Source: Candidatus Aminicenantes bacterium (GTDB taxonomy: Bacteria > Acidobacteriota > Aminicenantia > Aminicenantales > JAFGBC01). From it: a DNA stretch of 64,000 nucleotides. The stretch lies in contig OY969696.1 in the NCBI GenBank assembly GCA_963702005.1, positions 3,872,001 through 3,936,000 of the forward strand, written 5' to 3'. The position numbers and the translations under genes were made by a program. The notes below the pieces were generated by a model, which was given only the letters and a program-made list of their open reading frames with translations, did no database searches and had not been told where the DNA came from. The stretch's first letter is position 1, and every line of letters begins with the position of its first letter. This document shows, one piece after another, positions 1 through 64,000 of this stretch.

Positions 1-2
1 AC

Positions 3-377
3 GAAGTCGAAAACCTCACGGGAATCAGGGTCGAGACCGAAAGCGACGCCGCCAAAGCCTCCCGCCTGCTTCTCCAGCACGGAGTTAAGGCGGTCTTGAT
101 CACGCTCGGCCAGCGGGGCGCCTATGTGGCCGGGCAGGGCTTCCGAAAGCTCATCCCCAGCTTCGCGATCGAGGCCGTGGATTCGACGGCGGCCGGGGAT
201 GTCTTCAACGGCGCTTTGGCCGTGGCCCTCGCTGAAAACAGACCCCTCCTCGACGCCGTCCGGTTCGCAAACGCGGCGGCCGCGATTTCGGTGACGCGGT
301 TGGGCGCTCAGCCCTCGGCTCCCGGCCGCGAGGAGATCGAAGCGTTTCTCAGCTCCCGAACAAGCGATCAGAGTTAA
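3..377 (+). CDS. rbsK: Ribokinase (PfkB family), 3' part; truncated by window start
   Basis: Frame open from base 3; ITLGxxG and PfkB signature VDSTAAGDVFNGALA, ending GAQPSAP. Confidence 0.85.
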   Translation, partial: EVENLTGIRVETESDAAKASRLLLQHGVKAVLITLGQRGAYVAGQGFRKLIPSFAIEAVDSTAAGDVFNGALAVALAENRPLLDAVRFANAAAAISVTRLGAQPSAPGREEIEAFLSSRTSDQS

Positions 378-393
378 GGGAGTGCCGCGCCCT

Positions 394-3300
394 TCAGTCG
401 ATCTTGATCGGCTTGAAGGGCTCGAAGAGCGAAAACCCGGCCTCATTGAGAAGGGCCTTGAAGGCCTCGATATCCTTGCCGAAGACTTCGTTGACCTTGG
501 GCAGGAACTCGGCGAGCTTGGCCTTGGCCTTCTCGTAGCGGACTTGGGCCGCCTGGCCGATCGGATCGTAGCCGGCCCGGGACAAACCCGAAACGCCCCC
601 CATGACCTGGCTCATCAAGCCCGAGGAACGGTCGGCCATCCCCTGCTTGGCCGGAGTCGGGTTGATGATCTCGGCCAAGGCTTTGAGCTTTTTATCGAGG
701 TCGTCGGCCGCCTTCATGATGTCCGTCATTTTCGGCCCGCGGTTGGCGCGGCCATTGTCTCTCACGGTTTGGAGGGCTTTCTGGGCGGCCTGGATCTGCT
801 GCTGGGCGGCCGTGAGCGCCGAGGAAAGCTTGCGGGCCTCGATGGCCAGGTCGTGATTGGCCTTGAGGACGGCCAAGTCCGCTTTGAAGCGGGGATCTGA
901 CGTCGCCGTAAACGTCCCGGTCGCCTCCTCGCCCTCGTACTTGATCTTGACCGTGTAGGTGCCGGGAAGGGCTGAGATGCCGCCGCGGCCACCGAAGAAA
1001 GGCATGCCGCTCTGACCTTGAGGCTCGCCCTCCCGCTCCCGGCCGGGATCCTGCTGTTCCTGGAAATTCCAGTAAGCCCGATTGATGCCCTTGTTTTCGG
1101 GACCGCTGAACTGGGCGAGGAGCTTCCCGGATGCGTCGAGGACGCTGACCTGGACGCGGGTTTTCTTGGGCGCCGTCGACGCCGTCGCGTCGCCCGGTCC
1201 GCCCGGCGCGCCCTCGGCGGGCTTCTCGTCCTTGCGCTCGACCGGGGTCAGGAAGTAGCTGAATTCGGCCTGCATGGTCTTGTTCTCGCCGGCGAATATT
1301 CCGTCGCCCGGACTCTGGTACGAACTCATCCGGCCCTGCTGCCACATGACGCTTCCGTGGACCGGGAAGAGGTGGAGCTTCTTCGCCGCGATTTCGGCGG
1401 ATAGATCCCGGAGCGGGCTGATATCGTCGATGACATAGAGGGATCGGCCGTGGGTCCCGATGACGATATCGTTCTCGCGGGGCTGTACGGCGATGTCGTA
1501 GACGGGTGCGGTCGGGAGGCCCTGGGTCCACTTCATCCAGCCCGCGCCTCCGCTGAAGCTCACGAACATCCCGAACTCGGTTCCCAGGAAGAGGAGGTCG
1601 CGGTCGACGGAGTCCTCCTTGATGACGTGGCAGTAGCCGTCGATCTCGGACGCCGTCAGGCTCTTCCAGGTCTTTCCGAAGTCGCGGGTCACAAAGACAT
1701 AGGGCGTCCAGTTGGAGCGGCGGTGGTCGTCGAAGACGGCATAGGCTGCGGCCGCTTCGAATCGAGAGGCCTCGAGATGCGGGACCCAGGTTCCTTCGGG
1801 GACCGGGGGTTTCTTGCCGCGGTCGAGCGAGCCGCTGACGAGCTCCCAGGTTTTGCCGCCGTCGCGGGTCAGCTGGATGTTCCCGTCGTCGGTCGAGACC
1901 CAGACCAAGCCCTCCTGGAGCGGGCTGGGCGCGATGCACAGGATCGAGCAGTGGTTCTCGGCGTTCGAGACGTCGAGGGTCAGGCCGCCGCTCTCGGGCT
2001 GCTTCTGCTTGGACGGGTCGTTCGTCGTCAGGTCCGGGCTGATGATCTCCCAGGTCATGCCCTTGTCGGGGCTGCGGTGGACGAACTGGCTGCCCAGGTA
2101 GATCACGGCGGGCTTGAAAGGATCGACCGCGAACCCGGCGTTCCAGTTGAAGCGATGCTTGACGGCGCTCTCGGTCGGGACGCAGGTCCGGCTGGTCCCG
2201 GTCGCCGTGTCGAAATAGTAAAGACTCCCGCCCTGGGACATTCCGTAGCCGGCGCCGGGCCGCTCGGGGTCGGGCTCGACGTCGAAGCCGTCGCCGCCGC
2301 CGACCATGGTCCAGTCGTAATCATAGAGGGCGCGCTCCCTGACCGAGTAGGCGGGGCCCATCCAGGAGCCGTTGTCCTGAAGGCCGCCGTAGACGTTGTA
2401 GGGCGTGGCCAGGTCGGTGCTGACGTGATAGAACTGGCCGAGCGGGAGGCTCTCCATGAACGCCCACTTCCGGCCCCGGTCGCGGCTGATGACGACGCCG
2501 CCGTCGTTCCCGGCGATGAGGATGTTCCCGTCGGGGCTAATCCACATGGCGTGATAATCGGAATGGGATTGCGAAAATGAGGCCAGGATCCGGAGGGTCT
2601 TCCCGCCGTCCTCGCTGACCCGGAGCTGGGTCGCCAGCAGATAGACGACGTTCTCGCTCGCGGGGCTGGCCCAGATCCGGCAGTAATAGAACGGCCGGTT
2701 GTTGATATCCTGTTCGCCGTTGACGGCCTGCCAGGTCAAGCCGCCGTCCCCCGAACGGAGAAGGACGTTCTTATCGGCCTCGACCAGGGCATAGGCGACC
2801 CGCGGGTTGCCGGGCGCGAAGACGATCCCGATCCGGCCCAGCTCGCCCTTGGGAAGGCCGTCGCTATCGCCGAGCTTTTTCCAGGTCTCGCCGCCGTCCG
2901 TCGTGAGGTAGAGCCCGCTCCCCGGGCCCCCCGACTTGAAGAACCAGGGCCAGCGCCGGTGCTCCCAGAGGGCAGCCAGGATCCGATTCGGGTTGGAAGG
3001 ATCCATGGCCAGGTCGGCGACGCCGGTCCGTTCGTCGACGTAGAGAATTTTCTTCCAGGTCTTTCCGCCGTCAACGGTTCGGAAGAGCCCGCGTTCGGGG
3101 CTGTCCCCCAAGTAGCCCCGAGGGCCCCAACGTAGGCGACGTCCGGGTCGGACGGGTGGAGGAGGATCTTGCTGATCTTTTCGGTCTTCTCCAGGCCCAG
3201 GCACTTCCAGGTCTTGCCGCCGTCGCGGGTCAGGTAAACGCCGCGTCCCACGCTCACGCTGTTGCGTGGAGCGGCTTCGCCCGTCCCGACCCAGACGACG

Positions 3301-3647
3301 TCGGGGGTCGTCTGGTTGATCGCGATCGCGCCGATCGAGGCGACCGGCTGGTCGTCGAAAACCGGCGTCCAGGTCGTGCCGCCGTTCTCGGATTTCCAGA
3401 GGCCGCCGGCGGCCGCGCCGACCCAGACGATCCGGGGATCGCAGGCGACGGCGTCGATGGCGCCGATCCGGCCGCTCATGTTGGCCGGGCCGATCGAGCG
3501 GGCCTTGAGGCCGGCGAAGATGGCGGGGTCGAATTTGGGCGGCGCCGCCTGAGGAGGGTTTTTTTCGGCCGCGGCCGGGAATGAAACGGCCAGGATCAGA
3601 GTCCAAATAAAGAAAAGAATACTGCGGGACGGTCTGGATGCGATCAC
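394..3647 (-). pseudogene. Secreted BNR/Asp-box (VPS10/sortilin-like) beta-propeller protein with a 1-base frameshift at about 3105-3109
   Basis: GTG at 3647 after RBS AAGGAGG; N-terminus RSIGPANMSGRI in one frame, C-terminal part with many DGGxTW Asp-boxes in another; adding one G to the G5 run restores ATWGDSPERG. May be an assembly error. Confidence 0.8.
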
Positions 3648-3750
3648 GGGACCTCCTTGTCGAAAACGCGGAGATATCATTATATACTTATATTTTAGAC
3701 GAAATCGCCGTGATTCTCTTCCCCTTAGGTGCATGAAAACCATACCTGAA

Positions 3751-3940
3751 AGTCGAGCGAGGGGTGGTGGGGTGAAGAGGCCCTACGCAGGGTCGAGCGG
3801 GCATGGTCTGATTTGGGGACATATTATCGATTTAAGAGAATCAGCTCTTGTCCCCAAATCGGGAGCGAGACCCGGAGTGGGAGCGGGTTTGACTCGCTGG
3901 GGCAAACACGCGTCCTCTGAACCCCACTCCCCGAGCGACT
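3751..3940. repeat. Composite intergenic palindromic element with inner hairpin 3810-3860
   Basis: gatttggggaca...tgtccccaaatc 12-bp stem, inside imperfect outer inverted repeats 3751-3780 / 3914-3940. Confidence 0.55.
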
Positions 3941-3943
3941 GCA

Positions 3944-3972
3944 TTGACAACCCGGCGGGCCGGGTATACATT
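3944..3972 (+). promoter_or_regulatory. Sigma70-like promoter upstream of the Omp85 fusion gene
   Basis: TTGACA-17 bp-TACATT. Confidence 0.5.
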
Positions 3973-4092
3973 GCTAAATGGAAACGAAACGGATTCTTGG
4001 GGTGTTATTGGAAACGTGGACACAAAATCTTACATAATTGACAGATTTTGTAGGATATGGCACCCTAAAGCCAGCAAGGAGGTCATGCCGAC

Positions 4093-7000
4093 ATGAGACA
4101 TCCCCACTTTTCGAGATATACGGCTCTCGCGGTCTTGCTCTTGGCCGGCGTCGCCCTGATCGCCTCGACGGCGGGCGCCCAGTACTTCGGCCGCAACAAA
4201 GTCCAGTACAAGACGTTCGATTTCAAGATCCTCAAGACCGACCACTTCGACGTCTACTTCTACATGGATCGGGGGGCGGCCGACCGGGCCGCCCGGATGG
4301 CCGAGCGATGGTACGCCCGCTATTCCCGGTTTTTCAACCATGAGCTCAAGGGCCGCCAGCCCCTGATCCTCTACGCGAGCTCGAACGAATTCCAGCAGAC
4401 GACCGTGATCTCGGGCGTCATCGGCGAGGGGACGGGCGGCGTCACCGAATCCTTCAAGCGCCGGATCGTCGTCCCGGTCGGGATTTCCCCGGCCGAGACG
4501 GACCACGTCATCGGCCATGAGCTCGTCCACGCCTTCCAGTACGACATCGCGCGCAGCCCCAGGATGGGCGGCGGGCAGACCGGCGCCGACACCGGGTCGG
4601 CCGTCGAACGGCTTCCCCTCTGGCTCGTCGAGGGAATGGCCGAGTACCTTTCGATCGGCCCGATCGACCCCAACACGGCCATGTGGATGAGGGACGCGGC
4701 CCGGCGCAAGGACATCCCCGACATCAAGAAGCTCGGCAACAGCTACCGCTATTTCCCCTACCGCTGGGGCCAGGCCCTGCTCTCCTACATCGGCGGCCGC
4801 TGGGGCGACGAGACGGTCGCCCGGCTCATGACGACCGCCGCCCGGATGGGCGATTACCAGCCCGTCCTGGAGAAAGTCCTGGGCACGACCATCAAACAGC
4901 TGTCCGCGGACTGGAAAGACGCCCTGATCAAGGCCTATGAGCCGCTCGGGACGCTGACTCAGGTCCAGGCCAAGGACAGTGTGCCCGTCGTCAAAGGAAC
5001 CGAGATGAACGTCTACAATATCTCGCCGACCCTGAGCCCCGACGGCAAGGAGTTTATGTTCTTCTCGACCCGGGACCTGTTCTCGATCGACCTTTTCCAG
5101 GGCGATCCCAAGACGGGCAAGGTCACGGCCAAGCTGACCAACACGGCCGTCAACCCCCGCTTCGAAAGCCTCATGTTCATCTACTCGGCGGGAGCCTGGA
5201 GCGCGGACGGCGCCCGCTACGCCTTCAGCGCCGTCAGCAAGGGCGAGCCGGTCCTGACCGTCTATGACGTTCACGCGAAGAAATTCGAGCGCGACATCGT
5301 CTTCCCCCAGCTCGGCGAAATCTTCTACCCGACCTGGGCGCCCGATAGCAAGCGGGTCGCTTTCTCGGCCTTGGAGAACGGCATCTCCAACCTTTATATC
5401 TATAATCTCGAGACCGGAGTCCTCAGGAAAGTGACCGACGACGATTTCGCCCATCTCCACCCGGCTTGGTCTCCGGACGGCCGGTCCATCGCCTTCGTGA
5501 CGGACCGCTTCTCGAGCGACCCCTCCATCCTCAGTGTCGGTACTTACGAGCTGGCCCTGCTCGACCCGGACACGGGCGAGGTTCGCCGGGTCGAAGCCTT
5601 CAGCCGGGCCAAGAATACGAACCCTCAGTGGTCTCCCGATTCCCGCTCCCTGTACTTCATGTCCGACGTGAACGGCATCTCCAACATCTATCGGATCGAA
5701 CTGGAGACCCAGAAGATCTTCCAGGTTACCAACCTCTACGCCGGCGTCAGCGGTATTACGACGATCAGCCCGGCCTTCTCGATCGCCGAGAAATCGGGCC
5801 GGCTCATGTTCAGCGCCTACGATGAGGGCCGCTTCTCGCTCTATTCGATGGAGGCGCCCGAGGCCCTGGCCGGCTCGCCCGTCCTGGTCCAATTCGGCGA
5901 TTACCGGCCGGCCGTCCTGCCGCCCATGGACCGCCAGCCCGGTCTCGTGCTCGGCCTCCTCCGCAATCCCATCTTCGGGCTCCCCGAGACCGAGGAGTTT
6001 CCCGTCACGGACTACAAGCCCAAGCTCACTCTCGACCTGGTCAGCACTCCCCAGGTCGCCGTCGGCGTCGATCGCTTCGGGACTTACGGCGGCGGCGGTA
6101 TCACCCTCTACTGGAGCGACATGCTCGGCGAACATACGGTCGCGACCATGGCCCAGGTCAGCAACCGTCTCCAGGACAGCGCGGCCCTGGTCGGCTACAT
6201 GAACAGCCAACACCGCCTAAACTGGGGCGCGGTCGTCGAGCGCATCCCCTACGTCTACGATTTACCCGTCTACTATGAGGACATGGTCTACAACGAGCCC
6301 GCCGCGATCGAGGAGGAATACATCTATCGGCAGATCAACTATGAGGCGCAGGGCTTCCTGACTTATCCTTTCAGCCAGGTCCAGCGTTTGGAGTTCGGAG
6401 CCGGCGCGACCCTCATCGACTTCCAGAGCGAGGTCCGGACCTACGCCTATTCCCTGATCGACTACACGACCCTCATCAACGAAAAGACAAGTCTCCCCGC
6501 CCCCCCCAGCATCGCCTACGGCTTCGCCCAGGCCTCCCTCGTCTACGACAGCGCCCTGTTCGGCGCCACCGGTCCCATCATAGGCCAGAGCTACCTCCTC
6601 GAAGCTTCGCCCGTGATCGGGACCCTGACCTTCACGACTCTGATGGCCGACTATCGCCGCTACTTCATGCCCGTCCGGCCCTTCACCCTGGCCTTCCGCA
6701 TGCTCCATTACGGCAGGTACGGGAAGAGTGCCGACGACGAACGGCTCTACCCCATCTACCTCGGCTACGATGGACTTGTTCGCGGCTACGACTACAACAC
6801 CTTCGACGCCAGCGAATTTGAAGGCTCGGACGCCTTCGATTTCAACCGGTTGCTGGGCTCCAGGATCCTCGTCGCCAACGCGGAACTCCGCTTCCCGCTC
6901 TTCGGTCTGCTCGGGATCGGCCGCGGCTATTACGGCGTTTTCCCGATCGACTTCCTGGCCTTCTACGACGCGGGCGTGGCCTGGCAGAACGGCGTCAAGC

Positions 7001-7164
7001 CCTGGTTCATGGGGGGCGGCAAACGCAAACCCGTTCAGAGCGTGGGCATCGGCCTGCGGGTGAATGTCTTCGGCTACCTGGTGGTGGGATTCAATTACGT
7101 CAAGCCGCTCAACCGGCCTCAAAAGGGCTGGCACCTCGAGTTCAGCCTCATGCCGGGGTTCTAA
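4093..7164 (+). CDS. Outer-membrane protein: zincin (peptidase MA-like) domain + PD40/TolB-like propeller + Omp85/BamA-type barrel
   Basis: Signal peptide; HELVH...WLVEGMAEY; repeated PxWSPDG; LVRGYD and NAELRFP Omp85 motifs; terminal Phe; RBS AAGGAGG. Confidence 0.85.
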   Translation: MRHPHFSRYTALAVLLLAGVALIASTAGAQYFGRNKVQYKTFDFKILKTDHFDVYFYMDRGAADRAARMAERWYARYSRFFNHELKGRQPLILYASSNEFQQTTVISGVIGEGTGGVTESFKRRIVVPVGISPAETDHVIGHELVHAFQYDIARSPRMGGGQTGADTGSAVERLPLWLVEGMAEYLSIGPIDPNTAMWMRDAARRKDIPDIKKLGNSYRYFPYRWGQALLSYIGGRWGDETVARLMTTAARMGDYQPVLEKVLGTTIKQLSADWKDALIKAYEPLGTLTQVQAKDSVPVVKGTEMNVYNISPTLSPDGKEFMFFSTRDLFSIDLFQGDPKTGKVTAKLTNTAVNPRFESLMFIYSAGAWSADGARYAFSAVSKGEPVLTVYDVHAKKFERDIVFPQLGEIFYPTWAPDSKRVAFSALENGISNLYIYNLETGVLRKVTDDDFAHLHPAWSPDGRSIAFVTDRFSSDPSILSVGTYELALLDPDTGEVRRVEAFSRAKNTNPQWSPDSRSLYFMSDVNGISNIYRIELETQKIFQVTNLYAGVSGITTISPAFSIAEKSGRLMFSAYDEGRFSLYSMEAPEALAGSPVLVQFGDYRPAVLPPMDRQPGLVLGLLRNPIFGLPETEEFPVTDYKPKLTLDLVSTPQVAVGVDRFGTYGGGGITLYWSDMLGEHTVATMAQVSNRLQDSAALVGYMNSQHRLNWGAVVERIPYVYDLPVYYEDMVYNEPAAIEEEYIYRQINYEAQGFLTYPFSQVQRLEFGAGATLIDFQSEVRTYAYSLIDYTTLINEKTSLPAPPSIAYGFAQASLVYDSALFGATGPIIGQSYLLEASPVIGTLTFTTLMADYRRYFMPVRPFTLAFRMLHYGRYGKSADDERLYPIYLGYDGLVRGYDYNTFDASEFEGSDAFDFNRLLGSRILVANAELRFPLFGLLGIGRGYYGVFPIDFLAFYDAGVAWQNGVKPWFMGGGKRKPVQSVGIGLRVNVFGYLVVGFNYVKPLNRPQKGWHLEFSLMPGF

Positions 7165-7168
7165 AAAT

Positions 7169-7252
7169 AATTCTGGGGACACACGACTTAATTCCGAATT
7201 CTTCCTCTTCTGAAGACTGAAGAGGGGAATTAAGTCGTGTGTCCCCAGAATT
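7169..7252. repeat. REP-like long hairpin (27-bp perfect stem)
   Basis: aattctggggacacacgacttaattcc / ggaattaagtcgtgtgtccccagaatt; shares the TGGGGACA...TGTCCCCA core with 3810-3860. Confidence 0.85.
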
Positions 7253-7346
7253 TCTGGGACGGATTGACAGTCTAGCGGGGCTGTAATATACATCGTTAGG
7301 GACTCGAACGTGAATTTATGCCCCGCCTTCACCAAGGAGGACAATA

Positions 7347-10007
7347 ATGCCCGCTTCCGCTCCTATCCGTCTCGGTCTTGTCATCGCGCTTCTCTGCGCC
7401 GGGGCCGTCGTGCTTAAAGCCGCCGAGCCGCCGGCCGGGCCGCGCCCTCCGGCCGCGCTCCGCTGCGAATACCTCGAAAACCCGATGGGGATCAACATGC
7501 CCCATCCCCGTTTCTTCTGGGTCCTCGATCACCTCGAGCGCGGCCAGCGCCAGACCGCCTACCAGGTCGTGGTTTCGACCAAGCCCGACGCCGCCGGCGG
7601 CGACATGTGGGACAGCGGGAAAACCGTCTCCCCTCAGTCGACTCAGGTCGCCTACGCCGGCAAGCCGCTCGTCGGCGGCCGCGCCTATTACTGGAAGGTC
7701 AAGTATTGGGACAAGGGCGGGCAAGAGAGCGCCTGGAGCGAGGTCGCGAGCTTCGATACAGGCTTGTTCGGGCGCGAGGATTGGAAGGCCAAGTGGATCC
7801 GCGGCCGAGGGCTGTTCCGCAAAGAATTCGAGGTGCCGGGCAAGATCGCCCGGGCGCGCGCCTACCTCTCCGGCCTCGGCTATTCCGAGCTGTACCTCAA
7901 CGGGCACAAGGTCGGGCCCAACGTGCTCGACCCGGCCTGGACGACCTACGACAAGCGCGTCCTCTACCTCACCCATGACGTGACCCGTTTCCTCCGCGAA
8001 GGACCGAACGCCGCGGGCGTCATGCTCGGCCGAGGCTGGTTCAAGTCGCGGGCCCTCCTCCTCCGGCTCACGATCGAGCTCGAGGACGGCCGCGCCGTCG
8101 AGGTCCCCAGCGACGGCTCCTGGAAGACCGCCGACGGCCCGATCGTTTCCGACAGCATCTACAACGGCGAAATTTTCGACGCCCAGATCGATGAGCCCGG
8201 CTGGGCGCTCCCCGGGTTCGACGAAGGCCGCTGGGCTAAGGCGGAGGAATTCCAAGGCCCGGCCGGCGTCCTGTCGGCCCAGCTCATGCCGCCCATCAAG
8301 GTCGTGGACACGATCGTCCCGCTCACGATGACGAACCCCCGGCCCGGCGTCTATGTGTTCGACATGGGGCAGAACTTCGCGGGCTGGGTACGGCTCCGCG
8401 TCCGCGGCCCGCGCGGCGCGGCCGTCAGGCTCCGGTTCGCCGAGCTTCTCTACGACGATGGAACCCTCAACGTCGAAAATCTGCGCGGGGCCCGGGCCGA
8501 GGACCGCTACGTCCTCAAGGGTCAAGGCGAGGAGGTTTGGGAGCCTCGTTTCACCTACCACGGCTTCCGCTACGTCGAGCTGACGGGCTTCCCGGGGATT
8601 CCGACCGCGGAGACCATCCGGGGCCGCGTGGTGCGGACGGCCGTCTCGCAGATCGGGAGCTTCGCCTGCTCCAAGCCCATCCTCGATAAGCTCCAGCGGA
8701 ACATCGTCTGGGGACAGTCGTCGAATCTCCATTCCATCCCGACCGATTGCTGCCAGCGGGACGAGCGGATGGGCTGGATGGGCGACGCCCAGGGAACGGC
8801 CAAGGAGGCCATCTACAATTTCGACATGGCCGCTTTCTACACGAACTTTCTGCGCGACATCCGCGACGTCCAGGACGAGAAGGGAACGATCACCGACACC
8901 GTCCCCCACATCTGGGGCTCGCGGCCGGCCGATCCGGCCTGGGGCACGGCCTATCCCCTGATCGCCTGGTATATGTATCGGTACTACGGCGACCGCCGCA
9001 TCCTCGAGGATCACTACGACGGGATCCGCAAGTACGTCGAGTTCCTGAGGAGCAAAGCCGAGGCGGGGCTCCTCAAGTACAGTTACTACGGCGACTGGGT
9101 CGCGGTCGAGAAATGCCCGGGCGCGATCGTCTCCTCCTTTTACTATTACTACGACGTCAAAATCCTGGCCGACATGGCCCGCGTCCTGGGCAAGGCCGCG
9201 GATGCCGCCGCCTACGACAAGCTCGCCGGAGAGATTAAAGCGGCCTTCCACAAGGAGTATTTCAACGCCAAGACGGGCGACTACGGGGACGGGACCCAGG
9301 CGGCCAACACGCTGGCCCTCTTCCTGGATATCGCGCCCGAGGAGGCGCGGGGACGGGCCTGGGACCGGCTGTTCGACGACATCGTCTACAAGCACGGTTC
9401 GCACCTGACGACGGGCATCATCGGCACCAAGTACATCATGGAGCTCCTGACCCGGACGGGGGTGGCGGACCTCGCCTACGACATCGCGACCAAGACCGAT
9501 TACCCGAGCTGGGGCTATATGATCGAGAACGGCGCGACAACCCTCTGGGAGCTGTGGCAGAAACGGGAGGGTCCGTCCATGAACTCCCACAACCACCCCA
9601 TGTTCGGGAGCGTCGGGTCCTGGCTCTACAAAGCCCTGGGCGGGATCTCCCTCGCCGAAGAGGCGACCGGGTTCGAGAAAATTCTCATCCATCCTGAAAT
9701 GGTCAGAGACCTCGCCTATGCGGCCGCCTCGACGCGGACGGTCCGTGGAGACGTCGCCTGCGCCTGGAGCCGGACGGACAAGTCCGTGCGGGTCGAAGTC
9801 ACGGTCCCGGTCGGCAGCGAGGCGGAGGTCCGGATCCCCAAGTTCAACCTGCTCAACGCCGTGATCACGGAGGGCGGGACGCCGATCTGGAAGGGCGATG
9901 TTTATCTGCCGGGCCCGGCGGGGATCGCCGATGTCAAGAAGATCCAGGACGGCTTCATGATTGCGATCGGCTCGGGCCGCTACGTCTTCGAACTTTCGGG
10001 AGACTAA
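7347..10007 (+). CDS. Alpha-L-rhamnosidase-like glycoside hydrolase (GH78)
   Basis: Signal peptide; LRCEYLENP, FDMGQNFAG, FTYHGFRYVE, PTDCCQRDERMGWMGD, GATTLWE, SHNHPMFG. Confidence 0.92.
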   Translation: MPASAPIRLGLVIALLCAGAVVLKAAEPPAGPRPPAALRCEYLENPMGINMPHPRFFWVLDHLERGQRQTAYQVVVSTKPDAAGGDMWDSGKTVSPQSTQVAYAGKPLVGGRAYYWKVKYWDKGGQESAWSEVASFDTGLFGREDWKAKWIRGRGLFRKEFEVPGKIARARAYLSGLGYSELYLNGHKVGPNVLDPAWTTYDKRVLYLTHDVTRFLREGPNAAGVMLGRGWFKSRALLLRLTIELEDGRAVEVPSDGSWKTADGPIVSDSIYNGEIFDAQIDEPGWALPGFDEGRWAKAEEFQGPAGVLSAQLMPPIKVVDTIVPLTMTNPRPGVYVFDMGQNFAGWVRLRVRGPRGAAVRLRFAELLYDDGTLNVENLRGARAEDRYVLKGQGEEVWEPRFTYHGFRYVELTGFPGIPTAETIRGRVVRTAVSQIGSFACSKPILDKLQRNIVWGQSSNLHSIPTDCCQRDERMGWMGDAQGTAKEAIYNFDMAAFYTNFLRDIRDVQDEKGTITDTVPHIWGSRPADPAWGTAYPLIAWYMYRYYGDRRILEDHYDGIRKYVEFLRSKAEAGLLKYSYYGDWVAVEKCPGAIVSSFYYYYDVKILADMARVLGKAADAAAYDKLAGEIKAAFHKEYFNAKTGDYGDGTQAANTLALFLDIAPEEARGRAWDRLFDDIVYKHGSHLTTGIIGTKYIMELLTRTGVADLAYDIATKTDYPSWGYMIENGATTLWELWQKREGPSMNSHNHPMFGSVGSWLYKALGGISLAEEATGFEKILIHPEMVRDLAYAAASTRTVRGDVACAWSRTDKSVRVEVTVPVGSEAEVRIPKFNLLNAVITEGGTPIWKGDVYLPGPAGIADVKKIQDGFMIAIGSGRYVFELSGD

Positions 10008-10028
10008 AAGCCGGTGCTCCTTCGGGAC

Positions 10029-11174
10029 ATGCGGCGGGACAAGATCACGGGCCTGATCGGGGCGGGGATTTTTACGCTCGGGATCGCCTGCCCGTCGCTC
10101 GCCGTCGACCGGAGGGAAAACCGGTTTCCGATCCTTGCCTGGTACGGCCCCGATAGAGCGGTCACATCGCGCGAGGTCTATCGAAAGATGGTCGAGGCCG
10201 GCCGTCCGCTCTCCGAGCTCGACGCCGTCATCGCCGATTACACGCGCCAGGCCGCCTTCTGGGGATATTACATTCAGGACGAGCCGAACGCGGCCCGCTT
10301 CGAGAGGCTGGGAGCGATCGCCGCCTACCTGAAGACAAAGGATCCGCGCCATCCTTCGTACATCAACCTCTTCCCGACCTACGCGACCGGCGAGCAGCTC
10401 GGGACCCCGACCTACCGCGAGCACTGCGAAGCTTATCTGAAGACGGTTCGTCCCGAGTTCGTCAGCTATGACCACTACCCCATCCTTCCCGATAAACTCC
10501 GTGAGGACTATTATCTCAACCTCGAGATCATCCGTGACCTGGCCATGAAAAACGGCCTCCCCTTCTGGGCGTTCACGCTGTCCGTCCCGCACCTCATCTA
10601 TCCTAAGCCGACGCTCGGCCATCTCCGTTTCCAGGTCTGGAGCGACCTCGCCTACGGCGCCAAGGCCGTCCAGTATTTCACGTACGGCTCGCCCCAGAGT
10701 CAGGACTTCCGGACCGCGCTCATCGACCAGACGGGAGGCACGACCGACCTCTGGGAGCTAGCCCGGCAAGTCAACGGCGAAATTCGGCGGGTCGAATCTC
10801 TCCTCCTCGCCTGGCGGTCCCTGGCCGTTTATCACGCCCAGCCGGTTCCGAACAGATGCCTGCCGTTTCCGGCGGAAGGGCCCGTGACGGGAATCGAGGG
10901 CGGCCCATTCCTGGCCGGGATCCTGGAGGCGGAAGGGGATGAATACATCGTGATCGTCAACCGGGATTATGAGAATCCTCGAACGGCCGTCGCCCATTTC
11001 TCACGGGATGTGATCGGGGTTGAAGAAATCGCCAAGGACCCTAATTGCTGCCCGTTCCGGGCTCGTTGGGCCGCCGATTCAACCGACCGCGTTTGCGCCC
11101 TCCTCATCGAGCCCGGCGACGCCCGCATCCTCAAGATCAGGCCCGAGTCCGTCGTCGTGCTGGAGGGCCAATGA
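10029..11174 (+). CDS. Secreted hypothetical protein, glycoside-hydrolase-like TIM barrel
   Basis: Signal peptide; GYYIQDEP, YINLFP, SYDHYP and LAYGAK motifs; directly follows the GH78 gene. Confidence 0.6.
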   Translation: MRRDKITGLIGAGIFTLGIACPSLAVDRRENRFPILAWYGPDRAVTSREVYRKMVEAGRPLSELDAVIADYTRQAAFWGYYIQDEPNAARFERLGAIAAYLKTKDPRHPSYINLFPTYATGEQLGTPTYREHCEAYLKTVRPEFVSYDHYPILPDKLREDYYLNLEIIRDLAMKNGLPFWAFTLSVPHLIYPKPTLGHLRFQVWSDLAYGAKAVQYFTYGSPQSQDFRTALIDQTGGTTDLWELARQVNGEIRRVESLLLAWRSLAVYHAQPVPNRCLPFPAEGPVTGIEGGPFLAGILEAEGDEYIVIVNRDYENPRTAVAHFSRDVIGVEEIAKDPNCCPFRARWAADSTDRVCALLIEPGDARILKIRPESVVVLEGQ

Positions 11175-11776
11175 GCCTGCCGTTCCTGCCGAAAGCGCTG
11201 ACCTGGGCTTTGATCCTGGCCAATGCTCTTTTCATCGCCCTCCTCATGATCCATAAGCCGAAAGAAGCGACCGCGAAGAGCCAGAGCTCCAGGGCGGTCC
11301 TGATCGGAGTCATCCTGCAGACTCTAAGCTATCCGGCGGCTTGGCTCGGCCGCCGCCCCGCCATCAATCCCTTCCGGGGAAAAGGCGGAGCGTGGGAAGG
11401 GGGTTGGGTTGAAATCCTAATCGCCCTCCTCAGCATCCTCGTCGCTTACGCATCCGTCCTGTTCTTCGTCTCCGTCAAGAAATACCTCGGCAAGCATTGG
11501 GCGCTGGGCGCGCGCGTCGTGGAGGGCCACGAGCTGGTGACGGACGGCCCCTACGGCCGGGTGCGGCACCCGCTCTATCTCGCGATGTTCGGGCTCCTCG
11601 CCGGAGCCATCGTCGGGGTCAGCTCGCTCGTGGGAGCGATCGTCGCGCTGGCCGCCTTCATCCCCGGCACCGTCCTGCGCGCCCGGGCCGAAGACAAGCT
11701 GCTCGCGGCGACGTTCGGAGCGAAGTTCGAAGAATACCGGTCGCGCGTTCCCGCGTTCATCCCGAAACCACGGTGA
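11171..11776 (+). CDS. Isoprenylcysteine carboxylmethyltransferase-family membrane protein
   Basis: Hydrophobic helices; HELVTDGPYGRVRHPLY and ED..L...FG..F.EYR..VP.FIP; ATGA overlap with upstream gene. Confidence 0.85.
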   Translation: MSLPFLPKALTWALILANALFIALLMIHKPKEATAKSQSSRAVLIGVILQTLSYPAAWLGRRPAINPFRGKGGAWEGGWVEILIALLSILVAYASVLFFVSVKKYLGKHWALGARVVEGHELVTDGPYGRVRHPLYLAMFGLLAGAIVGVSSLVGAIVALAAFIPGTVLRARAEDKLLAATFGAKFEEYRSRVPAFIPKPR

Positions 11777-11840
11777 CTCGGCATTGCATCTATAGCATTG
11801 ATATTATTGTAATTATACAGCGTTTACGGGCAACCGCCCA

Positions 11841-11869
11841 TTGACATTCCCCTCGATTCGAGCCACAAT
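11841..11869 (+). promoter_or_regulatory. Sigma70-like promoter
   Basis: TTGACA-17 bp-CACAAT upstream of RBS AGGAGG and ATG 11892. Confidence 0.5.
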
Positions 11870-11891
11870 GAAGATGGGGAAGGAGGACATC

Positions 11892-13511
11892 ATGACCAAG
11901 CTGCCTCTCGTTTTATTTATCGTAATCTCCATTGGACTCGGGCCGGGTTTCCTCGCCGCTCAAGCGCGGGACGAGGTCAAAGTGGCCTTCGAAAAGTCCG
12001 ACCGTCCCGGCCGCGCGGCCCATCTTATCAAGCCGCGCCCAACCGTTCCTGACGGAGCCGCGGCGACCTTTCGCCAGGTCCGGGTCAACATCTCCGACAT
12101 CATAACCGACATGCGCGCCGTCGACCTCGACAAGGACGGCATCATGGACCTGGTCATCCTCGATAAGCAGAACAAGCGCCTCAAGGTCTATCTCGGGGAT
12201 ACGGGCCTCGCCTTCACCAAGAGCTACAAATACGGCTTTGCCAAGGCCGGGGGCCGGTTCGTGGCCGTGGCCGACTTCGACAAGAGCGGCAAGCCCGACC
12301 TGGCCGTCGAGAATATCACGTCCACGAAACCCGTTTCGATATTCTTCGGGAAGGGAAACGGCCAGCTCGTCCCCTCGCCGCTGAACCTGACGGCAAAGGT
12401 CTCGGGCTACGGCGGGCTCAGCTTCGGCGCGGCCGCCGACCTCGACGGCAACGGCCTTCCGGACATCCTCGCTCAAGGCGTCAACTACGATCTCCATGCC
12501 TTCCTGAATCAGGGGAAAAAGAAGTTCAAGGCCGCGAACTTCAAGCCCGGCTTCGGCCGCGGGTTCGCCGCCGGAGACTTCAACGGCGACAAGAAAGACG
12601 ACGCTTTCTTGTACAACTGGGCGGATCATAAGGTCTATTTCTTCAAGGGGCTTGGCGACGGAACCTTTCTCAAGATGAACGGCTACAAGGCCGAGGATTC
12701 CTTCGCCAGCTGCGACCTTTACGCCGCCGACTTCAACAAGGACCACAAGCTAGACTTGCTTGGACAGGGTAAGGGCTTCTCCGACACCGGAAACAACTGG
12801 GTTTACATGGGCCGGGGGAACGGCCAGCTGGGAAACAGGAAACTCCTGCCCGGCAAAGGGGCCTTGAAGTACGGCGTCGCCGTCGCCGACCTCAACGGCG
12901 ACAAGATCCTCGACCTGGCCTCGGCCGAGGACGACGGCGTCTGGTTCTACGAGGGCAAAGGGACGGGCTCGTTCAACACGGCCGCTATCCTGGGCGAGGG
13001 GCTGGACTTCGGTTTCGGGGACTACGGCGCTCAGACCTTGGGTTGGGGCGATTTCAATAAGGACGGGAAACCGGACCTGGTCGGCGGCAACCCCCAGGGC
13101 CTGTTCTACAACCTCATTGTCTTCGTGAACGGCCTCACGCCGGCCACCCTCCAGATCTCCGACCTGGCCGTGACGACGCTCGTCCACACCACGAACCAGA
13201 TCAACTTCGCCGCGAGCTTCGGCTACGCGGGGTCGAACTGCGTGTTCAAGTACCTCGCCGGCGAAAGCGATCCCCGCAAGAGCGCCTTCCTCGTGTTCAA
13301 AGTCCAGATCGACTTGGGTTTCACCGACATCTACGTCACCTATTTCGTGACGGGCTCCTTCCTGAGCGGGATCAACCCCGACGGGGGGACGATCACCCTC
13401 AACTTGACGCTCCCCTCGCCGGTCACGGTCATCAGCGGTACGCCGCCCGACGTCAGCCTGCTCGAATTCTATCTCCGCGATTTCAACCTGGTTAAAAGCA
13501 ACGAGCTCTGA
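11892..13511 (+). CDS. Secreted FG-GAP/VCBS repeat protein with C-terminal beta-rich domain
   Basis: Signal peptide; seven DxN/DxDGxxD repeats (e.g. DLDKDGIMD, DLDGNGLPD, DFNKDGKPD); RBS AGGAGG. Confidence 0.85.
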   Translation: MTKLPLVLFIVISIGLGPGFLAAQARDEVKVAFEKSDRPGRAAHLIKPRPTVPDGAAATFRQVRVNISDIITDMRAVDLDKDGIMDLVILDKQNKRLKVYLGDTGLAFTKSYKYGFAKAGGRFVAVADFDKSGKPDLAVENITSTKPVSIFFGKGNGQLVPSPLNLTAKVSGYGGLSFGAAADLDGNGLPDILAQGVNYDLHAFLNQGKKKFKAANFKPGFGRGFAAGDFNGDKKDDAFLYNWADHKVYFFKGLGDGTFLKMNGYKAEDSFASCDLYAADFNKDHKLDLLGQGKGFSDTGNNWVYMGRGNGQLGNRKLLPGKGALKYGVAVADLNGDKILDLASAEDDGVWFYEGKGTGSFNTAAILGEGLDFGFGDYGAQTLGWGDFNKDGKPDLVGGNPQGLFYNLIVFVNGLTPATLQISDLAVTTLVHTTNQINFAASFGYAGSNCVFKYLAGESDPRKSAFLVFKVQIDLGFTDIYVTYFVTGSFLSGINPDGGTITLNLTLPSPVTVISGTPPDVSLLEFYLRDFNLVKSNEL

Positions 13512-13520
13512 GACGGCCGC

Positions 13521-13549
13521 TTGTCAAGAAAGCGCGCTAAAGCTATAAT
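13521..13549 (+). promoter_or_regulatory. Near-consensus sigma70 promoter
   Basis: TTGTCA-17 bp-TATAAT. Confidence 0.65.
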
Positions 13550-13577
13550 CGGACTTCAGAATTCAAAGGCGAAAGAT

Positions 13578-14696
13578 ACGACCATTCGCATAAAACCGCT
13601 TGCTATCGGAAACCGGATCGCCAGCGTCCCTATCATCCAGGGCGGGATGGGAGTCGGCATCTCGATGGCCGGGTTGGCCTCGGCCGTCGCCGACCAGGGC
13701 GGCATCGGCGTCATCGCCACTGCCGGCATCGGCATGCTCGAGCCGGACGGCTTCTCCAACTTCCTGGAGGCCAACGTCCGGGCCTTGAGGAACGAAATCC
13801 GCAAAGCCAAACGGAAGACCCGGGGCGTCCTGGGCGTCAACATCATGGTCGCCCTGTCCAACTTCGCCGACATGGTCCGGACCGCCGTCGAGGAAAAGAT
13901 CGACGTCATCTTCTCGGGCGCCGGCCTGCCCCTCAACCTTCCGGCCCTCGTCCAGAAGTCGGGGACGACCAAGCTGGTCCCCATCGTTTCCTCGGCCCGG
14001 GCGGCCGGCCTCATCATCCGGAAATGGCTGGCCAAGCACGATTATTGCCCCGACGCCGTCGTCGTCGAAGGCCCCCTGGCCGGAGGCCACCTGGGGTTCA
14101 AGCCGGATCAGATCGAAAACCCGAATTATGCCCTGGAAAAACTGATCCCCGAGGTCGTCGCCGAGGTCCGTCCCTTCGAGGACGAGCTCGGCCGGGCCAT
14201 TCCGGTCATCGCCGCGGGCGGGATCTACACGGGAAGCGACATTCACAAATTCATCGAGATGGGGGCGGCCGGCGTCCAGATGGCCACCCGCTTCGTCGGC
14301 ACGGACGAATGCGACGCGTCCCCCGAATTCAAGAACGCCTTCGTCGAAGCCGGGAAGGACGACCTGGTCATCATCGACAGCCCGGTCGGGATGCCGGGCC
14401 GGGCCATCAAGAACCAGTTCATCGACGACGTTCGGGCGGGCAAGAAGAAACCGTTCAAATGCCCCTTTCACTGCATCATCACCTGTAGGCAAAAAGCCAG
14501 CCCCTACTGCATCGCCCTGGCGCTCATCAGCGCCCTCAAGGGCCGGCTTAAACACGGCTTTGCTTTCGCCGGAGCCAACGCCTATCGTGTGAACAAGATC
14601 ATGTCCGTAAAGGCGCTCGTCGCCGAGCTCCTGGAGGAATACGGGGAGGCCGCCGCGGACGCGGAAACGGGGGGCGGCTTAAAAATTACGTATTGA
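13578..14696 (+). CDS. Nitronate monooxygenase / FabK-like FMN-dependent oxidoreductase; start codon uncertain
   Basis: PIIQGGMGVGIS, EGPLAGGHLG, IAAGGI, GVQMATRF and C-terminal CxxxCxxxC...YCI cluster. Confidence 0.85.
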   Translation, partial: TTIRIKPLAIGNRIASVPIIQGGMGVGISMAGLASAVADQGGIGVIATAGIGMLEPDGFSNFLEANVRALRNEIRKAKRKTRGVLGVNIMVALSNFADMVRTAVEEKIDVIFSGAGLPLNLPALVQKSGTTKLVPIVSSARAAGLIIRKWLAKHDYCPDAVVVEGPLAGGHLGFKPDQIENPNYALEKLIPEVVAEVRPFEDELGRAIPVIAAGGIYTGSDIHKFIEMGAAGVQMATRFVGTDECDASPEFKNAFVEAGKDDLVIIDSPVGMPGRAIKNQFIDDVRAGKKKPFKCPFHCIITCRQKASPYCIALALISALKGRLKHGFAFAGANAYRVNKIMSVKALVAELLEEYGEAAADAETGGGLKITY

Positions 14697-14702
14697 TAAT
14701 AA

Positions 14703-14891
14703 TCAAGAGAGAGTATTTTTAATCTTTTCTCTCATCCACAGCGTCGCGAAGACGAACCAGCCGACCGAGGCCAGGTTGAAGGCCAGCTTGTAACCGCCCT
14801 CGCTCATCTTCCCCACGAAATAAAGAACCGGAACGGCCAGACAAACCCCGAAGCTCACGATCGCCCCGAACCCGGACAGCCGCTTGATCAT
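14703..14891 (-). CDS. Small (62 aa) two-helix membrane protein
   Basis: MIKRLSGFGAIVSFGVCLAVPVLYF...; RBS AAGGAGGAG; ATGA overlap with the transporter stop. Confidence 0.65.
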   Translation of the reverse strand: MIKRLSGFGAIVSFGVCLAVPVLYFVGKMSEGGYKLAFNLASVGWFVFATLWMREKIKNTLS

Positions 14892-16252
14892 GCTCTCCTC
14901 CTTGAAGCCATCAGGGCCGTGTAGGAAACCAGGGCGATCCCGTACCCGGGGAGCCAGCGGAAAAAGAGATGGATCGGCATCACGAAGCAAACGACCAGGG
15001 TTCCGATCCAGACGATGAGCGCCGTCCAATTGAACGCCCAGCCCCGCTTCTCCGCCCGGTACTGCTCGATCTTGAGGAGCGGGAAGAGCCAATGCTCGGC
15101 GAAGACGATGGCGCCGATCGGCATTAAGATGAGCCCGTAGATCGCCACGTAATCCAGGAGTTTCAGGAAGAAGATCGGGAAGCAGGCCAGGATCGTGGTC
15201 GCAGTCCCCGCGCCCAGCGTGATCTTCCAACGCGGCCAGTTCGGCGTCACGGTTTGAAGGGCGAGGCCGGCCCGGTACAACGTCGGGTTGGCGGTCGTCC
15301 AGCCGGCCAGGAGCACGCCCGCGACCCCGGCCCAGCTCGCCGCCTCGAACGCCATCATTCCGGGATGCATCTCGCGGCCGATCGCGGCCACCATGATCCC
15401 CGACGAGATCCAGGCCAGCATGTGCCCCGGATACATTCCGAACGCCGTGTACAGACCGTAGGTCCAGCGCTTGGCGTATCTGAACAGGGCCAGGTCGGAA
15501 AGCCCGACATGCATGGCCAGGTTGCAGAACCAGGCGAAGAACAGGATGTGCCAGAAACCGAATTTGTCCTGGCCCACGACCGCCACCCCGTTCCAGATCT
15601 TGGTCGTGGCTACTTCCCAGAGGTTAGCAAGGTTGGTCTGGACGCCCAGCCTGGGAAGCATGGCGATCGCTCCCGCGATAAACACCAGGAAGATCCAGGG
15701 CGAGCAGACTTGGGCGAACCGGCTGAGCTTCTCGAACCCGAGGATGGCCATGGTCGTAAAGGCCGCCCCCAACGCGAAAATCAGGAGGACCCAGCCCACG
15801 CTGTTGGGGAGGACGGCGCCCAGTCGGGGGACTTCGATCCCGAACACGAGCCCCAGCGCCGTGGCCGAGACCGAGATCATCGCCCCGGCCAGGATGCAAT
15901 AGAGGAAGGCGTTGGCGATGTTGTAGATGATGGTGACCCCGGGCCCGGCGATCCGCCTCAGGTACCAGTAGAGGGTCAGCCGCGTCCGGACCCCGATCGG
16001 CGCGCAGAGGAACGTCCAGGACAGGACGGCCAGCAGGTTGCCGACCAGGAGGCCGAGCAGGAGGTCGCGGGCCGTGACGCCGTGAAGGACGAAGAAGGCC
16101 CCGATGACGAACTCGGTGGCCGCGACGTGCTCACCGGCGAACAGCCCGGCGAATTTCCCGCCGCTCTGGAGCTTGTCGGCCGCGACGGGTTCCCGGTCGA
16201 ACTCATAAAGCCGGTCCATGCGGGCCGCGATGTCAGCGAATCGTAGCGCCAT
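14888..16252 (-). CDS. NCS1 / CodB-like permease
   Basis: About 12 hydrophobic segments; AGEHVAATEFVIG and GWTTANPTLYRAG. Confidence 0.75.
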   Translation of the reverse strand: MALRFADIAARMDRLYEFDREPVAADKLQSGGKFAGLFAGEHVAATEFVIGAFFVLHGVTARDLLLGLLVGNLLAVLSWTFLCAPIGVRTRLTLYWYLRRIAGPGVTIIYNIANAFLYCILAGAMISVSATALGLVFGIEVPRLGAVLPNSVGWVLLIFALGAAFTTMAILGFEKLSRFAQVCSPWIFLVFIAGAIAMLPRLGVQTNLANLWEVATTKIWNGVAVVGQDKFGFWHILFFAWFCNLAMHVGLSDLALFRYAKRWTYGLYTAFGMYPGHMLAWISSGIMVAAIGREMHPGMMAFEAASWAGVAGVLLAGWTTANPTLYRAGLALQTVTPNWPRWKITLGAGTATTILACFPIFFLKLLDYVAIYGLILMPIGAIVFAEHWLFPLLKIEQYRAEKRGWAFNWTALIVWIGTLVVCFVMPIHLFFRWLPGYGIALVSYTALMASRRRA

Positions 16253-16436
16253 CCCTCCTCCTTTCCGGCCCGAACGGCGGGCCGTGGCAGAGCGCGGCCC
16301 TATTAAATCACACCGCTCGGGTCCTGAACAAGAAAAGATATTTTTTGGGAAGGACTATTTAATCAGGATGATCTCGGTCTGGCGGCCGTCGAGCCAGGAG
16401 ACCCCGCGCCGGAAGGGCGCGGACTGATACCTGGTC

Positions 16437-16465
16437 AAAAGCGACAAAGTGCAGGTTTGATCCCG
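16437..16465. repeat. Half copy of REP-like family A
   Basis: aaaagcgacaaagtgcaggtttgatcccg matches the right arm of the copies at 19562, 24076 and 40652. Confidence 0.65.
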
Positions 16466-16467
16466 GT

Positions 16468-18231
16468 CTATCGGCCGAGCGGCCGGATCTGCTTCGTAAA
16501 CAAAACGCGCAGCCGATTCGGGTTCATAACATCGGGAGACAGCCAGTCCGCGGCGATCGGGCGGAACGAGGTCACGACCGCGCCCTTTCCATCGGACGCC
16601 TGCGGCCTGCCGTCCGGCGATAGGTCAAGGCTCCCGTCCGAAGCGACCAGGATGTTGCTGAAGGCGTCCACATCTGCATACGCGCTCGAAATTGCCAGGC
16701 AGAGGGGGCCGTCGAAGACGGCCGCCGCGGCCGCTCCCGAGTCGGGCCAGGAGACAAGCCTCAGCGAGCCCGCGAAGGCGATCTCGACGCGGTCGCCTGA
16801 CCGCCATTTACGGTCGAGCACGATCCGCCCGTCCCCGGTCCGGGCCGCGCCGACCGCGTCCCGGCCGTTGAGTTTCAGGGCCGTCCCCCGCGCCCAGTCG
16901 GGAACGCGGAGCCGGAGGGCCGATTCAAGGGGCTTGTCGCAGTGGACGGTCAGGAGCGCCCTGCTCATACGCGGGAAATCGCTTTCGATCTCGATGCGGG
17001 CGCCGAGCTCGGGAAGGTCGACCGCCGCGCTCGGGTAGAGGTTGACCTCCAGGGCGCCCTCGGACCGGGTCACGATATACCGGCCGAGCTGGCCGAGAGC
17101 CCACTCCCCCCACATCGAACAGCAGCCCGGGTTCTCGCTCCCAAACTTTCCGGCCCAGCCCTGCCACTGCTTCCCGCCGATGACGTCGGCCGCGTACCGC
17201 CGGTGGCCGAAGCCGCCGGTGTGAAACTGGTTCATGAACAAGTGGTTGACCAGGGTGTGCTCGGCGTCGTCGAGGTAGGCGTCGCGGCCGGTCGCCTGGA
17301 ACATCATGAGGTTGACCACGACGAAGTCCGCGAGGGCGCAGCCCTCGTCCTGCTCGGAGCGGGGCATGCTTTCGGGGAGGCCGCCGCTCACGATCCGGTT
17401 CTCCCGGCACCACTCGAGATAATCCTCGACGCGGTCGAGAAGCGAGCGATCGCCCGTCGCCCGGGCAAGGTCGATGACGCCTCTGTACATCGAGAGCGAA
17501 TGGTGGGTATGGCCGGTCCTCCCGGCGCGGACCGCCGCTTTCTTCGCCAGGTCAAGCGCCCAGCGGTCGCCGCCGAGCTCGTAAAGCCGGACGAGTCCGT
17601 CGAGGCAATGCCCGTAGAATTCGTGCAGCATTCCCTTTCCGTTGTCTTTCCAGGTGTCGAAGGCGGCTTCGAAGTAGCGGGCCAGCTTTCGGGCGGCATC
17701 GAGATACCTGGGATCGCCCGAATCCTCGTAGGCATCCATGAGCCCGCGCAGGGCGAATGCGTTCCCCGAGATGATCCTCGCGTCCTTGTTGTCGTACGGC
17801 GTTTCCAGGCCGAAGTTCCCGAGCCGGGTCTGGCAGGGAAGAATCGCGTCAGCGACCGAAGCGCGGAGCGATTTGGCCGGCGTCCAGCCGTAGCCCTCGG
17901 CCACATGCATGACGGAAAACATTCGGCCGAGTTGGTCGCCCGGCCAGTCGTACCAAAGAGCGGCCCCCGGCGTCGCGGAGGCGTTTGATTTGTAGGAATC
18001 GATCGAATAACGGTCCTGGCGGGAGAGCAGGTTGGCGGTGGCCGTGGCGAAGCGGGCGCCAAGCTCCCCTTTGAGCGTGACCCGGCCGAACGATGCCGGC
18101 GTGCGTGGGGAGGCCTCGGCCGGCGGAAGCCGCGATTCGCGCGGTTTCGAGCAGGCCGGCGCGAGGAGCGCCGCCGCCAGGATGACCGACGCCGTCCGGG
18201 TCAAGCGACCCCTAGGAATGCGGCGACACAT
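16468..18231 (-). CDS. GH127-like (beta-L-arabinofuranosidase family) lipoprotein
   Basis: Lipobox-like APAC; DEGC and GCC Cys/Glu motifs; VNLY and LRLRVPDWA; C-terminal GP.CLA. Confidence 0.72.
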   Translation of the reverse strand: MCRRIPRGRLTRTASVILAAALLAPACSKPRESRLPPAEASPRTPASFGRVTLKGELGARFATATANLLSRQDRYSIDSYKSNASATPGAALWYDWPGDQLGRMFSVMHVAEGYGWTPAKSLRASVADAILPCQTRLGNFGLETPYDNKDARIISGNAFALRGLMDAYEDSGDPRYLDAARKLARYFEAAFDTWKDNGKGMLHEFYGHCLDGLVRLYELGGDRWALDLAKKAAVRAGRTGHTHHSLSMYRGVIDLARATGDRSLLDRVEDYLEWCRENRIVSGGLPESMPRSEQDEGCALADFVVVNLMMFQATGRDAYLDDAEHTLVNHLFMNQFHTGGFGHRRYAADVIGGKQWQGWAGKFGSENPGCCSMWGEWALGQLGRYIVTRSEGALEVNLYPSAAVDLPELGARIEIESDFPRMSRALLTVHCDKPLESALRLRVPDWARGTALKLNGRDAVGAARTGDGRIVLDRKWRSGDRVEIAFAGSLRLVSWPDSGAAAAAVFDGPLCLAISSAYADVDAFSNILVASDGSLDLSPDGRPQASDGKGAVVTSFRPIAADWLSPDVMNPNRLRVLFTKQIRPLGR

Positions 18232-18241
18232 GGCTCGTTCG

Positions 18242-19495
18242 CTAATTCCCGGGATTGCCGGGACGGATCCTGACCAGGACGACGCCGTGGGCGGGAACGA
18301 CCGCCTGGAAGCGCTGGTCGAAATGCATTCCCAGGTCCGAGTGAACGCCCAGGTCCTTGTGGGCCCACAGGTCGCGCACCCGGGCCGGTCCGGGCGGAAT
18401 CCCGATCTGCGACCAGCGCACGTAGAGTTCGAGTTCCTTCGGCGTCAAGTTCAGGAAAGCCACGGCGCGCGAGCCGTCGCTGAGAGGCTTCATCCAGACC
18501 TGGCCGCCGTAACCGCGGTCGATGACGATGCGTCCCTGGACGCCGAGCGGGTCCTGGTCGACCTCGATGACCTCGCGGTTGAGGAGGATCTCCCTGGTTT
18601 CATCGGTCATGTTGCGGAGGTCGTTGCCGGCCATGAGCGGGGCGGCCATGACCGCCCACAGCGAGAAATGGGCCCTGTATTCGTCGCGGGTCATGCCGCC
18701 GTTCCCGACCTCGAGCATGTCGGGGTCGTTCCAATGGCCGGGGCCGGCCGCTTCATAGAGGCGCGAATTGGCGTTGCTGATCCAAGCCACGCTCTCCCAG
18801 CTGTCCCCGATATCGGCGGTGGTCCGCCAGAGCTGGCCGACGCCGGGCGCCCAGGTCCAGGGATCGTTCCGCCCCCACTCGCAGATGCTGAGGACGATGG
18901 GCCGTCCGGCCCGACGCAGGGCGTCCCGAAACTTGGTATACGCGACGCGCGGATCGAGGTCATCGGCGTTACACCAGTCGACCTTGATGTAGTCCGCGCC
19001 CCACTCCGCGTAGGTCGCGGCATCCCTATCCTCGAATCCGAACGAGGCGGGGCGGCCGGCGCAGGTTTTGGGCCCGACGTCCGTATAGAGGCCGAAGAGG
19101 AGGCCCTTGCCATGGACATAATCGGCCAAGGCCTTCATTCCGCCGGGGAAGCGCTGGGGGTCGGCGACGATGCGGCCGTCCGCGCCCCGCGCGACCTGCC
19201 AGCAGTCGTCGATGACAAGATACTTGTAGCCGGCTCCGAGCATGCCGGTCGCGACCATGGCGTCGGCCGTCTCGCGGATGAGCTTCTCGTCGACGTTGCA
19301 GCCGAACTTGTTCCAGGTGTTGAAGCCCATGGGCGGGGTCGGGGCGAGCGAAACATCGATAGTCGGCTCGGCGGATGCGCCGGGTTCGACGGGCGCGGGC
19401 GCTTGCGGCTTGGAGCCGCAGCCGGTCATCACGACGGACATGAGCGCCGCCGCGAGCATTCCTGAGGCCGTCCGAATGGTCTTCGGGATTTTCAT
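18242..19495 (-). CDS. Alpha-galactosidase (GH27), lipoprotein
   Basis: LAPTPPMGFNTWN, IDDCW, DYIKVDWC, SICEWG, WRTTADI, WNDPDMLEVG; MTGC lipobox-like. Confidence 0.93.
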   Translation of the reverse strand: MKIPKTIRTASGMLAAALMSVVMTGCGSKPQAPAPVEPGASAEPTIDVSLAPTPPMGFNTWNKFGCNVDEKLIRETADAMVATGMLGAGYKYLVIDDCWQVARGADGRIVADPQRFPGGMKALADYVHGKGLLFGLYTDVGPKTCAGRPASFGFEDRDAATYAEWGADYIKVDWCNADDLDPRVAYTKFRDALRRAGRPIVLSICEWGRNDPWTWAPGVGQLWRTTADIGDSWESVAWISNANSRLYEAAGPGHWNDPDMLEVGNGGMTRDEYRAHFSLWAVMAAPLMAGNDLRNMTDETREILLNREVIEVDQDPLGVQGRIVIDRGYGGQVWMKPLSDGSRAVAFLNLTPKELELYVRWSQIGIPPGPARVRDLWAHKDLGVHSDLGMHFDQRFQAVVPAHGVVLVRIRPGNPGN

Positions 19496-19561
19496 GGGCT
19501 CCTCCATTTCATCTCGATCTCGGCTCAATATACGACCTCCCCAGCGGCGATGTCAAACGAC

Positions 19562-19618
19562 GTCGGGGTCAAACCTACACTTTGTCAATTCGTGCCAAAG
19601 TGTAGGTTTGACCCCGAC
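19562..19618. repeat. REP-like family A hairpin (23-bp perfect stem)
   Basis: gtcggggtcaaacctacactttg / caaagtgtaggtttgaccccgac. Confidence 0.88.
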
Positions 19619-19641
19619 TTGCGCTATAATTCCCGGAAGGA

Positions 19642-21639
19642 ATGGGCATGCACGGATCTCGAAAACGGCTGACGGCCCTGGCCGTAATCCTTTTCGGACT
19701 GGCCGCCGTATGGACGGGGAGAGCGGCCCAAGACGCCCTTCCGAACCTGGTCATCCTCTTCAGCCACGACCTCCATTCCAACGTCCTCGCCCGCCCGGTT
19801 GTCGCCGAAAACGGAACCCGGACCGAGTCGGGCGGTTTCGCCCGCCTGGCAACCTTGATCCGACAGGAGCGCCGGCGCGCCGCCGCGCCGCCCCTTGTCG
19901 TGGACGGCGGCGATTACAGCATGGGCACCCTCTTCCATACGCTGTTCATGACCGAATCGGCCGAGCTCCGGCTCCTCGGACTCATGGGTTACGACGCCGC
20001 GACGCTCGGCAACCACGAGTTCGATTTCCGCCTCGACGGCCTGGCCCGGAGCCTGTCCGCGGCCAAGGCCAAGGGGTCGATCCTGCCCGCCCTCGTCGTT
20101 TCCAACCTGGCCGTCGAGGGCTCGGGAGCCGTCGCCGAAGCGGGCCGGGCCGCCCTCCGCGACTATCCCGTCCGCGATTATGCCGTCTTCGAGCGCGCCG
20201 GCCGGAAAGTCGGCGTGTTCGGGATCTTCGGCCTCAACGCCGCCGACGACGCGCCCTTTGCCGGCCCCGCGGTTTTTCTGAATCCCGTCGAGCAGGCCCG
20301 CCGGGTGGTCGACGTGTTGCGGACGCGGGAAAAGGCCGAGCTCGTCGTCTGCCTTTCCCATACGGGCATCAAGCCGGATCGCTCGCGGGCCTGGGATCTC
20401 CTTCTGGCCGAGGAGGTCCCCGGCATCGACGTCATCGTCAGCGGCCATACCCATACGATCCTGACCGAGCCGATCGCCGTCGGGCGCACGCTGATCGTAT
20501 CGTCCGGCAGCAACGGCGACTTTCTGGGCCGGCTGGAGTTGTCCGGAAGCGGGGAAGCGGGCTTCAAGGCCGTCTCGTATGCGCTCCTCCCGGTCGGCCC
20601 CCAGGTCCCGGAAGATCCCGCCGTCGCCGAAGCGGCCGCCGGATTCAAGGGACTGATCGAGCGCCGATTCCTCTCTCGCTATCCGAAAGGCTTCGACGAG
20701 GTCCTGGCCGAAAGCGCGTTCGACATGGAAACGCCCGAAGCCATAGAAGAGAGCGGCGCCGAGTCCGGCCTGGGCGACCTCGTCGTCGACGCCTTCCGGG
20801 AGGCCGTGCGCAAGGCCGAAGGGCCGGCCTATCGCCACGTCCACGTCGTCGTCGAGCCGATCGGCGTCATCCGCGATACGGTTCTGCGGGGCTCGGTCAC
20901 CATCGACAGGGCGTTTCGCATTCTATCCCTCGGCCTCGGAGACGACGGCGAACCCGGCTATCCGCTCTTGGGATTCTATCTGAACGGCCGCGAACTCCGG
21001 CGGCTCCTCGAGGTCCAGGCCTCGATCGTGCCCATGAAGAGCGACGCCGCCCTTCAATTCTCGGGAGCAAAATTTTCCTACAATCCGCGCCGCCTGCCCT
21101 TCGACCGGGTCGGCAAGGCGTCCGTCCTCGAGCCCGACGGCTCGTACCGCCCCCTCGAGATGGGGAAGCTCTACCGCATCGTCGTAAACGCCTACACGGC
21201 CGGCATGGTCGGCTATGTCTCCCGGGAATCCCACGGCCTCCTGAGGATGCAGCCCCGCGACGCGGAAGGACGGATTTTGACCGGGATCATGGACTCGGCG
21301 CTGGACGCCGATCCCGCGCGCCCCGGAGTTCAGGAAATCAAGGAATGGAGCGCGCTGGCCGACGCTCTCCGCGCTTTCCCCGACGCGAACGGGAACGGCG
21401 TCCCCGACATTCCCGAACGCTATCGCCGGCCGGAGGGCCGATTCGCCGCGGCGCCGTCCTGGAATCCGGCGAGGCTGCTTCTCGGCGGCAACGGGCTGAC
21501 CTATGCCGTTCTGGGCATTCTCGCCCTGATCGTCGCGGCCGTCATCCTTGTCATAAGGCGGATCGCGCGTCGGCGCCGGGCCCGCCGATTGGTCCGGCCC
21601 GGTCAGCCCGTCGGCCGTCAAACTCAAGGCAATGAATAA
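19642..21639 (+). CDS. Bifunctional metallophosphatase / 5'-nucleotidase (UshA-like) with C-terminal membrane anchor
   Basis: HDLHS, DGGD, LGNHEFD, LSHTG, GHTH motifs; signal peptide; C-terminal TM. Confidence 0.9.
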   Translation: MGMHGSRKRLTALAVILFGLAAVWTGRAAQDALPNLVILFSHDLHSNVLARPVVAENGTRTESGGFARLATLIRQERRRAAAPPLVVDGGDYSMGTLFHTLFMTESAELRLLGLMGYDAATLGNHEFDFRLDGLARSLSAAKAKGSILPALVVSNLAVEGSGAVAEAGRAALRDYPVRDYAVFERAGRKVGVFGIFGLNAADDAPFAGPAVFLNPVEQARRVVDVLRTREKAELVVCLSHTGIKPDRSRAWDLLLAEEVPGIDVIVSGHTHTILTEPIAVGRTLIVSSGSNGDFLGRLELSGSGEAGFKAVSYALLPVGPQVPEDPAVAEAAAGFKGLIERRFLSRYPKGFDEVLAESAFDMETPEAIEESGAESGLGDLVVDAFREAVRKAEGPAYRHVHVVVEPIGVIRDTVLRGSVTIDRAFRILSLGLGDDGEPGYPLLGFYLNGRELRRLLEVQASIVPMKSDAALQFSGAKFSYNPRRLPFDRVGKASVLEPDGSYRPLEMGKLYRIVVNAYTAGMVGYVSRESHGLLRMQPRDAEGRILTGIMDSALDADPARPGVQEIKEWSALADALRAFPDANGNGVPDIPERYRRPEGRFAAAPSWNPARLLLGGNGLTYAVLGILALIVAAVILVIRRIARRRRARRLVRPGQPVGRQTQGNE

Positions 21640-22345
21640 AGGAATCGTGCTGAGCTTGATTCTAAGCGCGACGATGATCAACGGCGCCTTCGGACAATCC
21701 TATCCTTACGGAGACCATTGGTATGAGAACCCGCTGGGTTTCGACCCGGTCGAGCTCCATGCCAGAAACGGCTTCATCATCCCGGCGGCGGCCGTCGCGC
21801 TTTGTCTGCTTTTGACCGACAAAGACCCGTCTCTGACGGACAGGCTTTCTCTCACCAATGAAAGCGGCGTGTCCTGGGGCTACAAATATCCTTACACGAC
21901 CCTGTATCAAAACAACTCCGGAATGGAATATCGACTGAGAAAGTGGCTGTCCGCGGGCGCGGAGTTGGTCCTCTATTTTCCGCGAGACGAATTCAATAAG
22001 ACCTGGGGGATCGGATTGAGGCCGTTCGCGAGGTTTTATCCCTTTCATAAAAGCTCGTGGAAAGTTTTTTTCGAATCGGGGGGCGGCCTCATTTACTTTT
22101 TCCGCAATTTCCCGAGACCGACCGGCCGAGACCCGAGACTCGGTACGCGCTGGAACGGGACGACCAAATACGGAATCGGCGGCGAAATCGCTCTCGGCGG
22201 GGGGATCTCTCTCTTGTTCGGAGTCCGCCATATTCATGTCTCCAACGGCAACGTCAAAGGGGTGGAGAGAAATCCCTCGCATGACAGCAACGGGCTATGG
22301 ATCGGCTTTTCCCATCGGCCAAGGAGGAACCATGGAATTCAATGA
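21632..22345 (+). CDS. PagL-like (acyloxyacyl hydrolase / lipid A deacylase) beta-barrel protein
   Basis: FESGGG strand and HVSNG catalytic motif followed by NPSHD. Confidence 0.7.
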   Translation: MNKGIVLSLILSATMINGAFGQSYPYGDHWYENPLGFDPVELHARNGFIIPAAAVALCLLLTDKDPSLTDRLSLTNESGVSWGYKYPYTTLYQNNSGMEYRLRKWLSAGAELVLYFPRDEFNKTWGIGLRPFARFYPFHKSSWKVFFESGGGLIYFFRNFPRPTGRDPRLGTRWNGTTKYGIGGEIALGGGISLLFGVRHIHVSNGNVKGVERNPSHDSNGLWIGFSHRPRRNHGIQ

Positions 22346-24077
22346 GTACGGTCAAGGGCAGCAAGCTCAAATGAAGCGCCCTAGAATCCTGCTGCCGGTC
22401 GTCCTCTGCCTCGTCTCGTTCGGAGTTCTTCAATCCCCCGCTCAAGAGCCCGTCGCCGCCCAGGTCGTCAAGGAGCTTCGGGCCAAGATGCCCGAGTGGA
22501 TCAAGGAACGGGAGACGCCCGGCGTCGCGGTGGCCGTCGTCGACGACAAGGCGATCCTCTGGCAGGAAGTCTACGGCTATACCAGCCGGCTCAAGGATAA
22601 GCCCGTGACGCCCCGAACCTTGTTCAGCATCCAGTCCATGTCCAAGAGCTTCGCCGCGCTGGGCATACTCATGGCCGTCCAGGACGGGCTCCTCGACCTC
22701 GACGCGCCGATCACGGATTATCTTCCCGATTTCAGCGTCCAGAGCCGTTACGAGGATCATCCCGAGCGGACCATAACCCTCCGACGCCTCCTTTGCCACC
22801 GGGCGGGATTCACGCACGAGGCGCCCGTGGGCGGCAATTTCGACAGCCGTCCGATCACCTTCAACGAGCACATCCTCAGCATCTCCGACACCTGGCTCCG
22901 CTACCCGGTCGGCTACCGATACAGCTACTCGAATTTAGGGATCGACCTGGCCGGCTTCATCCTGGAGAAAAAGTCGGGGAAACCGTTCGCGGCTTATATC
23001 CGCGAGGAGGTGCTGACCCCCTTGGGGATGAACGACAGCACCCTCGACGCGGCCGCCATCCTGAAGGCGGAGGACCGCGCGATCGGCCACGCCGCGCCCA
23101 ACCTGGCCGTCTCCGGGGGAATTCCGGTCGAGATCCCCCTTATCCCTTCCGGCGGCGTTTACACCAATATCCTCGACATGGCGCGCTACCTCCTGTTCCA
23201 TATTAACGAGGGTTGCGTAGACGGACGCCGGCTGCTGCGCGAGGATCTGATGCGGGCCATGCATACGGTCGCCTTCCCCGAGCCCCACGAGAGGTTCGGG
23301 TATGGGCTGGGGATCGGGGTCGATCATTTCGGGCCGTATGTCTATTATTCCCACGGCGGGGGCGGCTACGGCTTCACGAGCCAGATGATCATGTTCCCCG
23401 GGCTCAAACTGGGCGTCATCGTCCTGACGAATTCGGAATACGGCAGCATCGCCGGAGGCCGGATCTCCGCCCTCATCGGCGACTTGATCGAAAAATCGGC
23501 CGGCCCTCCGGGCCCGGAGTTCGAAAAGCCGACGGTCGATACCCGCAGCCCGCTCGCGCCCGCTGACGCCCGGATTCAGAGGCTCGCCGGCGAATACGGG
23601 AACAACGTCGTCGTCGGGCTCAAGGACGGCGTTTTCGGCATCGCCATCGGAAAGGACTTCTACCCGCTTTCCTTTTACGATGACCGGGGCGAGGTTGTCG
23701 GCGTGTTCGGCAAATACTCCGAGCTTCGGGTCAAGCCGCCGCTCCTCGACCAGCCCGGGACACTTGTCCACCTCAACCGCCTGTCCGGGACGATTTCCTA
23801 TTATGACTTCCACAAGCCGGAAAAATCGGCCGACAAGCCGGGGCCGGACAAGCCGGAATGGAAGCGGTATCTCGGGGTCTACAGGACGCTCATGTGGGGC
23901 AGGGCTTTTGGATTTGTGGCGACGATCGGCATCGGCGACGGCTATCTGACGTTCAACGGGATGCGCTGCCGCGAGCACCTGCCGGGGCTCTTCTTCACCT
24001 TCGACGGGGAAGCGCTCGATTTCCGGGGGACGGTCGCGACCTTCCGCAACATCCCCCTGATCCGCACCAAGAGATAA
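22332..24077 (+). CDS. Serine hydrolase (beta-lactamase class C-like)
   Basis: SMSK, LLCHRAG, YSYSN, HGGG motifs; RBS AAGGAGG before ATG 22332 (alternative ATG 22371). Confidence 0.88.
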   Translation: MEFNEYGQGQQAQMKRPRILLPVVLCLVSFGVLQSPAQEPVAAQVVKELRAKMPEWIKERETPGVAVAVVDDKAILWQEVYGYTSRLKDKPVTPRTLFSIQSMSKSFAALGILMAVQDGLLDLDAPITDYLPDFSVQSRYEDHPERTITLRRLLCHRAGFTHEAPVGGNFDSRPITFNEHILSISDTWLRYPVGYRYSYSNLGIDLAGFILEKKSGKPFAAYIREEVLTPLGMNDSTLDAAAILKAEDRAIGHAAPNLAVSGGIPVEIPLIPSGGVYTNILDMARYLLFHINEGCVDGRRLLREDLMRAMHTVAFPEPHERFGYGLGIGVDHFGPYVYYSHGGGGYGFTSQMIMFPGLKLGVIVLTNSEYGSIAGGRISALIGDLIEKSAGPPGPEFEKPTVDTRSPLAPADARIQRLAGEYGNNVVVGLKDGVFGIAIGKDFYPLSFYDDRGEVVGVFGKYSELRVKPPLLDQPGTLVHLNRLSGTISYYDFHKPEKSADKPGPDKPEWKRYLGVYRTLMWGRAFGFVATIGIGDGYLTFNGMRCREHLPGLFFTFDGEALDFRGTVATFRNIPLIRTKR

Positions 24078-24140
24078 TAATCGGGGTCAAACCTACACTT
24101 TTGCACTTTTTACCAAAGTGTAGGTTTGACCCCGATTATT
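24076..24140. repeat. REP-like family A hairpin (26-bp stem) between convergent genes; possible bidirectional terminator
   Basis: aataatcggggtcaaacctacacttt / aaagtgtaggtttgaccccgattatt; overlaps both TAA stops. Confidence 0.88.
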
Positions 24141-24993
24141 TCCGGAGGAAGGTGCCGTTCCGGTATTCGCGGAAGGCTTGCTCAAGCTCTTCATCGGTGT
24201 TCATGACGATGGGGCCGCGCCAGGCGATGGGCTCCTTGAGGGACGCCCCGCAGAGAAGGAGAAAGCGGAGGGGCGCTTCCCCCGCCTCGATGACGGCCGT
24301 TTCGCCGTCCCGGTAGAGCACGCAGTGGAGGGGCGAGACCTTAGTCTTGTGTTCGGGATCGAACGTCCCCTCGCCCTCAAAAACATAGGCGAAGGCGTTT
24401 TGACCCGACGGAAGCCGGGGCTCGAAGCGGCCTCCGGCGGCGATCGTGACATCCAGGCAGCTGATTTCGTCGACGATATCCCGGACCGGGCCTTGGGTCC
24501 GGCCCTGGCGTCCGGCGATGATTCTCGCCTCGACTCCCCTCGCCGGCTCGACGAGGGGGACATCCTCGGCCCTGACGTCGCGGTAGCGCGGGTCCATCAT
24601 CTTGCTGTTCCGCGGCAGGTTGACCCACAGCTGGAACCCGCCCATCCGGCCCTTGATCGGCTTCGGCATCTCCTGGTGGATGATCCCGTTCCCGGCCGTC
24701 ATCCACTGGATCTGGCCGGGCCCGATCACGCCCTTATTCCCCAAGCTGTCGCCGTGCTCGACCTCGCCCCGGAGCATGTAGGTCACGGTCTCGATCCCTC
24801 GATGGGGATGCCAGGGAAAGCCGGCCAGGTAGTCCTCGGGGTTATCGGAGCGGAAGTCGTCCAGCATCAGGAACGGGTCGAAGAGGGGGATTTGCCTGTA
24901 GCCGAACACCCGGTTGAGATGGACCCCGGCGCCCTCCTCGGTCGGTTGGGCCTTGAAAATATGGGCGATGGCTCTGTGTTTCTTCATGCCCAT
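24136..24993 (-). CDS. Pirin family protein
   Basis: DPFLMLD, GFPWHPHRGIETVTY, QWMTAG.GI.HQE, FQLWVNLP, GPIVMNT. Confidence 0.93.
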   Translation of the reverse strand: MGMKKHRAIAHIFKAQPTEEGAGVHLNRVFGYRQIPLFDPFLMLDDFRSDNPEDYLAGFPWHPHRGIETVTYMLRGEVEHGDSLGNKGVIGPGQIQWMTAGNGIIHQEMPKPIKGRMGGFQLWVNLPRNSKMMDPRYRDVRAEDVPLVEPARGVEARIIAGRQGRTQGPVRDIVDEISCLDVTIAAGGRFEPRLPSGQNAFAYVFEGEGTFDPEHKTKVSPLHCVLYRDGETAVIEAGEAPLRFLLLCGASLKEPIAWRGPIVMNTDEELEQAFREYRNGTFLRK

Positions 24994-25601
24994 CAACTCT
25001 TCTCCCGCCACTCCTTTAAAAGCGACAACATCAGCTTGGCGTTCTCGGCGTTGTAGCCGCCCGTCATCAGCTTGTTGAAGTCCTCGGGATAGCGCTCGCT
25101 CACCCAGGTCGAGAACGGCTCGAACTTGCTCGTGAACAGCTCCTGGCCTTCGGGAGTCTCTTCGATCTTGACTCGTTCGATCAAGCTGTCCCGGAACGTC
25201 ACCGTCGCCTTGGCGAAGTCCGCCTGAATCCCCAGCAGCCGGAACGACTCGTTGATCTCCGATGTCCGAAGGACGACCGTCGTTCCGTCGATTTTGAGGT
25301 CGAGGATATCGACCTGAGACTGGTTGACGGCGTCGAATTCGAACAGGTCGCGCAGTTGCTCTTTCCCCGCGATCTTTGTGTCGTCCATCTCGAATACGGC
25401 GTCGTCCGTGTAGAAGGCCAGAAGTTTCTCGATGTCGTGCTTCTTCATGACCTGGAAGCAATCCCGGGTGATTTTCGTCAAATCCGGCTTGGCGGGCGGC
25501 GCTGTCTCCTCCTGGCCGCGAACGGCGGATGACGACGGGCCATAAACGACAAGCAACAAGAAAACGATCCCAACGGGAAATCCAAAGGTTTTTTTGCTCA
25601 C
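24993..25601 (-). CDS. Secreted NTF2/SnoaL-like protein
   Basis: Signal peptide; HDIEKLLAFYTDDAVF and GKEQLR pattern. Confidence 0.7.
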   Translation of the reverse strand: MSKKTFGFPVGIVFLLLVVYGPSSSAVRGQEETAPPAKPDLTKITRDCFQVMKKHDIEKLLAFYTDDAVFEMDDTKIAGKEQLRDLFEFDAVNQSQVDILDLKIDGTTVVLRTSEINESFRLLGIQADFAKATVTFRDSLIERVKIEETPEGQELFTSKFEPFSTWVSERYPEDFNKLMTGGYNAENAKLMLSLLKEWREKS

Positions 25602-25779
25602 GGGGCCTTCCTTATGGTCTTCGTCATTTATACCTTGCGAAAATGGCGGCGTCAAGCCGCGACGCAAACGCGCGGGGGGCGAAAAGGGACATGGTTAAGC
25701 GTCACCATTAAGCCGCGGGATCCGCTCTCGCCGCTTGACGGAATCGCCCAAAGGTGGTATCAAAAAAAAGGAGGTCGCC

Positions 25780-26553
25780 ATGAAAAGAGGGTTTCTGAAA
25801 ACATCGGTCTTAGCATCCTTGCTCATCTTTGCCGCGTTCGGCTGGGCGGCGGCGCAGGAATTAAAAACCATCAAGCTCAACGCGCCGAACAAGAAACGAG
25901 GGCTTCCCGTCATGGAGGCCTTGTCGGTCAGGGCCTCCGTCAGGGAATGGTCCGATAAGGACCTGAGCCTCCAGGATCTGTCCGACCTGCTCTGGGCGGC
26001 CAACGGCATCAACCGCCCCGACAGCGGGAAGCGTACGGCCTCATCGGCCATGAACGCCCAGGATGTCGACATCTACATCTTCATGAAGGACGGCGCCTAC
26101 CTGTATGACGCCGCTCAACACGCGTTGAATCCCGTGGCCGGCGGAGACTACCGGACGGAGATAACCATGCGGCCGCCAGGGGGTCCGGGCGGCCCTCCGG
26201 GCGCCAAACCGGAAGGCCCGCCGCCGACTCCGCCCGCCAAACCCGAGGGCCCTCCGGGAGCTCCGCCGGGAGGAGGGCCGGGCGGTCCGCCATCGCCCGC
26301 GCCGATTCAGCTGATTCTTGTCTCGGACATATCCCGCTTCAGCCGCGGAGAGCAGGCGCAAAAACTGGAATGGGCGAACATCGATACCGGGATCGTTTCC
26401 CAAAACATCTCTCTGTTTTGCGCGGCGACCGGGGTCGCCACCAGGCCGCGCGCCGGCATGAACAAAGACCTCATCAAAAGCCTGCTGAAACTCAAGGACA
26501 CCCAATACCCGATCTTGAACCATCCGGTCGGCTATCCAAAAGCGGCTTCCTGA
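25780..26553 (+). CDS. Secreted nitroreductase-family (SagB/ThcOx-like) protein with a Pro/Gly-rich insertion
   Basis: ALSVRASVRE, LSDLLWAANG, KRTASSA, DTGIVSQNISLFC; RBS AAGGAGG. Confidence 0.82.
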   Translation: MKRGFLKTSVLASLLIFAAFGWAAAQELKTIKLNAPNKKRGLPVMEALSVRASVREWSDKDLSLQDLSDLLWAANGINRPDSGKRTASSAMNAQDVDIYIFMKDGAYLYDAAQHALNPVAGGDYRTEITMRPPGGPGGPPGAKPEGPPPTPPAKPEGPPGAPPGGGPGGPPSPAPIQLILVSDISRFSRGEQAQKLEWANIDTGIVSQNISLFCAATGVATRPRAGMNKDLIKSLLKLKDTQYPILNHPVGYPKAAS

Positions 26554-26589
26554 CCGTCCGACCCCGGATAGAAAAGGACCGAGGCGGGG

Positions 26590-27744
26590 CTAACTCCCGA
26601 CCTTGACCCATCGCCCCGTCTTGGCGGACTCGACGGCCGCGTCGATGACGCACATCTCCTCGTGGCCCGTCCGGAAGTCGGGGAAGCGGACCTCGAAGGG
26701 CTTGCCGGCGCGTTTCGCCCCGAGGGCTTCGTAGTAGTCGCGAAAGAGATTGAAGACCGCGTCGTGATAGCCCATCGGATGGCCCGTGGGGAGGGCCGCG
26801 TATTTCCGGGTTTCCTCCGCCTGGAGCGCCGCGGACTCGTAAAAGACCTCGTTACCCCGGTCGCGGTGTCCGATCCAGAGGGCGTTGGGATGGACGTGGC
26901 TCCAGGCATAGGATTCCTTGGACCCGAAGATCTGGAGCTCGATGTCGACCTTGCGTCCGGCGGCCGCCTGGCAGGTCGTGAAATTCCCCCGGGCCCCGTT
27001 ATCCAGGCGGAGGAACATCGAGGCGTAGTCGTCGAGCTTGATCTCGACCTCCTCATAGTCGTCGGCTTTCTGGGAGCTGAAAGACAAGGGCCCGGATTTC
27101 GGCTTGCGGCGCCGCGGCAGGCAGGTGTGAAGCTCGGCCATGACCTCCGCGATCTTCCGCCCGGTGATGAACTGGACCAGGTCGCACCAGTGGCTCCCCA
27201 GGTCGGCGATGACGTTGGCGCCGCCCGCGACCTTGGGGTCCAAGCGCCATGAATAGTCCGTGTCGAAAAACAGCCAGTCTTGGAGGAAATGACCGAGGAA
27301 AGCCCGGACCTCCCCCAGCTCGCCGCGCCGAACCCGGGCGGCCGCTTCCTGGACGACCGGATAATACCTGTAGCAGAAGTTGATGGCGGTCAAAGTCTTG
27401 TGTCGGACCGCCAGCGAGACGAGCTCCGCGGATTCCTTCGAGTTGAGAGACAGCGGTTTTTCCGAAAGGACTTCCTTGCCGGCCAGGATGGCCTTGGTGT
27501 TGATGTCGAAATGGACGTTGTTGGGCGCGCAGTCGTGGACGACATCGATCGCGCGGTCCGCGATGAGCTCGTCCGCGTTCGCATAGACCTTGGGAATCTC
27601 GAGCCTATCGGCGGCCCTGCGGGCGAGGTCGCGATTCGTGTCGGCCACGGCCAGGACTTCGACCTCGACCATCCGACGCAGCATTTCGAGGTGGACCATC
27701 CCGATGTAGCCCGTGCCGATCAAGCCGACTTTGATTTTGGCCAT
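26590..27744 (-). CDS. Gfo/Idh/MocA family oxidoreductase
   Basis: GLIGTGYIG, EKP, DLGSHWCD. Confidence 0.92.
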   Translation of the reverse strand: MAKIKVGLIGTGYIGMVHLEMLRRMVEVEVLAVADTNRDLARRAADRLEIPKVYANADELIADRAIDVVHDCAPNNVHFDINTKAILAGKEVLSEKPLSLNSKESAELVSLAVRHKTLTAINFCYRYYPVVQEAAARVRRGELGEVRAFLGHFLQDWLFFDTDYSWRLDPKVAGGANVIADLGSHWCDLVQFITGRKIAEVMAELHTCLPRRRKPKSGPLSFSSQKADDYEEVEIKLDDYASMFLRLDNGARGNFTTCQAAAGRKVDIELQIFGSKESYAWSHVHPNALWIGHRDRGNEVFYESAALQAEETRKYAALPTGHPMGYHDAVFNLFRDYYEALGAKRAGKPFEVRFPDFRTGHEEMCVIDAAVESAKTGRWVKVGS

Positions 27745-27867
27745 GGTGTCCTCCCGTCGGCCTCAGCATAACCCAATCGGCGCAGCGCGGTAAAGCCGAA
27801 AACGCGACATCGGCGACTGTCGTTGGACCAAGGATTTGGGCTATAATGGCGGAAAGCGAGGGTACCC

Positions 27868-28410
27868 ATGAAACTAGCGGACGTTAAAGCCATGAGGCGC
27901 CGGGCGGCCCATCTCCTCGACGCGGCCGGGATCGTCCTCCGACCCCGGGAAAAGAACGCGATCGAGATTTCGGATTTCGGCCTGGGCGACGTCGAGCGGC
28001 TCGGGCTCCTCGTCTTCGTCTACGAAAACAACGACACCTATTGCGCCAAGGAGATCGTCCTCCTTCCGCGCCAGATGTGCCCCGAGCACCGCCATCCTCT
28101 CATCAGCGAGCAAAACCCGGGGAAGCGGGAGACCTTCCGCTGCCGCTGGGGCACGGTCTATCTCTACGTGGACGGGGAACCCACGCCGAAGCCCAAGGCC
28201 AAGGTGCCGTCGGACTACGCGCCCTATATCACGGTCCGGCACGAAATCGTGCTGCGGGCGGGCGACCAATGCACGCTGCCGCCCGACTCGCTCCACTGGT
28301 TCCAGGCCGGGACCAAAGGAGCCGTGCTTTCCGAATTTTCCTCGACGAGCGTCGACGAGCGCGACGTCTGGACCGACCCGCGGCTGCGCCGGCTCCCCGA
28401 GATCGATTAA
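27868..28410 (+). CDS. D-lyxose/D-mannose family sugar isomerase (cupin)
   Basis: YCAKEI, QMCPEHRHP, GKRETFRCRWG, HWFQAG, EFSSTS. Confidence 0.88.
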   Translation: MKLADVKAMRRRAAHLLDAAGIVLRPREKNAIEISDFGLGDVERLGLLVFVYENNDTYCAKEIVLLPRQMCPEHRHPLISEQNPGKRETFRCRWGTVYLYVDGEPTPKPKAKVPSDYAPYITVRHEIVLRAGDQCTLPPDSLHWFQAGTKGAVLSEFSSTSVDERDVWTDPRLRRLPEID

Positions 28411-28427
28411 CCGAAGCGGACAGCCGT

Positions 28428-29582
28428 ATGGCCCCCGTTATCGAGATCGGCGTTCCCGTCGAGGAGATCGAAGAGCGCCGGGCCCGGGTCGAGGCGGCCC
28501 GCCGCTTCGCGGCGCCCGACCGCGTCCCCGTCATCCCCGCCCTCGCCCACCGCTTCCTCGTCCCGAAAGTGGGCGTCCGCTTCAAGGATTACTACGCCGA
28601 CCCCGAGGTCATGCTCCGAACCCAGATCCTGGCCCAGAAATGGCTTATGGAGAACGTTCGCACCGACGCCTACGCGATCAGCGGCCCCTGGGTTGGCGCC
28701 TGGACCGACTTCCAAAATTCGTTCGAAGCGGGGAGCTTGGGCGTCGAGATCCTCTTTCCCGACGACGACATCCCCTGGGTCGGGCCCGGCTGGGTCAAGG
28801 ACAAAAAGGACCTCGAGCGGCTCGAAGGCATGGACTTCATCCGGTCCGGGATCAACGCCCGCCAGATCGCCTACCGCAAAGTCATGATCGTCGTCGCCGA
28901 AAAATATCCGGTCCGTTTCCGGGGCGGTCCGCTGTTCTATCCGGGGGCGAACCCGGCGCTGACCCACACCTCGGACGGGCCGTTCGGCGTCGCGGGCGAC
29001 CTCATGGGCAAGACCGAGATTTTCGTCGCCGTCAAGGAGCAACCCGATTTCGTGCGTGAGCTGCTGCGGATCGTGACCGACAAGCTCATCGCCTACCTGG
29101 ATTACTGCTGGAGGGAGGAGGCCCTCCCCGAGCCGCGCGACTTCGCCTGGACCGACGACCTGGCCGTTTCGCTCTCGGCCGCGACCTACCGCGAGATCGT
29201 CCTCCCCTATGAGAAAAAATTGCGGTTTCATTTCGACGGCCGGACGAGCCTCCATATGTGCGGCCGGAGCGACCATCTTCTCGAGATCTTCCGGGACGAG
29301 CTCCGCATCCATGAGCTGCAGGGCTTCGGCTACGAGGTCGGGCTGGAACGCATTCGGGACATTATGGGCGGGCGGGTCGTCCTCCTCGGGAACGTCAACC
29401 CGATGCTCATCCATTCCGGAACGCCGCAGGAGGTGAGGGAAGCGACGCGGCGGGTCATTGAGGTCCTGGGGCCGTCGCGGGGCCTCATCGTCCAGGACGG
29501 GAACAACATTCCGCCCGGCTCGCCGCTTGAGAACATCAACGCCATGATGGAGGCGGCCGAGATGTACGGCCGCTATGAATGA
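28428..29582 (+). CDS. Uroporphyrinogen decarboxylase / MtaA-like family protein
   Basis: PDRVPV, GPFGVA, LHMCG, GNVNP, GTPQEV, ENINAM. Confidence 0.8.
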   Translation: MAPVIEIGVPVEEIEERRARVEAARRFAAPDRVPVIPALAHRFLVPKVGVRFKDYYADPEVMLRTQILAQKWLMENVRTDAYAISGPWVGAWTDFQNSFEAGSLGVEILFPDDDIPWVGPGWVKDKKDLERLEGMDFIRSGINARQIAYRKVMIVVAEKYPVRFRGGPLFYPGANPALTHTSDGPFGVAGDLMGKTEIFVAVKEQPDFVRELLRIVTDKLIAYLDYCWREEALPEPRDFAWTDDLAVSLSAATYREIVLPYEKKLRFHFDGRTSLHMCGRSDHLLEIFRDELRIHELQGFGYEVGLERIRDIMGGRVVLLGNVNPMLIHSGTPQEVREATRRVIEVLGPSRGLIVQDGNNIPPGSPLENINAMMEAAEMYGRYE

Positions 29583-30730
29583 AATGCACGAGAGAGAGCG
29601 GGAAAACGACTAACTCCATTGTCGACAGCCGGGATTTTCTAGCGCGGCTGTGGAGGCTCGAGAACGCCGAGCGGCCCGGGTTCCTGGTCGGCTACGTCGG
29701 GCCTCGCGTCAAGGGCGGGCGGCCCGTCCGGAGCGCCCTGTTCTCGACGGAGGGGACGGACACGGTTCGGGACCGCCTCCTCGACCCGGCCAAGTTCTTG
29801 CGCGCCCAGCTCGAGGAGATCGAGGGCCAGTCGGCTTTGCGCGGCGACTTGGTGCCCGCTCTTTGCCCGACGCTCGGCGTCATCGCCGTCCCCTCCGCGT
29901 TCGGGTGCGAGGTCGTCTGGTGGGAGAAGGATTTTCCGTCCGTCAGGGCCCTCGCGCTCGGCGACCTGAGCGAGGTCCGGGCGCTCAAGAGGCCGCGCGT
30001 CAGGGACGGCGAGCTCGGGCGCATCCTCGACACTACGCGCTTCTTTATCGAGCGCACGGAGGGCCGCCTCCCCATCCGTCTCGGGGACATCCAGGGCCCG
30101 ATCGACAACGCCGCCCTCATCCTTGGCCACACCGCGTTTCTCGAAGCCCTCGTCATCCGGCCCGCCGAAATCCATCGCCTCCTCGACATGGTCACGGACC
30201 TCATGATCGAATTCGTTCGAGCCCAGCGCGAGCTGTGCGCCCAGGCCGGCGTTGAGTTCGTACCCAGCGGATTCCAGCCTTGGATGCCTGACGGCTTGGG
30301 GCTGTCCGTGGCGAACGACGTCGGCGTCATGTTGTCGCCCGCTCAGCACGACGAGTTCGGCGTTCCTTATCTCAACCGGCTCTCGGACGAGTTCGGCGGC
30401 GTCTATATCCACTCCTGCGGCGACTGGACCCATCTCTTTCCCAGCCTCGAAAAAGTCCGCAACCTGCGCGGCCTCGAGTTCGGCGCCAGCGAGGCGCCCT
30501 ACGGAAAGGTTCTCGACCGCTTCGGCGGAAAGACCGTCCTCGCCTGCCGGGTCGGCCTCCACCGTGACATCAAGTTCGCCGGCATGGCCGATTTTGTGCG
30601 ACGCATACTCGACGCGGCCCCCACGCCGCGGGGCCTGTTCGTCCACGTCGACGTCACCAACGGGCTCGTGGACGACGCCTGGCCCGAGACCGACCTTGAC
30701 GAGATATACCGTCTGCTCGAAAATTGCTAA
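29579..30730 (+). CDS. Uroporphyrinogen decarboxylase / MtaA-like family protein
   Basis: PSAFGCE, DIQGPIDNA, NDVGVMLSP, IHSCG. Confidence 0.75.
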   Translation: MKCTRESGKTTNSIVDSRDFLARLWRLENAERPGFLVGYVGPRVKGGRPVRSALFSTEGTDTVRDRLLDPAKFLRAQLEEIEGQSALRGDLVPALCPTLGVIAVPSAFGCEVVWWEKDFPSVRALALGDLSEVRALKRPRVRDGELGRILDTTRFFIERTEGRLPIRLGDIQGPIDNAALILGHTAFLEALVIRPAEIHRLLDMVTDLMIEFVRAQRELCAQAGVEFVPSGFQPWMPDGLGLSVANDVGVMLSPAQHDEFGVPYLNRLSDEFGGVYIHSCGDWTHLFPSLEKVRNLRGLEFGASEAPYGKVLDRFGGKTVLACRVGLHRDIKFAGMADFVRRILDAAPTPRGLFVHVDVTNGLVDDAWPETDLDEIYRLLENC

Positions 30731-32289
30731 ATATAATGTTTGACGCGAGGCCAAAGCTCAAGGATCGATACCTTGAGGCCCCGGCAAATATAGATAGGGA
30801 GGTTGTTCTCGTAGGGCATGGCGAGGTCGCAGTGGGTCCGGGCCACCTCGGTCACCTCTCGGAAGCCTTGCCGATAGTCGTCCGCTTTTCCGCCGACGAT
30901 GATTAGGACTTCAATCGGCTTTTCGCCCGGCCCCCACAGCCAATAGTTGTTGTGGCCGCAAACGGCGGGCGGCAGGCCGATCTTGCGGCCGAAAAAGTTG
31001 ATAGCCGAGGCTTCGCCGTAGTTCTGGGTGTAGATACCGCAGTCCTTTCTATCCGCTTCGGGGAGTCCTTCATAGACCCGCGCCACGGCTTCCGTCATTT
31101 CCGGCCAACCGAACTGGTCGGCGAAATGCTGGGGCAGCGCTCCCATCTTGTGGCGCTCGGAGGAAACCATTCCGATACCGAGGCGACGGCTGTAAGCGAT
31201 GAATTTTTCGACGGGAAGGACGGGAAGGGCGAAGGGGGCGGTCGCAGCCCCGGTCGTCATGAGCAGGATGATGGAAACCGGCTTGATCCAGCTCCAGCGC
31301 GTTTTCAGGACGGCCCGCTCCAGGGCCAGGGCCCCGGCTGCCAGCATGACTGGATAGACAGGCGATAAATAATAGGTTTTCCCCCCCGAAAAAACAAAAA
31401 AGGCAAAAAGCGCGAGATAAGCCCAGCCGAAGACGCGGAACGGCTTGAGGACCGGGGAGAGCAGGAAGAAGAAGAGCCCGGCCAGGATAATGGGAAAAAT
31501 CAAAGGATGCGCCTCAAGGGCCTGGCTGCCCAAGAATTGAAGCGGCAGGAGCGGGGCGTTCTTATAAAGAACGGCGTTTCGATTGAGCTCAACGAAGGGA
31601 AGGCCGTGGCGGACCTGCCAGACCAGGTTGGGGATAAAAATAAGGAGCGCGAGGCCTCCCCCCGCCCAGGGCCAGACGCTCAGGAGACGTTTCCGGGCCG
31701 GCGAAAGGATGAGCCCGACTGCCAGGGCGGCTAGGAAAAAGGCGATGGAGTATTTATTCTGGAGGGCGATGCCGACGACGATCCCGAAAACGAGCCAGAG
31801 CTTGGGACGTTCGTCTTTCAAGATAATGATGAGGAAATAGGCCGCCATCGTCCAGAACAGGATGTCAAATGCGTTGTTGGTGAGGGCGCCCCCGAAGCCG
31901 AGAAGAACGGGCGAGAACAGAACCGACAGGGCGGCCAGCGCTTGTGCGAAGCGCCCCCCGCCGAGTTTGCGGACGATGAGGCCGGCCAGCACGACCGTGA
32001 TCGCGCCCGCCAGCGCCGGGAAGACGCGGAGGCCGAGGAGCGAATCTCCGAAGAGCATCCTCGACACCCGGGCGACGAGCGGCGTAAAGGGCGGGTGGTC
32101 GACAAAACCGAAGGCGAGACGCTCGCCGCAGATGATATTGTAGAGCTCGTCGCGGAAATAGCCGTAACGGCCGCTAAAAACCATGTGGACGATGAACTTG
32201 GCCGACCCCAAATAGAGGAGGACGGCCGTCGAACCCAGGAGCCCCGCCCGGGAAAAGATCTTTCTCACTCTGCCCTCCTCTCGCATCAT
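30727..32289 (-). CDS. GT-C membrane glycosyltransferase (GT39/ArnT-like)
   Basis: YGYFRDELY, GFVDHPP, multiple TMs, FADQFGW, NYGEA, HNNYWLWG. Confidence 0.85.
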   Translation of the reverse strand: MMREEGRVRKIFSRAGLLGSTAVLLYLGSAKFIVHMVFSGRYGYFRDELYNIICGERLAFGFVDHPPFTPLVARVSRMLFGDSLLGLRVFPALAGAITVVLAGLIVRKLGGGRFAQALAALSVLFSPVLLGFGGALTNNAFDILFWTMAAYFLIIILKDERPKLWLVFGIVVGIALQNKYSIAFFLAALAVGLILSPARKRLLSVWPWAGGGLALLIFIPNLVWQVRHGLPFVELNRNAVLYKNAPLLPLQFLGSQALEAHPLIFPIILAGLFFFLLSPVLKPFRVFGWAYLALFAFFVFSGGKTYYLSPVYPVMLAAGALALERAVLKTRWSWIKPVSIILLMTTGAATAPFALPVLPVEKFIAYSRRLGIGMVSSERHKMGALPQHFADQFGWPEMTEAVARVYEGLPEADRKDCGIYTQNYGEASAINFFGRKIGLPPAVCGHNNYWLWGPGEKPIEVLIIVGGKADDYRQGFREVTEVARTHCDLAMPYENNLPIYICRGLKVSILELWPRVKHYI

Positions 32290-32341
32290 ATAATGCTAGG
32301 GCGGCCCGAATCAAATCATCCATGCCTTCCCCTCAGCCGCG

Positions 32342-32370
32342 TTGACATCCCGGCCGCGGGCCATTACGAT
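32342..32370 (+). promoter_or_regulatory. Sigma70-like promoter, probably giving a leaderless transcript
   Basis: TTGACA-17 bp-TACGAT, with ATG 32379 only 8 nt downstream and no RBS. Confidence 0.5.
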
Positions 32371-32378
32371 TGTTGCCG

Positions 32379-34880
32379 ATGAGTTTATTCGATCGGGTGA
32401 TCGAGGTCGAGGGACGCGAGCTCGGTGACGGCCGCATCCTCATCCTCCGCGTCCGGACTCAATCCGGGAAGGGCGCGCGCCTCTCCTTTCGGGCGCTGAC
32501 TCCGGAGATCTGGCGCTATGATTTCGAGCCGCCCTCCCCCGCGGAATCCGGAGCCGCGGATTCCGGTCTCCAGCCGTCGGCGATACCCTCGGTCCTCGAT
32601 TGGGACGCGGCCCCGCTCCCTCTCGAAATCTCCGATGACGGAGCCACCCTGACGGCCGCAATCGCGAAACCCGGCCCGGCGGCGGGTTCGAGCCGGCCGG
32701 TCCCCTTCTCCTTGTCGCTCGAAGTCCGGCGCCGGCCGTTCGCCATGCGCTTCCTGGACGGAAACGGCCGTCCTCTTCTCGCCGAAAACCCCGGCGACGT
32801 GGACGGACTGGGCCGCCCCTTCGTCCTCCCGCTCGGCTTCGCCCCCGCCGAGGGCCGCATCGATTTTATATCCCAATCCTTCCGCCTCGCCCCCGACGAG
32901 CATGTCTTCGGCCTGGGCGAAAAATTCACTCGGCTCGATAAAACCGGGCAGCGGCTCGTATTCTGGAACGTCGACGCCCTCGGCTCGACGAGCGAGCGGA
33001 GCCACAAGAACATCCCCTTTCTATGGACGACGCGCGGCTACGGATTCTTCATCGCGAGCGGCGGCCGGGCGACCTGGGAGATCGGCACCCAGTCGACCCA
33101 GTCCTGGACGCTTCGTCTCGAGGACGACGTCCTGCGCGCCTACGTCATCTACGGCCCCGAGCCTCGCCGTATCCTCGATCGCTACACGGCTCTGACCGGA
33201 CGCCCTCCGGTCCCCCCTAAATGGAGCTTCGGGCTGTGGCTCTCTTCGGGCGGGACTTACCGCGACCAGGACGCCATGGAAAAGCTTCTCGACGGGATCG
33301 AGTCCGAAGCCCTCCCGGCGTCGGTCGTCCATATCGATCCCTGGTGGCTTCGTTGGCGCAAGTATTGCGACTTCGAGATCGACGCTAAGGCCTTCCCCCG
33401 CTTCCGCGCGCTCATCGACCGGGTCCACGGGCTGGGGCTCAGGCTCTGCCTCTGGGAGCATCCCTATCTCTCGATCGAAAGCGAGATCTTCCCCATCGCC
33501 CGCGAAAAAGGCTACCTCATCAAACGCCGCGACGGAGAGGTCTATGTCGTCGATTATGGCCTATCCCTGGCGCCCCGCCCGGACGGCGTCGTGCGGGCGG
33601 CCGGACGCGGCGAATCCTGGAACGCGCCGGTCGCGATCATCGACCTCACCAACGCGGAGGCGGTCGCCTGGTTCAAGGACCTTCACCGGCCCCTCCTCCG
33701 CATGGGCGCGGATGTTTTTAAAACCGACTTCGGCGAGGACGTCCCCGAGGACGCCGTGTTCGCCGGCGGCGCGACGGGCCGGACCATGCACAACCTCTAC
33801 CCTCTTCTCTACAACCGGGCCGTGTTCGAGGTCACGGAGGAGGAGCGCGGCCGAGGGAGCGGTATCGTCTGGGGGCGGTCGGGCGCGGCCGGGAGCCAGC
33901 GCTATCCCGTCTGCTGGTCGGGCGATCCGGCCGCCGACTTCGAGAGTCTGGCCGCGACCATTCGGGGCGGCCTCTCGGCCGGGCTGTCCGGAATCCCGTT
34001 CTGGAGCTCCGACATCGGCGGATACCGGGGCCGGCCGGATCCGGAGCTCTATATCCGCTGGGCCCAGTTCGGCCTTTTTTCGTCCCACAGCCGGATGCAC
34101 GGCGACGGCCCGCGCGAGCCCTGGGCGTTCGGCCACGAAGCCGAGCGGATTGTCAAGGCCTGCGCCGAATTCCGCTTCCGGCTTTTTCCTTACATCTACA
34201 GCGCCGCGCATGAAGCGGCCCTGACGGGAGCGCCCGTCATCCGGGCCCTGCCGTTCGCCTTTCCCGACGATCCGCTATCGGCGGCGGCCGCGGCGCCGGC
34301 CGACCTCGAGTACATGTTCGGGCCGTCGCTCCTCGTCGCGCCCGTCTACGAGCGGGGCGGCAGCCGCACGGTCTATCTCCCGCCCGGGAATTGGATCGAC
34401 TACCGGACGCGGAAGAAATTCAAGGGCCCGGTCACCCTAAGGATGAGCGTTCCCATCGAGACGATCCCGCTCTTCGTTCGCGCGGGCGCGATTATCCCGA
34501 TGATCGGGGCGAAGAAGCCGGTCCTCCGCATCCCTGAGGGCCGGATCGATCCGCTCGGCCTCGAAATCCACCCGTACAAAACCTCCGAATCCGTCCTTTA
34601 CGAGGACGAAGGGCCGACCTTGTTTCGCTGCGAAGGCCGCGGCCCGAGAATCGTCCTGACCTGGAACGGCCCGATCCGCAGGCGTTGGGTCCTTCGCTTC
34701 CACGAAATCCAGAGGCCGGAACGGATCCGCCTCGAGACCGCGCCCCGCCTTCCCGTGAACCGCCATCGCTCGAAAAGTTATGAGAACCGCGATTTAACGC
34801 TCGGGCTCCCCTCTGTCCGCTCTGGCCGCGTCGAGCTCCTCTACCCCTTCAAGAAAGGACAGGGAGGCCGTAAAAGATGA
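32379..34880 (+). CDS. Alpha-xylosidase-like glycoside hydrolase (GH31, YicI-like)
   Basis: FGLGEKF, PPKWSFGLWLS, FKTDFGE, HNLYP, WSGD, WSSDIGG, HSRMHG. Confidence 0.9.
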   Translation: MSLFDRVIEVEGRELGDGRILILRVRTQSGKGARLSFRALTPEIWRYDFEPPSPAESGAADSGLQPSAIPSVLDWDAAPLPLEISDDGATLTAAIAKPGPAAGSSRPVPFSLSLEVRRRPFAMRFLDGNGRPLLAENPGDVDGLGRPFVLPLGFAPAEGRIDFISQSFRLAPDEHVFGLGEKFTRLDKTGQRLVFWNVDALGSTSERSHKNIPFLWTTRGYGFFIASGGRATWEIGTQSTQSWTLRLEDDVLRAYVIYGPEPRRILDRYTALTGRPPVPPKWSFGLWLSSGGTYRDQDAMEKLLDGIESEALPASVVHIDPWWLRWRKYCDFEIDAKAFPRFRALIDRVHGLGLRLCLWEHPYLSIESEIFPIAREKGYLIKRRDGEVYVVDYGLSLAPRPDGVVRAAGRGESWNAPVAIIDLTNAEAVAWFKDLHRPLLRMGADVFKTDFGEDVPEDAVFAGGATGRTMHNLYPLLYNRAVFEVTEEERGRGSGIVWGRSGAAGSQRYPVCWSGDPAADFESLAATIRGGLSAGLSGIPFWSSDIGGYRGRPDPELYIRWAQFGLFSSHSRMHGDGPREPWAFGHEAERIVKACAEFRFRLFPYIYSAAHEAALTGAPVIRALPFAFPDDPLSAAAAAPADLEYMFGPSLLVAPVYERGGSRTVYLPPGNWIDYRTRKKFKGPVTLRMSVPIETIPLFVRAGAIIPMIGAKKPVLRIPEGRIDPLGLEIHPYKTSESVLYEDEGPTLFRCEGRGPRIVLTWNGPIRRRWVLRFHEIQRPERIRLETAPRLPVNRHRSKSYENRDLTLGLPSVRSGRVELLYPFKKGQGGRKR

Positions 34881-36145
34881 TTTTCAGAATGGACACCGCC
34901 TTCCGCAATCCGATCCCGGCGATTCGAATGACACCACGCAGCTTTTTTGTTCTTGTCCTTATGACGGCCGTAATGTTTTCAGCCGCGTGCCGGGGCTCAT
35001 CGCCGGAACCAAAAGCCATCGTCTCCGCCGACGACATCGCCTGGCTCGAGACCGAGGCAAGACGCCAACTCGCCGGATGTCTGATCACGGCCCGCGACGG
35101 GACGCCCCTCTACACGCCGGACGGCCAGGGCCATTACGCCGCACTCTGGACGAGGGATTTCGCCTACATGGTCGAGAACACCTTCGACCTCATCCCGCGC
35201 GAGAATGTCCGCCGGGGCATCCTCTATCTCCTCGCCGGGCAGAGGGAGGACGGCTGCGTCCCCGACCGCGTCCAGGCCGACGGGCTGGCCGTTTACAGCG
35301 CGGGCTCGGTCGACCAGCCGTTGGGCGACCCGCCAACGGACAACTCGCAGTTCATGGTCAAGCTCGTGGCCGACTTCGTCCAAGGAACGGGCGACATGGA
35401 CCTCTTCCGGACGGTCGCGGACAAACTCGTCAAGGCCATGGGTTATACGCCGAGGAGCACCCGCGGACTCGTCTCGATCGACCCCGCCCGGCCTCATTCC
35501 CCTTACGGCTTTACGGACACGATCGCCAAGACCGGGGAGCTCCTTTTCTCATCCCTGCTCTACTGGGAGGCGAGCCGCCGCCTTGTTGAGCTGTTTGCGG
35601 AGAACGGAGACGCAGCGCGGTCCGCAGAATTCGATGTTCGGGCCGGCGGGATCGAGAGGGGCCTGGACGCATTATGGGACGAGAAGGCCGGAATGTTCCT
35701 GGCCGCCACGATCGACTGCCGGCAGGTCGATATCTGGGGCAATGCCTATGCCGTCTACGCGGGATTCCCGCTCGGCTCGAAAAAAGGGCGGATCCAGGAT
35801 TATCTCGCTCAAGCATACGGCCGCTTCATCTATCGCGGCCAGGTCCGACATCTTCCTGCGCCCGAGCACTGGGAGCGGACTCTCGTCCCGGTCATGCCCG
35901 GGACCTACCAGAACGGCGCTTACTGGGGCACGGCCTCGGGCTGGGTCGCTTTCGCTATGAGAGAGAAAAGGCCCGATCTGGCCGCGCGGCTCGTCCAGGC
36001 TCTCCTCTCGGACTACCGGCGCCGGGGCGTCCATGAATGCGTCAACGTCGGGTACGAAAAGCTCAGGGATTACGTCGTAAGCGTCGTCAACCCCCTGGGC
36101 GCGCTGCGGCGGATTAAATCCGAACTGACCCGGCAGGCTTCCTAA
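34877..36145 (+). CDS. Six-hairpin glycosidase-like lipoprotein
   Basis: SAAC lipobox-like; YAALWTRDFAY, YGFTDT, YQNGAYW. Confidence 0.65.
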   Translation: MIFRMDTAFRNPIPAIRMTPRSFFVLVLMTAVMFSAACRGSSPEPKAIVSADDIAWLETEARRQLAGCLITARDGTPLYTPDGQGHYAALWTRDFAYMVENTFDLIPRENVRRGILYLLAGQREDGCVPDRVQADGLAVYSAGSVDQPLGDPPTDNSQFMVKLVADFVQGTGDMDLFRTVADKLVKAMGYTPRSTRGLVSIDPARPHSPYGFTDTIAKTGELLFSSLLYWEASRRLVELFAENGDAARSAEFDVRAGGIERGLDALWDEKAGMFLAATIDCRQVDIWGNAYAVYAGFPLGSKKGRIQDYLAQAYGRFIYRGQVRHLPAPEHWERTLVPVMPGTYQNGAYWGTASGWVAFAMREKRPDLAARLVQALLSDYRRRGVHECVNVGYEKLRDYVVSVVNPLGALRRIKSELTRQAS

Positions 36146-36911
36146 GGACGGCGCCCGCGCGGAAATCCCCCTCGGGGAATTGAAGCTTCACGACCTCGAA
36201 CCCGCCCGCGGCGAATTCCGCCTCGAGCGCTTCCCGCGACGAAAAGAAGTGCTGGAATTCGACATTCTCCCAAAGCTCATCCCCATCCTCATAGCCGAGG
36301 CAGCCTAAGGTCGCGGCGGCCACAAGTTTCTTGATCAACTCCGCTTCGGGGCGCAGCCGGAGCGGGGATTTCCACGAGAGCTGGCAGGCGAAATAGCCCC
36401 CCGGCTTCAGGATCCCGCGGAAGCGATCAAGCATCGCCACCCGCCTTGATCGGGTCGGGACGCTCGAGTACATGGAAGCCGAGAGGAAGATGAGGTCGAA
36501 CGACTCGGCCGGAAAATCGAGCCGGCTGATCTCCTGGACGACGCCGGTCAGGGCCAATCCGCGTTGCCGGGCGTTCGCCGCGGCCTTGTCCGTCATGGAC
36601 TTGATGAAATCGACCCCGGTGACCCGGTGCCCCGCTTGGGCAAAGGGGATGGCATCGCGGCCTCCGCCCACGCCCAAGACGAGGACGTCCGCCGCGCGGA
36701 GCGGGATACCCCGGATCAGATCCTCTTCCTCGGGCGTCCACCCGCCGTCAATGAGAGCCGTCTTCGCCCAGCCCTCTATGGAGTCGGGCTGCGCATAGCT
36801 CAAACGGCCGAACTCGACGCAGTCGTCCGGCTTCATGACCATGAGAGCCAGGGACTGGAGGAGGCGCCCCAACCGGATCATCCCCTTCGCCAGAAAAACC
36901 CTTGGGGTCAT
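36114..36911 (-). CDS. Class I SAM-dependent methyltransferase
   Basis: VLVLGVGGGRD motif I, VTGVD, SFDLI, LKPGG. Confidence 0.85.
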   Translation of the reverse strand: MTPRVFLAKGMIRLGRLLQSLALMVMKPDDCVEFGRLSYAQPDSIEGWAKTALIDGGWTPEEEDLIRGIPLRAADVLVLGVGGGRDAIPFAQAGHRVTGVDFIKSMTDKAAANARQRGLALTGVVQEISRLDFPAESFDLIFLSASMYSSVPTRSRRVAMLDRFRGILKPGGYFACQLSWKSPLRLRPEAELIKKLVAAATLGCLGYEDGDELWENVEFQHFFSSREALEAEFAAGGFEVVKLQFPEGDFRAGAVLRKPAGSVRI

Positions 36912-37252
36912 CCGCGCTCAACCTCACGACCGGAAAGCGAAAGCGCATCACCGCCGGCACGGATGAGACTCGGATCAACCCTTTTTGGCCTCAACGAGAA
37001 CAAGTCCCTTTAAAGCCCGTCGGCCGTTGATCGACTCAGGCTTCGCCCCCCGTTGTCTTGGGCATCCTTTCCTTCTCGGCGCAATAAATATGGATGATAG
37101 CCCTTGACTTGTCAAGAATTGTCTTTTTATCATCCTTGTGCTACCTTGATCTCACATTGAAGGAGAATCCGGCGGGAAAACGTGCCATTCTCATCGGCTT
37201 CGTCATGGGGTTGATCGCCGAGTGAATTTTAAGAAGTTAAAAGGAGGGAGTC

Positions 37253-38248
37253 ATGAAAAAATCCGTTGGTATCGCGATTTTGATGGCGGGCGTTCTATGC
37301 GGCGGCCTGATCCTCGCCTTCGGAGGAGCGCGATCATCGTCCACGATCCCCCAGAAATCCGCAGCTGCGGCTGACCCCAACCTCACCATGCCAGTCAAGC
37401 TGGACTCGCTGGACATTACGCCCCTGACGCTCCAGAACAATCGGATTAACACCCTCAAGCTGACTTTCCAATTCGAGAATTTCTCCAATAACCTTCTGGG
37501 GGGCAAGCTCAACCTCAAGCTCCAATACGGAGGCAGCTCCATCGGCGGCGGCCCGAGCCGGGCCGGAGCCGCGATCGTTCCTCCGCTAATCATCTGGCCG
37601 ACGGCCTGGACTTATCCTTTGACCCAAGCCGTTTTTAAGAACGCGAAGGGGAGCTATTCGCTTAACTTCGATTTCCTGGGCGAAACCTGGACCTGGGCCA
37701 AGATCACGGCGACGCTGGTGGACCGGAACGGCTACCCAAGCAACACCCGCCAAATCACGCTCCACAGATCTACGGCCGTCATCGGCCCGAAGCAGGGGAA
37801 TCAGCTCAACGACCTAGCCTACACCTTCGCTCTCCTCAACCAGGCCCGGAAGCCGATCAAGCTCTCCTCCTACCTCGGCAAGGTCGTCCTCATCGAATTC
37901 TCGTACTGGAATTGCGGAGCCTGTCAGCAGGAGGCAAGCCACCTCGAAGCGCTCTATCAGAATTACAAGAGCCAAGGCTTTCGGGCTTTGACCGTCATGA
38001 TCAAGAACAGCATGGACCAGCCGATGCTGCCCGAAGATTGCCTGAAGTGGGCCCAGCTCTACCTCCTGACGACCGCCGTCCTGGCCGATCTATTCTGCGG
38101 AGTCTGGGACGCCTATCTCAGGGACGCCCACGGCTACAGCGCCCCCCAGAATATCCTCATCGACCGGACGGGAAAAATCCGCTGGTATCGCCTCGGCTAC
38201 GCGCCCGGCCCGATGGAGGCCAAAATCCAGCAGCTCCTGGCCGAGTAA
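37253..38248 (+). CDS. Secreted TlpA/redoxin-family thiol-disulfide protein with N-terminal beta-rich domain
   Basis: Signal peptide; LSSYLGKVVLIEF, CGAC, PQNILIDRTGKIR. Confidence 0.8.
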   Translation: MKKSVGIAILMAGVLCGGLILAFGGARSSSTIPQKSAAAADPNLTMPVKLDSLDITPLTLQNNRINTLKLTFQFENFSNNLLGGKLNLKLQYGGSSIGGGPSRAGAAIVPPLIIWPTAWTYPLTQAVFKNAKGSYSLNFDFLGETWTWAKITATLVDRNGYPSNTRQITLHRSTAVIGPKQGNQLNDLAYTFALLNQARKPIKLSSYLGKVVLIEFSYWNCGACQQEASHLEALYQNYKSQGFRALTVMIKNSMDQPMLPEDCLKWAQLYLLTTAVLADLFCGVWDAYLRDAHGYSAPQNILIDRTGKIRWYRLGYAPGPMEAKIQQLLAE

Positions 38249-38467
38249 AACCCTCGACACTCATGGAAGCCATAAGTGCTGCAAGGCTGCTCCCCGGCCT
38301 GAAGGCCGGGGTTTGGTCAGGGTTAACCCTGAGCCTACTCAGCCCCATCTCCTCTAAAGGGGCTGAGTACAAAAGTGTCGCTTCTCATCCCCGCCCCGAA
38401 GTGCACTCAAGAGCCGCTTCCGGCGAGTGAGTGTTGAAAGGCGGGCTTCGCGTCGGCGAACGGGTGA
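38245..38467. mobile_element. Two-hairpin MITE/PATE-like element (family C), copy 1, expanded by three internal hairpin inserts
   Basis: Shares ccctcgac, ccccggcctgaaggccgggg, ttaaccctgagcct, catccccgcc and gcgtcggcgaacggg with the copies at 42061 and 63157. Confidence 0.75.
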
Positions 38468-38479
38468 GCGAAGCCGCTC

Positions 38480-39496
38480 TCAGGCCGCGCGGGCTGCCTC
38501 GGCCATGGCCGCGACGTTGCGGGGCGGCACGTTGGGCAAAAGCGCCTCGTGGCTGGGGCTGATGATGATGTGGGGCCCCAGCAGCTGTCTGACGCGCCGG
38601 ACTTCCGCCCGGACATCCTCCGGCGCCCCGTGAACGAGCAGCTCCTGGGTGTCGATCCCTCCCAGAAACGCGATCCGGCCTTTGAACTCGCGGGCTAACG
38701 TCTCTGCGCCCATGCCGCGGGCACGCGCCTGCAGAGGGTGGAGGCAGTCGACGCCGGCTTCGACGAGCCGGCCGATGACGCGATAAATCGAGCCGCAGGA
38801 ATGGAGGAGGACCTGGTAGCCCCTTGCCTTGGCCTGGCCGATGAGCCGTCTCATCCAAGGCAGGACGAACTCGTCGAAATGGGCGGGGCTGAGCATGAGG
38901 TCGAGCTGGCTCCCGAAATCGTTCCCGAAGAAGAAGCCGTCGACGAGCATCCCGGCCTCGTCGTAGAACCGGTCATTGGCCCTCAGATAAAAATCGCAGA
39001 CGCGTCCGGTCGCGGCCTTGACGACCCCGGGATGGGTCACCATCTTGACCATGTAATTTTCCATCCCGAACAGGTCACAGACGTCGTGGAAGAAGGGCGA
39101 CCAGAATCCGCTCGCCCGGTAGAAGTCCCCGGCTCCCCGGAGCGCCGCGAGAGCCTCGGCAAAATCCGTCTCATCCGGGTCCGGCCATTCGATCGCCGCG
39201 ACGTCCTCGGGGCGCTCGGTCTCCGCCAGCGGTCCGGCCTGGCCGTGGCTCTTTCTCGTTTTAGCGATGCCGAGGAATCCCGGCCGAGACACATTCCTGA
39301 AGGTCGACTCAAACAGCGAAGGCGAAAGCCAGCGGAAGTCGTCCCCGAGCTTGAGGCGGAGATCCTCCTCGTTTTTCGTCCCGAAATAGGCATGGAAGAG
39401 AGGCCATGTGTCGGGGTGCGGGTTCCCGAGCCAGAAGCCGCAGCGCGGCGTTTCGCGGCGGCCGACAATGGCCCTGACGATATCGCGGCTGGTCAT
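38480..39496 (-). CDS. Uroporphyrinogen decarboxylase / MtaA-like family protein
   Basis: MTSRD start, WPDPD, GNDFGSQ, LHSCG, LHPLQ, GGIDTQ, PSHE. Confidence 0.82.
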   Translation of the reverse strand: MTSRDIVRAIVGRRETPRCGFWLGNPHPDTWPLFHAYFGTKNEEDLRLKLGDDFRWLSPSLFESTFRNVSRPGFLGIAKTRKSHGQAGPLAETERPEDVAAIEWPDPDETDFAEALAALRGAGDFYRASGFWSPFFHDVCDLFGMENYMVKMVTHPGVVKAATGRVCDFYLRANDRFYDEAGMLVDGFFFGNDFGSQLDLMLSPAHFDEFVLPWMRRLIGQAKARGYQVLLHSCGSIYRVIGRLVEAGVDCLHPLQARARGMGAETLAREFKGRIAFLGGIDTQELLVHGAPEDVRAEVRRVRQLLGPHIIISPSHEALLPNVPPRNVAAMAEAARAA

Positions 39497-39627
39497 TCGT
39501 GTAGGAATCCTTTTTTTTATTTTATCATGCCGGCTAAATTCCCCAAAACGACTGTAGCGGCGATGGGTGGGATTGTTTAAGGTGAGACGCTGTGCTATCT
39601 TCATTTTGATCGAAATGGAGGGAAGCC

Positions 39628-40644
39628 ATGAAAGCTCATAGATTTGCCCTCTTTCCGCTTCTGTTCTTGACGGCGGGAGCGGTTCTATCCGGAGCCGTTC
39701 GACAAGGCGTGCCTTCCGGCATCGACAAAAGCTCGGACTACCCCGAAATCACGTCCTGCAGCATCACGCCCGCGACGCTCAAGAACAACCGGATCAACTT
39801 CATCCGGTTCCAGCTCAAGTTCAAGGACGACGGGAAAAATCTTTACGGCGGCATTATGTGCATCAACTTCCAATTCATTCCCGACCCCGGGCAAATGGTT
39901 TCACCTCCCGGCTTCGAGCATCCGCTGCCGGCAGTCCGTGGCGGCGGTCCTGTTCGCGCCCAACCGACTCCGGACGGAGGTTGGACCGCGTACTACAACT
40001 ATCCGCTGAGGGAGGCGGCCTTCAAAAACGCCACGGGGGAATTCATTCTCTATTTCAGCCTTCTCGCCGAGAAGTACAAGCAGGTCAAGATTTCCCCTTG
40101 GTTGAGCGACGCCAAGTACAACCATTCCAACCAGATCGAGATCGAGCTGGTCCGCTCCACGCAGTCGAGCGGGCCGAAACAGGGCTATAAGGTCGGCCAA
40201 CTCGCCTACGACTTCACCCTGCTTGACAAGTCCGGAAACCGAAAGACGCTTTCGAACTATCTCGGCAAGGTTGTCCTCCTGGACTTATGCACGATGTGGT
40301 GCGGTCCCTGCCGTGAGGAGACATCTCATCTCCAGTCCCTTTACATGAGATACAAAGCCGAGGGGCTTATCATCCTGAACGGCCTCTGTGAAAACTATGC
40401 CGCGGAGCCCATCCGGCTCTCGGACTTGGCCGTATGGGCAAAGACTTACCACACGTCCTTCCCCGTCCTGGCAGATCTATTCTACGGCGTTTACAATCCA
40501 TACACCGCCTTCCCGAGCAGCAAGAGCTATCCCCTCAACATCCTCGTCGACCGGACGGGAAAGATCCGCTGGAAGAAGTACGGGTTCTCAGCCGATATTC
40601 TTACCGAAATGGAGGCCAAGATCCAGCAGCTCCTGGCCGAATAG
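39628..40644 (+). CDS. Secreted TlpA/redoxin-family protein, paralog of 37253-38248
   Basis: AYDFTL, GKVVLLD, WCGPC, identical C-terminus MEAKIQQLLAE. Confidence 0.82.
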   Translation: MKAHRFALFPLLFLTAGAVLSGAVRQGVPSGIDKSSDYPEITSCSITPATLKNNRINFIRFQLKFKDDGKNLYGGIMCINFQFIPDPGQMVSPPGFEHPLPAVRGGGPVRAQPTPDGGWTAYYNYPLREAAFKNATGEFILYFSLLAEKYKQVKISPWLSDAKYNHSNQIEIELVRSTQSSGPKQGYKVGQLAYDFTLLDKSGNRKTLSNYLGKVVLLDLCTMWCGPCREETSHLQSLYMRYKAEGLIILNGLCENYAAEPIRLSDLAVWAKTYHTSFPVLADLFYGVYNPYTAFPSSKSYPLNILVDRTGKIRWKKYGFSADILTEMEAKIQQLLAE

Positions 40645-40651
40645 CCGGCGC

Positions 40652-40809
40652 CGGGGTCAAACCCGCACCCTTACTTATTTCCACAGCCCGGAATCCGAAA
40701 GCCCGCGGCGTCGGAAAAGAACCATGTATATCATCGGGAGCGGGCCCTCCCCTTTTTCGACTGAATCAGGCGTGATGGTAAAAAGTGACAAAGTGTAGGT
40801 TTGACCCCG
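40652..40809. repeat. REP-like family A copy with expanded (about 110 bp) loop
   Basis: cggggtcaaacccgcac ... aaagtgtaggtttgaccccg between convergent genes. Confidence 0.7.
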
Positions 40810-40817
40810 CGCGACGG

Positions 40818-42170
40818 TTATCCTCCCGATTCCCTCACCGCCTCGTACATGGCGGCGATGTTTGCGGGCGGGACGTTGGGAAGGATATTGTGGACCTGGG
40901 TGAAGACGAACCCGCCGCCCGCGCCGAAAATCTCGATTCGTTTCCGGACGTGGCGGCGGACCTCGTCCGGGGTTCCGTCGGGAAGAACGTCGCGAGTGTC
41001 GCAGCCGCCGCCCCAGAAGACGAGGTCCTTCCCGAACTCCCGCTTGAGCCGTTCCGGTTCCATGCCCCGGGCGCTCGTCTGGACCGGGTTGAGGATCTCG
41101 ACGCCGATCTCGATCAAGTCGGGGATGATGTCGGCGATGGCGCCGCAGGAGTGGAGGAAGAGGTGGATGCCCTTCCGCCGCCGGACCCTCTCATAAATAA
41201 GCTTGTGGCGCGGCTTGAAGATCTCGCGGTACATCCGGGGCGAAATGACCGTCGCGAGCTGCGTCCCCAGGTCGTCTCCCATCTGGATGACCTGGACGTA
41301 GCCCTCGATGGCGTCGAGGACTTTTTCGAGGCTGGCAAGATGCATCTCGACGAGCTTGTCCAAGAGGGCCTCAACCTTGGGCCGGTCCTCGGCGAGATCC
41401 GTCAAGAAACGGTCCATCCCGCACAAGTACTCGCCCCACTCGAGAAGGTTTCCGCCGAATCCAACCATGACGGCGTAGTCGGTTGTCTCGAAGAGCGTTT
41501 TGGCCCGGCGCCGGACCTCGGCCAGGTGCCCGGGGGTCGAAGGCTCATGGAAGGGCGCGCTCGGGAGAGCCGACCAAGTCACTTTTTCCATGAGCTCGGG
41601 GAGCCGGTCGAGGACGGCGCGGTCCCTCCCGTCCCAATCCGCGAGCGGGAAATATTTCTGGCTTAGGTAGAAGGCGTCCTTAGGCATGGCGCCGATCACG
41701 GTCCCATCCTTGTGCTTGGCGAGCCAGCCGCCTTCGGAAGAGACGAGGTTCACGTAGCGCGGGACTTTGGCCGGAAGGCCGCCCTGGAGCGTGAAATCCT
41801 TCCAGTCTTCCGGCTCGGTCAGGAACGTTCGTCCCAGGTCGACGACATCAGCGCCCGCGAATTCGAGGATCTCCGGCTCGGGCTGGGCGAGCTGCTGGAC
41901 GACGTCGTAGACGTGGGTCGCCCCGGACGTCATCCCGAGGTGGGCTTTGAGCCGGTGGTAGGCGATGGCCGTGATCCCGGTCGAGCGCATCGCCCCGAGG
42001 TCGACGGGCGTCCGGTCCGGCTCCTTGTGCGAGATCGCCGCCAGAACGCGTTCCCGCCTTGTCAACCCCTCGACTCCCCGGCATGAATGCCGGGGCTTGT
42101 TCGGGGTTAACCCTGAGCCTCGCTTTTCGTCCCCGCTTTCATGGCGGGGTAGCGTCGGCGAACGGGTCAT
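40818..42170 (-). CDS. Uroporphyrinogen decarboxylase / MtaA-like family protein with a 35-aa repeat-derived N-terminal insertion
   Basis: RERVLAAISHKEPDRTPVDLG, GDDLGTQ, LHSCG, LNPVQ, FWGGGCDT, HNI; ATG overlaps the fucosidase stop, with RBS AAGGAGG. Confidence 0.85.
   Translation of the reverse strand: MTRSPTLPRHESGDEKRGSGLTPNKPRHSCRGVEGLTRRERVLAAISHKEPDRTPVDLGAMRSTGITAIAYHRLKAHLGMTSGATHVYDVVQQLAQPEPEILEFAGADVVDLGRTFLTEPEDWKDFTLQGGLPAKVPRYVNLVSSEGGWLAKHKDGTVIGAMPKDAFYLSQKYFPLADWDGRDRAVLDRLPELMEKVTWSALPSAPFHEPSTPGHLAEVRRRAKTLFETTDYAVMVGFGGNLLEWGEYLCGMDRFLTDLAEDRPKVEALLDKLVEMHLASLEKVLDAIEGYVQVIQMGDDLGTQLATVISPRMYREIFKPRHKLIYERVRRRKGIHLFLHSCGAIADIIPDLIEIGVEILNPVQTSARGMEPERLKREFGKDLVFWGGGCDTRDVLPDGTPDEVRRHVRKRIEIFGAGGGFVFTQVHNILPNVPPANIAAMYEAVRESGG
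42061..42169. mobile_element. MITE/PATE-like element (family C), copy 2; in-frame 105-bp insertion
   Basis: GTCA at 42061 and 42166; hairpins ccccggcat-gaa-tgccgggg and ccccgc-tttcatg-gcgggg. Confidence 0.82.
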
Positions 42171-43714
42171 GCGCCCTCCTTCATCTTATACAGGCCGAAC
42201 GCGGAGAGGGTCGGACTCGTCCGCGAGCCCTCGATAACCAGACGAATGGACTTCACCGTCAGGGCGGGGAAACGAAGCAGCCGCTTGTATCCGATCGTCG
42301 TTCCGCGCGCGAATTCCAGCCAGCCTTGCTTGGTCCCGGCCTCGAGCCGGAAGGATTCAACTCGCTGGCCCGTCGCGATGTGCTCCTGGAGGAGCGCGAC
42401 GTCGAAGGTCACCGGACCGCCCCAAGTGAACTCGATCGTGGCCGATTCGATCCCGTCCTCAGTCGTCCAATAGGTCTCGGAGCGGCCGTCGAGGACCGCT
42501 CCGCCCGGATGACCGCTCTTTGACGCCGATGATTTCGCCGTCGCGCCCGCCGCCAGGTTCGTCCGGAACGTCCCGTCCAGGATCGCCCGCATCCCCCTCA
42601 GGCTAGCTACGTCGTTTTCATGGATAAGGCCGCTCCGGTCGGGGGGAACGTTGAGGAGGAGGACGCCGTTCCGTCCGACCGAGCTGAAGTAAATATCGAC
42701 GAGCGTTTCCGGAGTTTTGATCTTGGCGTCCTCGGCCGCATGATAGAACCAACCGGGGCGGATCGAGACGTCGATCTCGGCCGGATACCAGAGGAGGGCT
42801 TGGGCCCCCCTAAGCTTTTCGCGGCTTCCGAGGTCCGGGCTCATAAAGTCCTGGGGAAGATAAGCGGCGTCCACGGGGTAGGGTCCCGGCCGGATCTTGG
42901 TCAAATCGATGACGGGCGCGGACACAGGGATGACGCTCCACTCGGTCTCCCGGCCATATCCCGACTCGGTGCCGACCCAGCGGAGGTCCGGGGCCATCCC
43001 GAAAATGACGGCTTTCGGCTGAAGCTCCCTGATGACGGCGTAGTAGGACGGCCAGTCGTAGACCTGGCGCTTGCCGTTGGGGCCTTCGCCGCAGGCGCCG
43101 TCGAACCAGACTTCTGTCACTTCGCCGTAACCGGTCAGGAGCTCGCGGAGCTGACGGCGGAAGAACTCGTTGTAACGGGGAGAGTCGCCGTAACTCGGCT
43201 CATGCCGGTCCCAGGGCGAAAGATAAACGCCGAACTTGAGTCCCGCCTCGCGGCAGGCCCGCGCGATTTCGCCGACGACATCGCCCTTCCCGTCGCGCCA
43301 GGGGCTGGCCTTGACGCTGTGCTCGGTCTGCGCGGTCGGCCACAGGCAGAAGCCGTCGTGGTGCTTGGCCGTGATGATGAGCTGGCGCATCCCGGCCTCC
43401 TTGAGAACCTGCACCCACTGCCGGGCGTCGAAGGCCGTCGGGTTGAAAAGCGCCGGGCTCTCGGTCCCTTTGCCCCACTCCTGATTCATGAAGGTATTCA
43501 TGCCGAAATGGGCGAAGGCGATGAACTCGAGCTCCTGCCAGGCGAGCTGCCTCTCCGCCGGAACGACGTTGGCCGCCTTGCGGACGATCGCCTCGAGCGA
43601 TTCGCCGGGCTCGACGACGGCGATATTCCGGCCGTCCCGGTCCGGGACCGCCGAAGCTCCGAATACGGCGAAGAAGACGATGATCGATATCAGGGCGCCA
43701 TTGCATTTGGGCAC
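42167..43714 (-). CDS. Alpha-L-fucosidase (GH29) with C-terminal F5/8-type domain
   Basis: HFGMNTF, TAKHHDGFCLWP, YLSPWD, VWFDGA, DVSIRPGWFYH, SVGRNG.LLLN. Confidence 0.93.
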   Translation of the reverse strand: MPKCNGALISIIVFFAVFGASAVPDRDGRNIAVVEPGESLEAIVRKAANVVPAERQLAWQELEFIAFAHFGMNTFMNQEWGKGTESPALFNPTAFDARQWVQVLKEAGMRQLIITAKHHDGFCLWPTAQTEHSVKASPWRDGKGDVVGEIARACREAGLKFGVYLSPWDRHEPSYGDSPRYNEFFRRQLRELLTGYGEVTEVWFDGACGEGPNGKRQVYDWPSYYAVIRELQPKAVIFGMAPDLRWVGTESGYGRETEWSVIPVSAPVIDLTKIRPGPYPVDAAYLPQDFMSPDLGSREKLRGAQALLWYPAEIDVSIRPGWFYHAAEDAKIKTPETLVDIYFSSVGRNGVLLLNVPPDRSGLIHENDVASLRGMRAILDGTFRTNLAAGATAKSSASKSGHPGGAVLDGRSETYWTTEDGIESATIEFTWGGPVTFDVALLQEHIATGQRVESFRLEAGTKQGWLEFARGTTIGYKRLLRFPALTVKSIRLVIEGSRTSPTLSAFGLYKMKEGA

Positions 43715-43807
43715 GTAATGATTTTATCAAATATCCGACGATCCGGCACTCTCAGATTATCTTGAGGCCCTCCTCGCGCCTCAACCAAGGGAGCGGGGGC
43801 GCTGCTA

Positions 43808-45169
43808 TCAGACCAAACCCTGCTCCAGCATGGCCCTGGCAACCTTGAGGAAACCGCCTATATTGGCGCCATTGACATAATTTCCCGGGGTTCCGTATTG
43901 GTTGGCTGCTTCTACACAGGTTTTATGGATGCTCTTCATGATCTGGTGCAGGCGCTTGTCCACTTCCTCCCTCGACCAGCTCATCCTCATGCTGTTCTGG
44001 GACATTTCAAGACCCGAGGTAGACACGCCGCCGGCATTCGCCGCCTTTCCTGGGCCGAACAGGATTTTGGCATCAACAAATACCTCAATGCCTTCGGCCG
44101 TGGTCGGCATGTTCGCGCCCTCGGCGACTACATAGACTCCATTCTTGACCAGGTTTTTGGCGTCTTTGGCGTTGATCTCGTTCTGGGTGGCGCTTGGGAA
44201 GGCGCAATCCGCTTTATGGTTCCAGAGAGGATTAGTGTCCATATCGGGCGTCAGCGGCGTATAGGTCACGCCTTTGAACTTATCGGCATAATCCTTGATC
44301 CGGCCCCGGCGAACGTTCTTCAGGTCCATAATAAAATCCAGCTTCTTCGAATCAATGCCCGCGGGGTCATAAATATAGCCGTTGGAATCGGATAGCGTCA
44401 CCGCCTTGCCCCCGAGCTGGTTGATCTTCTCCACCGTGTACTGAGCCACATTACCGCTTCCCGAGACGAGGCAGCTCTTCCCTTCGAGGGTTTGATTTCT
44501 GGTCCCGAGCATTTCCGCGGCAAAATACACGGCCCCATACCCCGTTGCTTCCGGCCGGATGAGCGAGCCGCCCCAATCGAGTCCTTTGCCCGTCAGAACC
44601 CCGGTGACTTCATTCCGCAATTTTCTATATTGGCCGTAAAGGAAGCCGATCTCACGTCCGCCCACGCCGATATCGCCGGCGGGCACATCGGTATCAGGAC
44701 CGATGTGCCGGAAGAGCTCACTCATGAAGCTCTGGCAAAGGCGCATGACTTCGTTATCGCTCTTTCCCTTTGCGTCAAAATCACAACCGCCCTTGCCGCC
44801 GCCCATGGGCAGCGTGGTCAAGGAATTCTTAAACACCTGTTCAAAAGCAAGGAACTTCAGGATGCCCAAGTTGACGGTGGGATGAAAGCGCAGGCCGCCT
44901 TTATAGGGTCCGATCGCGCTGTTCATCTGGATCCTGTAGCCGCGATTGACGTGAATCTCCCCCGCGTCATCCATCCAGGCAACGCGGAACATGAGGACCC
45001 GCTCCGGCTCCGCGATCCGCTCGAAAATCTTGGCTTTTAGGTACTCGGGATGGCGTTCCAGAACCAAGGAGACGGAGCTGGCAACTTCATAAACGGCTTG
45101 ATGGAACTCGGGTTGCGCGGGGTTCTTGGCCTTGATTTCATCCATGAAATCTTTGACATAATTATTCAT
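43808..45169 (-). CDS. gdhA: NADP-specific glutamate dehydrogenase
   Basis: GPYKGGLRFH, EQVFKNSLT, MGGGKGG, DVPAGDIGVG, RPEATGYG, GSGNVA, KAANAGGV. Confidence 0.95.
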   Translation of the reverse strand: MNNYVKDFMDEIKAKNPAQPEFHQAVYEVASSVSLVLERHPEYLKAKIFERIAEPERVLMFRVAWMDDAGEIHVNRGYRIQMNSAIGPYKGGLRFHPTVNLGILKFLAFEQVFKNSLTTLPMGGGKGGCDFDAKGKSDNEVMRLCQSFMSELFRHIGPDTDVPAGDIGVGGREIGFLYGQYRKLRNEVTGVLTGKGLDWGGSLIRPEATGYGAVYFAAEMLGTRNQTLEGKSCLVSGSGNVAQYTVEKINQLGGKAVTLSDSNGYIYDPAGIDSKKLDFIMDLKNVRRGRIKDYADKFKGVTYTPLTPDMDTNPLWNHKADCAFPSATQNEINAKDAKNLVKNGVYVVAEGANMPTTAEGIEVFVDAKILFGPGKAANAGGVSTSGLEMSQNSMRMSWSREEVDKRLHQIMKSIHKTCVEAANQYGTPGNYVNGANIGGFLKVARAMLEQGLV

Positions 45170-45374
45170 ATATGCTCCTTCGCAAAAAAACTTTCGGAGA
45201 TTATACTGTATAAATCTCCTTCATTTTAATAAATCAGAAATTTTATGGATTTATTTGGATAATATTAGGATTTGAATAAAAATATCGGCTTCTTTCCGGA
45301 CACAAACACTCCTTGACTTTTAAGGAAGCAAGAATTATTTTTGATTTAAGAACATATGAAAAAGGGATAAAACA
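45170..45374. promoter_or_regulatory. AT-rich divergent promoter region between the two GDH genes
   Basis: 205-bp strongly AT-rich gap between divergent start codons. Confidence 0.55.
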
Positions 45375-46661
45375 GTGGGCGACAGATCTTATAACACCTT
45401 CCTGATAGCTCAGGCTCAATTCGATAAGACGGCGGAATGGCTCGATCTTGACCCGCCGACACGTGAACTCCTGCGTTTGCCGATGAAAGAATATCAATTC
45501 CTGATACCTCTCCAGATGGATGACGGGAGGGTCCAGATATTCAGAGGTTTCCGGGTTGTCCATAACGACGCCCGAGGACCCGGTAAGGGGGGAATCCGGT
45601 TTCATCCCTACGAGACCATCGATACCATCCGGGCCCTGGCGATGTGGATGACATGGAAATGTGCTCTGATGAATATCCCTCTGGGCGGCAGCAGCGGCGG
45701 CATCGTCTGCGATCCCCATTTCCTAAGCCTCCGAGAACAGGAGCGGCTCTGCCGAAGCTGGATCCGAAAGCTCGCCAGGGATTTGGGACCTCAAGTCGAT
45801 GTCCCGGCTCCTGACATCATGGCCTATACTCAGCACATGCTTTGGATGCTCGACGAATACGAAACGATCCGGGGTGAGAAACTCCCCGGTTTCATAACCG
45901 GAAAACCCGTGGGAATGGGCGGCTCTCTGGGCAGGATAGAGGCGACAGGCTTCGGCCTTGTCTTTGCTCTGCGCGAGGCCTTGAAGGAGCTGAACATCCA
46001 GCCTGACGACACCACCGCGAGTATCCAGGGCTTCGGCAACGTGGCCCAGCATGCCAGCCGTCTTTTTGAACAGATCGGCGGAAAAGTGATTTGTATCGCC
46101 AGCTGGAATAATAAGGACGGAACCTCCTATTCTTACAAAAAAGAATCGGGAATAAGCCTCGAGGCCCTGGCCGGCATCACGGACCGCTTCGGGGATATCG
46201 ATAAAGAGAAAGCGGCGAAAATGGGCTGTGAGGTTCTGCCCGGAGAGGCCTGGCTGGCTCAGGAGGCCGATATCCTGATTCCAGCCGCGGTTGAGAATCA
46301 AATTACGGCCGAAAATGTGACGGCGATTCGCCCGCGCGTCAAAATTATCGCCGAGGGAGCGAACGGCCCGACCACGACCGAGGCCGATGATATGATCGCC
46401 GATCGAGGAATATTCGTTATCCCCGACATTCTCGCCAACGCCGGAGGCGTCACCTGCAGCTACTTTGAGCAGGTCCAGAGCAATATGAATTATTATTGGG
46501 AAAAGGATGAAGTCCTCGGCAAGCTGGATGTCAAGATGACTTCGGCCTTCAATTCTGTTCTGGAGTTCGCCAAGAAAAAAAAGCTTTCGATGAGGGGGGC
46601 GGCTTTTGCTATCGCGGTCGCCCGGGTGGCTCAAGCTTGCAAGGACCGAGGCTGGATCTAG
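45375..46661 (+). CDS. Glu/Leu/Phe/Val dehydrogenase-family protein lacking the catalytic Lys (GGSSGG)
   Basis: GPGKGGIRFH, MTWKCA, DVPAPD, ITGKP, GFGNV, EGANGP, PDILANAGGV; GGGKGG replaced by GGSSGG. Confidence 0.88.
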   Translation: MGDRSYNTFLIAQAQFDKTAEWLDLDPPTRELLRLPMKEYQFLIPLQMDDGRVQIFRGFRVVHNDARGPGKGGIRFHPYETIDTIRALAMWMTWKCALMNIPLGGSSGGIVCDPHFLSLREQERLCRSWIRKLARDLGPQVDVPAPDIMAYTQHMLWMLDEYETIRGEKLPGFITGKPVGMGGSLGRIEATGFGLVFALREALKELNIQPDDTTASIQGFGNVAQHASRLFEQIGGKVICIASWNNKDGTSYSYKKESGISLEALAGITDRFGDIDKEKAAKMGCEVLPGEAWLAQEADILIPAAVENQITAENVTAIRPRVKIIAEGANGPTTTEADDMIADRGIFVIPDILANAGGVTCSYFEQVQSNMNYYWEKDEVLGKLDVKMTSAFNSVLEFAKKKKLSMRGAAFAIAVARVAQACKDRGWI

Positions 46662-46718
46662 TTTCCGCAGCTCCTCTCGGCTGGGACAGCGAGGCCGCTT
46701 CCGTTATGACTAAAATCG

Positions 46719-48476
46719 ATGCCTGAGTCTTGGACAAAATCGCTCTCCCTCCGCATCGCACCCTTCGACCGTCATTTTTTCACCGGCAAGGAAAGGTTCA
46801 CGGCCATCGGCCGCGGTGCCCTGGGAGGCAAAGCCCACGGATTGGCCCGGATAGCAAACATCCTCGAGGAAAAGCTGGCTCCCTCATTCCGACCCGACAT
46901 CGACATCACAATCCCGATCTTAACCGTGATCACAACGGAATTCTTCGATCTTTTCATGAAGCAGAACAACCTTCAAGACGTTGCTTTTTCCAGCCTCCGC
47001 GATGATCAAATTACCGCGACGTTCCAGCAGGCGGAGCTGCCGGCCCAGCTCGTCGGGGATCTGCGCGCTCTCATCGCCCGGGTCATCACGCCTTTGGCCA
47101 TTCGTTCTTCCAGCATTCTGGAAGACGCCATGTTCGAGCCCTTCGCCAGCGTCTATTCCACAAAAATGATCCCCAATAACCAACCGGATACCGACAGCCG
47201 GTTCAGGAGACTGGTCGAGGCGGTTAAATTTGTCTATGCCTCGACTTTCTTCAAAGATGCAAAAAATTACATTCAAGCGACAAGGCACACAACGGCCGAT
47301 GAGAAAATGGCGGTTATTATTCAGGAAGTCGTCGGCGTCCGGCACGGCCCGCGTTTCTATCCTCACATCTCGGGGGTTGCCCGTTCCTATAATTTTTATC
47401 CCATTGGACACGCCAAGCCCGCCGACGGCGTCGTCGACCTGGCGCTCGGCCTGGGGAAGACGATCGTCGATGACGGCATCGCCTGGTCTTATTCGCCGGC
47501 CTTCCCGCAGGCCAATCCGCCTTACATGACACTGGGCGACCTGTTGAACCAAGCCCAGCACGAATTCTGGGCCGTCAATATGGGCTCGCCTCCCGAGTAC
47601 AACCCCATCAAAGAGACGGAATACCTGATGAAATTCAGCCTGGAGGATGCCGAGGAAGATGGAAACCTTCGCTTTCTCGCCTCCACCTACAGGGCTCAAG
47701 ACGACAAGATTGTCTACGGCATCGCGGAGAAAGGTCCCCGGATTATCGACTTCGCACCGATCTTAAAATTCGATTTACTGCCCCTCAACAGAATGCTCAA
47801 ATGCCTTCTCAAGATCTGCCAGGAAGAGTTGGAAAGAATGGTAGAGGTCGAGTTCGCCCTGACCCTGGATGATCGCCAAGGCAGGCCGGCCCGATTTGGT
47901 TTCCTTCAAGTGAGGCCCATGGTCGTCTCGGAAGAAAAAGCGGAGCTTAGGCCGGCGGATTTGAGGGGAGAAAACGTGCTGGTGGCCACGGAGTCGGCGC
48001 TGGGGAATGGAATCGTCGGAAACATTCGCGACGTCATTTACATCAAGCCGGAGAAATTCAACGTTCAACATTCGGAAACCGTCGCGGCTGAGCTTGAATT
48101 GCTGAATCATCATTTGTTGCAACAAGGCCTTCCCTATCTTCTTATCGGCTTTGGCCGTTGGGGGACGTCCGACCCGCAGGCCGGCATCCCGGTTAAGTTC
48201 GGCCAAATCTGCGGCGCCAAAGTCATCGTCGAATCTGCCCTCCCCGAAGTGCCTTCCCTTCTCAGCCAGGGCTCTCATTTCTTCCACAACATCACCAGCT
48301 TCAAAGTCCTCTACCTGTCCGTCAGTCATTGGGACAAGGACAACATTGACTGGAGTTGGCTGAACAAACAGCAAGTCATCCAGGAAACAAAATTCGTGAG
48401 ACAGGTTAGACTTCCCTCCCCCCTGCATATTCAAGTCGACGGCCTGACCGGTCGTGGGGTGATCATCCATGAATGA
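46719..48476 (+). CDS. PEP/pyruvate-binding (PPDK-N, ATP-grasp) domain protein without the C-terminal PEP-utilising barrel
   Basis: LGGKAHGL, AIRSSSILED, IQEVVG, SGVARS, LGLGKT, LQVRP, GRWG, SQGSHFF. Confidence 0.85.
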   Translation: MPESWTKSLSLRIAPFDRHFFTGKERFTAIGRGALGGKAHGLARIANILEEKLAPSFRPDIDITIPILTVITTEFFDLFMKQNNLQDVAFSSLRDDQITATFQQAELPAQLVGDLRALIARVITPLAIRSSSILEDAMFEPFASVYSTKMIPNNQPDTDSRFRRLVEAVKFVYASTFFKDAKNYIQATRHTTADEKMAVIIQEVVGVRHGPRFYPHISGVARSYNFYPIGHAKPADGVVDLALGLGKTIVDDGIAWSYSPAFPQANPPYMTLGDLLNQAQHEFWAVNMGSPPEYNPIKETEYLMKFSLEDAEEDGNLRFLASTYRAQDDKIVYGIAEKGPRIIDFAPILKFDLLPLNRMLKCLLKICQEELERMVEVEFALTLDDRQGRPARFGFLQVRPMVVSEEKAELRPADLRGENVLVATESALGNGIVGNIRDVIYIKPEKFNVQHSETVAAELELLNHHLLQQGLPYLLIGFGRWGTSDPQAGIPVKFGQICGAKVIVESALPEVPSLLSQGSHFFHNITSFKVLYLSVSHWDKDNIDWSWLNKQQVIQETKFVRQVRLPSPLHIQVDGLTGRGVIIHE

Positions 48477-51400
48477 GAACTCAAAGAATACCGATTCCGT
48501 GATCTGGTTTTTATCCGAGCGGGCCAAGGAATTGAATTGCCTCTACAAGATCGAAGAGCTTCTCAACAAGCCGGATGCCGATCTGGACGATATCTGCCGA
48601 GGCGTTATCGAAGCCATTCCGCCGGGCTGGCAGTATCCGGACATCTGTGTCGCCAAAATCAGCCTCGAGGGACACGCGGCTCAATCCCCGAATTTCAAAG
48701 AGACCGCTTGGGTTCAGAATGCCGATATCAAAGTCCAGGACAAACACATAGGGAGGTTGAGCATTTACTATATCGAAGAGATGCCTCACGCCGCTGACGG
48801 GCCTTTCTTGAAAGAGGAGACAAAGCTCCTCGGAACGATCGTGGACCGACTGGGCCACTACATCCTTTATACACGGATGAAACAGGCCTACCAGGAGTAC
48901 CAGACGGCCCGCCGGGGCGTTTCAGCGGATCGAGCGGACGAATGGCGTGTGGCCCTGAATTTTTTACGTCAGACCAACAAAAACCTCTTCCTGAATATAT
49001 CCCGCCGCATGCTCAATTTTCTCAGCTGGGGAGGCATCCAGGAAGCCGAAAAGCTTCTCCTCAAAACACTGGCAGGAAAGAAAGCCGGCGAGAGCTATTC
49101 GGAAGAAGAGAATTTCCCCGATCAAGTCAGGCCGCAGTCCTTCGATGAAAAAATCAGCGAAGAAACGTTCAACCTTGCCGCCCGGCATCTCAGCACCGGC
49201 CAAATCCTGGCCAACATCCACAAATGGATCCAAGAGGACCGGCTGAGCTTTTTAGTGGAGGTCACAAACAGAAATCTCTCCCTGGCTCAGGTCGTGGACG
49301 CCATCCGTCGCTACCACCATATCGCCGCCGAGGGCATCGCACTCCCTCCGGAAAGTCGAAGGGGCGTTCTTGTCTCCCTGATCCGACGTTTTCTCTCCGA
49401 ACAGCCGGAATTCATCACCACGGCCATCAAGAATATTGAAATCGACGACTTCTATGAGATCCTGGATCACATTATTTTTTCGCCGGAGAGCCAGGGAAGG
49501 TTGGGAGGAAAAAGCACCGGGCTTTTTTTGGCCAAGCATATCATCGAGAAATCGGCCGATTCCTTGAGCCATTTCAGCCCGATCAAGGTGCCGAAAACAT
49601 GGTATATCTCCTCGGAGGGCCTGCTGAGCTTTCTCTCCTATAATAATCTCAACGAGGTTGTTGAGCAAAAGTACAAAGATATCAACCAAGTTCGGCTGGA
49701 GTATCCTCATATCGTTCAGACATTTAAAAATTCTCAGTTCCCCACGCATATCGTCCAGGGACTCTCCATGGTTCTCGACGACTTCAAGGACCAGCCCATC
49801 ATCGTCCGCAGCTCCAGTCTGCTGGAAGATCGGATGGGATCTTCGTTTTCCGGAAAGTACAAGAGCCTGTTCTTGGCCAACCAAGGCAGCAAAGGGGAGC
49901 GTCTTGAAGCCCTCAAAGACGCCATCGCTGAAATCTATGCCTCCACCTATGGCCCCGATCCTATCAGCTACCGGTCGGAGCGGAATCTTCTTGATTTCGC
50001 GGAAGAGATGGGCATCATGATCCAAGAAGTCGTGGGTACGCGGGTCGGGGACTATTTTTTCCCCTCTTTTGCCGGAGTGGCTTTGAGCCGCAACGAGTTC
50101 CGCTGGTCGCCATGGATCAAACGCGAAGACGGCCTGCTGCGATTGGTCCCCGGGTTGGGGACAAGGGCGGTGGACAGAACCAGCGATGATTATTCTGTCA
50201 TGATCGCCCCGGGACAGGTCGGGCTCCGCGTTAATGTCAGCGCCGACGAGGTCATCCGCTACTCGCCCAAAAAAATGGACGTCATCAACTTGAAAACGAA
50301 CGGCTTCGAAACCATCGAAGCCAAAGACCTGCTCAGGCGATATGGCCATCAACTCCCCGCCGCCGATAAAATCGTCTCCCTCTATGACGGTCAGTGCTTG
50401 CGAAAACCGTTGGGCCGGACGATCGATTGGGAGAAGGACGATCTTGTCATCACCTTTGAAGGACTCATCGACAGCACCCCCTTCATTTCCCAACTCCGAG
50501 AGGTCATGCGGATCCTAAAAGAAAAACTCCAGTTTCCCGTGGACATCGAATTCGCTTCCGATGGAAAGAGTTTTTATCTTCTCCAATGCAGGATGCAAAG
50601 CTACCTGGAAGGCAGCGAGCCCGCTTATATCCCCAAGAACCTGCCCAAGGAAAAAATCGTGTTCCTGGCCAATCGTTTTATCTCCAACGGGCGCATTCCG
50701 GATATTACTCATATCGTCTATGTCGATCCGCAAAGCTACGATGAGCTTCCCAATCGCGAGATGCTTCTGGCCGTCGGCCGCGCCGTGGGAAAGCTGAACA
50801 AGCTCTTGCCGCGGCGCCGATTCATCCTGATGGGGCCCGGTCGTTGGGGAAGCCGGGGAGATATCAAGCTTGGAATCAAGGCGTCCTACTCCGATATCTC
50901 AAACACGGCGGTCCTGATCGAGATCGCCCGAAAGAAAGGGCATTATCTTCCCGACCTCTCTTTCGGCACCCACTTTTTCCAGGATCTTGTCGAAGGAGAA
51001 ATTCGCTATCTGCCGCTCTACCCCGATGAAAAGGGCTCTATCCTTAAGGAAGACTTTTTCAAAAAGTCAGCCAATATCCTTCCCCAAATCTTGCCCGAAT
51101 TTGCCGATCTTGCCGATACCATCAAGGTCATAGATATTCCCGGGAGCACGGATGGAATGGCCCTCCGCATTCTGATGAATGCCGACCTGGATGAAGCCGT
51201 GGGATTTCTTGTCAACCCGGAGGTCGAACCCCTCTCTCCGCTTCCCGGGAGAGAAAAAGAAAAGGGCAAGCCGGAGAACCATTGGGCCTGGCGGCTCGAG
51301 ATGGCTGAACATATCGCTTCGCAGCTTGACGCCGGGCGTTTCGGCGTTAAGGCCCTCTACATAATCGGCAGCGCCAAGAATGCCACGGCCGGCCCGCAAA

Positions 51401-51651
51401 GCGACATCGACCTCTTGATTCATTTTCAGGGAACGAAGTCCCAGCGCCGGGACCTGGTCTCCTGGCTGGAGGGGTGGAGCCTCTGCTTAGACGAGATGAA
51501 TTTCCAAAAAACGGGATATAAGAGCGGGGGACTTCTCGATATCCATTTCGTCACCGATGCGGATGTCGCTAAAAAGACGAGTCATGCGGCCAAGATCGGC
51601 GCGGTCACGGACGCGGCCCGACTCCTCCCGCTCAAAGAATTGGTCAAATAA
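48469..51651 (+). CDS. PPDK-N domain protein with N-terminal GAF-like sensor region and C-terminal nucleotidyltransferase domain
   Basis: ERAKELNCLY...IPPGWQYP; LGGKS, VRSSSLLED, FSGKY, IQEVVG, GLGTRAV, GRWGS, SFGTHFF; C-terminal GSAKNATAGPQSDIDL. Confidence 0.85.
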   Translation: MNENSKNTDSVIWFLSERAKELNCLYKIEELLNKPDADLDDICRGVIEAIPPGWQYPDICVAKISLEGHAAQSPNFKETAWVQNADIKVQDKHIGRLSIYYIEEMPHAADGPFLKEETKLLGTIVDRLGHYILYTRMKQAYQEYQTARRGVSADRADEWRVALNFLRQTNKNLFLNISRRMLNFLSWGGIQEAEKLLLKTLAGKKAGESYSEEENFPDQVRPQSFDEKISEETFNLAARHLSTGQILANIHKWIQEDRLSFLVEVTNRNLSLAQVVDAIRRYHHIAAEGIALPPESRRGVLVSLIRRFLSEQPEFITTAIKNIEIDDFYEILDHIIFSPESQGRLGGKSTGLFLAKHIIEKSADSLSHFSPIKVPKTWYISSEGLLSFLSYNNLNEVVEQKYKDINQVRLEYPHIVQTFKNSQFPTHIVQGLSMVLDDFKDQPIIVRSSSLLEDRMGSSFSGKYKSLFLANQGSKGERLEALKDAIAEIYASTYGPDPISYRSERNLLDFAEEMGIMIQEVVGTRVGDYFFPSFAGVALSRNEFRWSPWIKREDGLLRLVPGLGTRAVDRTSDDYSVMIAPGQVGLRVNVSADEVIRYSPKKMDVINLKTNGFETIEAKDLLRRYGHQLPAADKIVSLYDGQCLRKPLGRTIDWEKDDLVITFEGLIDSTPFISQLREVMRILKEKLQFPVDIEFASDGKSFYLLQCRMQSYLEGSEPAYIPKNLPKEKIVFLANRFISNGRIPDITHIVYVDPQSYDELPNREMLLAVGRAVGKLNKLLPRRRFILMGPGRWGSRGDIKLGIKASYSDISNTAVLIEIARKKGHYLPDLSFGTHFFQDLVEGEIRYLPLYPDEKGSILKEDFFKKSANILPQILPEFADLADTIKVIDIPGSTDGMALRILMNADLDEAVGFLVNPEVEPLSPLPGREKEKGKPENHWAWRLEMAEHIASQLDAGRFGVKALYIIGSAKNATAGPQSDIDLLIHFQGTKSQRRDLVSWLEGWSLCLDEMNFQKTGYKSGGLLDIHFVTDADVAKKTSHAAKIGAVTDAARLLPLKELVK

Positions 51652-52507
51652 GCTCTTTGCTGGCGGCGTCTAATTGCTCCAGCTGAAAACGAATCAGAGC
51701 AAGCTCCGGCCCGTCGTGCGCGGCCGAGAAGCAGTGTGTCCGGCCGATGCGATCCCTCCAGGAAGCGGAGAGTCTCGCCGCCTCATGGACATGCCCGTGA
51801 AGCGTCAGAAACGGCTGTCGAGCCTCGATGAAGCGGCGGATAGCGATGCTGCCCAGATGATGATCGAGGGGGACGTAATCGATCATCTGTCCTTTGAGGC
51901 AAGAAAGGTCGAGCTTCGTTTGATAGGGAGGCGAATGGAAAAGAAAGACGGCCTTGGTCAGGTCTTCATTCTTCGTCAACCGTTCAAGGTCCTCCTTGAT
52001 GGTTGAATATTTGCTCTCCCGCTCGGAAACCGGAACGGACCGCAGTCCCTCTTCGGGGGATATTGTTCCAGGATCGATGTAGCGAGAGACGTCATAGCGC
52101 TCCCAGTCTTTCAGTCGGAAAGGAGTCGGTGGAACATAAGCATAGCCGTAGAGGGGAAAACCGTCGAAAACCACCTTGCGGTTATGAATATACTCCCAGA
52201 CGCCCTGGACGGCCGCATCCAGGACCGCGGCTTCTTCAAATCGGCCGTCGTCATTGCCCATGACCAGAAAGATCCTGGGATAGTCCGTCAGGAGCTCCTG
52301 ACGCAAAGCAAGGAAATTCTTCACAAGAAAGCCGTTGAAAAAATCTTGCTGGCTAAGACTCAAAGAGTCGCGAGCGGGCCGAGCCAAGGGCAAAAAATCG
52401 CCGCCGATGAAGACGGCCTTCGGCTTCTCAAGGGAAATAGCCCTAAAAAGCTTCTGATAGCGGCGCAGATCGCCGTGGAGATCGGAGACGAAAAAGCAAT
52501 TCCCCAC
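51644..52507 (-). CDS. Metallophosphoesterase (calcineurin-like, Icc-related)
   Basis: SDLHG, GGD, GNDD, HSPP, HGHVHE. Confidence 0.88.
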   Translation of the reverse strand: MGNCFFVSDLHGDLRRYQKLFRAISLEKPKAVFIGGDFLPLARPARDSLSLSQQDFFNGFLVKNFLALRQELLTDYPRIFLVMGNDDGRFEEAAVLDAAVQGVWEYIHNRKVVFDGFPLYGYAYVPPTPFRLKDWERYDVSRYIDPGTISPEEGLRSVPVSERESKYSTIKEDLERLTKNEDLTKAVFLFHSPPYQTKLDLSCLKGQMIDYVPLDHHLGSIAIRRFIEARQPFLTLHGHVHEAARLSASWRDRIGRTHCFSAAHDGPELALIRFQLEQLDAASKELI

Positions 52508-52575
52508 GAAAAAATTATAAGCCAAAATTACTAAAAGTGACAATCGGCACGGATGAACCCGGCACCCGACCTCTG

Positions 52576-53301
52576 TCAAGCGTCTTCTTCATCCCCGAAC
52601 TTATAGCCGACGCCTCGAACGGTTTGGATATATTTCTTGGCCCCGCTCAGCTTTTTTCGAAGACCGGTCATATGATAATCGACGACGCGCTCCGTGATGG
52701 GATAGCCGTCCTCGCGGACATGATCAAGGATGAATGATCGGGTGAAAACCTGATTGGGCTTCCCGGCCATCAGGGCGAGAATCTCGAATTCTGTCTTGGA
52801 GAGATGGACCTTTTTGCCGTTGACGCGGACCTCGTAGGCTCCTCGATCGATGATCATATTGCCTATTTCCAGCCTTGTTTTTTCTTTTTCCGTCGATTTC
52901 TTCATCCTTCGCAGCAGAGCCTGGATGCGGGCCAGCAGGATTTCCGGCTCAAAAGGCTTGGTGATGTAGTCGTCGGCGAACTCCCTTAAGCCGGCGACAA
53001 CGTCTTCGACCTGCTTCTTGGCTGTGACCATGATGATCAAGGCATTGGATGTCCTAGAGTCCTTTTTCAGGATGCCGCAAACTTTCAACCCATCAATCCC
53101 GGGAAGGATAAGGTCCAGGAGAATAAGATCCGGCCTCTCTCGTCTGGCCAGCTGTAGGGCTTCCTCGCCGCTCTGGGCGCCGAGAACTTGGTATCCTTCT
53201 TTCCAGAGGATAAAAGAGAGGCTATTTTGAAGGTTGACATCGTCCTCAACGCACAATATCTTGATCTTGGCGCCAGGCTGAACTTCGCTTGGAGACTTCA
53301 T
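52576..53301 (-). CDS. OmpR/PhoB-family response regulator (no cognate canonical kinase in window)
   Basis: VEDD, LLDLILPG, VTA, DDYITKPF, EFEIL, TVRGVGY. Confidence 0.93.
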   Translation of the reverse strand: MKSPSEVQPGAKIKILCVEDDVNLQNSLSFILWKEGYQVLGAQSGEEALQLARRERPDLILLDLILPGIDGLKVCGILKKDSRTSNALIIMVTAKKQVEDVVAGLREFADDYITKPFEPEILLARIQALLRRMKKSTEKEKTRLEIGNMIIDRGAYEVRVNGKKVHLSKTEFEILALMAGKPNQVFTRSFILDHVREDGYPITERVVDYHMTGLRKKLSGAKKYIQTVRGVGYKFGDEEDA

Positions 53302-53435
53302 TCTATTACTGCCGTTCTTCAAGAAACAAAGAATATTGTAATTAAATCCAAACAAAAAGCAAATAAATCCATAACAATTCGCGCCGTCTACGATAAAAAA
53401 CATCGGAGAAAAAAATAGAGCTAGGCGGGAACGGG

Positions 53436-54881
53436 TCAGCGGCTTCGGGCTCTTTCCTGATAGACTTTGATCCATTTTTCGACGATTTGAATCAGCGTCC
53501 CTCTCAACTCGGCAGCGCTTCCGTGGATGGGGCGGAGCTCCTCGGCAAGTTCCGGATATTCTTTTCGATCCAGCCAGGACGAAATGATATCGTTATCCGA
53601 ATAGGGCTGAATGACGCCCGCGTCCAGAGTTTTAAGACACATCCAGAGCTCGCGCAGGTTGAATATCTTGTGTCCGTCGATGATCAGCGGGATCCGCTTG
53701 ATCCGGGCCATCTCCCTCCGGAAATCTCTCTTCAACAGGGTGATGAGCTGCCGGCCCCGGCTTCTTCTCGGGCGCAGGCGGTCGCCGAGTTCCTGAAAAC
53801 TGTGCATATAAAGCCACGTGGAGAATTTATCTTTTTCCCCGTAGCTTTCCAAAATATCCCTGAGCCGTCGGCCCGGCGGGCAGTCTTTCTCGGCTTCCGA
53901 CAGGATCTGGCAAATTCCGTGAATGTCTTTAGCCCGATGCAATTCCCGCCCGTCTTCGTCATAGATGAGAAAATCTCCCAGCCCCGTGAAATTGAGAATA
54001 TAATCCTTAAGCTTCTCCAGGCTTCCCGGATCGCCCTTGGGAAGAATAAAGCCGAGGTCGCTTAATTCATGAGCCTCTTTCGCCTTAGAGGCGATAATCA
54101 CGGGAATCCGAGGATAGGCGCTTTTCACCAGGCGGATCAGGTCGCGGCCGGCATCCGTCTGGAGTTCGTTGTGTTTGGGAAAATAGATATCCGCGATCAG
54201 ACAAACGACGTCATCGCCGTGCCCGCTTGATAAAGACCCTTTGTCCTTGATCTGAGATTCATCCTCAACGCCAAAAATGAATCGAAGACTCTCCTCGTAG
54301 GTTCGAGTGATCATCACATCCGCACGTTGGCCGATAATACTATAAAGGACGGGGAGGAATTGAGAGAACCAGCGCGGCTCATCATCGACGATATGAAAAA
54401 TAAACCGCCGGGCGTTAGAATATTTCTTGATATTGAGCAAATCCTCCGCCGCCCGGACGACGGAGGCAAGAATTCTCTCGGGCGCGCATTCGTTCCGGTT
54501 GACGGCAAAGATGAGGTCGGCCTTGGTCACATAGGGATACCTCTGGGCGGCAGCTTGAGGGGGGGAACACTGGATGAAAACTTGGGAGGAGAGAAGAACA
54601 AGAACAGCGTCTGGGTTGTGAACGCGGATTGTATTCGTATCGAGAATCGCCAGGGCGGTATCATCAAACAGAAATACACAGGCCTTTTCATAAGCGCGGC
54701 TCATAACCGACGGCGGATCATGGAGAACTTCCGTCTCAAGCCAGGGCATATTTTTCCCCAAAATTTCCAGGCCCTCGCGGATCCGTGAATCAGCGGCAAA
54801 AATGACCGCCTTTTTCATCCTGACCGGGTTGATAATCCGAGGAATGAAGGGATGCTCTCTGTTCCCGCTTCGGCTATTCAT
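53436..54881 (-). CDS. Receiver-domain-containing hypothetical protein with duplicated C-terminal helical unit
   Basis: FHIVDDEP...LIADIYFP...IIASK...LPKG receiver pattern; GLGDF; FSTWL / ISSWL repeats. Confidence 0.65.
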   Translation of the reverse strand: MNSRSGNREHPFIPRIINPVRMKKAVIFAADSRIREGLEILGKNMPWLETEVLHDPPSVMSRAYEKACVFLFDDTALAILDTNTIRVHNPDAVLVLLSSQVFIQCSPPQAAAQRYPYVTKADLIFAVNRNECAPERILASVVRAAEDLLNIKKYSNARRFIFHIVDDEPRWFSQFLPVLYSIIGQRADVMITRTYEESLRFIFGVEDESQIKDKGSLSSGHGDDVVCLIADIYFPKHNELQTDAGRDLIRLVKSAYPRIPVIIASKAKEAHELSDLGFILPKGDPGSLEKLKDYILNFTGLGDFLIYDEDGRELHRAKDIHGICQILSEAEKDCPPGRRLRDILESYGEKDKFSTWLYMHSFQELGDRLRPRRSRGRQLITLLKRDFRREMARIKRIPLIIDGHKIFNLRELWMCLKTLDAGVIQPYSDNDIISSWLDRKEYPELAEELRPIHGSAAELRGTLIQIVEKWIKVYQERARSR

Positions 54882-56541
54882 TTTCTAAAACGACTTCGCA
54901 GCGTTGTTTGAGACAGTCCGCATAGACCGTCACCGGCCCCGGGAAAGACAAGACACCGAGGACGCTATCGGGCTGGGAACAGGAAAAAAGCCAGGGGTCG
55001 AAGGTATCCTGCATGGGCATGATATAGCCATAAATGATGTTGTTGCCCGCCAGGTTCGTCAGAAAATGCGTTCCCTGGGTTCCATACATCCTGGTCTGCA
55101 GTCTTTTTTGATCCTCATTAAAGCCGCCTTGAATCATATACAGAAAATGACTGCCGTAGACTCCTCCGGTTAAGCTCTCCTCTTCCGGCAAAGGTTCCGA
55201 CCGTCCCTCCACATCCACTCCGTATTCGAAAATAGCCGCCGCCTGATCCACGTCTTTATACTCAACGAAGATGCCCCAGTCTTTGTTTCGGCTTCCGAGA
55301 CGGCCCGGCACAATCAAGATATATTTCTCGTTCCGGCTCGCCATGTCTTGGTTGATCTGGGCGATTTTCTTGCGGACGACGGGCTGGAACTCTTTCTTAT
55401 AAATAAACGGAGATACGACGAGCGCATGTTTGATGTTCCTTTTAATCCCATGTCCCTGGGCATTATTGATGGCGAGATAGGTATGAAGGACGGACGGGGG
55501 GATCTGGATGGAGTCCAACTTCAATTCAGGCAGCTGAGTCAACTGGACAATGTGAAAAGTCCCGTCTCCTTTGTCCTTCCTGGAAAAATCGAGGTTGAAG
55601 ACAAATTCGATCAGAAACTGAGAAGAGATACGAGAGGCGATGATCTCCATGATTTCCACGAGGCCTGTCTTGAATCCGAAATGGTTATTCTGGATGAGAT
55701 CTTCTATGGTGATGAGGTTGTTCCGGATTCCCAACAGCTTGATCTTATGGTAATTGGCGAACCGGACATGAAGCTTCTTCATGGTTTCCAGTTCTTCGCC
55801 CTTGAGCTCCCTATTTTTGGTCATGTCCAGAGCATAAAAAAATTGCTGGCCGCTTCCAATTCGCAAGAGACGGAGGGGGATAGGATTGGAGATCGTGGCC
55901 ATGGAGATAACGGGAAAATCGTCCAAGACGGTGGCATAGCCGTGTCCGAAAGCGATCCGGGCAAAGCCTTCGCTGGGATTCTGGTTCTTGAGGGCGTGCG
56001 GGAAGAAGGAAACGGCGACCCCGGAAATATAAGGATAATAAACGGGGCCGGCGTAGGTGTCATCGAATATTCCCGGAATGGGATTGATGACGATGGCCAT
56101 TTTCTCTCGGCTCGAGGCGGGTTGTTTCCTGAGAAAATCATTGTAGATATGGGTCACGGCTTGGATGACCTGAGAAAGTCTCACTTCAGGATCAGGGTGA
56201 TTGTTGGGCAGCATGAAGGACGCGTTCTCCCCGGCATGAATGGAACCTCCGGCCTGCGCCGTCGGACCCGCCTCATTTGTCGCGGAAGAGCGAATTCCCA
56301 AAGGAACGTCCGTCAATTCTCCAAGAATCGAGAGCACGACATTTTGTTCCTCGTCCCCAAATCTTCCGTCATTGGCGAGGAAACTATCAAAGAAGGAAGT
56401 GGTCAGGATATAGGTTTTCAACTTGCTGACCTTGGGAAGGGAAAGTTGGTTGATCTTAACGAGTCCGGCTCCCTTCCCGCCCAGAGAACCCGTCCCGTAG
56501 ATTTTGACAGCCTCGGCTATTTGGGCCATGGGAATATTCAT
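54874..56541 (-). CDS. Divergent PPDK-N (ATP-grasp) domain protein
   Basis: LGGKGAGL, GIRSSA, YPYISGVA, FGHG, IEFV, PGRLGS, TQGTHFL. Confidence 0.72.
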   Translation of the reverse strand: MNIPMAQIAEAVKIYGTGSLGGKGAGLVKINQLSLPKVSKLKTYILTTSFFDSFLANDGRFGDEEQNVVLSILGELTDVPLGIRSSATNEAGPTAQAGGSIHAGENASFMLPNNHPDPEVRLSQVIQAVTHIYNDFLRKQPASSREKMAIVINPIPGIFDDTYAGPVYYPYISGVAVSFFPHALKNQNPSEGFARIAFGHGYATVLDDFPVISMATISNPIPLRLLRIGSGQQFFYALDMTKNRELKGEELETMKKLHVRFANYHKIKLLGIRNNLITIEDLIQNNHFGFKTGLVEIMEIIASRISSQFLIEFVFNLDFSRKDKGDGTFHIVQLTQLPELKLDSIQIPPSVLHTYLAINNAQGHGIKRNIKHALVVSPFIYKKEFQPVVRKKIAQINQDMASRNEKYILIVPGRLGSRNKDWGIFVEYKDVDQAAAIFEYGVDVEGRSEPLPEEESLTGGVYGSHFLYMIQGGFNEDQKRLQTRMYGTQGTHFLTNLAGNNIIYGYIMPMQDTFDPWLFSCSQPDSVLGVLSFPGPVTVYADCLKQRCEVVLENE

Positions 56542-56659
56542 CTATCCGCATTCATTTTAAAGATAATTATTCTTCCAGTAAAGATATGTTCGATGACCGG
56601 AGGAAGACGCCTGCGGGGCCGCTCGCCGGCTTAATCCGGCCGGGCGTCAATGATGACCG

Positions 56660-56712
56660 ATGCCGCTAGGAAGGGCGGCGGAATAGCGGTCGGGTGCAGC
56701 GCTTTGTTAGGT
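56660..56712 (-). other. Truncated integron attC site (R'' and L'' half only)
   Basis: Minus strand ACCTAAC AAAGCGCTGCACCCGACCGCTA...TAGCGG overlapping the gene stop; no matching L' or GTTRRRY. Confidence 0.6.
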
Positions 56713-57684
56713 TTGGCTATTAGGTTCCAACGTTATTACAACATTTCCCGTTTTTTGACCTGTTTCGACATACCTAGTGGCCTGGATAATTTGTTCGAGT
56801 GGATAGCGTCTATCGATGACCGCTTTATACTTTCCCGCCTCGATAATCTCTTTGAAAAAGAGCACGTTTTCTTTGTTTTCCTTCGGAATCGCAATCATGA
56901 CTTTTTTACTGCCGATTTTTGCAGTCAACACTAGAAAGAAAAGGTTCTGCCATAAAAATCCCAGATCAGTTTCAAGATAGGCTCCGCCTTGCTTTAGAGA
57001 GTTTTTACAGCGTAAAAACGAATGCTTGCCGACTGCGTCAAAAATAACGTCATAGGTCAGACCATTCTTGGTAAAATCATCTTTTGTGTAATCAATGACT
57101 CGATCCGCTCCCAAAGATTTCACTGTTTCTACATTCTTGGTATTGCACACCGCCGTAACATCCGCTCCGAAGTACTTGGCAAGCTGTACCCCTGCAGTAC
57201 CTATAGACCCGGATGCTCCATAGATCAGGATTTTTTTTCCGCTCTGAATATTGACTTTTTTCAGGCAACTCAATGCAAGCGTTGCCCCATCGCAGACAGC
57301 AGCAGCTTCCTCGTAGGTCATATTGACCGGTTTTGTTGCGATAGCCCCTTCTTCCGGCAGGCATAAATACTCGGCATGAGCGCCAAAACTGTTGCCGGTC
57401 AACCCAAATACCTGATCGCCCTTTTTGAATGATTTGACATCCTTGCCGACCGCTTCGATTTCCCCGGCGAACTCGCTCCCCAGTATCGTTCTTCTCGGTC
57501 TGATGAGGCCGCTAAAAAATCTCACAATAAATGGCCTGGGCTTTCGAAATCCGCAGTCCGTTCGGTTGACCGTTGTCGCATGTATTTTTATCAGCAATTC
57601 ATTTTCATTGGGAGTCGGTTTTGCTATATCTTTGAGTTGAAGAACCTCCGGCGGTCCGTATCTTGTGTAGACAATCGCTTTCAT
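56707..57684 (-). CDS. NAD(P)-dependent MDR-family oxidoreductase (quinone oxidoreductase-like)
   Basis: [38 protein letters not shown]. Confidence 0.9.
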
Positions 57685-57709
57685 GAGTATTTCTCCCAAG
57701 TTGCTTTAA

Positions 57710-58090
57710 TTATGATTGCTTTTTCTTTCCCTTCTCGATAACTTCCTTAACCCTAAATTTTGTAATCCTAGAAATGAGGCCATAAGGTATTGGTTTTTCA
57801 GGAGGAAACCTTATCGTTCCTTTCGATGTTTCATATGCTTCCAATTCCCTTTTAAATTTCTCTACGCCGCTAGACGTTGGAAAAAAGCTTATATGTTTGG
57901 AAAAAGCGGCAAAATGGACTAAATGGCCGCCGATCTTGAACGTTGGTATTTGGTAGCTTATCGCTTCTGTTGCGCCGGGTGCCGCTCTTTTTATCGTCGC
58001 TCTTATCTTTTGCAGGATCTCTTGAACATCATGCGGAAAGCCCGCGATGTATTCATCTATATTCTTGGGTGTTGATTGATCATTTTTCAT
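57710..58090 (-). CDS. DUF1801 / YdhG-like protein
   Basis: IDEYIA, APGATEAISYQIPTF, HISFFP, SKGTIRFP. Confidence 0.85.
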   Translation of the reverse strand: MKNDQSTPKNIDEYIAGFPHDVQEILQKIRATIKRAAPGATEAISYQIPTFKIGGHLVHFAAFSKHISFFPTSSGVEKFKRELEAYETSKGTIRFPPEKPIPYGLISRITKFRVKEVIEKGKKKQS

Positions 58091-58141
58091 GCTTCCTCTC
58101 CGTTGTATCCTGAATAGCGGAGCTGTGATCGAGACCGTGTC

Positions 58142-59065
58142 TTATCTTCTCCGGTACACATCGGTGCTCAAGTACTTAAGGCCGGAGTCGGCTATCAGCG
58201 TGACCACCTTGGCATCGGGCCCGAGCCGCTCTGCGACTCGAATCGCGGCGACGACGTTCGCTCCGGAAGACGTCCCCGCGAAGAGGGCTTCCTCCCGCGC
58301 GATGCGCCTCGCCATGTCCTTCGCATCGTCCGTTCTGACCGCAAGGATGTCGTCCACGAGAGTCGGCTCCCAGAGTGGAGGAGTGTAGCCAATCCCAACT
58401 CCTTCGATCTGGTGAGGGCCCGCCTGCCCTCCCAGCAACACCGAGGATTCCGCGGGTTCGACGACGACGATCTTGATACTCGGTTTGTATCGTTTCAGCA
58501 CCGTGGCGACCCCACGCAAAGAAGCCGCCGTACCCGCGCAGTGAACGAAGGCGTCGATCTCCCCCTTCGTTTGACTCCAGATCTCCTCGCCCAGCGGGTA
58601 GTAACCCGCGATGCTGTCATGGTTGTTGAGTTGGTCGATCCAGTAGGTGTGAGGCTCTTGGCTCAACCCACGGGCGGCCTCGATCATGTCCAGGATCAGC
58701 TTCTTGGTGGTGAGGCCTCCCTCGCTCGGGACGAGCGTCAGCTCGGCGCCAAGCGCCGCCATCTGATCCAGCTTCTCCCGGCTGAACGCATCGGAGCTGA
58801 CGATCCGGAGACGGTAGCCTTTGGCGGCGCAGACTAATGCAAGCGATGCCCCTGTGCTGCCACCCGTGTACTCGACGACGGTGTCTCCGGGCTTTAGTCG
58901 GCCGTCCTCCTCCGCCCGCGAAATCACGGCCCGTGCCATCCGGTCCTTGAGGCTGCCGCTGGGATTCTCCCACTCGAGCTTCACGAAGATGTCCGCACAA
59001 TGGGGTGGAACAACCTTGCGAAGTCGAACTATCGATGTGTTTCCAATGGCATTGAGAATGTCCAT
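58142..59065 (-). CDS. Cysteine synthase-family PLP enzyme (CysK-like, divergent)
   Basis: IGNT, KLEWENPSGSLKDR, EYTGGSTG, IEGVG, GTSSGAN, DSGLKYLST. Confidence 0.88.
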   Translation of the reverse strand: MDILNAIGNTSIVRLRKVVPPHCADIFVKLEWENPSGSLKDRMARAVISRAEEDGRLKPGDTVVEYTGGSTGASLALVCAAKGYRLRIVSSDAFSREKLDQMAALGAELTLVPSEGGLTTKKLILDMIEAARGLSQEPHTYWIDQLNNHDSIAGYYPLGEEIWSQTKGEIDAFVHCAGTAASLRGVATVLKRYKPSIKIVVVEPAESSVLLGGQAGPHQIEGVGIGYTPPLWEPTLVDDILAVRTDDAKDMARRIAREEALFAGTSSGANVVAAIRVAERLGPDAKVVTLIADSGLKYLSTDVYRRR

Positions 59066-59263
59066 GGGTGGAACTCTCCCTCTACTGGTTGGTTTCCTCG
59101 ACGTGCGCAGTATATATACTATGCAAGTAGCTCGGTGTCAAAAAAGGCACCTCTCGATTCGTCAAACCGTACCGTGGAGAATTGGAAAGGGTCCTCTCAC
59201 CATGCTCGACGTATTCTCCTGATTCAACGTCAATTGAAGCAGGCAGACGACTTCTAAATCGTC

Positions 59264-59379
59264 CGCTAACACCGCGGATGAGCCGCGGGCACCAGCCAAG
59301 CGCGGCGGGTGCAGCGGCGAAGCCGCGATCTGCAGCCGCCGTGACAGGCAAGCCCGTCGGCTCCATACGCTTGTTAGAG
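59264..59379 (-). other. Integron attC site (116 bp)
   Basis: Minus strand CTCTAAC AAGCG TATGGAGC ... GCTCAT CCGCGGT GTTAGCG, with extra-helical base and central stem. Confidence 0.88.
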
Positions 59380-59396
59380 CGCGCCGTCGCGCAGGA

Positions 59397-61337
59397 TCAC
59401 TTGTCCTCACTCTCCTGAATCCCAAGCGAGCGCCGCATCTTGCGTTCAAAGGCCGATGCAAGTCTGACCTCGAGTGCTCTCTTGGCTGTCTTCAGGCTTG
59501 TTCCGAACACCAGATTCAACAGGCCGAACACTGCCGCAAAGCCCAGAGCGACAGGGAGAATCAGTCTCGCCCAACCAAAAGACAACTTGGGAAACGGCTC
59601 AGGCAGAGTCGCGTACGCTGCCGCAAGCAAGAGCGGGAAGACGATTCCCATCGCGGCCGTAGAGACGACGGCAGCCCTTCGTACTGAGATGGATCGGACT
59701 CGCTCGGCCAGTTGTCTCTGCTTCTCCTTTGCAGCGGCTACGTCCTGCTCCGCCTTGAGTCTCCTATCTCGCTCGGCTTGGGCCTTCCGCTCTGACTCGG
59801 CTCTGATCTCGGCTAGAGCCAAGGAAAGCACCTCGTCAGGCGTGCCCTCGACGAACGCCGCCGGATCGCCGGCAGTCACATCCATGAGCATGCGCCGAGC
59901 TTCAGTAGAGAACCGAAGCACCATGTAGTCATCGTCGCCGATAGTGCCTTCCTCCTGAAGCTGGCTGATCCGCGCGAGGTACTTGCGCCAGAGCGACTCA
60001 GACGGTTGGTAGGACGTATGGCATGACGCGATCAGACGCTTCCTCGGTAGCTCAGGCGCTCGCGTCGGCGACTTCAGCCAAGCAAGCGTTGCCAAGACAT
60101 GGTCGAGGACTGCCGGGGGCACGCTGGGCTGCTTCCTGGAGCCGCAGAAGAACTCTGCTCCGACCTGTGCCAATGCGGCATTGGAGGTGACGAAGATGGC
60201 CTTGCATGACTCCAGATCTCCTATGAGCCGTCCCCGTCTGATACGATGTATTGATGTAAGAGCGTCGATGTCGTGGTGGAGAGACTCGTCGTGCTTGTAC
60301 AGAATGCGCGCCCGAAGGGCCTTCTCCAGAGCGGCTTCATCAACGCCAAGGGGATTCTCGTGCTCAGGGCGCTGCTTGACCCTGATGCGACGACTGGAGA
60401 GAAGAGACGGTAGCTTGCCTATCTTCAGCTCCACACTGCTTGACGTAATCCCCTCTTTCAGTAGGAACTCGTCGAGTTCGAAGTGCGGGTCTCCCCTGGA
60501 CGGAGCCGACTTGAGAGCATGCGAGGTTGCGCTGAGTACTCTTCGAACCTCCTCGAGAGTCGAGTCGAAGCAGCAGAGCTGGGCATTCAGCTGGTAAAGG
60601 AGCTCGAGAAGCTCGATCGTTGGTGCCTGCAGAGCCGGTGTGGCCATGCCGATCGCCCTTAGAACTATGGGCGTGTCCAAGTACATCTGCACATCCTCGA
60701 ACCGCTGCTCGACCTCGCCGAGGTTCGGGTACAGAAGGACATTGGCCAGCATGCTACCTTTCACGATCATTTCGAGGTCCGAGAACAGCGTCGGCTCCTC
60801 TTCGCATATGTGCTGACTGAATGATGCTGCTAGGAAGGTGGCTCGACCCGACGCCGAATCTGGTAGTGCAAGTGGACTCCCCTCAACGACCGACATCAGG
60901 ATTGGAACAGACTGCCCTTCGACATATGAGAGAAGCGCCTCCTCTGCCGCTTCCCTAGATAGTTCGAGGCTGTGCTTCCTATGAACGTACGCGATGAAGG
61001 CATCAATCAGGGAGTTCACTCGGCGTAGGGCGGCTGCACGAGCATTGGATGTGTCGTACTTGGCGAGAGCATCCGGTAGTCTCAAGTAGACTCGGTTCTG
61101 AAGCTTGACCAGCCCTCGCTTGTAGGCCCGTCCCAGAATCGTCTTCAAGGCACCGAGCGGGATGTTGAATCCAAAGAGGACACGGACACCCTGCTGCAGC
61201 TGTCCCAAGGAAATCTGGTCCTGCGAGGCGTCCGACAGAGCCTCTGCGACGAAGGGCACGAAGCCCTCGATATAGTCGTGGCCGCGGTCCCAATTGACCT
61301 GCAGAATAGCGAGGCTCGCTAGTGCTCTGTCAGACAA
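59397..61337 (-). CDS. Integron cassette protein: PIN-like domain plus two C-terminal TM helices; function unknown
   Basis: TTG start after AAGGAG; MYLDTPIV, LEEV, HDIDAL, IFVTSN; coiled coil, then two hydrophobic helices. Confidence 0.7.
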   Translation of the reverse strand: MSDRALASLAILQVNWDRGHDYIEGFVPFVAEALSDASQDQISLGQLQQGVRVLFGFNIPLGALKTILGRAYKRGLVKLQNRVYLRLPDALAKYDTSNARAAALRRVNSLIDAFIAYVHRKHSLELSREAAEEALLSYVEGQSVPILMSVVEGSPLALPDSASGRATFLAASFSQHICEEEPTLFSDLEMIVKGSMLANVLLYPNLGEVEQRFEDVQMYLDTPIVLRAIGMATPALQAPTIELLELLYQLNAQLCCFDSTLEEVRRVLSATSHALKSAPSRGDPHFELDEFLLKEGITSSSVELKIGKLPSLLSSRRIRVKQRPEHENPLGVDEAALEKALRARILYKHDESLHHDIDALTSIHRIRRGRLIGDLESCKAIFVTSNAALAQVGAEFFCGSRKQPSVPPAVLDHVLATLAWLKSPTRAPELPRKRLIASCHTSYQPSESLWRKYLARISQLQEEGTIGDDDYMVLRFSTEARRMLMDVTAGDPAAFVEGTPDEVLSLALAEIRAESERKAQAERDRRLKAEQDVAAAKEKQRQLAERVRSISVRRAAVVSTAAMGIVFPLLLAAAYATLPEPFPKLSFGWARLILPVALGFAAVFGLLNLVFGTSLKTAKRALEVRLASAFERKMRRSLGIQESEDK

Positions 61338-61383
61338 CGTCTTGTCTCCTTCGAACGTGGAGCTCTTCGAATCTCAAGGCGCG

Positions 61384-61548
61384 CTCTAACAATAATTAGA
61401 TTGATCCGTATAAGATGCGGAGTTCCGGTTTTCTGTCCGTATAACATGCCATGGGATTTCTTGCCGAAGGCGCGGTAACCCGTTTGCATTCATTTGCTTG
61501 CCGCCTGTCCAGCGGTTCGGCGCGGCATCTTATATGGATCGACATAAC
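61384..61548 (-). other. attI-like recombination region at the head of the cassette
   Basis: Core GTTAGAG preceded by ATCTAAT; direct repeats TTATACGGA; 15/16-bp inverted repeat; no attC-type fold. Confidence 0.45.
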
Positions 61549-61871
61549 ACAACCTCCTTGAATGGTTTCGAAGCCCCCCATGAACATAGATATACTTTAT
61601 TACTCTGATTCGGAGGATGTCAAGAACCGGAAGCACAGACCAATAGTCACAGGAGCGCAGCTGAAGAGACCGCCCTGAGGAAATAATTATCAGAGCTTTA
61701 AACATGCCATGGACGACTTGTTGGACTGGTTAGGGACGGAGAAGGCAGGAATGACATCCTTATGAAAAATAAGGCAGGGCTTGAAGGCGAGCCGCATCTC
61801 GGCCTTAGTGACGCGGAGATCGATTTTTCTATTGACATTTCTATCGTCATTTGGCATGATAATTGACGACT

Positions 61872-63032
61872 ATGGCGACAGTACAACCTTCATCAGCAAC
61901 CTGGGTTCCCCGTCTGCTGGACCTGCCCGGCCTCATTGAGAAGCGATCTCACTTCCTATTCGGACCGCGGCAGACCGGCAAGACCTCTCTCGTCCGTCGT
62001 TCTCTCAAAGAGGCGAAGGTCTATGATCTCCTTGACACCTCGGTTTTCCTCGTCCTCAGCCGGAATCCCGGCCGAATCTCGGAAGAACTGGGACCCAGGG
62101 ATTCGATCGTGGTGATCGACGAGATCCAGCGTCTGCCGATCCTTTTAAACGAGGTGCATCGCTTGATCGAATCGAGGGGTGTGCGGTTCTTGCTGACGGG
62201 ATCGAGCGCCCGGAAGCTCCGGCGCGGCGGCATCAATCTGCTCGGCGGGCGAGCCCGGATAAAAAAACTTCACCCGCTAACTTGGAAAGAGCTGGGAGAC
62301 CGATTCGACCTGGGCCGGGCGATGGATAGAGGACTGCTCCCATCGATCTACTTTTCGGATGATCCCCGAGCCGATCTCCTGGCTTATGCCGGGACGTACC
62401 TGCAACAGGAGATCATTGCGGAAGGCACGGTCCGCAACGTGCCCGCGTTCAGCCGGTTCCTGAAAGTCGCCGCGCACTGCAACGCGACCGTCGTGAACTT
62501 CACCAACGTGGCCAACGACGCCCAAGTGGCCCGGACGACCGTCTATGAATATTTCGAAATTCTGAAAGATACGCTCGTTTTACATGAGCTTCCTGCCTGG
62601 AGGAAGACGAAAAAAAGGAAGCCGTTTGCCTCGTCGAAATATTATTTCTTTGACGTGGGCGTCGCGGGATCGCTCCAGGGAAGAGCGTTCAGGCCGGGGA
62701 CACCCGAATTCGGCGAGGCCTTCGAAACTTTTCTCATGCATGAGCTTTCCAGCCATGCGGATTATGTGTCCGGGGAAGCGCTCGGTTACTGGCGTTCGAA
62801 ATCCGGTTTCGAGGTGGATTTCATCCTGGGAGACCATACGGCCGTGGAAGCTAAAGCCAAGGAGAATGTGTCGCCCCAGGATTTGAGGTCTCTTCGGGCG
62901 TTGGCCGAAGAGAAGATGCTCAAGCGTTATCTCTGCGTCTCCCTGGAGCGCCGCCCCCGGACCGTGGAAGGCGTCACCGTCCTTCCGTTCAAGACATTTC
63001 TGGAAGCCCTCTGGGCTGGGGAATACCTATAG
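61872..63032 (+). CDS. AAA+ ATPase with DUF4143 domain
   Basis: GPRQTGKT, IDEIQ, LTGSSA, KYYFFDVG, YWRSKSGFEVDF, EAK. Confidence 0.9.
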   Translation: MATVQPSSATWVPRLLDLPGLIEKRSHFLFGPRQTGKTSLVRRSLKEAKVYDLLDTSVFLVLSRNPGRISEELGPRDSIVVIDEIQRLPILLNEVHRLIESRGVRFLLTGSSARKLRRGGINLLGGRARIKKLHPLTWKELGDRFDLGRAMDRGLLPSIYFSDDPRADLLAYAGTYLQQEIIAEGTVRNVPAFSRFLKVAAHCNATVVNFTNVANDAQVARTTVYEYFEILKDTLVLHELPAWRKTKKRKPFASSKYYFFDVGVAGSLQGRAFRPGTPEFGEAFETFLMHELSSHADYVSGEALGYWRSKSGFEVDFILGDHTAVEAKAKENVSPQDLRSLRALAEEKMLKRYLCVSLERRPRTVEGVTVLPFKTFLEALWAGEYL

Positions 63033-63305
63033 GAAATTAGCGGAATGGGTTTTTGGCTCCTGCCAATAGTCTAGATCATAATCGGTCGTGTTAAACACTC
63101 GGACCCACATCTCTTGGCTGAGAAAGCCGCCAAAGTTCTTGGTGAAGCCTGCTCCGGTCAAATCATCGACTCCCCGGCCTGAAGGCCGGGGCTTGTTCAT
63201 GATTAACCCTGAGCCTCGCTCTCATCCCCGCCTTGAAAGGCGGGGCTTGGCGTCGGCGAAAGGGTCAACAGGTAACGGTTGGCCGCATTCAAGCTTGAAC
63301 TCAAC
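63027..63305 (-). pseudogene. SIR2-like cassette gene remnant, interrupted by a family C element and truncated
   Basis: Removing the 107-bp insert restores YLLTGAGFTKNFGGFLSQEMW directly downstream of the attC core. Confidence 0.6.
63157..63268. mobile_element. MITE/PATE-like element (family C), copy 3; 107-bp frameshifting insertion
   Basis: GTCAA at 63157 and 63264; hairpins ccccggcct-ga-aggccgggg and ccccgcctt-ga-aaggcgggg. Confidence 0.82.
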
Positions 63306-63309
63306 TCCA

Positions 63310-63366
63310 ATCTAACGCCATGATGAGCCGCGACTGTAAGGAGTCGGCTCCACCAATTCGTTAGCC
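63310..63366 (-). other. Integron attC site (57 bp)
   Basis: Minus strand GGCTAAC GAATT GGTGGAGC CGACT..AGTCG CG GCTCAT CATGGC GTTAGAT, directly after the HNH gene stop. Confidence 0.85.
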
Positions 63367-63367
63367 A

Positions 63368-64000
63368 TTATTCGTCTTCGTCTTGAGCCACTTCGTTTTC
63401 CGATAGAGGCTCAATCTTTCTTCTCCCATGAATTAGGTCATGGCAGTCGGGGCATAGAACCATTATGTTTTCCTGTTTCGTCTTGCCACCCTCGGAGTAT
63501 AGCTGTTTGTGATGGTACTCTGCTTCCCGGTGATTCTTGAATTTCCGAGAGCACATTTCGCACGTATGATGGATTGCAAAGAGAGCGATCTTTTCCTCAT
63601 CGGGTATTTGTCTCTTGTCATCCAGTTCCAGAACTTTGTGCTTGTTGAGAAATTCCTTGATCAGAATATCCCGGCGCAACGCGACTATCTTTTCCGTCCA
63701 GCCGCCCCGGACGTTGTCATAGAACCGCTGATAGTCGGTTTTTGATCTGCGAAAATCTTCGTTGTAAACCTTGCCATGGAAGTCTTGAACAAAGGCGAGC
63801 ACATTGCTTTCTTGGCCTACGAGGGAATAGCCCACCTGTAACTCCCTGATCATTGTGTAGACGGCGAGCACCCATGCGTGTTTCTCGAAACAGCTATACG
63901 GCCCGTTTTCGGCAGGAAAGCATTTTTCGAGATAGTTGAGCACGCGGGTGGCGGCCTTGTATTCCGGGGAGGCATCGCCAAGCGTTTTTTGATCATCAAA
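63368..64000 (-). CDS. Cassette protein with C-terminal HNH endonuclease domain; 5' part lies outside the window
   Basis: CEMC...EYHH...GGKT...NIMVLCPDCHDLIH; frame open to the window end. Confidence 0.85.
   Translation of the reverse strand, partial: FDDQKTLGDASPEYKAATRVLNYLEKCFPAENGPYSCFEKHAWVLAVYTMIRELQVGYSLVGQESNVLAFVQDFHGKVYNEDFRRSKTDYQRFYDNVRGGWTEKIVALRRDILIKEFLNKHKVLELDDKRQIPDEEKIALFAIHHTCEMCSRKFKNHREAEYHHKQLYSEGGKTKQENIMVLCPDCHDLIHGRRKIEPLSENEVAQDEDE

Follow-up and report, generated by a model that had tools for sequence, protein, structure and literature searches.

Metabolic enzymes at branch points can be switched at the protein level, as AceK does for isocitrate dehydrogenase, PknG with GarA/OdhI for glutamate dehydrogenase (GDH), GOGAT and ODH, and GlnE/GlnD for glutamine synthetase. 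A further regulator, VadK (Rv1127c) of Mycobacterium tuberculosis, is described as a truncated PPDK that works as a regulatory histidine kinase: it autophosphorylates on His422 and binds and tunes methylcitrate-cycle enzymes (EMBO Rep 2026, PMC13400623). Among the dikinases, split forms with separate substrate-binding subunits exist, as reported for HpeHI (PMC12167813). 'REC + pyruvate phosphate dikinase' response regulators, termed 'Bacteroides-like' and seen in Heimdallarchaeota, are listed by Galperin et al. 2018 (PMC5847659), where the entry gives the architecture and neither a function nor a linkage to GDH.

The window analysed here, a stretch of 64,000 nucleotides from a Candidatus Aminicenantes genome, carries an eight-gene block (43808..56541), with all eight genes present within these limits. 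Pfam, NCBIfam, structural and homology evidence bore out the gene list of the original prediction, namely GdhA, a GDH paralog, three PPDK-type ATP-grasp proteins, an OmpR-type regulator, a second receiver protein and a metallophosphoesterase, as well as the lower GC content of the block relative to the DNA on its left (0.529 versus 0.632). The nucleotidyltransferase is fused, as had been proposed: it forms the C-terminus of one ATP-grasp protein and has no gene of its own (NTP_transf_2, 23.8 bits, cut-off 21). Profile searches likewise agreed that the block lacks a HisKA/HATPase kinase, and detected neither HisKA nor HATPase_c anywhere in the window. We propose, tentatively and with a probability of about 45% for the whole explanation including its mechanism, that the block unites two copies of a single widespread, uncharacterised module, consisting of a GDH gene and a signal-gated 'half-dikinase' (PK), and that the PKs may be His-(di)kinases of the VadK kind that are gated by sensors and control GDH. 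No published function for this GDH-linked PK family was found in the literature searched.

The three PKs share an ATP-grasp domain followed by a C-terminal His domain. PK585 (46719..48476, plus strand; PPDK_N 125 bits, cut-off 27) consists of the ATP-grasp domain (residues ~34-412) and the His domain (~413-585, with GRWGT479-483 and the invariant H520). PK1060 (48469..51651, plus strand; PPDK_N 183 bits, cut-off 27), whose gene overlaps that of PK585 by 8 nt, adds an N-terminal sensor region (1-340) to its ATP-grasp (344-721) and His (~728-905, H835) domains and ends in a minimal nucleotidyltransferase (~936-1060, GS967...DID979-981); fused PK585-like/PK1060-like proteins of 1484-1654 aa also exist. 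PK555 (54874..56541, minus strand) is more divergent, with QxT in place of the QxRP of the other PKs, RSSATNE, and only a sub-threshold N-terminal PPDK_N match (E 0.0017, 18 bits). Its membership as the predicted third ATP-grasp protein follows from homology to PK585, seen as 21-25% identity by tblastn, with matches that span most of the protein in several loci, and as an hhalign match between the C-domains (98% probability, E 7e-14). The PK555 His domain contains GRLGS413-417 and the invariant H492, with a further H465 carried on a 29-residue insert. In 23 C-domains drawn from the three PK classes, the residues that never vary are G, R, G, G, E, G, H, F and Y; the one His among them is common to all three classes.

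The PEP-utilizers_C (PF02896) and PEP-utilizers (PF00391) domains were undetected by Pfam in all three PKs, and a separate full PPDK is encoded elsewhere in the genome, in line with the earlier proposal that these proteins are not PEP synthases. A model of PK585 (pLDDT 81) places the His at a helix start after a flexible loop and has small-molecule dikinases as its closest solved structures: RPH 5hv1 (Foldseek E 3e-13), HpeI 9goj and PEPS 2ols. The ATP-grasp fold is shared with PEPS, PPDK, RPH and HpeHI (2ols, 1dik, 5hv1/5hv3, 9goj; VIA Z 17-25), and the VIA alignments to 2ols (Z 24.8, rmsd 4.7, 361 aligned, chain 8-466), 1dik (Z 18.3, rmsd 5.7, 348 aligned, chain 7-510) and 5hv3 (Z 24.8, rmsd 5.0, 360 aligned, chain 6-866) run through to where the swivel His domain ends; in RPH this domain spans residues 767-865 (PMC4844700). 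Matches confined to the ATP-grasp domain (5hv6_A, 1vbg) align just 226-276 residues. By sequence, the PK C-domain had no Pfam match to the PEP-utilizers mobile domain at E <= 1, and an hhalign comparison with a profile built from 25 PPDK central domains gave probabilities of 1.2% and 0.4% (0.1% in global mode). Because sequence methods do not relate the two, the predicted overlay of the C-terminal domain on the swivel phospho-His domain is taken from one model and its alignment ranges. In contrast to these enzymes, the PKs have no third, substrate-binding domain. VadK and the PKs alike combine an ATP-grasp with a His-bearing domain and lack the PEP/pyruvate TIM barrel; as the PK C-domain is unrecognisable as PEP-utilizers by sequence, the likeness is one of architecture, with orthology not established. 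Unlike VadK, which is tied to the methylcitrate cycle, the PKs are linked to GDH and carry or partner REC or other sensor modules, and they are known here from genes and models.

One such partner is REC481 (53436..54881, minus strand), the second receiver-domain protein of the original prediction, whose gene overlaps that of PK555 by 8 nt. It has no Pfam match above cut-off; alignment resolves a degenerate REC (~24-154), an intact REC (~160-300) that keeps DD166/167, D231, S265 and K282, and a helical C-terminal domain (~300-481) that faintly resembles DUF5752, below cut-off (E 0.0049). The model (pLDDT 73) matched REC-REC proteins in Foldseek, including PleD 2wb4 (E 4.8e-5), 3mf4 and 3luf. 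The same REC-REC module stands at the N-terminus of fused PKs, as revealed by the REC481 profile (P0142, 98.5% probability, E 2.8e-15; P0200, 97%, E 8e-11). We sampled 40 PK genes across the phylum, one per genome and blind to their neighbours, in stretches of at most 20 kb; 22 of them encode REC481-PK fusions, arranged as REC-REC-linker-ATP-grasp-His domain over about 1000 aa, and the receivers retain [E/D]D, D, S and K in 22/23. The fused relatives thus fit the architecture listed by Galperin et al. (PMC5847659), whereas in this block two separate genes encode the module.

The second receiver of the block belongs to an orphan OmpR/PhoB-family response regulator (52576..53304, minus strand, ORF open to 53475; Response_reg 93 bits, Trans_reg_C 79 bits), whose best NCBIfam match is PhoB (206.8 bits, under the cut-off of 296). 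Its true start is likely Met58 (53304), as ortholog matches begin at query positions 29-70 and the receiver start agrees. In the region between the divergent gdhA and GDHps genes, upstream of gdhA by about 80-105 nt, conserved columns and a pattern scan revealed an operator-like triple direct repeat (45248..45273, minus strand; AAATCC / TTATCC / AATC, period 11 bp). Direct repeats with 11-bp spacing are typical of OmpR/PhoB sites. The repeat columns are conserved in a 10-locus alignment, and the repeat lies upstream of gdhA in 16/18 loci with both OmpR and GdhA matches versus 0/10 with GdhA but without OmpR (27 matches versus 2 in a shuffled control). The window holds one exact and one near copy against 0.12 expected; the second (53344..53369, plus strand, one mismatch) lies in inverse orientation 40 nt upstream of the likely start of the regulator, a position at which the other loci show no copy apart from a weak one in L026 (3 mismatches). 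The regulator is plausibly wired to gdhA through this conserved repeat, which it would bind.

An intact OmpR-family regulator, an intact REC481 receiver and an operator-like repeat recall canonical two-component systems, but the HisKA/HATPase_c partner is missing nearby, both in the window and in 79/81 related loci surveyed, as the original prediction would have it. The nearest HATPase_c match to the regulator is 82.6 kb away, whereas 28/37 receivers in the genome have one within 5 kb. Canonical kinases numbered 0 among 72 flanking ORFs of 18 loci, 1 among 98 ORFs of 23 loci (L044, 5.4 kb away) and 1 among 75 ORFs of the 40 phylum loci (L159, with its own sigma-54 regulator). This kinase-less neighbourhood fits the idea of the original prediction, a PK as the kinase of the receivers, at least as well as it fits control of GDH. 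PK555 phosphorylated on His492 would then feed Asp231 of REC481 and/or the OmpR regulator and thereby gdhA, as an ATP-grasp-based two-component system in which the fused relatives would work as hybrid kinases. The single invariant His of the PKs, the strictly conserved phospho-acceptor set of the receivers, the repeat that ties the regulator to gdhA and the kinase-free recruitment of two types of DNA-binding regulator (an OmpR type in this block and an NtrC type in L102) all favour this possible but doubtful alternative. Against it, no case is known to us in which a phospho-His of the PEP-utilizer type passes its phosphate to a receiver Asp, and none surfaced in the literature searched; unlinked kinases or small phosphodonors can, moreover, serve orphan receivers. 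The OmpR gene is missing from many full clusters (L049, L052-L054, L062, L069, L098), so transcriptional output is not core. Finally, the fusions place the receivers N-terminal to the enzyme, the usual layout of receiver-gated enzymatic output (cf. Galperin et al., PMC5847659).

The two GDHs of the block differ at the catalytic site. GdhA (43808..45169, minus strand; 453 aa; ELFV_dehydrog and ELFV_dehydrog_N) is an NADP-GDH equivalog (NCBIfam NF006929, 747.8 bits versus a cut-off of 536) that keeps the catalytic K126 within GGGKGG. GDHps (45375..46661, plus strand; both ELFV domains), a GDH of the ~420-aa 'archaeal/RocG-like' type, reads GGSSGG at this point and has S107 in place of K126, as expected from the predicted loss of the catalytic Lys; alignment shows that its remaining substrate-binding Lys residues and dinucleotide fold are retained. 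Among 25 composite-cluster orthologs, 23 have a non-Lys residue at this position (S13, T3, N3, Y2, H2, K2), yet overall identity remains at 67-84%. GDHps is thus under selection and is now probably a non-catalytic partner that senses a ligand or acts as a docking subunit. Its retained substrate site and operon-like arrangement with two PKs, together with the structural proximity of the PK585 model to RPH, HpeI and PEPS and the separate substrate-binding subunit of HpeHI (PMC12167813), would also suit a dikinase that phosphorylates a metabolite of the glutamate/2-oxoglutarate node, with GDH or the dead GDH lending the substrate site. We consider this unlikely: 35/37 PK-adjacent GDHs have full catalytic equipment, and the range of residues that replace the Lys (S, T, N, Y, H) suggests that selection has relaxed at this one site, not that a new catalytic residue has arisen. 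Partners such as REC, PAS-kinase-type sensors and regulators typify signalling enzymes, not catabolic dikinases, and to our knowledge GDH chemistry has no phosphorylated intermediate. Judged from sequence, GDH, a receiver and a small molecule are all candidate recipients of the phosphate.

The nucleotidyltransferase and the metallophosphoesterase invite comparison with GlnE/GlnD: PK1060 could add AMP or UMP to GDH, GDHps or a PK, the phosphoesterase could remove it, and the ATP-grasp and His domains would be accessory. The NTP_transf_2 domain, with GS...DxD, recurs in relatives (P0124, P0127, P0148, P0185; L145, L176), and the calcineurin-like phosphoesterase (51644..52579, minus strand; Metallophos 40.6 bits; DxH, GD, GN, H and GHxH motifs readable) adjoins the 3' end of PK1060 in 26/26 loci with PK1060 and an available 3' flank. 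The nucleotidyltransferase is nevertheless present in only 4/25 scanned members and 2/40 phylum loci, is missing from L057 and from a second locus of the same genome, and in the two phylum-sample PKs that bear it (L145, L176) occurs without the phosphoesterase, so that such a switch is very unlikely. Because most family members lack it, the nucleotidyltransferase is at most an added layer in this lineage. The phosphoesterase was not found in the 40 phylum-sample loci, and comparative evidence for its proposed role as an eraser does not extend past this cluster type. By their distribution among these sequences, these two parts and the OmpR gene were added in particular lineages and lie outside the core.

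What is core is the linkage itself, which the neighbourhood survey confirmed for both gdh and receivers. The PK C-domain occurs in 100/201 genomes of the phylum sample, and a GDH ORF lies near 34 of the 40 sampled PK genes (within about 210 nt in 32); in the remaining six it was not found in the fetched stretch of at most 20 kb. PK555 is immediately upstream of REC481 in 78/80 loci, and the complete set is found in at least five distinct gene orders. GDH-family genes occur in 34/80 loci, and GDH or GltS-like genes in 25/37 loci of at least 18 kb; both are missing nearby in the other 12 long REC481 loci, about a third. In distant loci the PK555-REC481 pair stands beside a non-orthologous large NAD-GDH (L064, L071, L079, L084, L087) or glutamate-synthase-like genes, and the second locus of the same genome reads GDH (Lys intact), PK, REC-PAS-histidine kinase. 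That unrelated genes are merely adjacent in this genome, for which the lower GC of the block might speak as the mark of a mosaic insertion, is hardly credible, given a linkage kept across families, gene orders, non-orthologous GDH types and gene fusions, and a rough, uncomputed expectation, based on 1-3 GDH genes in a genome of ~4 Mb, of a GDH gene in only about 1-2% of random 20-kb stretches.

For the sensor-gated control of GDH that we favour, the ATP-grasp domain would load phosphate from ATP onto the PK His, as in PPDK, RPH and VadK, and the phosphorylated PK would act on a protein rather than a metabolite. We infer that it most likely targets the GDH of the neighbouring gene, through phosphotransfer or phosphorylation-dependent binding. 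Signals would enter PK555 through REC481, a separate gene here and an N-terminal fusion in most relatives, and PK1060 through its sensor region, the first ~135 aa of which occur twice in the N-terminus of the canonical histidine kinase of L159. GDHps may serve the PK585/PK1060 module as a non-catalytic ligand sensor or docking subunit; the OmpR-type regulator would add transcriptional control of gdhA via the triple direct repeat, and the nucleotidyltransferase domain and phosphoesterase would be further additions in this lineage. As with AceK, GarA and GlnE, a dedicated regulator would be encoded beside, or act on, a branch-point enzyme, and the GarA targets GDH and GOGAT are the enzymes found beside the PK555-REC481 pair, although the protein families are unrelated and the parallel is one of analogy only. 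The pairing of PK with GDH probably forms a switch, of a so far undescribed kind, on a central carbon-nitrogen enzyme.

The block under study (43808..56541) lies in a genome assembled as a single 4.31-Mb contig and comprises two strings of genes that run towards each other, plus one gene that diverges. On the plus strand, GDHps, a glutamate dehydrogenase (GDH) paralog (45375-46661), is followed after a 57-nt gap by PK585 (46719-48476), the first of three PPDK-type ATP-grasp proteins (PKs), which overlaps by 8 nt with PK1060 (48469-51651). On the minus strand, PK555 (56541-54874) overlaps by 8 nt with the downstream gene of the receiver protein REC481 (54881-53436), followed by an OmpR-type regulator (likely 53304-52576) that shares 4 nt with the metallophosphoesterase (52579-51644) ending this string. 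The intact gdhA (45169-43808) is divergent from GDHps, with 205 nt between them. The gene inventory of the original prediction was correct, except that the nucleotidyltransferase is the C-terminus of PK1060 and has no gene of its own; PK555 (the third ATP-grasp protein) and REC481 (the second receiver protein) score under Pfam thresholds, but other evidence established both as real. As had also been noted, the block is less GC-rich than the DNA to its left (0.529 versus 0.632).

The compositional boundary is marked by two genes of the left flank (40818-43714, GC 64%) that have no relation to the block, one URO-D-like and one for an alpha-L-fucosidase carrying an F5/8 type C domain. On the right (56707-59065) lie a zinc-type alcohol dehydrogenase, whose GC of 0.448 is the minimum of the region, a DUF1801 protein and a PALP enzyme, none of them kept beside the cluster in other loci. 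Two minus-strand ORFs of 158 aa (45243-45719) and 303 aa (45723-46634), having no family match and overlapping GDHps on the opposite strand, were taken as spurious. An anti-phage defence reading was dropped, as PADLOC gave weak domain-level matches only (nucleotidyltransferase to PDC-S09, phosphoesterase to PDC-S10, receiver to PD-T4-6).

Pfam recognized the ATP-grasp domain PPDK_N (PF01326) in PK585 (125.3 bits) and PK1060 (183.4 bits), and at 18.1 bits, under the cut-off of 27, in PK555, which is homologous to PK585 at 21-25% identity with most of its length covered in several loci. A C-terminal domain of ~170 residues (C-domain) is common to the three proteins (hhalign of PK585 versus PK555: 98% probability, E 7e-14). 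When 23 C-domains from the three PK classes are aligned, no more than nine positions prove invariant: the G-R-x-G of ‘GRWGS’, one Gly, one Glu, the G-x-H-F of ‘G[ST]HF’ and one Tyr. The invariant His corresponds to H520 in PK585, H835 in PK1060 and H492 in PK555. PEP-utilizers_C (PF02896), the C-terminal PEP/pyruvate-binding TIM barrel, was absent from all three PKs in the Pfam search, which also found no mobile phospho-His domain (PEP-utilizers, PF00391) in them at E <= 1. A complete PPDK is encoded elsewhere in the genome (L106; PF02896, 274.6 bits), and genome-wide PF00391 matches just this true PPDK and one place at 813052, in a 634-aa open frame.

The AlphaFold model of PK585 (pLDDT 81, pTM 0.84) found its best structural matches in rifampin phosphotransferase (RPH), HpeI, PEP synthase and PPDK. 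Chains consisting of ATP-grasp only (5hv6_A, 1vbg) aligned over 226-276 residues. The alignments with 2ols (Z 24.8, rmsd 4.7, 361 aligned, chain 8-466), 1dik (Z 18.3, rmsd 5.7, 348 aligned, chain 7-510) and 5hv3 (Z 24.8, rmsd 5.0, 360 aligned, chain 6-866) covered 70-120 residues more, reaching both the end of the model and the end of the swivel domain, which in RPH spans residues 767-865 with the catalytic His825 (PMC4844700). In the model, H520 is the first residue of a helix and follows a low-confidence loop. On this structural likeness, the C-domain is probably a swivel-type His domain, an assignment that stays short of proof because sequence profiles show no kinship with PEP-utilizers: aligned by hhalign to the central domains of PPDKs, the C-domain reached <=1.2% probability and gave no signal in local or global mode. 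Among solved structures, a sequence search with PK585 alone returned nothing relevant, its profile retrieved only the RPH ATP-grasp domain (E 1e-4), and profiles of PK555, the PK1060 N-terminus and REC481 returned nothing meaningful. At least 7422 of 8000 candidates were PK585 homologues at E <= 1e-5; those among the matches listed are close relatives only, named hypothetical or PEP/pyruvate-binding.

PK1060 is extended at both ends. Its C-terminus matches NTP_transf_2 at 23.8 bits (cut-off 21; 25.4 bits for the isolated C-terminus) and holds the minimal nucleotidyltransferase motif GS...DxD (GS967-968, D979-I-D981). Two copies of its first ~135 residues, 38-39% identical, occur in the N-terminus of a histidine kinase at another PK locus (L159), and this recurrence in a canonical histidine kinase marks the region as a sensory module.

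We next consider the genomic company of these PKs. Of the 41 genomes sampled in the order, 15 have REC481, the window's genome counted. A scan with one genome per species gave 80 loci, selected by REC481. All but two (78 loci) have PK555 just upstream of REC481, the exceptions being L085, cut by a contig end, and L093, which is without PK555. GDHps, PK585 and PK1060 are also present in 25 of the 80, forming with the PK555-REC481 pair a composite cluster that takes at least five arrangements (the window type in 18 loci; L049/L053/L098; L054; L052/L062; L069), and such reshuffling with the gene set intact speaks for selection to keep the genes together. At loci that hold the pair alone, the genes nearby include a large, non-orthologous NAD-GDH of ~955 aa (L064, L071, L079, L084, L087), glutamate-synthase-like genes, AsnA, aminotransferases and amino-acid transporters. 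A GDH-family ORF was found in 34 of the 80 loci and a GDH or GltS-like ORF in 36; among the 37 loci that span 18 kb or more, 25 have a GDH or GltS-like ORF.

The glutamate-synthase-like neighbours are represented by a GltS-like 525-aa protein with a NuoF/GltD fusion. An unusual set that recurs a few kb from PK555-REC481 in L049, L053, L054, L071, L079, L087, L097, L098, L103 and L057 combines this 525-aa Glu_synthase-like protein with a 2Fe-2S/4Fe-4S protein and with either a NuoF/GltD fusion (~1020-1090 aa) or a NuoF-like protein (~630-680 aa); in L062 (11515-20208) a complete split GOGAT replaces it. Ser/Thr protein kinase genes (Pkinase) occur next to or near PK555-REC481 in L027 (6389-7765) and L101 (5454-7835, 15419-17140), a pattern inconsistent across loci. 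Cluster genes are split into two or three tblastn pieces in L016/L092 (a second copy in genome G016), L088, L101, L031 and L033. Frameshifts, or assembly errors in long-read MAGs, may account for the breaks, which also affect a second, apparently damaged PK555-REC481 copy.

Because selection by REC481 biases linkage, we sampled the phylum by the C-domain profile, which was positive in 100 of 201 Acidobacteriota genomes sampled. From these, 40 genomes were picked before any neighbours were seen, and one PK gene of each was examined within a stretch of up to 20 kb. A GDH-family ORF was present in 34 of the 40 stretches; it overlapped the PK ORF or lay within about 210 nt of it in 32, and was 1.4 kb (L137) and 0.7 kb (L151) away in two more. 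Six stretches contained no GDH, two of which stop at contig ends. The predicted co-occurrence of PF01326-type PK genes with GDH is thus borne out.

GDHps itself is a ~420-aa type GDH with both ELFV domains (230.4 and 168.7 bits), which retains the two substrate-binding Lys and the dinucleotide domain. Its motif GGSSGG places S107 at the position of the Lys in GG[GA]KGG, which we take to be catalytic from the Clostridium symbiosum and E. coli enzymes. In the 25 composite-cluster ORFs, 67-84% identical overall, this position is Ser in 13, Thr in 3, Asn in 3, Tyr in 2, His in 2 and Lys in 2 (non-Lys 23/25). Lys is kept in L057, in L064 and in a second GDH-PK locus of the same genome (L105, C1:1124000-1134000), where a Lys-bearing GDHps-type GDH (1904-3190, plus strand, as are the genes that follow) precedes a PK1060-like PK without the nucleotidyltransferase (~3235-6015) and a hybrid REC-PAS-PAS-HisKA_2-HATPase kinase (6032-7831). 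The GDHs beside PKs in the phylum sample carry Lys in 35 of 37 cases, with one Gln and one motif missed by the regular expression. Since nearly all GDHs outside the composite cluster have the Lys, its loss is derived and tied to the merged cluster, in which an intact second GDH (GdhA) is present. Judged from these substitutions, a partner role of the GDH protein would evidently need no GDH chemistry.

REC481 had no Pfam match at E <= 10 and was also missed by a whole-genome PF00072 search. Its model (pLDDT 73, pTM 0.43) resembles tandem receivers of CheY-like fold in Foldseek (PleD 2wb4, E 4.8e-5; 3mf4; 3luf), and D166, D167, D231, S265 and K282 are invariant in 12 orthologs that are 54-68% identical. 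The first receiver-like half looks degenerate, and the C-terminal helical domain has a faint likeness to DUF5752 only. REC481-like domains are often joined to a PK. The REC481 profile matches the N-terminal 300 residues of the homologous proteins P0142 (98.5%, E 2.8e-15) and P0200 (97%, E 8e-11), and such fusions account for 22 of the 40 PKs in the phylum sample, with the split form in one. Of 23 relatives, fused or split, 22 retain the receiver set [E/D]D, D, S and K, and the remaining one was left unaligned. Given how common the fused proteins are, PK555 with REC481 represents the split form of a common single protein; PK585 and PK1060 are likewise fused elsewhere. With the constancy of the PK555-REC481 pair, this upholds the linkage to receivers that the original prediction had proposed. 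More widely, the C-domain family comprises 2121 representative clusters at E <= 1e-3. All 25 long members scanned have PPDK_N, with a weak N-terminal Response_reg in four, weak DUF5752 in three and NTP_transf_2 in four; three proteins of 1484-1654 aa hold two PK units in one chain. The fused REC481-like and PK proteins have the architecture catalogued as ‘REC with pyruvate phosphate dikinase’, for which the accessible text of Galperin et al. 2018 (PMC5847659) gives no function.

A cognate HisKA/HATPase kinase usually, though not obligatorily, lies close to an OmpR/PhoB regulator, and 28 of the 37 receivers in the window's genome have a HATPase_c match within 5 kb. For the OmpR-type regulator of the block, the closest HATPase_c match in the genome is 82.6 kb away, in agreement with the earlier observation that no such kinase accompanies the block. 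Canonical kinases are almost never found near PK and receiver genes: flanking ORFs yielded 0/72 in 18 loci and 1/98 in 23 loci (L044, 5.4 kb away; 98 of 111 candidate ORFs scanned), and the 40 phylum loci yielded 1/75 (L159; 75 of 176 candidates scanned, those within 1.6 kb). The kinase in L159 has a sigma-54 regulator of its own. This locus (G059:C4:71732-91731) contains a GDH, a fused REC-PK, a second PK of 940 aa, another GDH and two more GDH-like ORFs, as well as the histidine kinase, with the two PK1060 sensor-module copies in its N-terminus, and then the sigma-54 response regulator.

The OmpR-type regulator (Response_reg 93.3 bits, Trans_reg_C 79.3 bits) retains the receiver residues EDD, D121 (ORF numbering), T and K. 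Between gdhA and GDHps, the sequence AAATCC-N5-TTATCC-N5-AATC forms a conserved direct repeat of three units with a period of 11 bp. It was found upstream of gdhA in 16 of 18 loci with OmpR and GdhA matches (missing in L040 and L060), at 104-111 nt from the gdhA match (142 nt in L088), and in none of 10 loci with GdhA but without the OmpR gene; shuffled sequences gave 2 matches versus 27 in the real ones. A second copy in the window, 26/33 bases identical with flanks included, lies 40 nt upstream of the regulator gene. The repeat fits an OmpR/PhoB-type site, at which the regulator would presumably bind and which would link it directly to gdhA transcription. Many relatives have no OmpR gene, phosphoesterase or nucleotidyltransferase, which are therefore additions to the core; a general phosphoesterase-nucleotidyltransferase pairing was unsupported outside the composite cluster. 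In L102 (Fibrobacter-labelled MAG; 6728-8218 and 12306-15407), a distant variant of the cluster, an NtrC-type (sigma-54) regulator stands in place of the OmpR type; downstream come a PK of 1033 aa and two unassigned proteins (561 and 595 aa).

The best-supported reading is that the PKs are regulatory kinases resembling VadK (Rv1127c) of Mycobacterium tuberculosis. The ATP-grasp domain would phosphorylate the invariant PK His, the phospho-His form would act on another protein, most probably the GDH encoded next to it, and the sensor modules would set PK activity. The PKs share the ATP-grasp domain of PEP synthase and PPDK but lack their PF02896 TIM barrel; this architecture, ATP-grasp plus His domain without a substrate domain, matches that of VadK. 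VadK, a truncated form of PPDK, was reported in 2026 to autophosphorylate on His422 and to bind enzymes of the methylcitrate cycle (PMC13400623). It is so far the sole experimental precedent for a PPDK-derived regulatory kinase.

The original prediction had allowed for GDH modification and also made a stronger proposal, that the PK His passes its phosphate to a receiver Asp. The latter remains a live rival, as it accounts both for the receivers being always orphans and for the recruitment of two regulator types without a kinase. The fusions speak against it, since their N-terminal receivers follow the usual input-to-output layout, and we know of no phosphotransfer from a PK-type His to a receiver Asp. 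In its fullest form, the PKs would be a third kind of His-Asp signalling kinase: phosphate would pass from ATP to PK555 H492, the swivel-type His of an ATP-grasp ‘half-dikinase’, and on to REC481 D231 and the Asp of the orphan OmpR regulator, while the dead GDH hexamer would sense glutamate, 2-oxoglutarate or NAD(P)H and set PK585 and PK1060 activity, giving a self-contained carbon/nitrogen-status phosphorelay without a HisKA/HATPase protein. We regard this scheme as unlikely. Less likely than receiver transfer is a small-molecule dikinase with GDH as its substrate-binding subunit, which sits poorly with the signalling context.

Glutamate dehydrogenase is a meeting point of carbon and nitrogen metabolism, and to our knowledge most bacteria have no dedicated protein-level GDH regulator. 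The presence of the PK family in half of the sampled Acidobacteriota genomes, almost always beside GDH and with signalling domains, points to an unrecognised ATP-dependent control of GDH. Searches of the openly accessible literature retrieved no paper on PK function or a PK-GDH link. Current annotations (‘PEP/pyruvate-binding domain protein’, ‘PPDK AMP/ATP-binding domain’, hypothetical) mislead metabolic reconstructions of uncultured lineages. The block would belong with the PPDK-derived regulatory kinases, an already known kind; were His-Asp transfer or GDH phosphorylation shown, there would be a real chance of something categorically new. Within that kind, the PK family would make PPDK-derived regulatory kinases widespread and modular, gated by REC or other sensors in split or fused form, and would also show that they can recruit a dead-enzyme partner.
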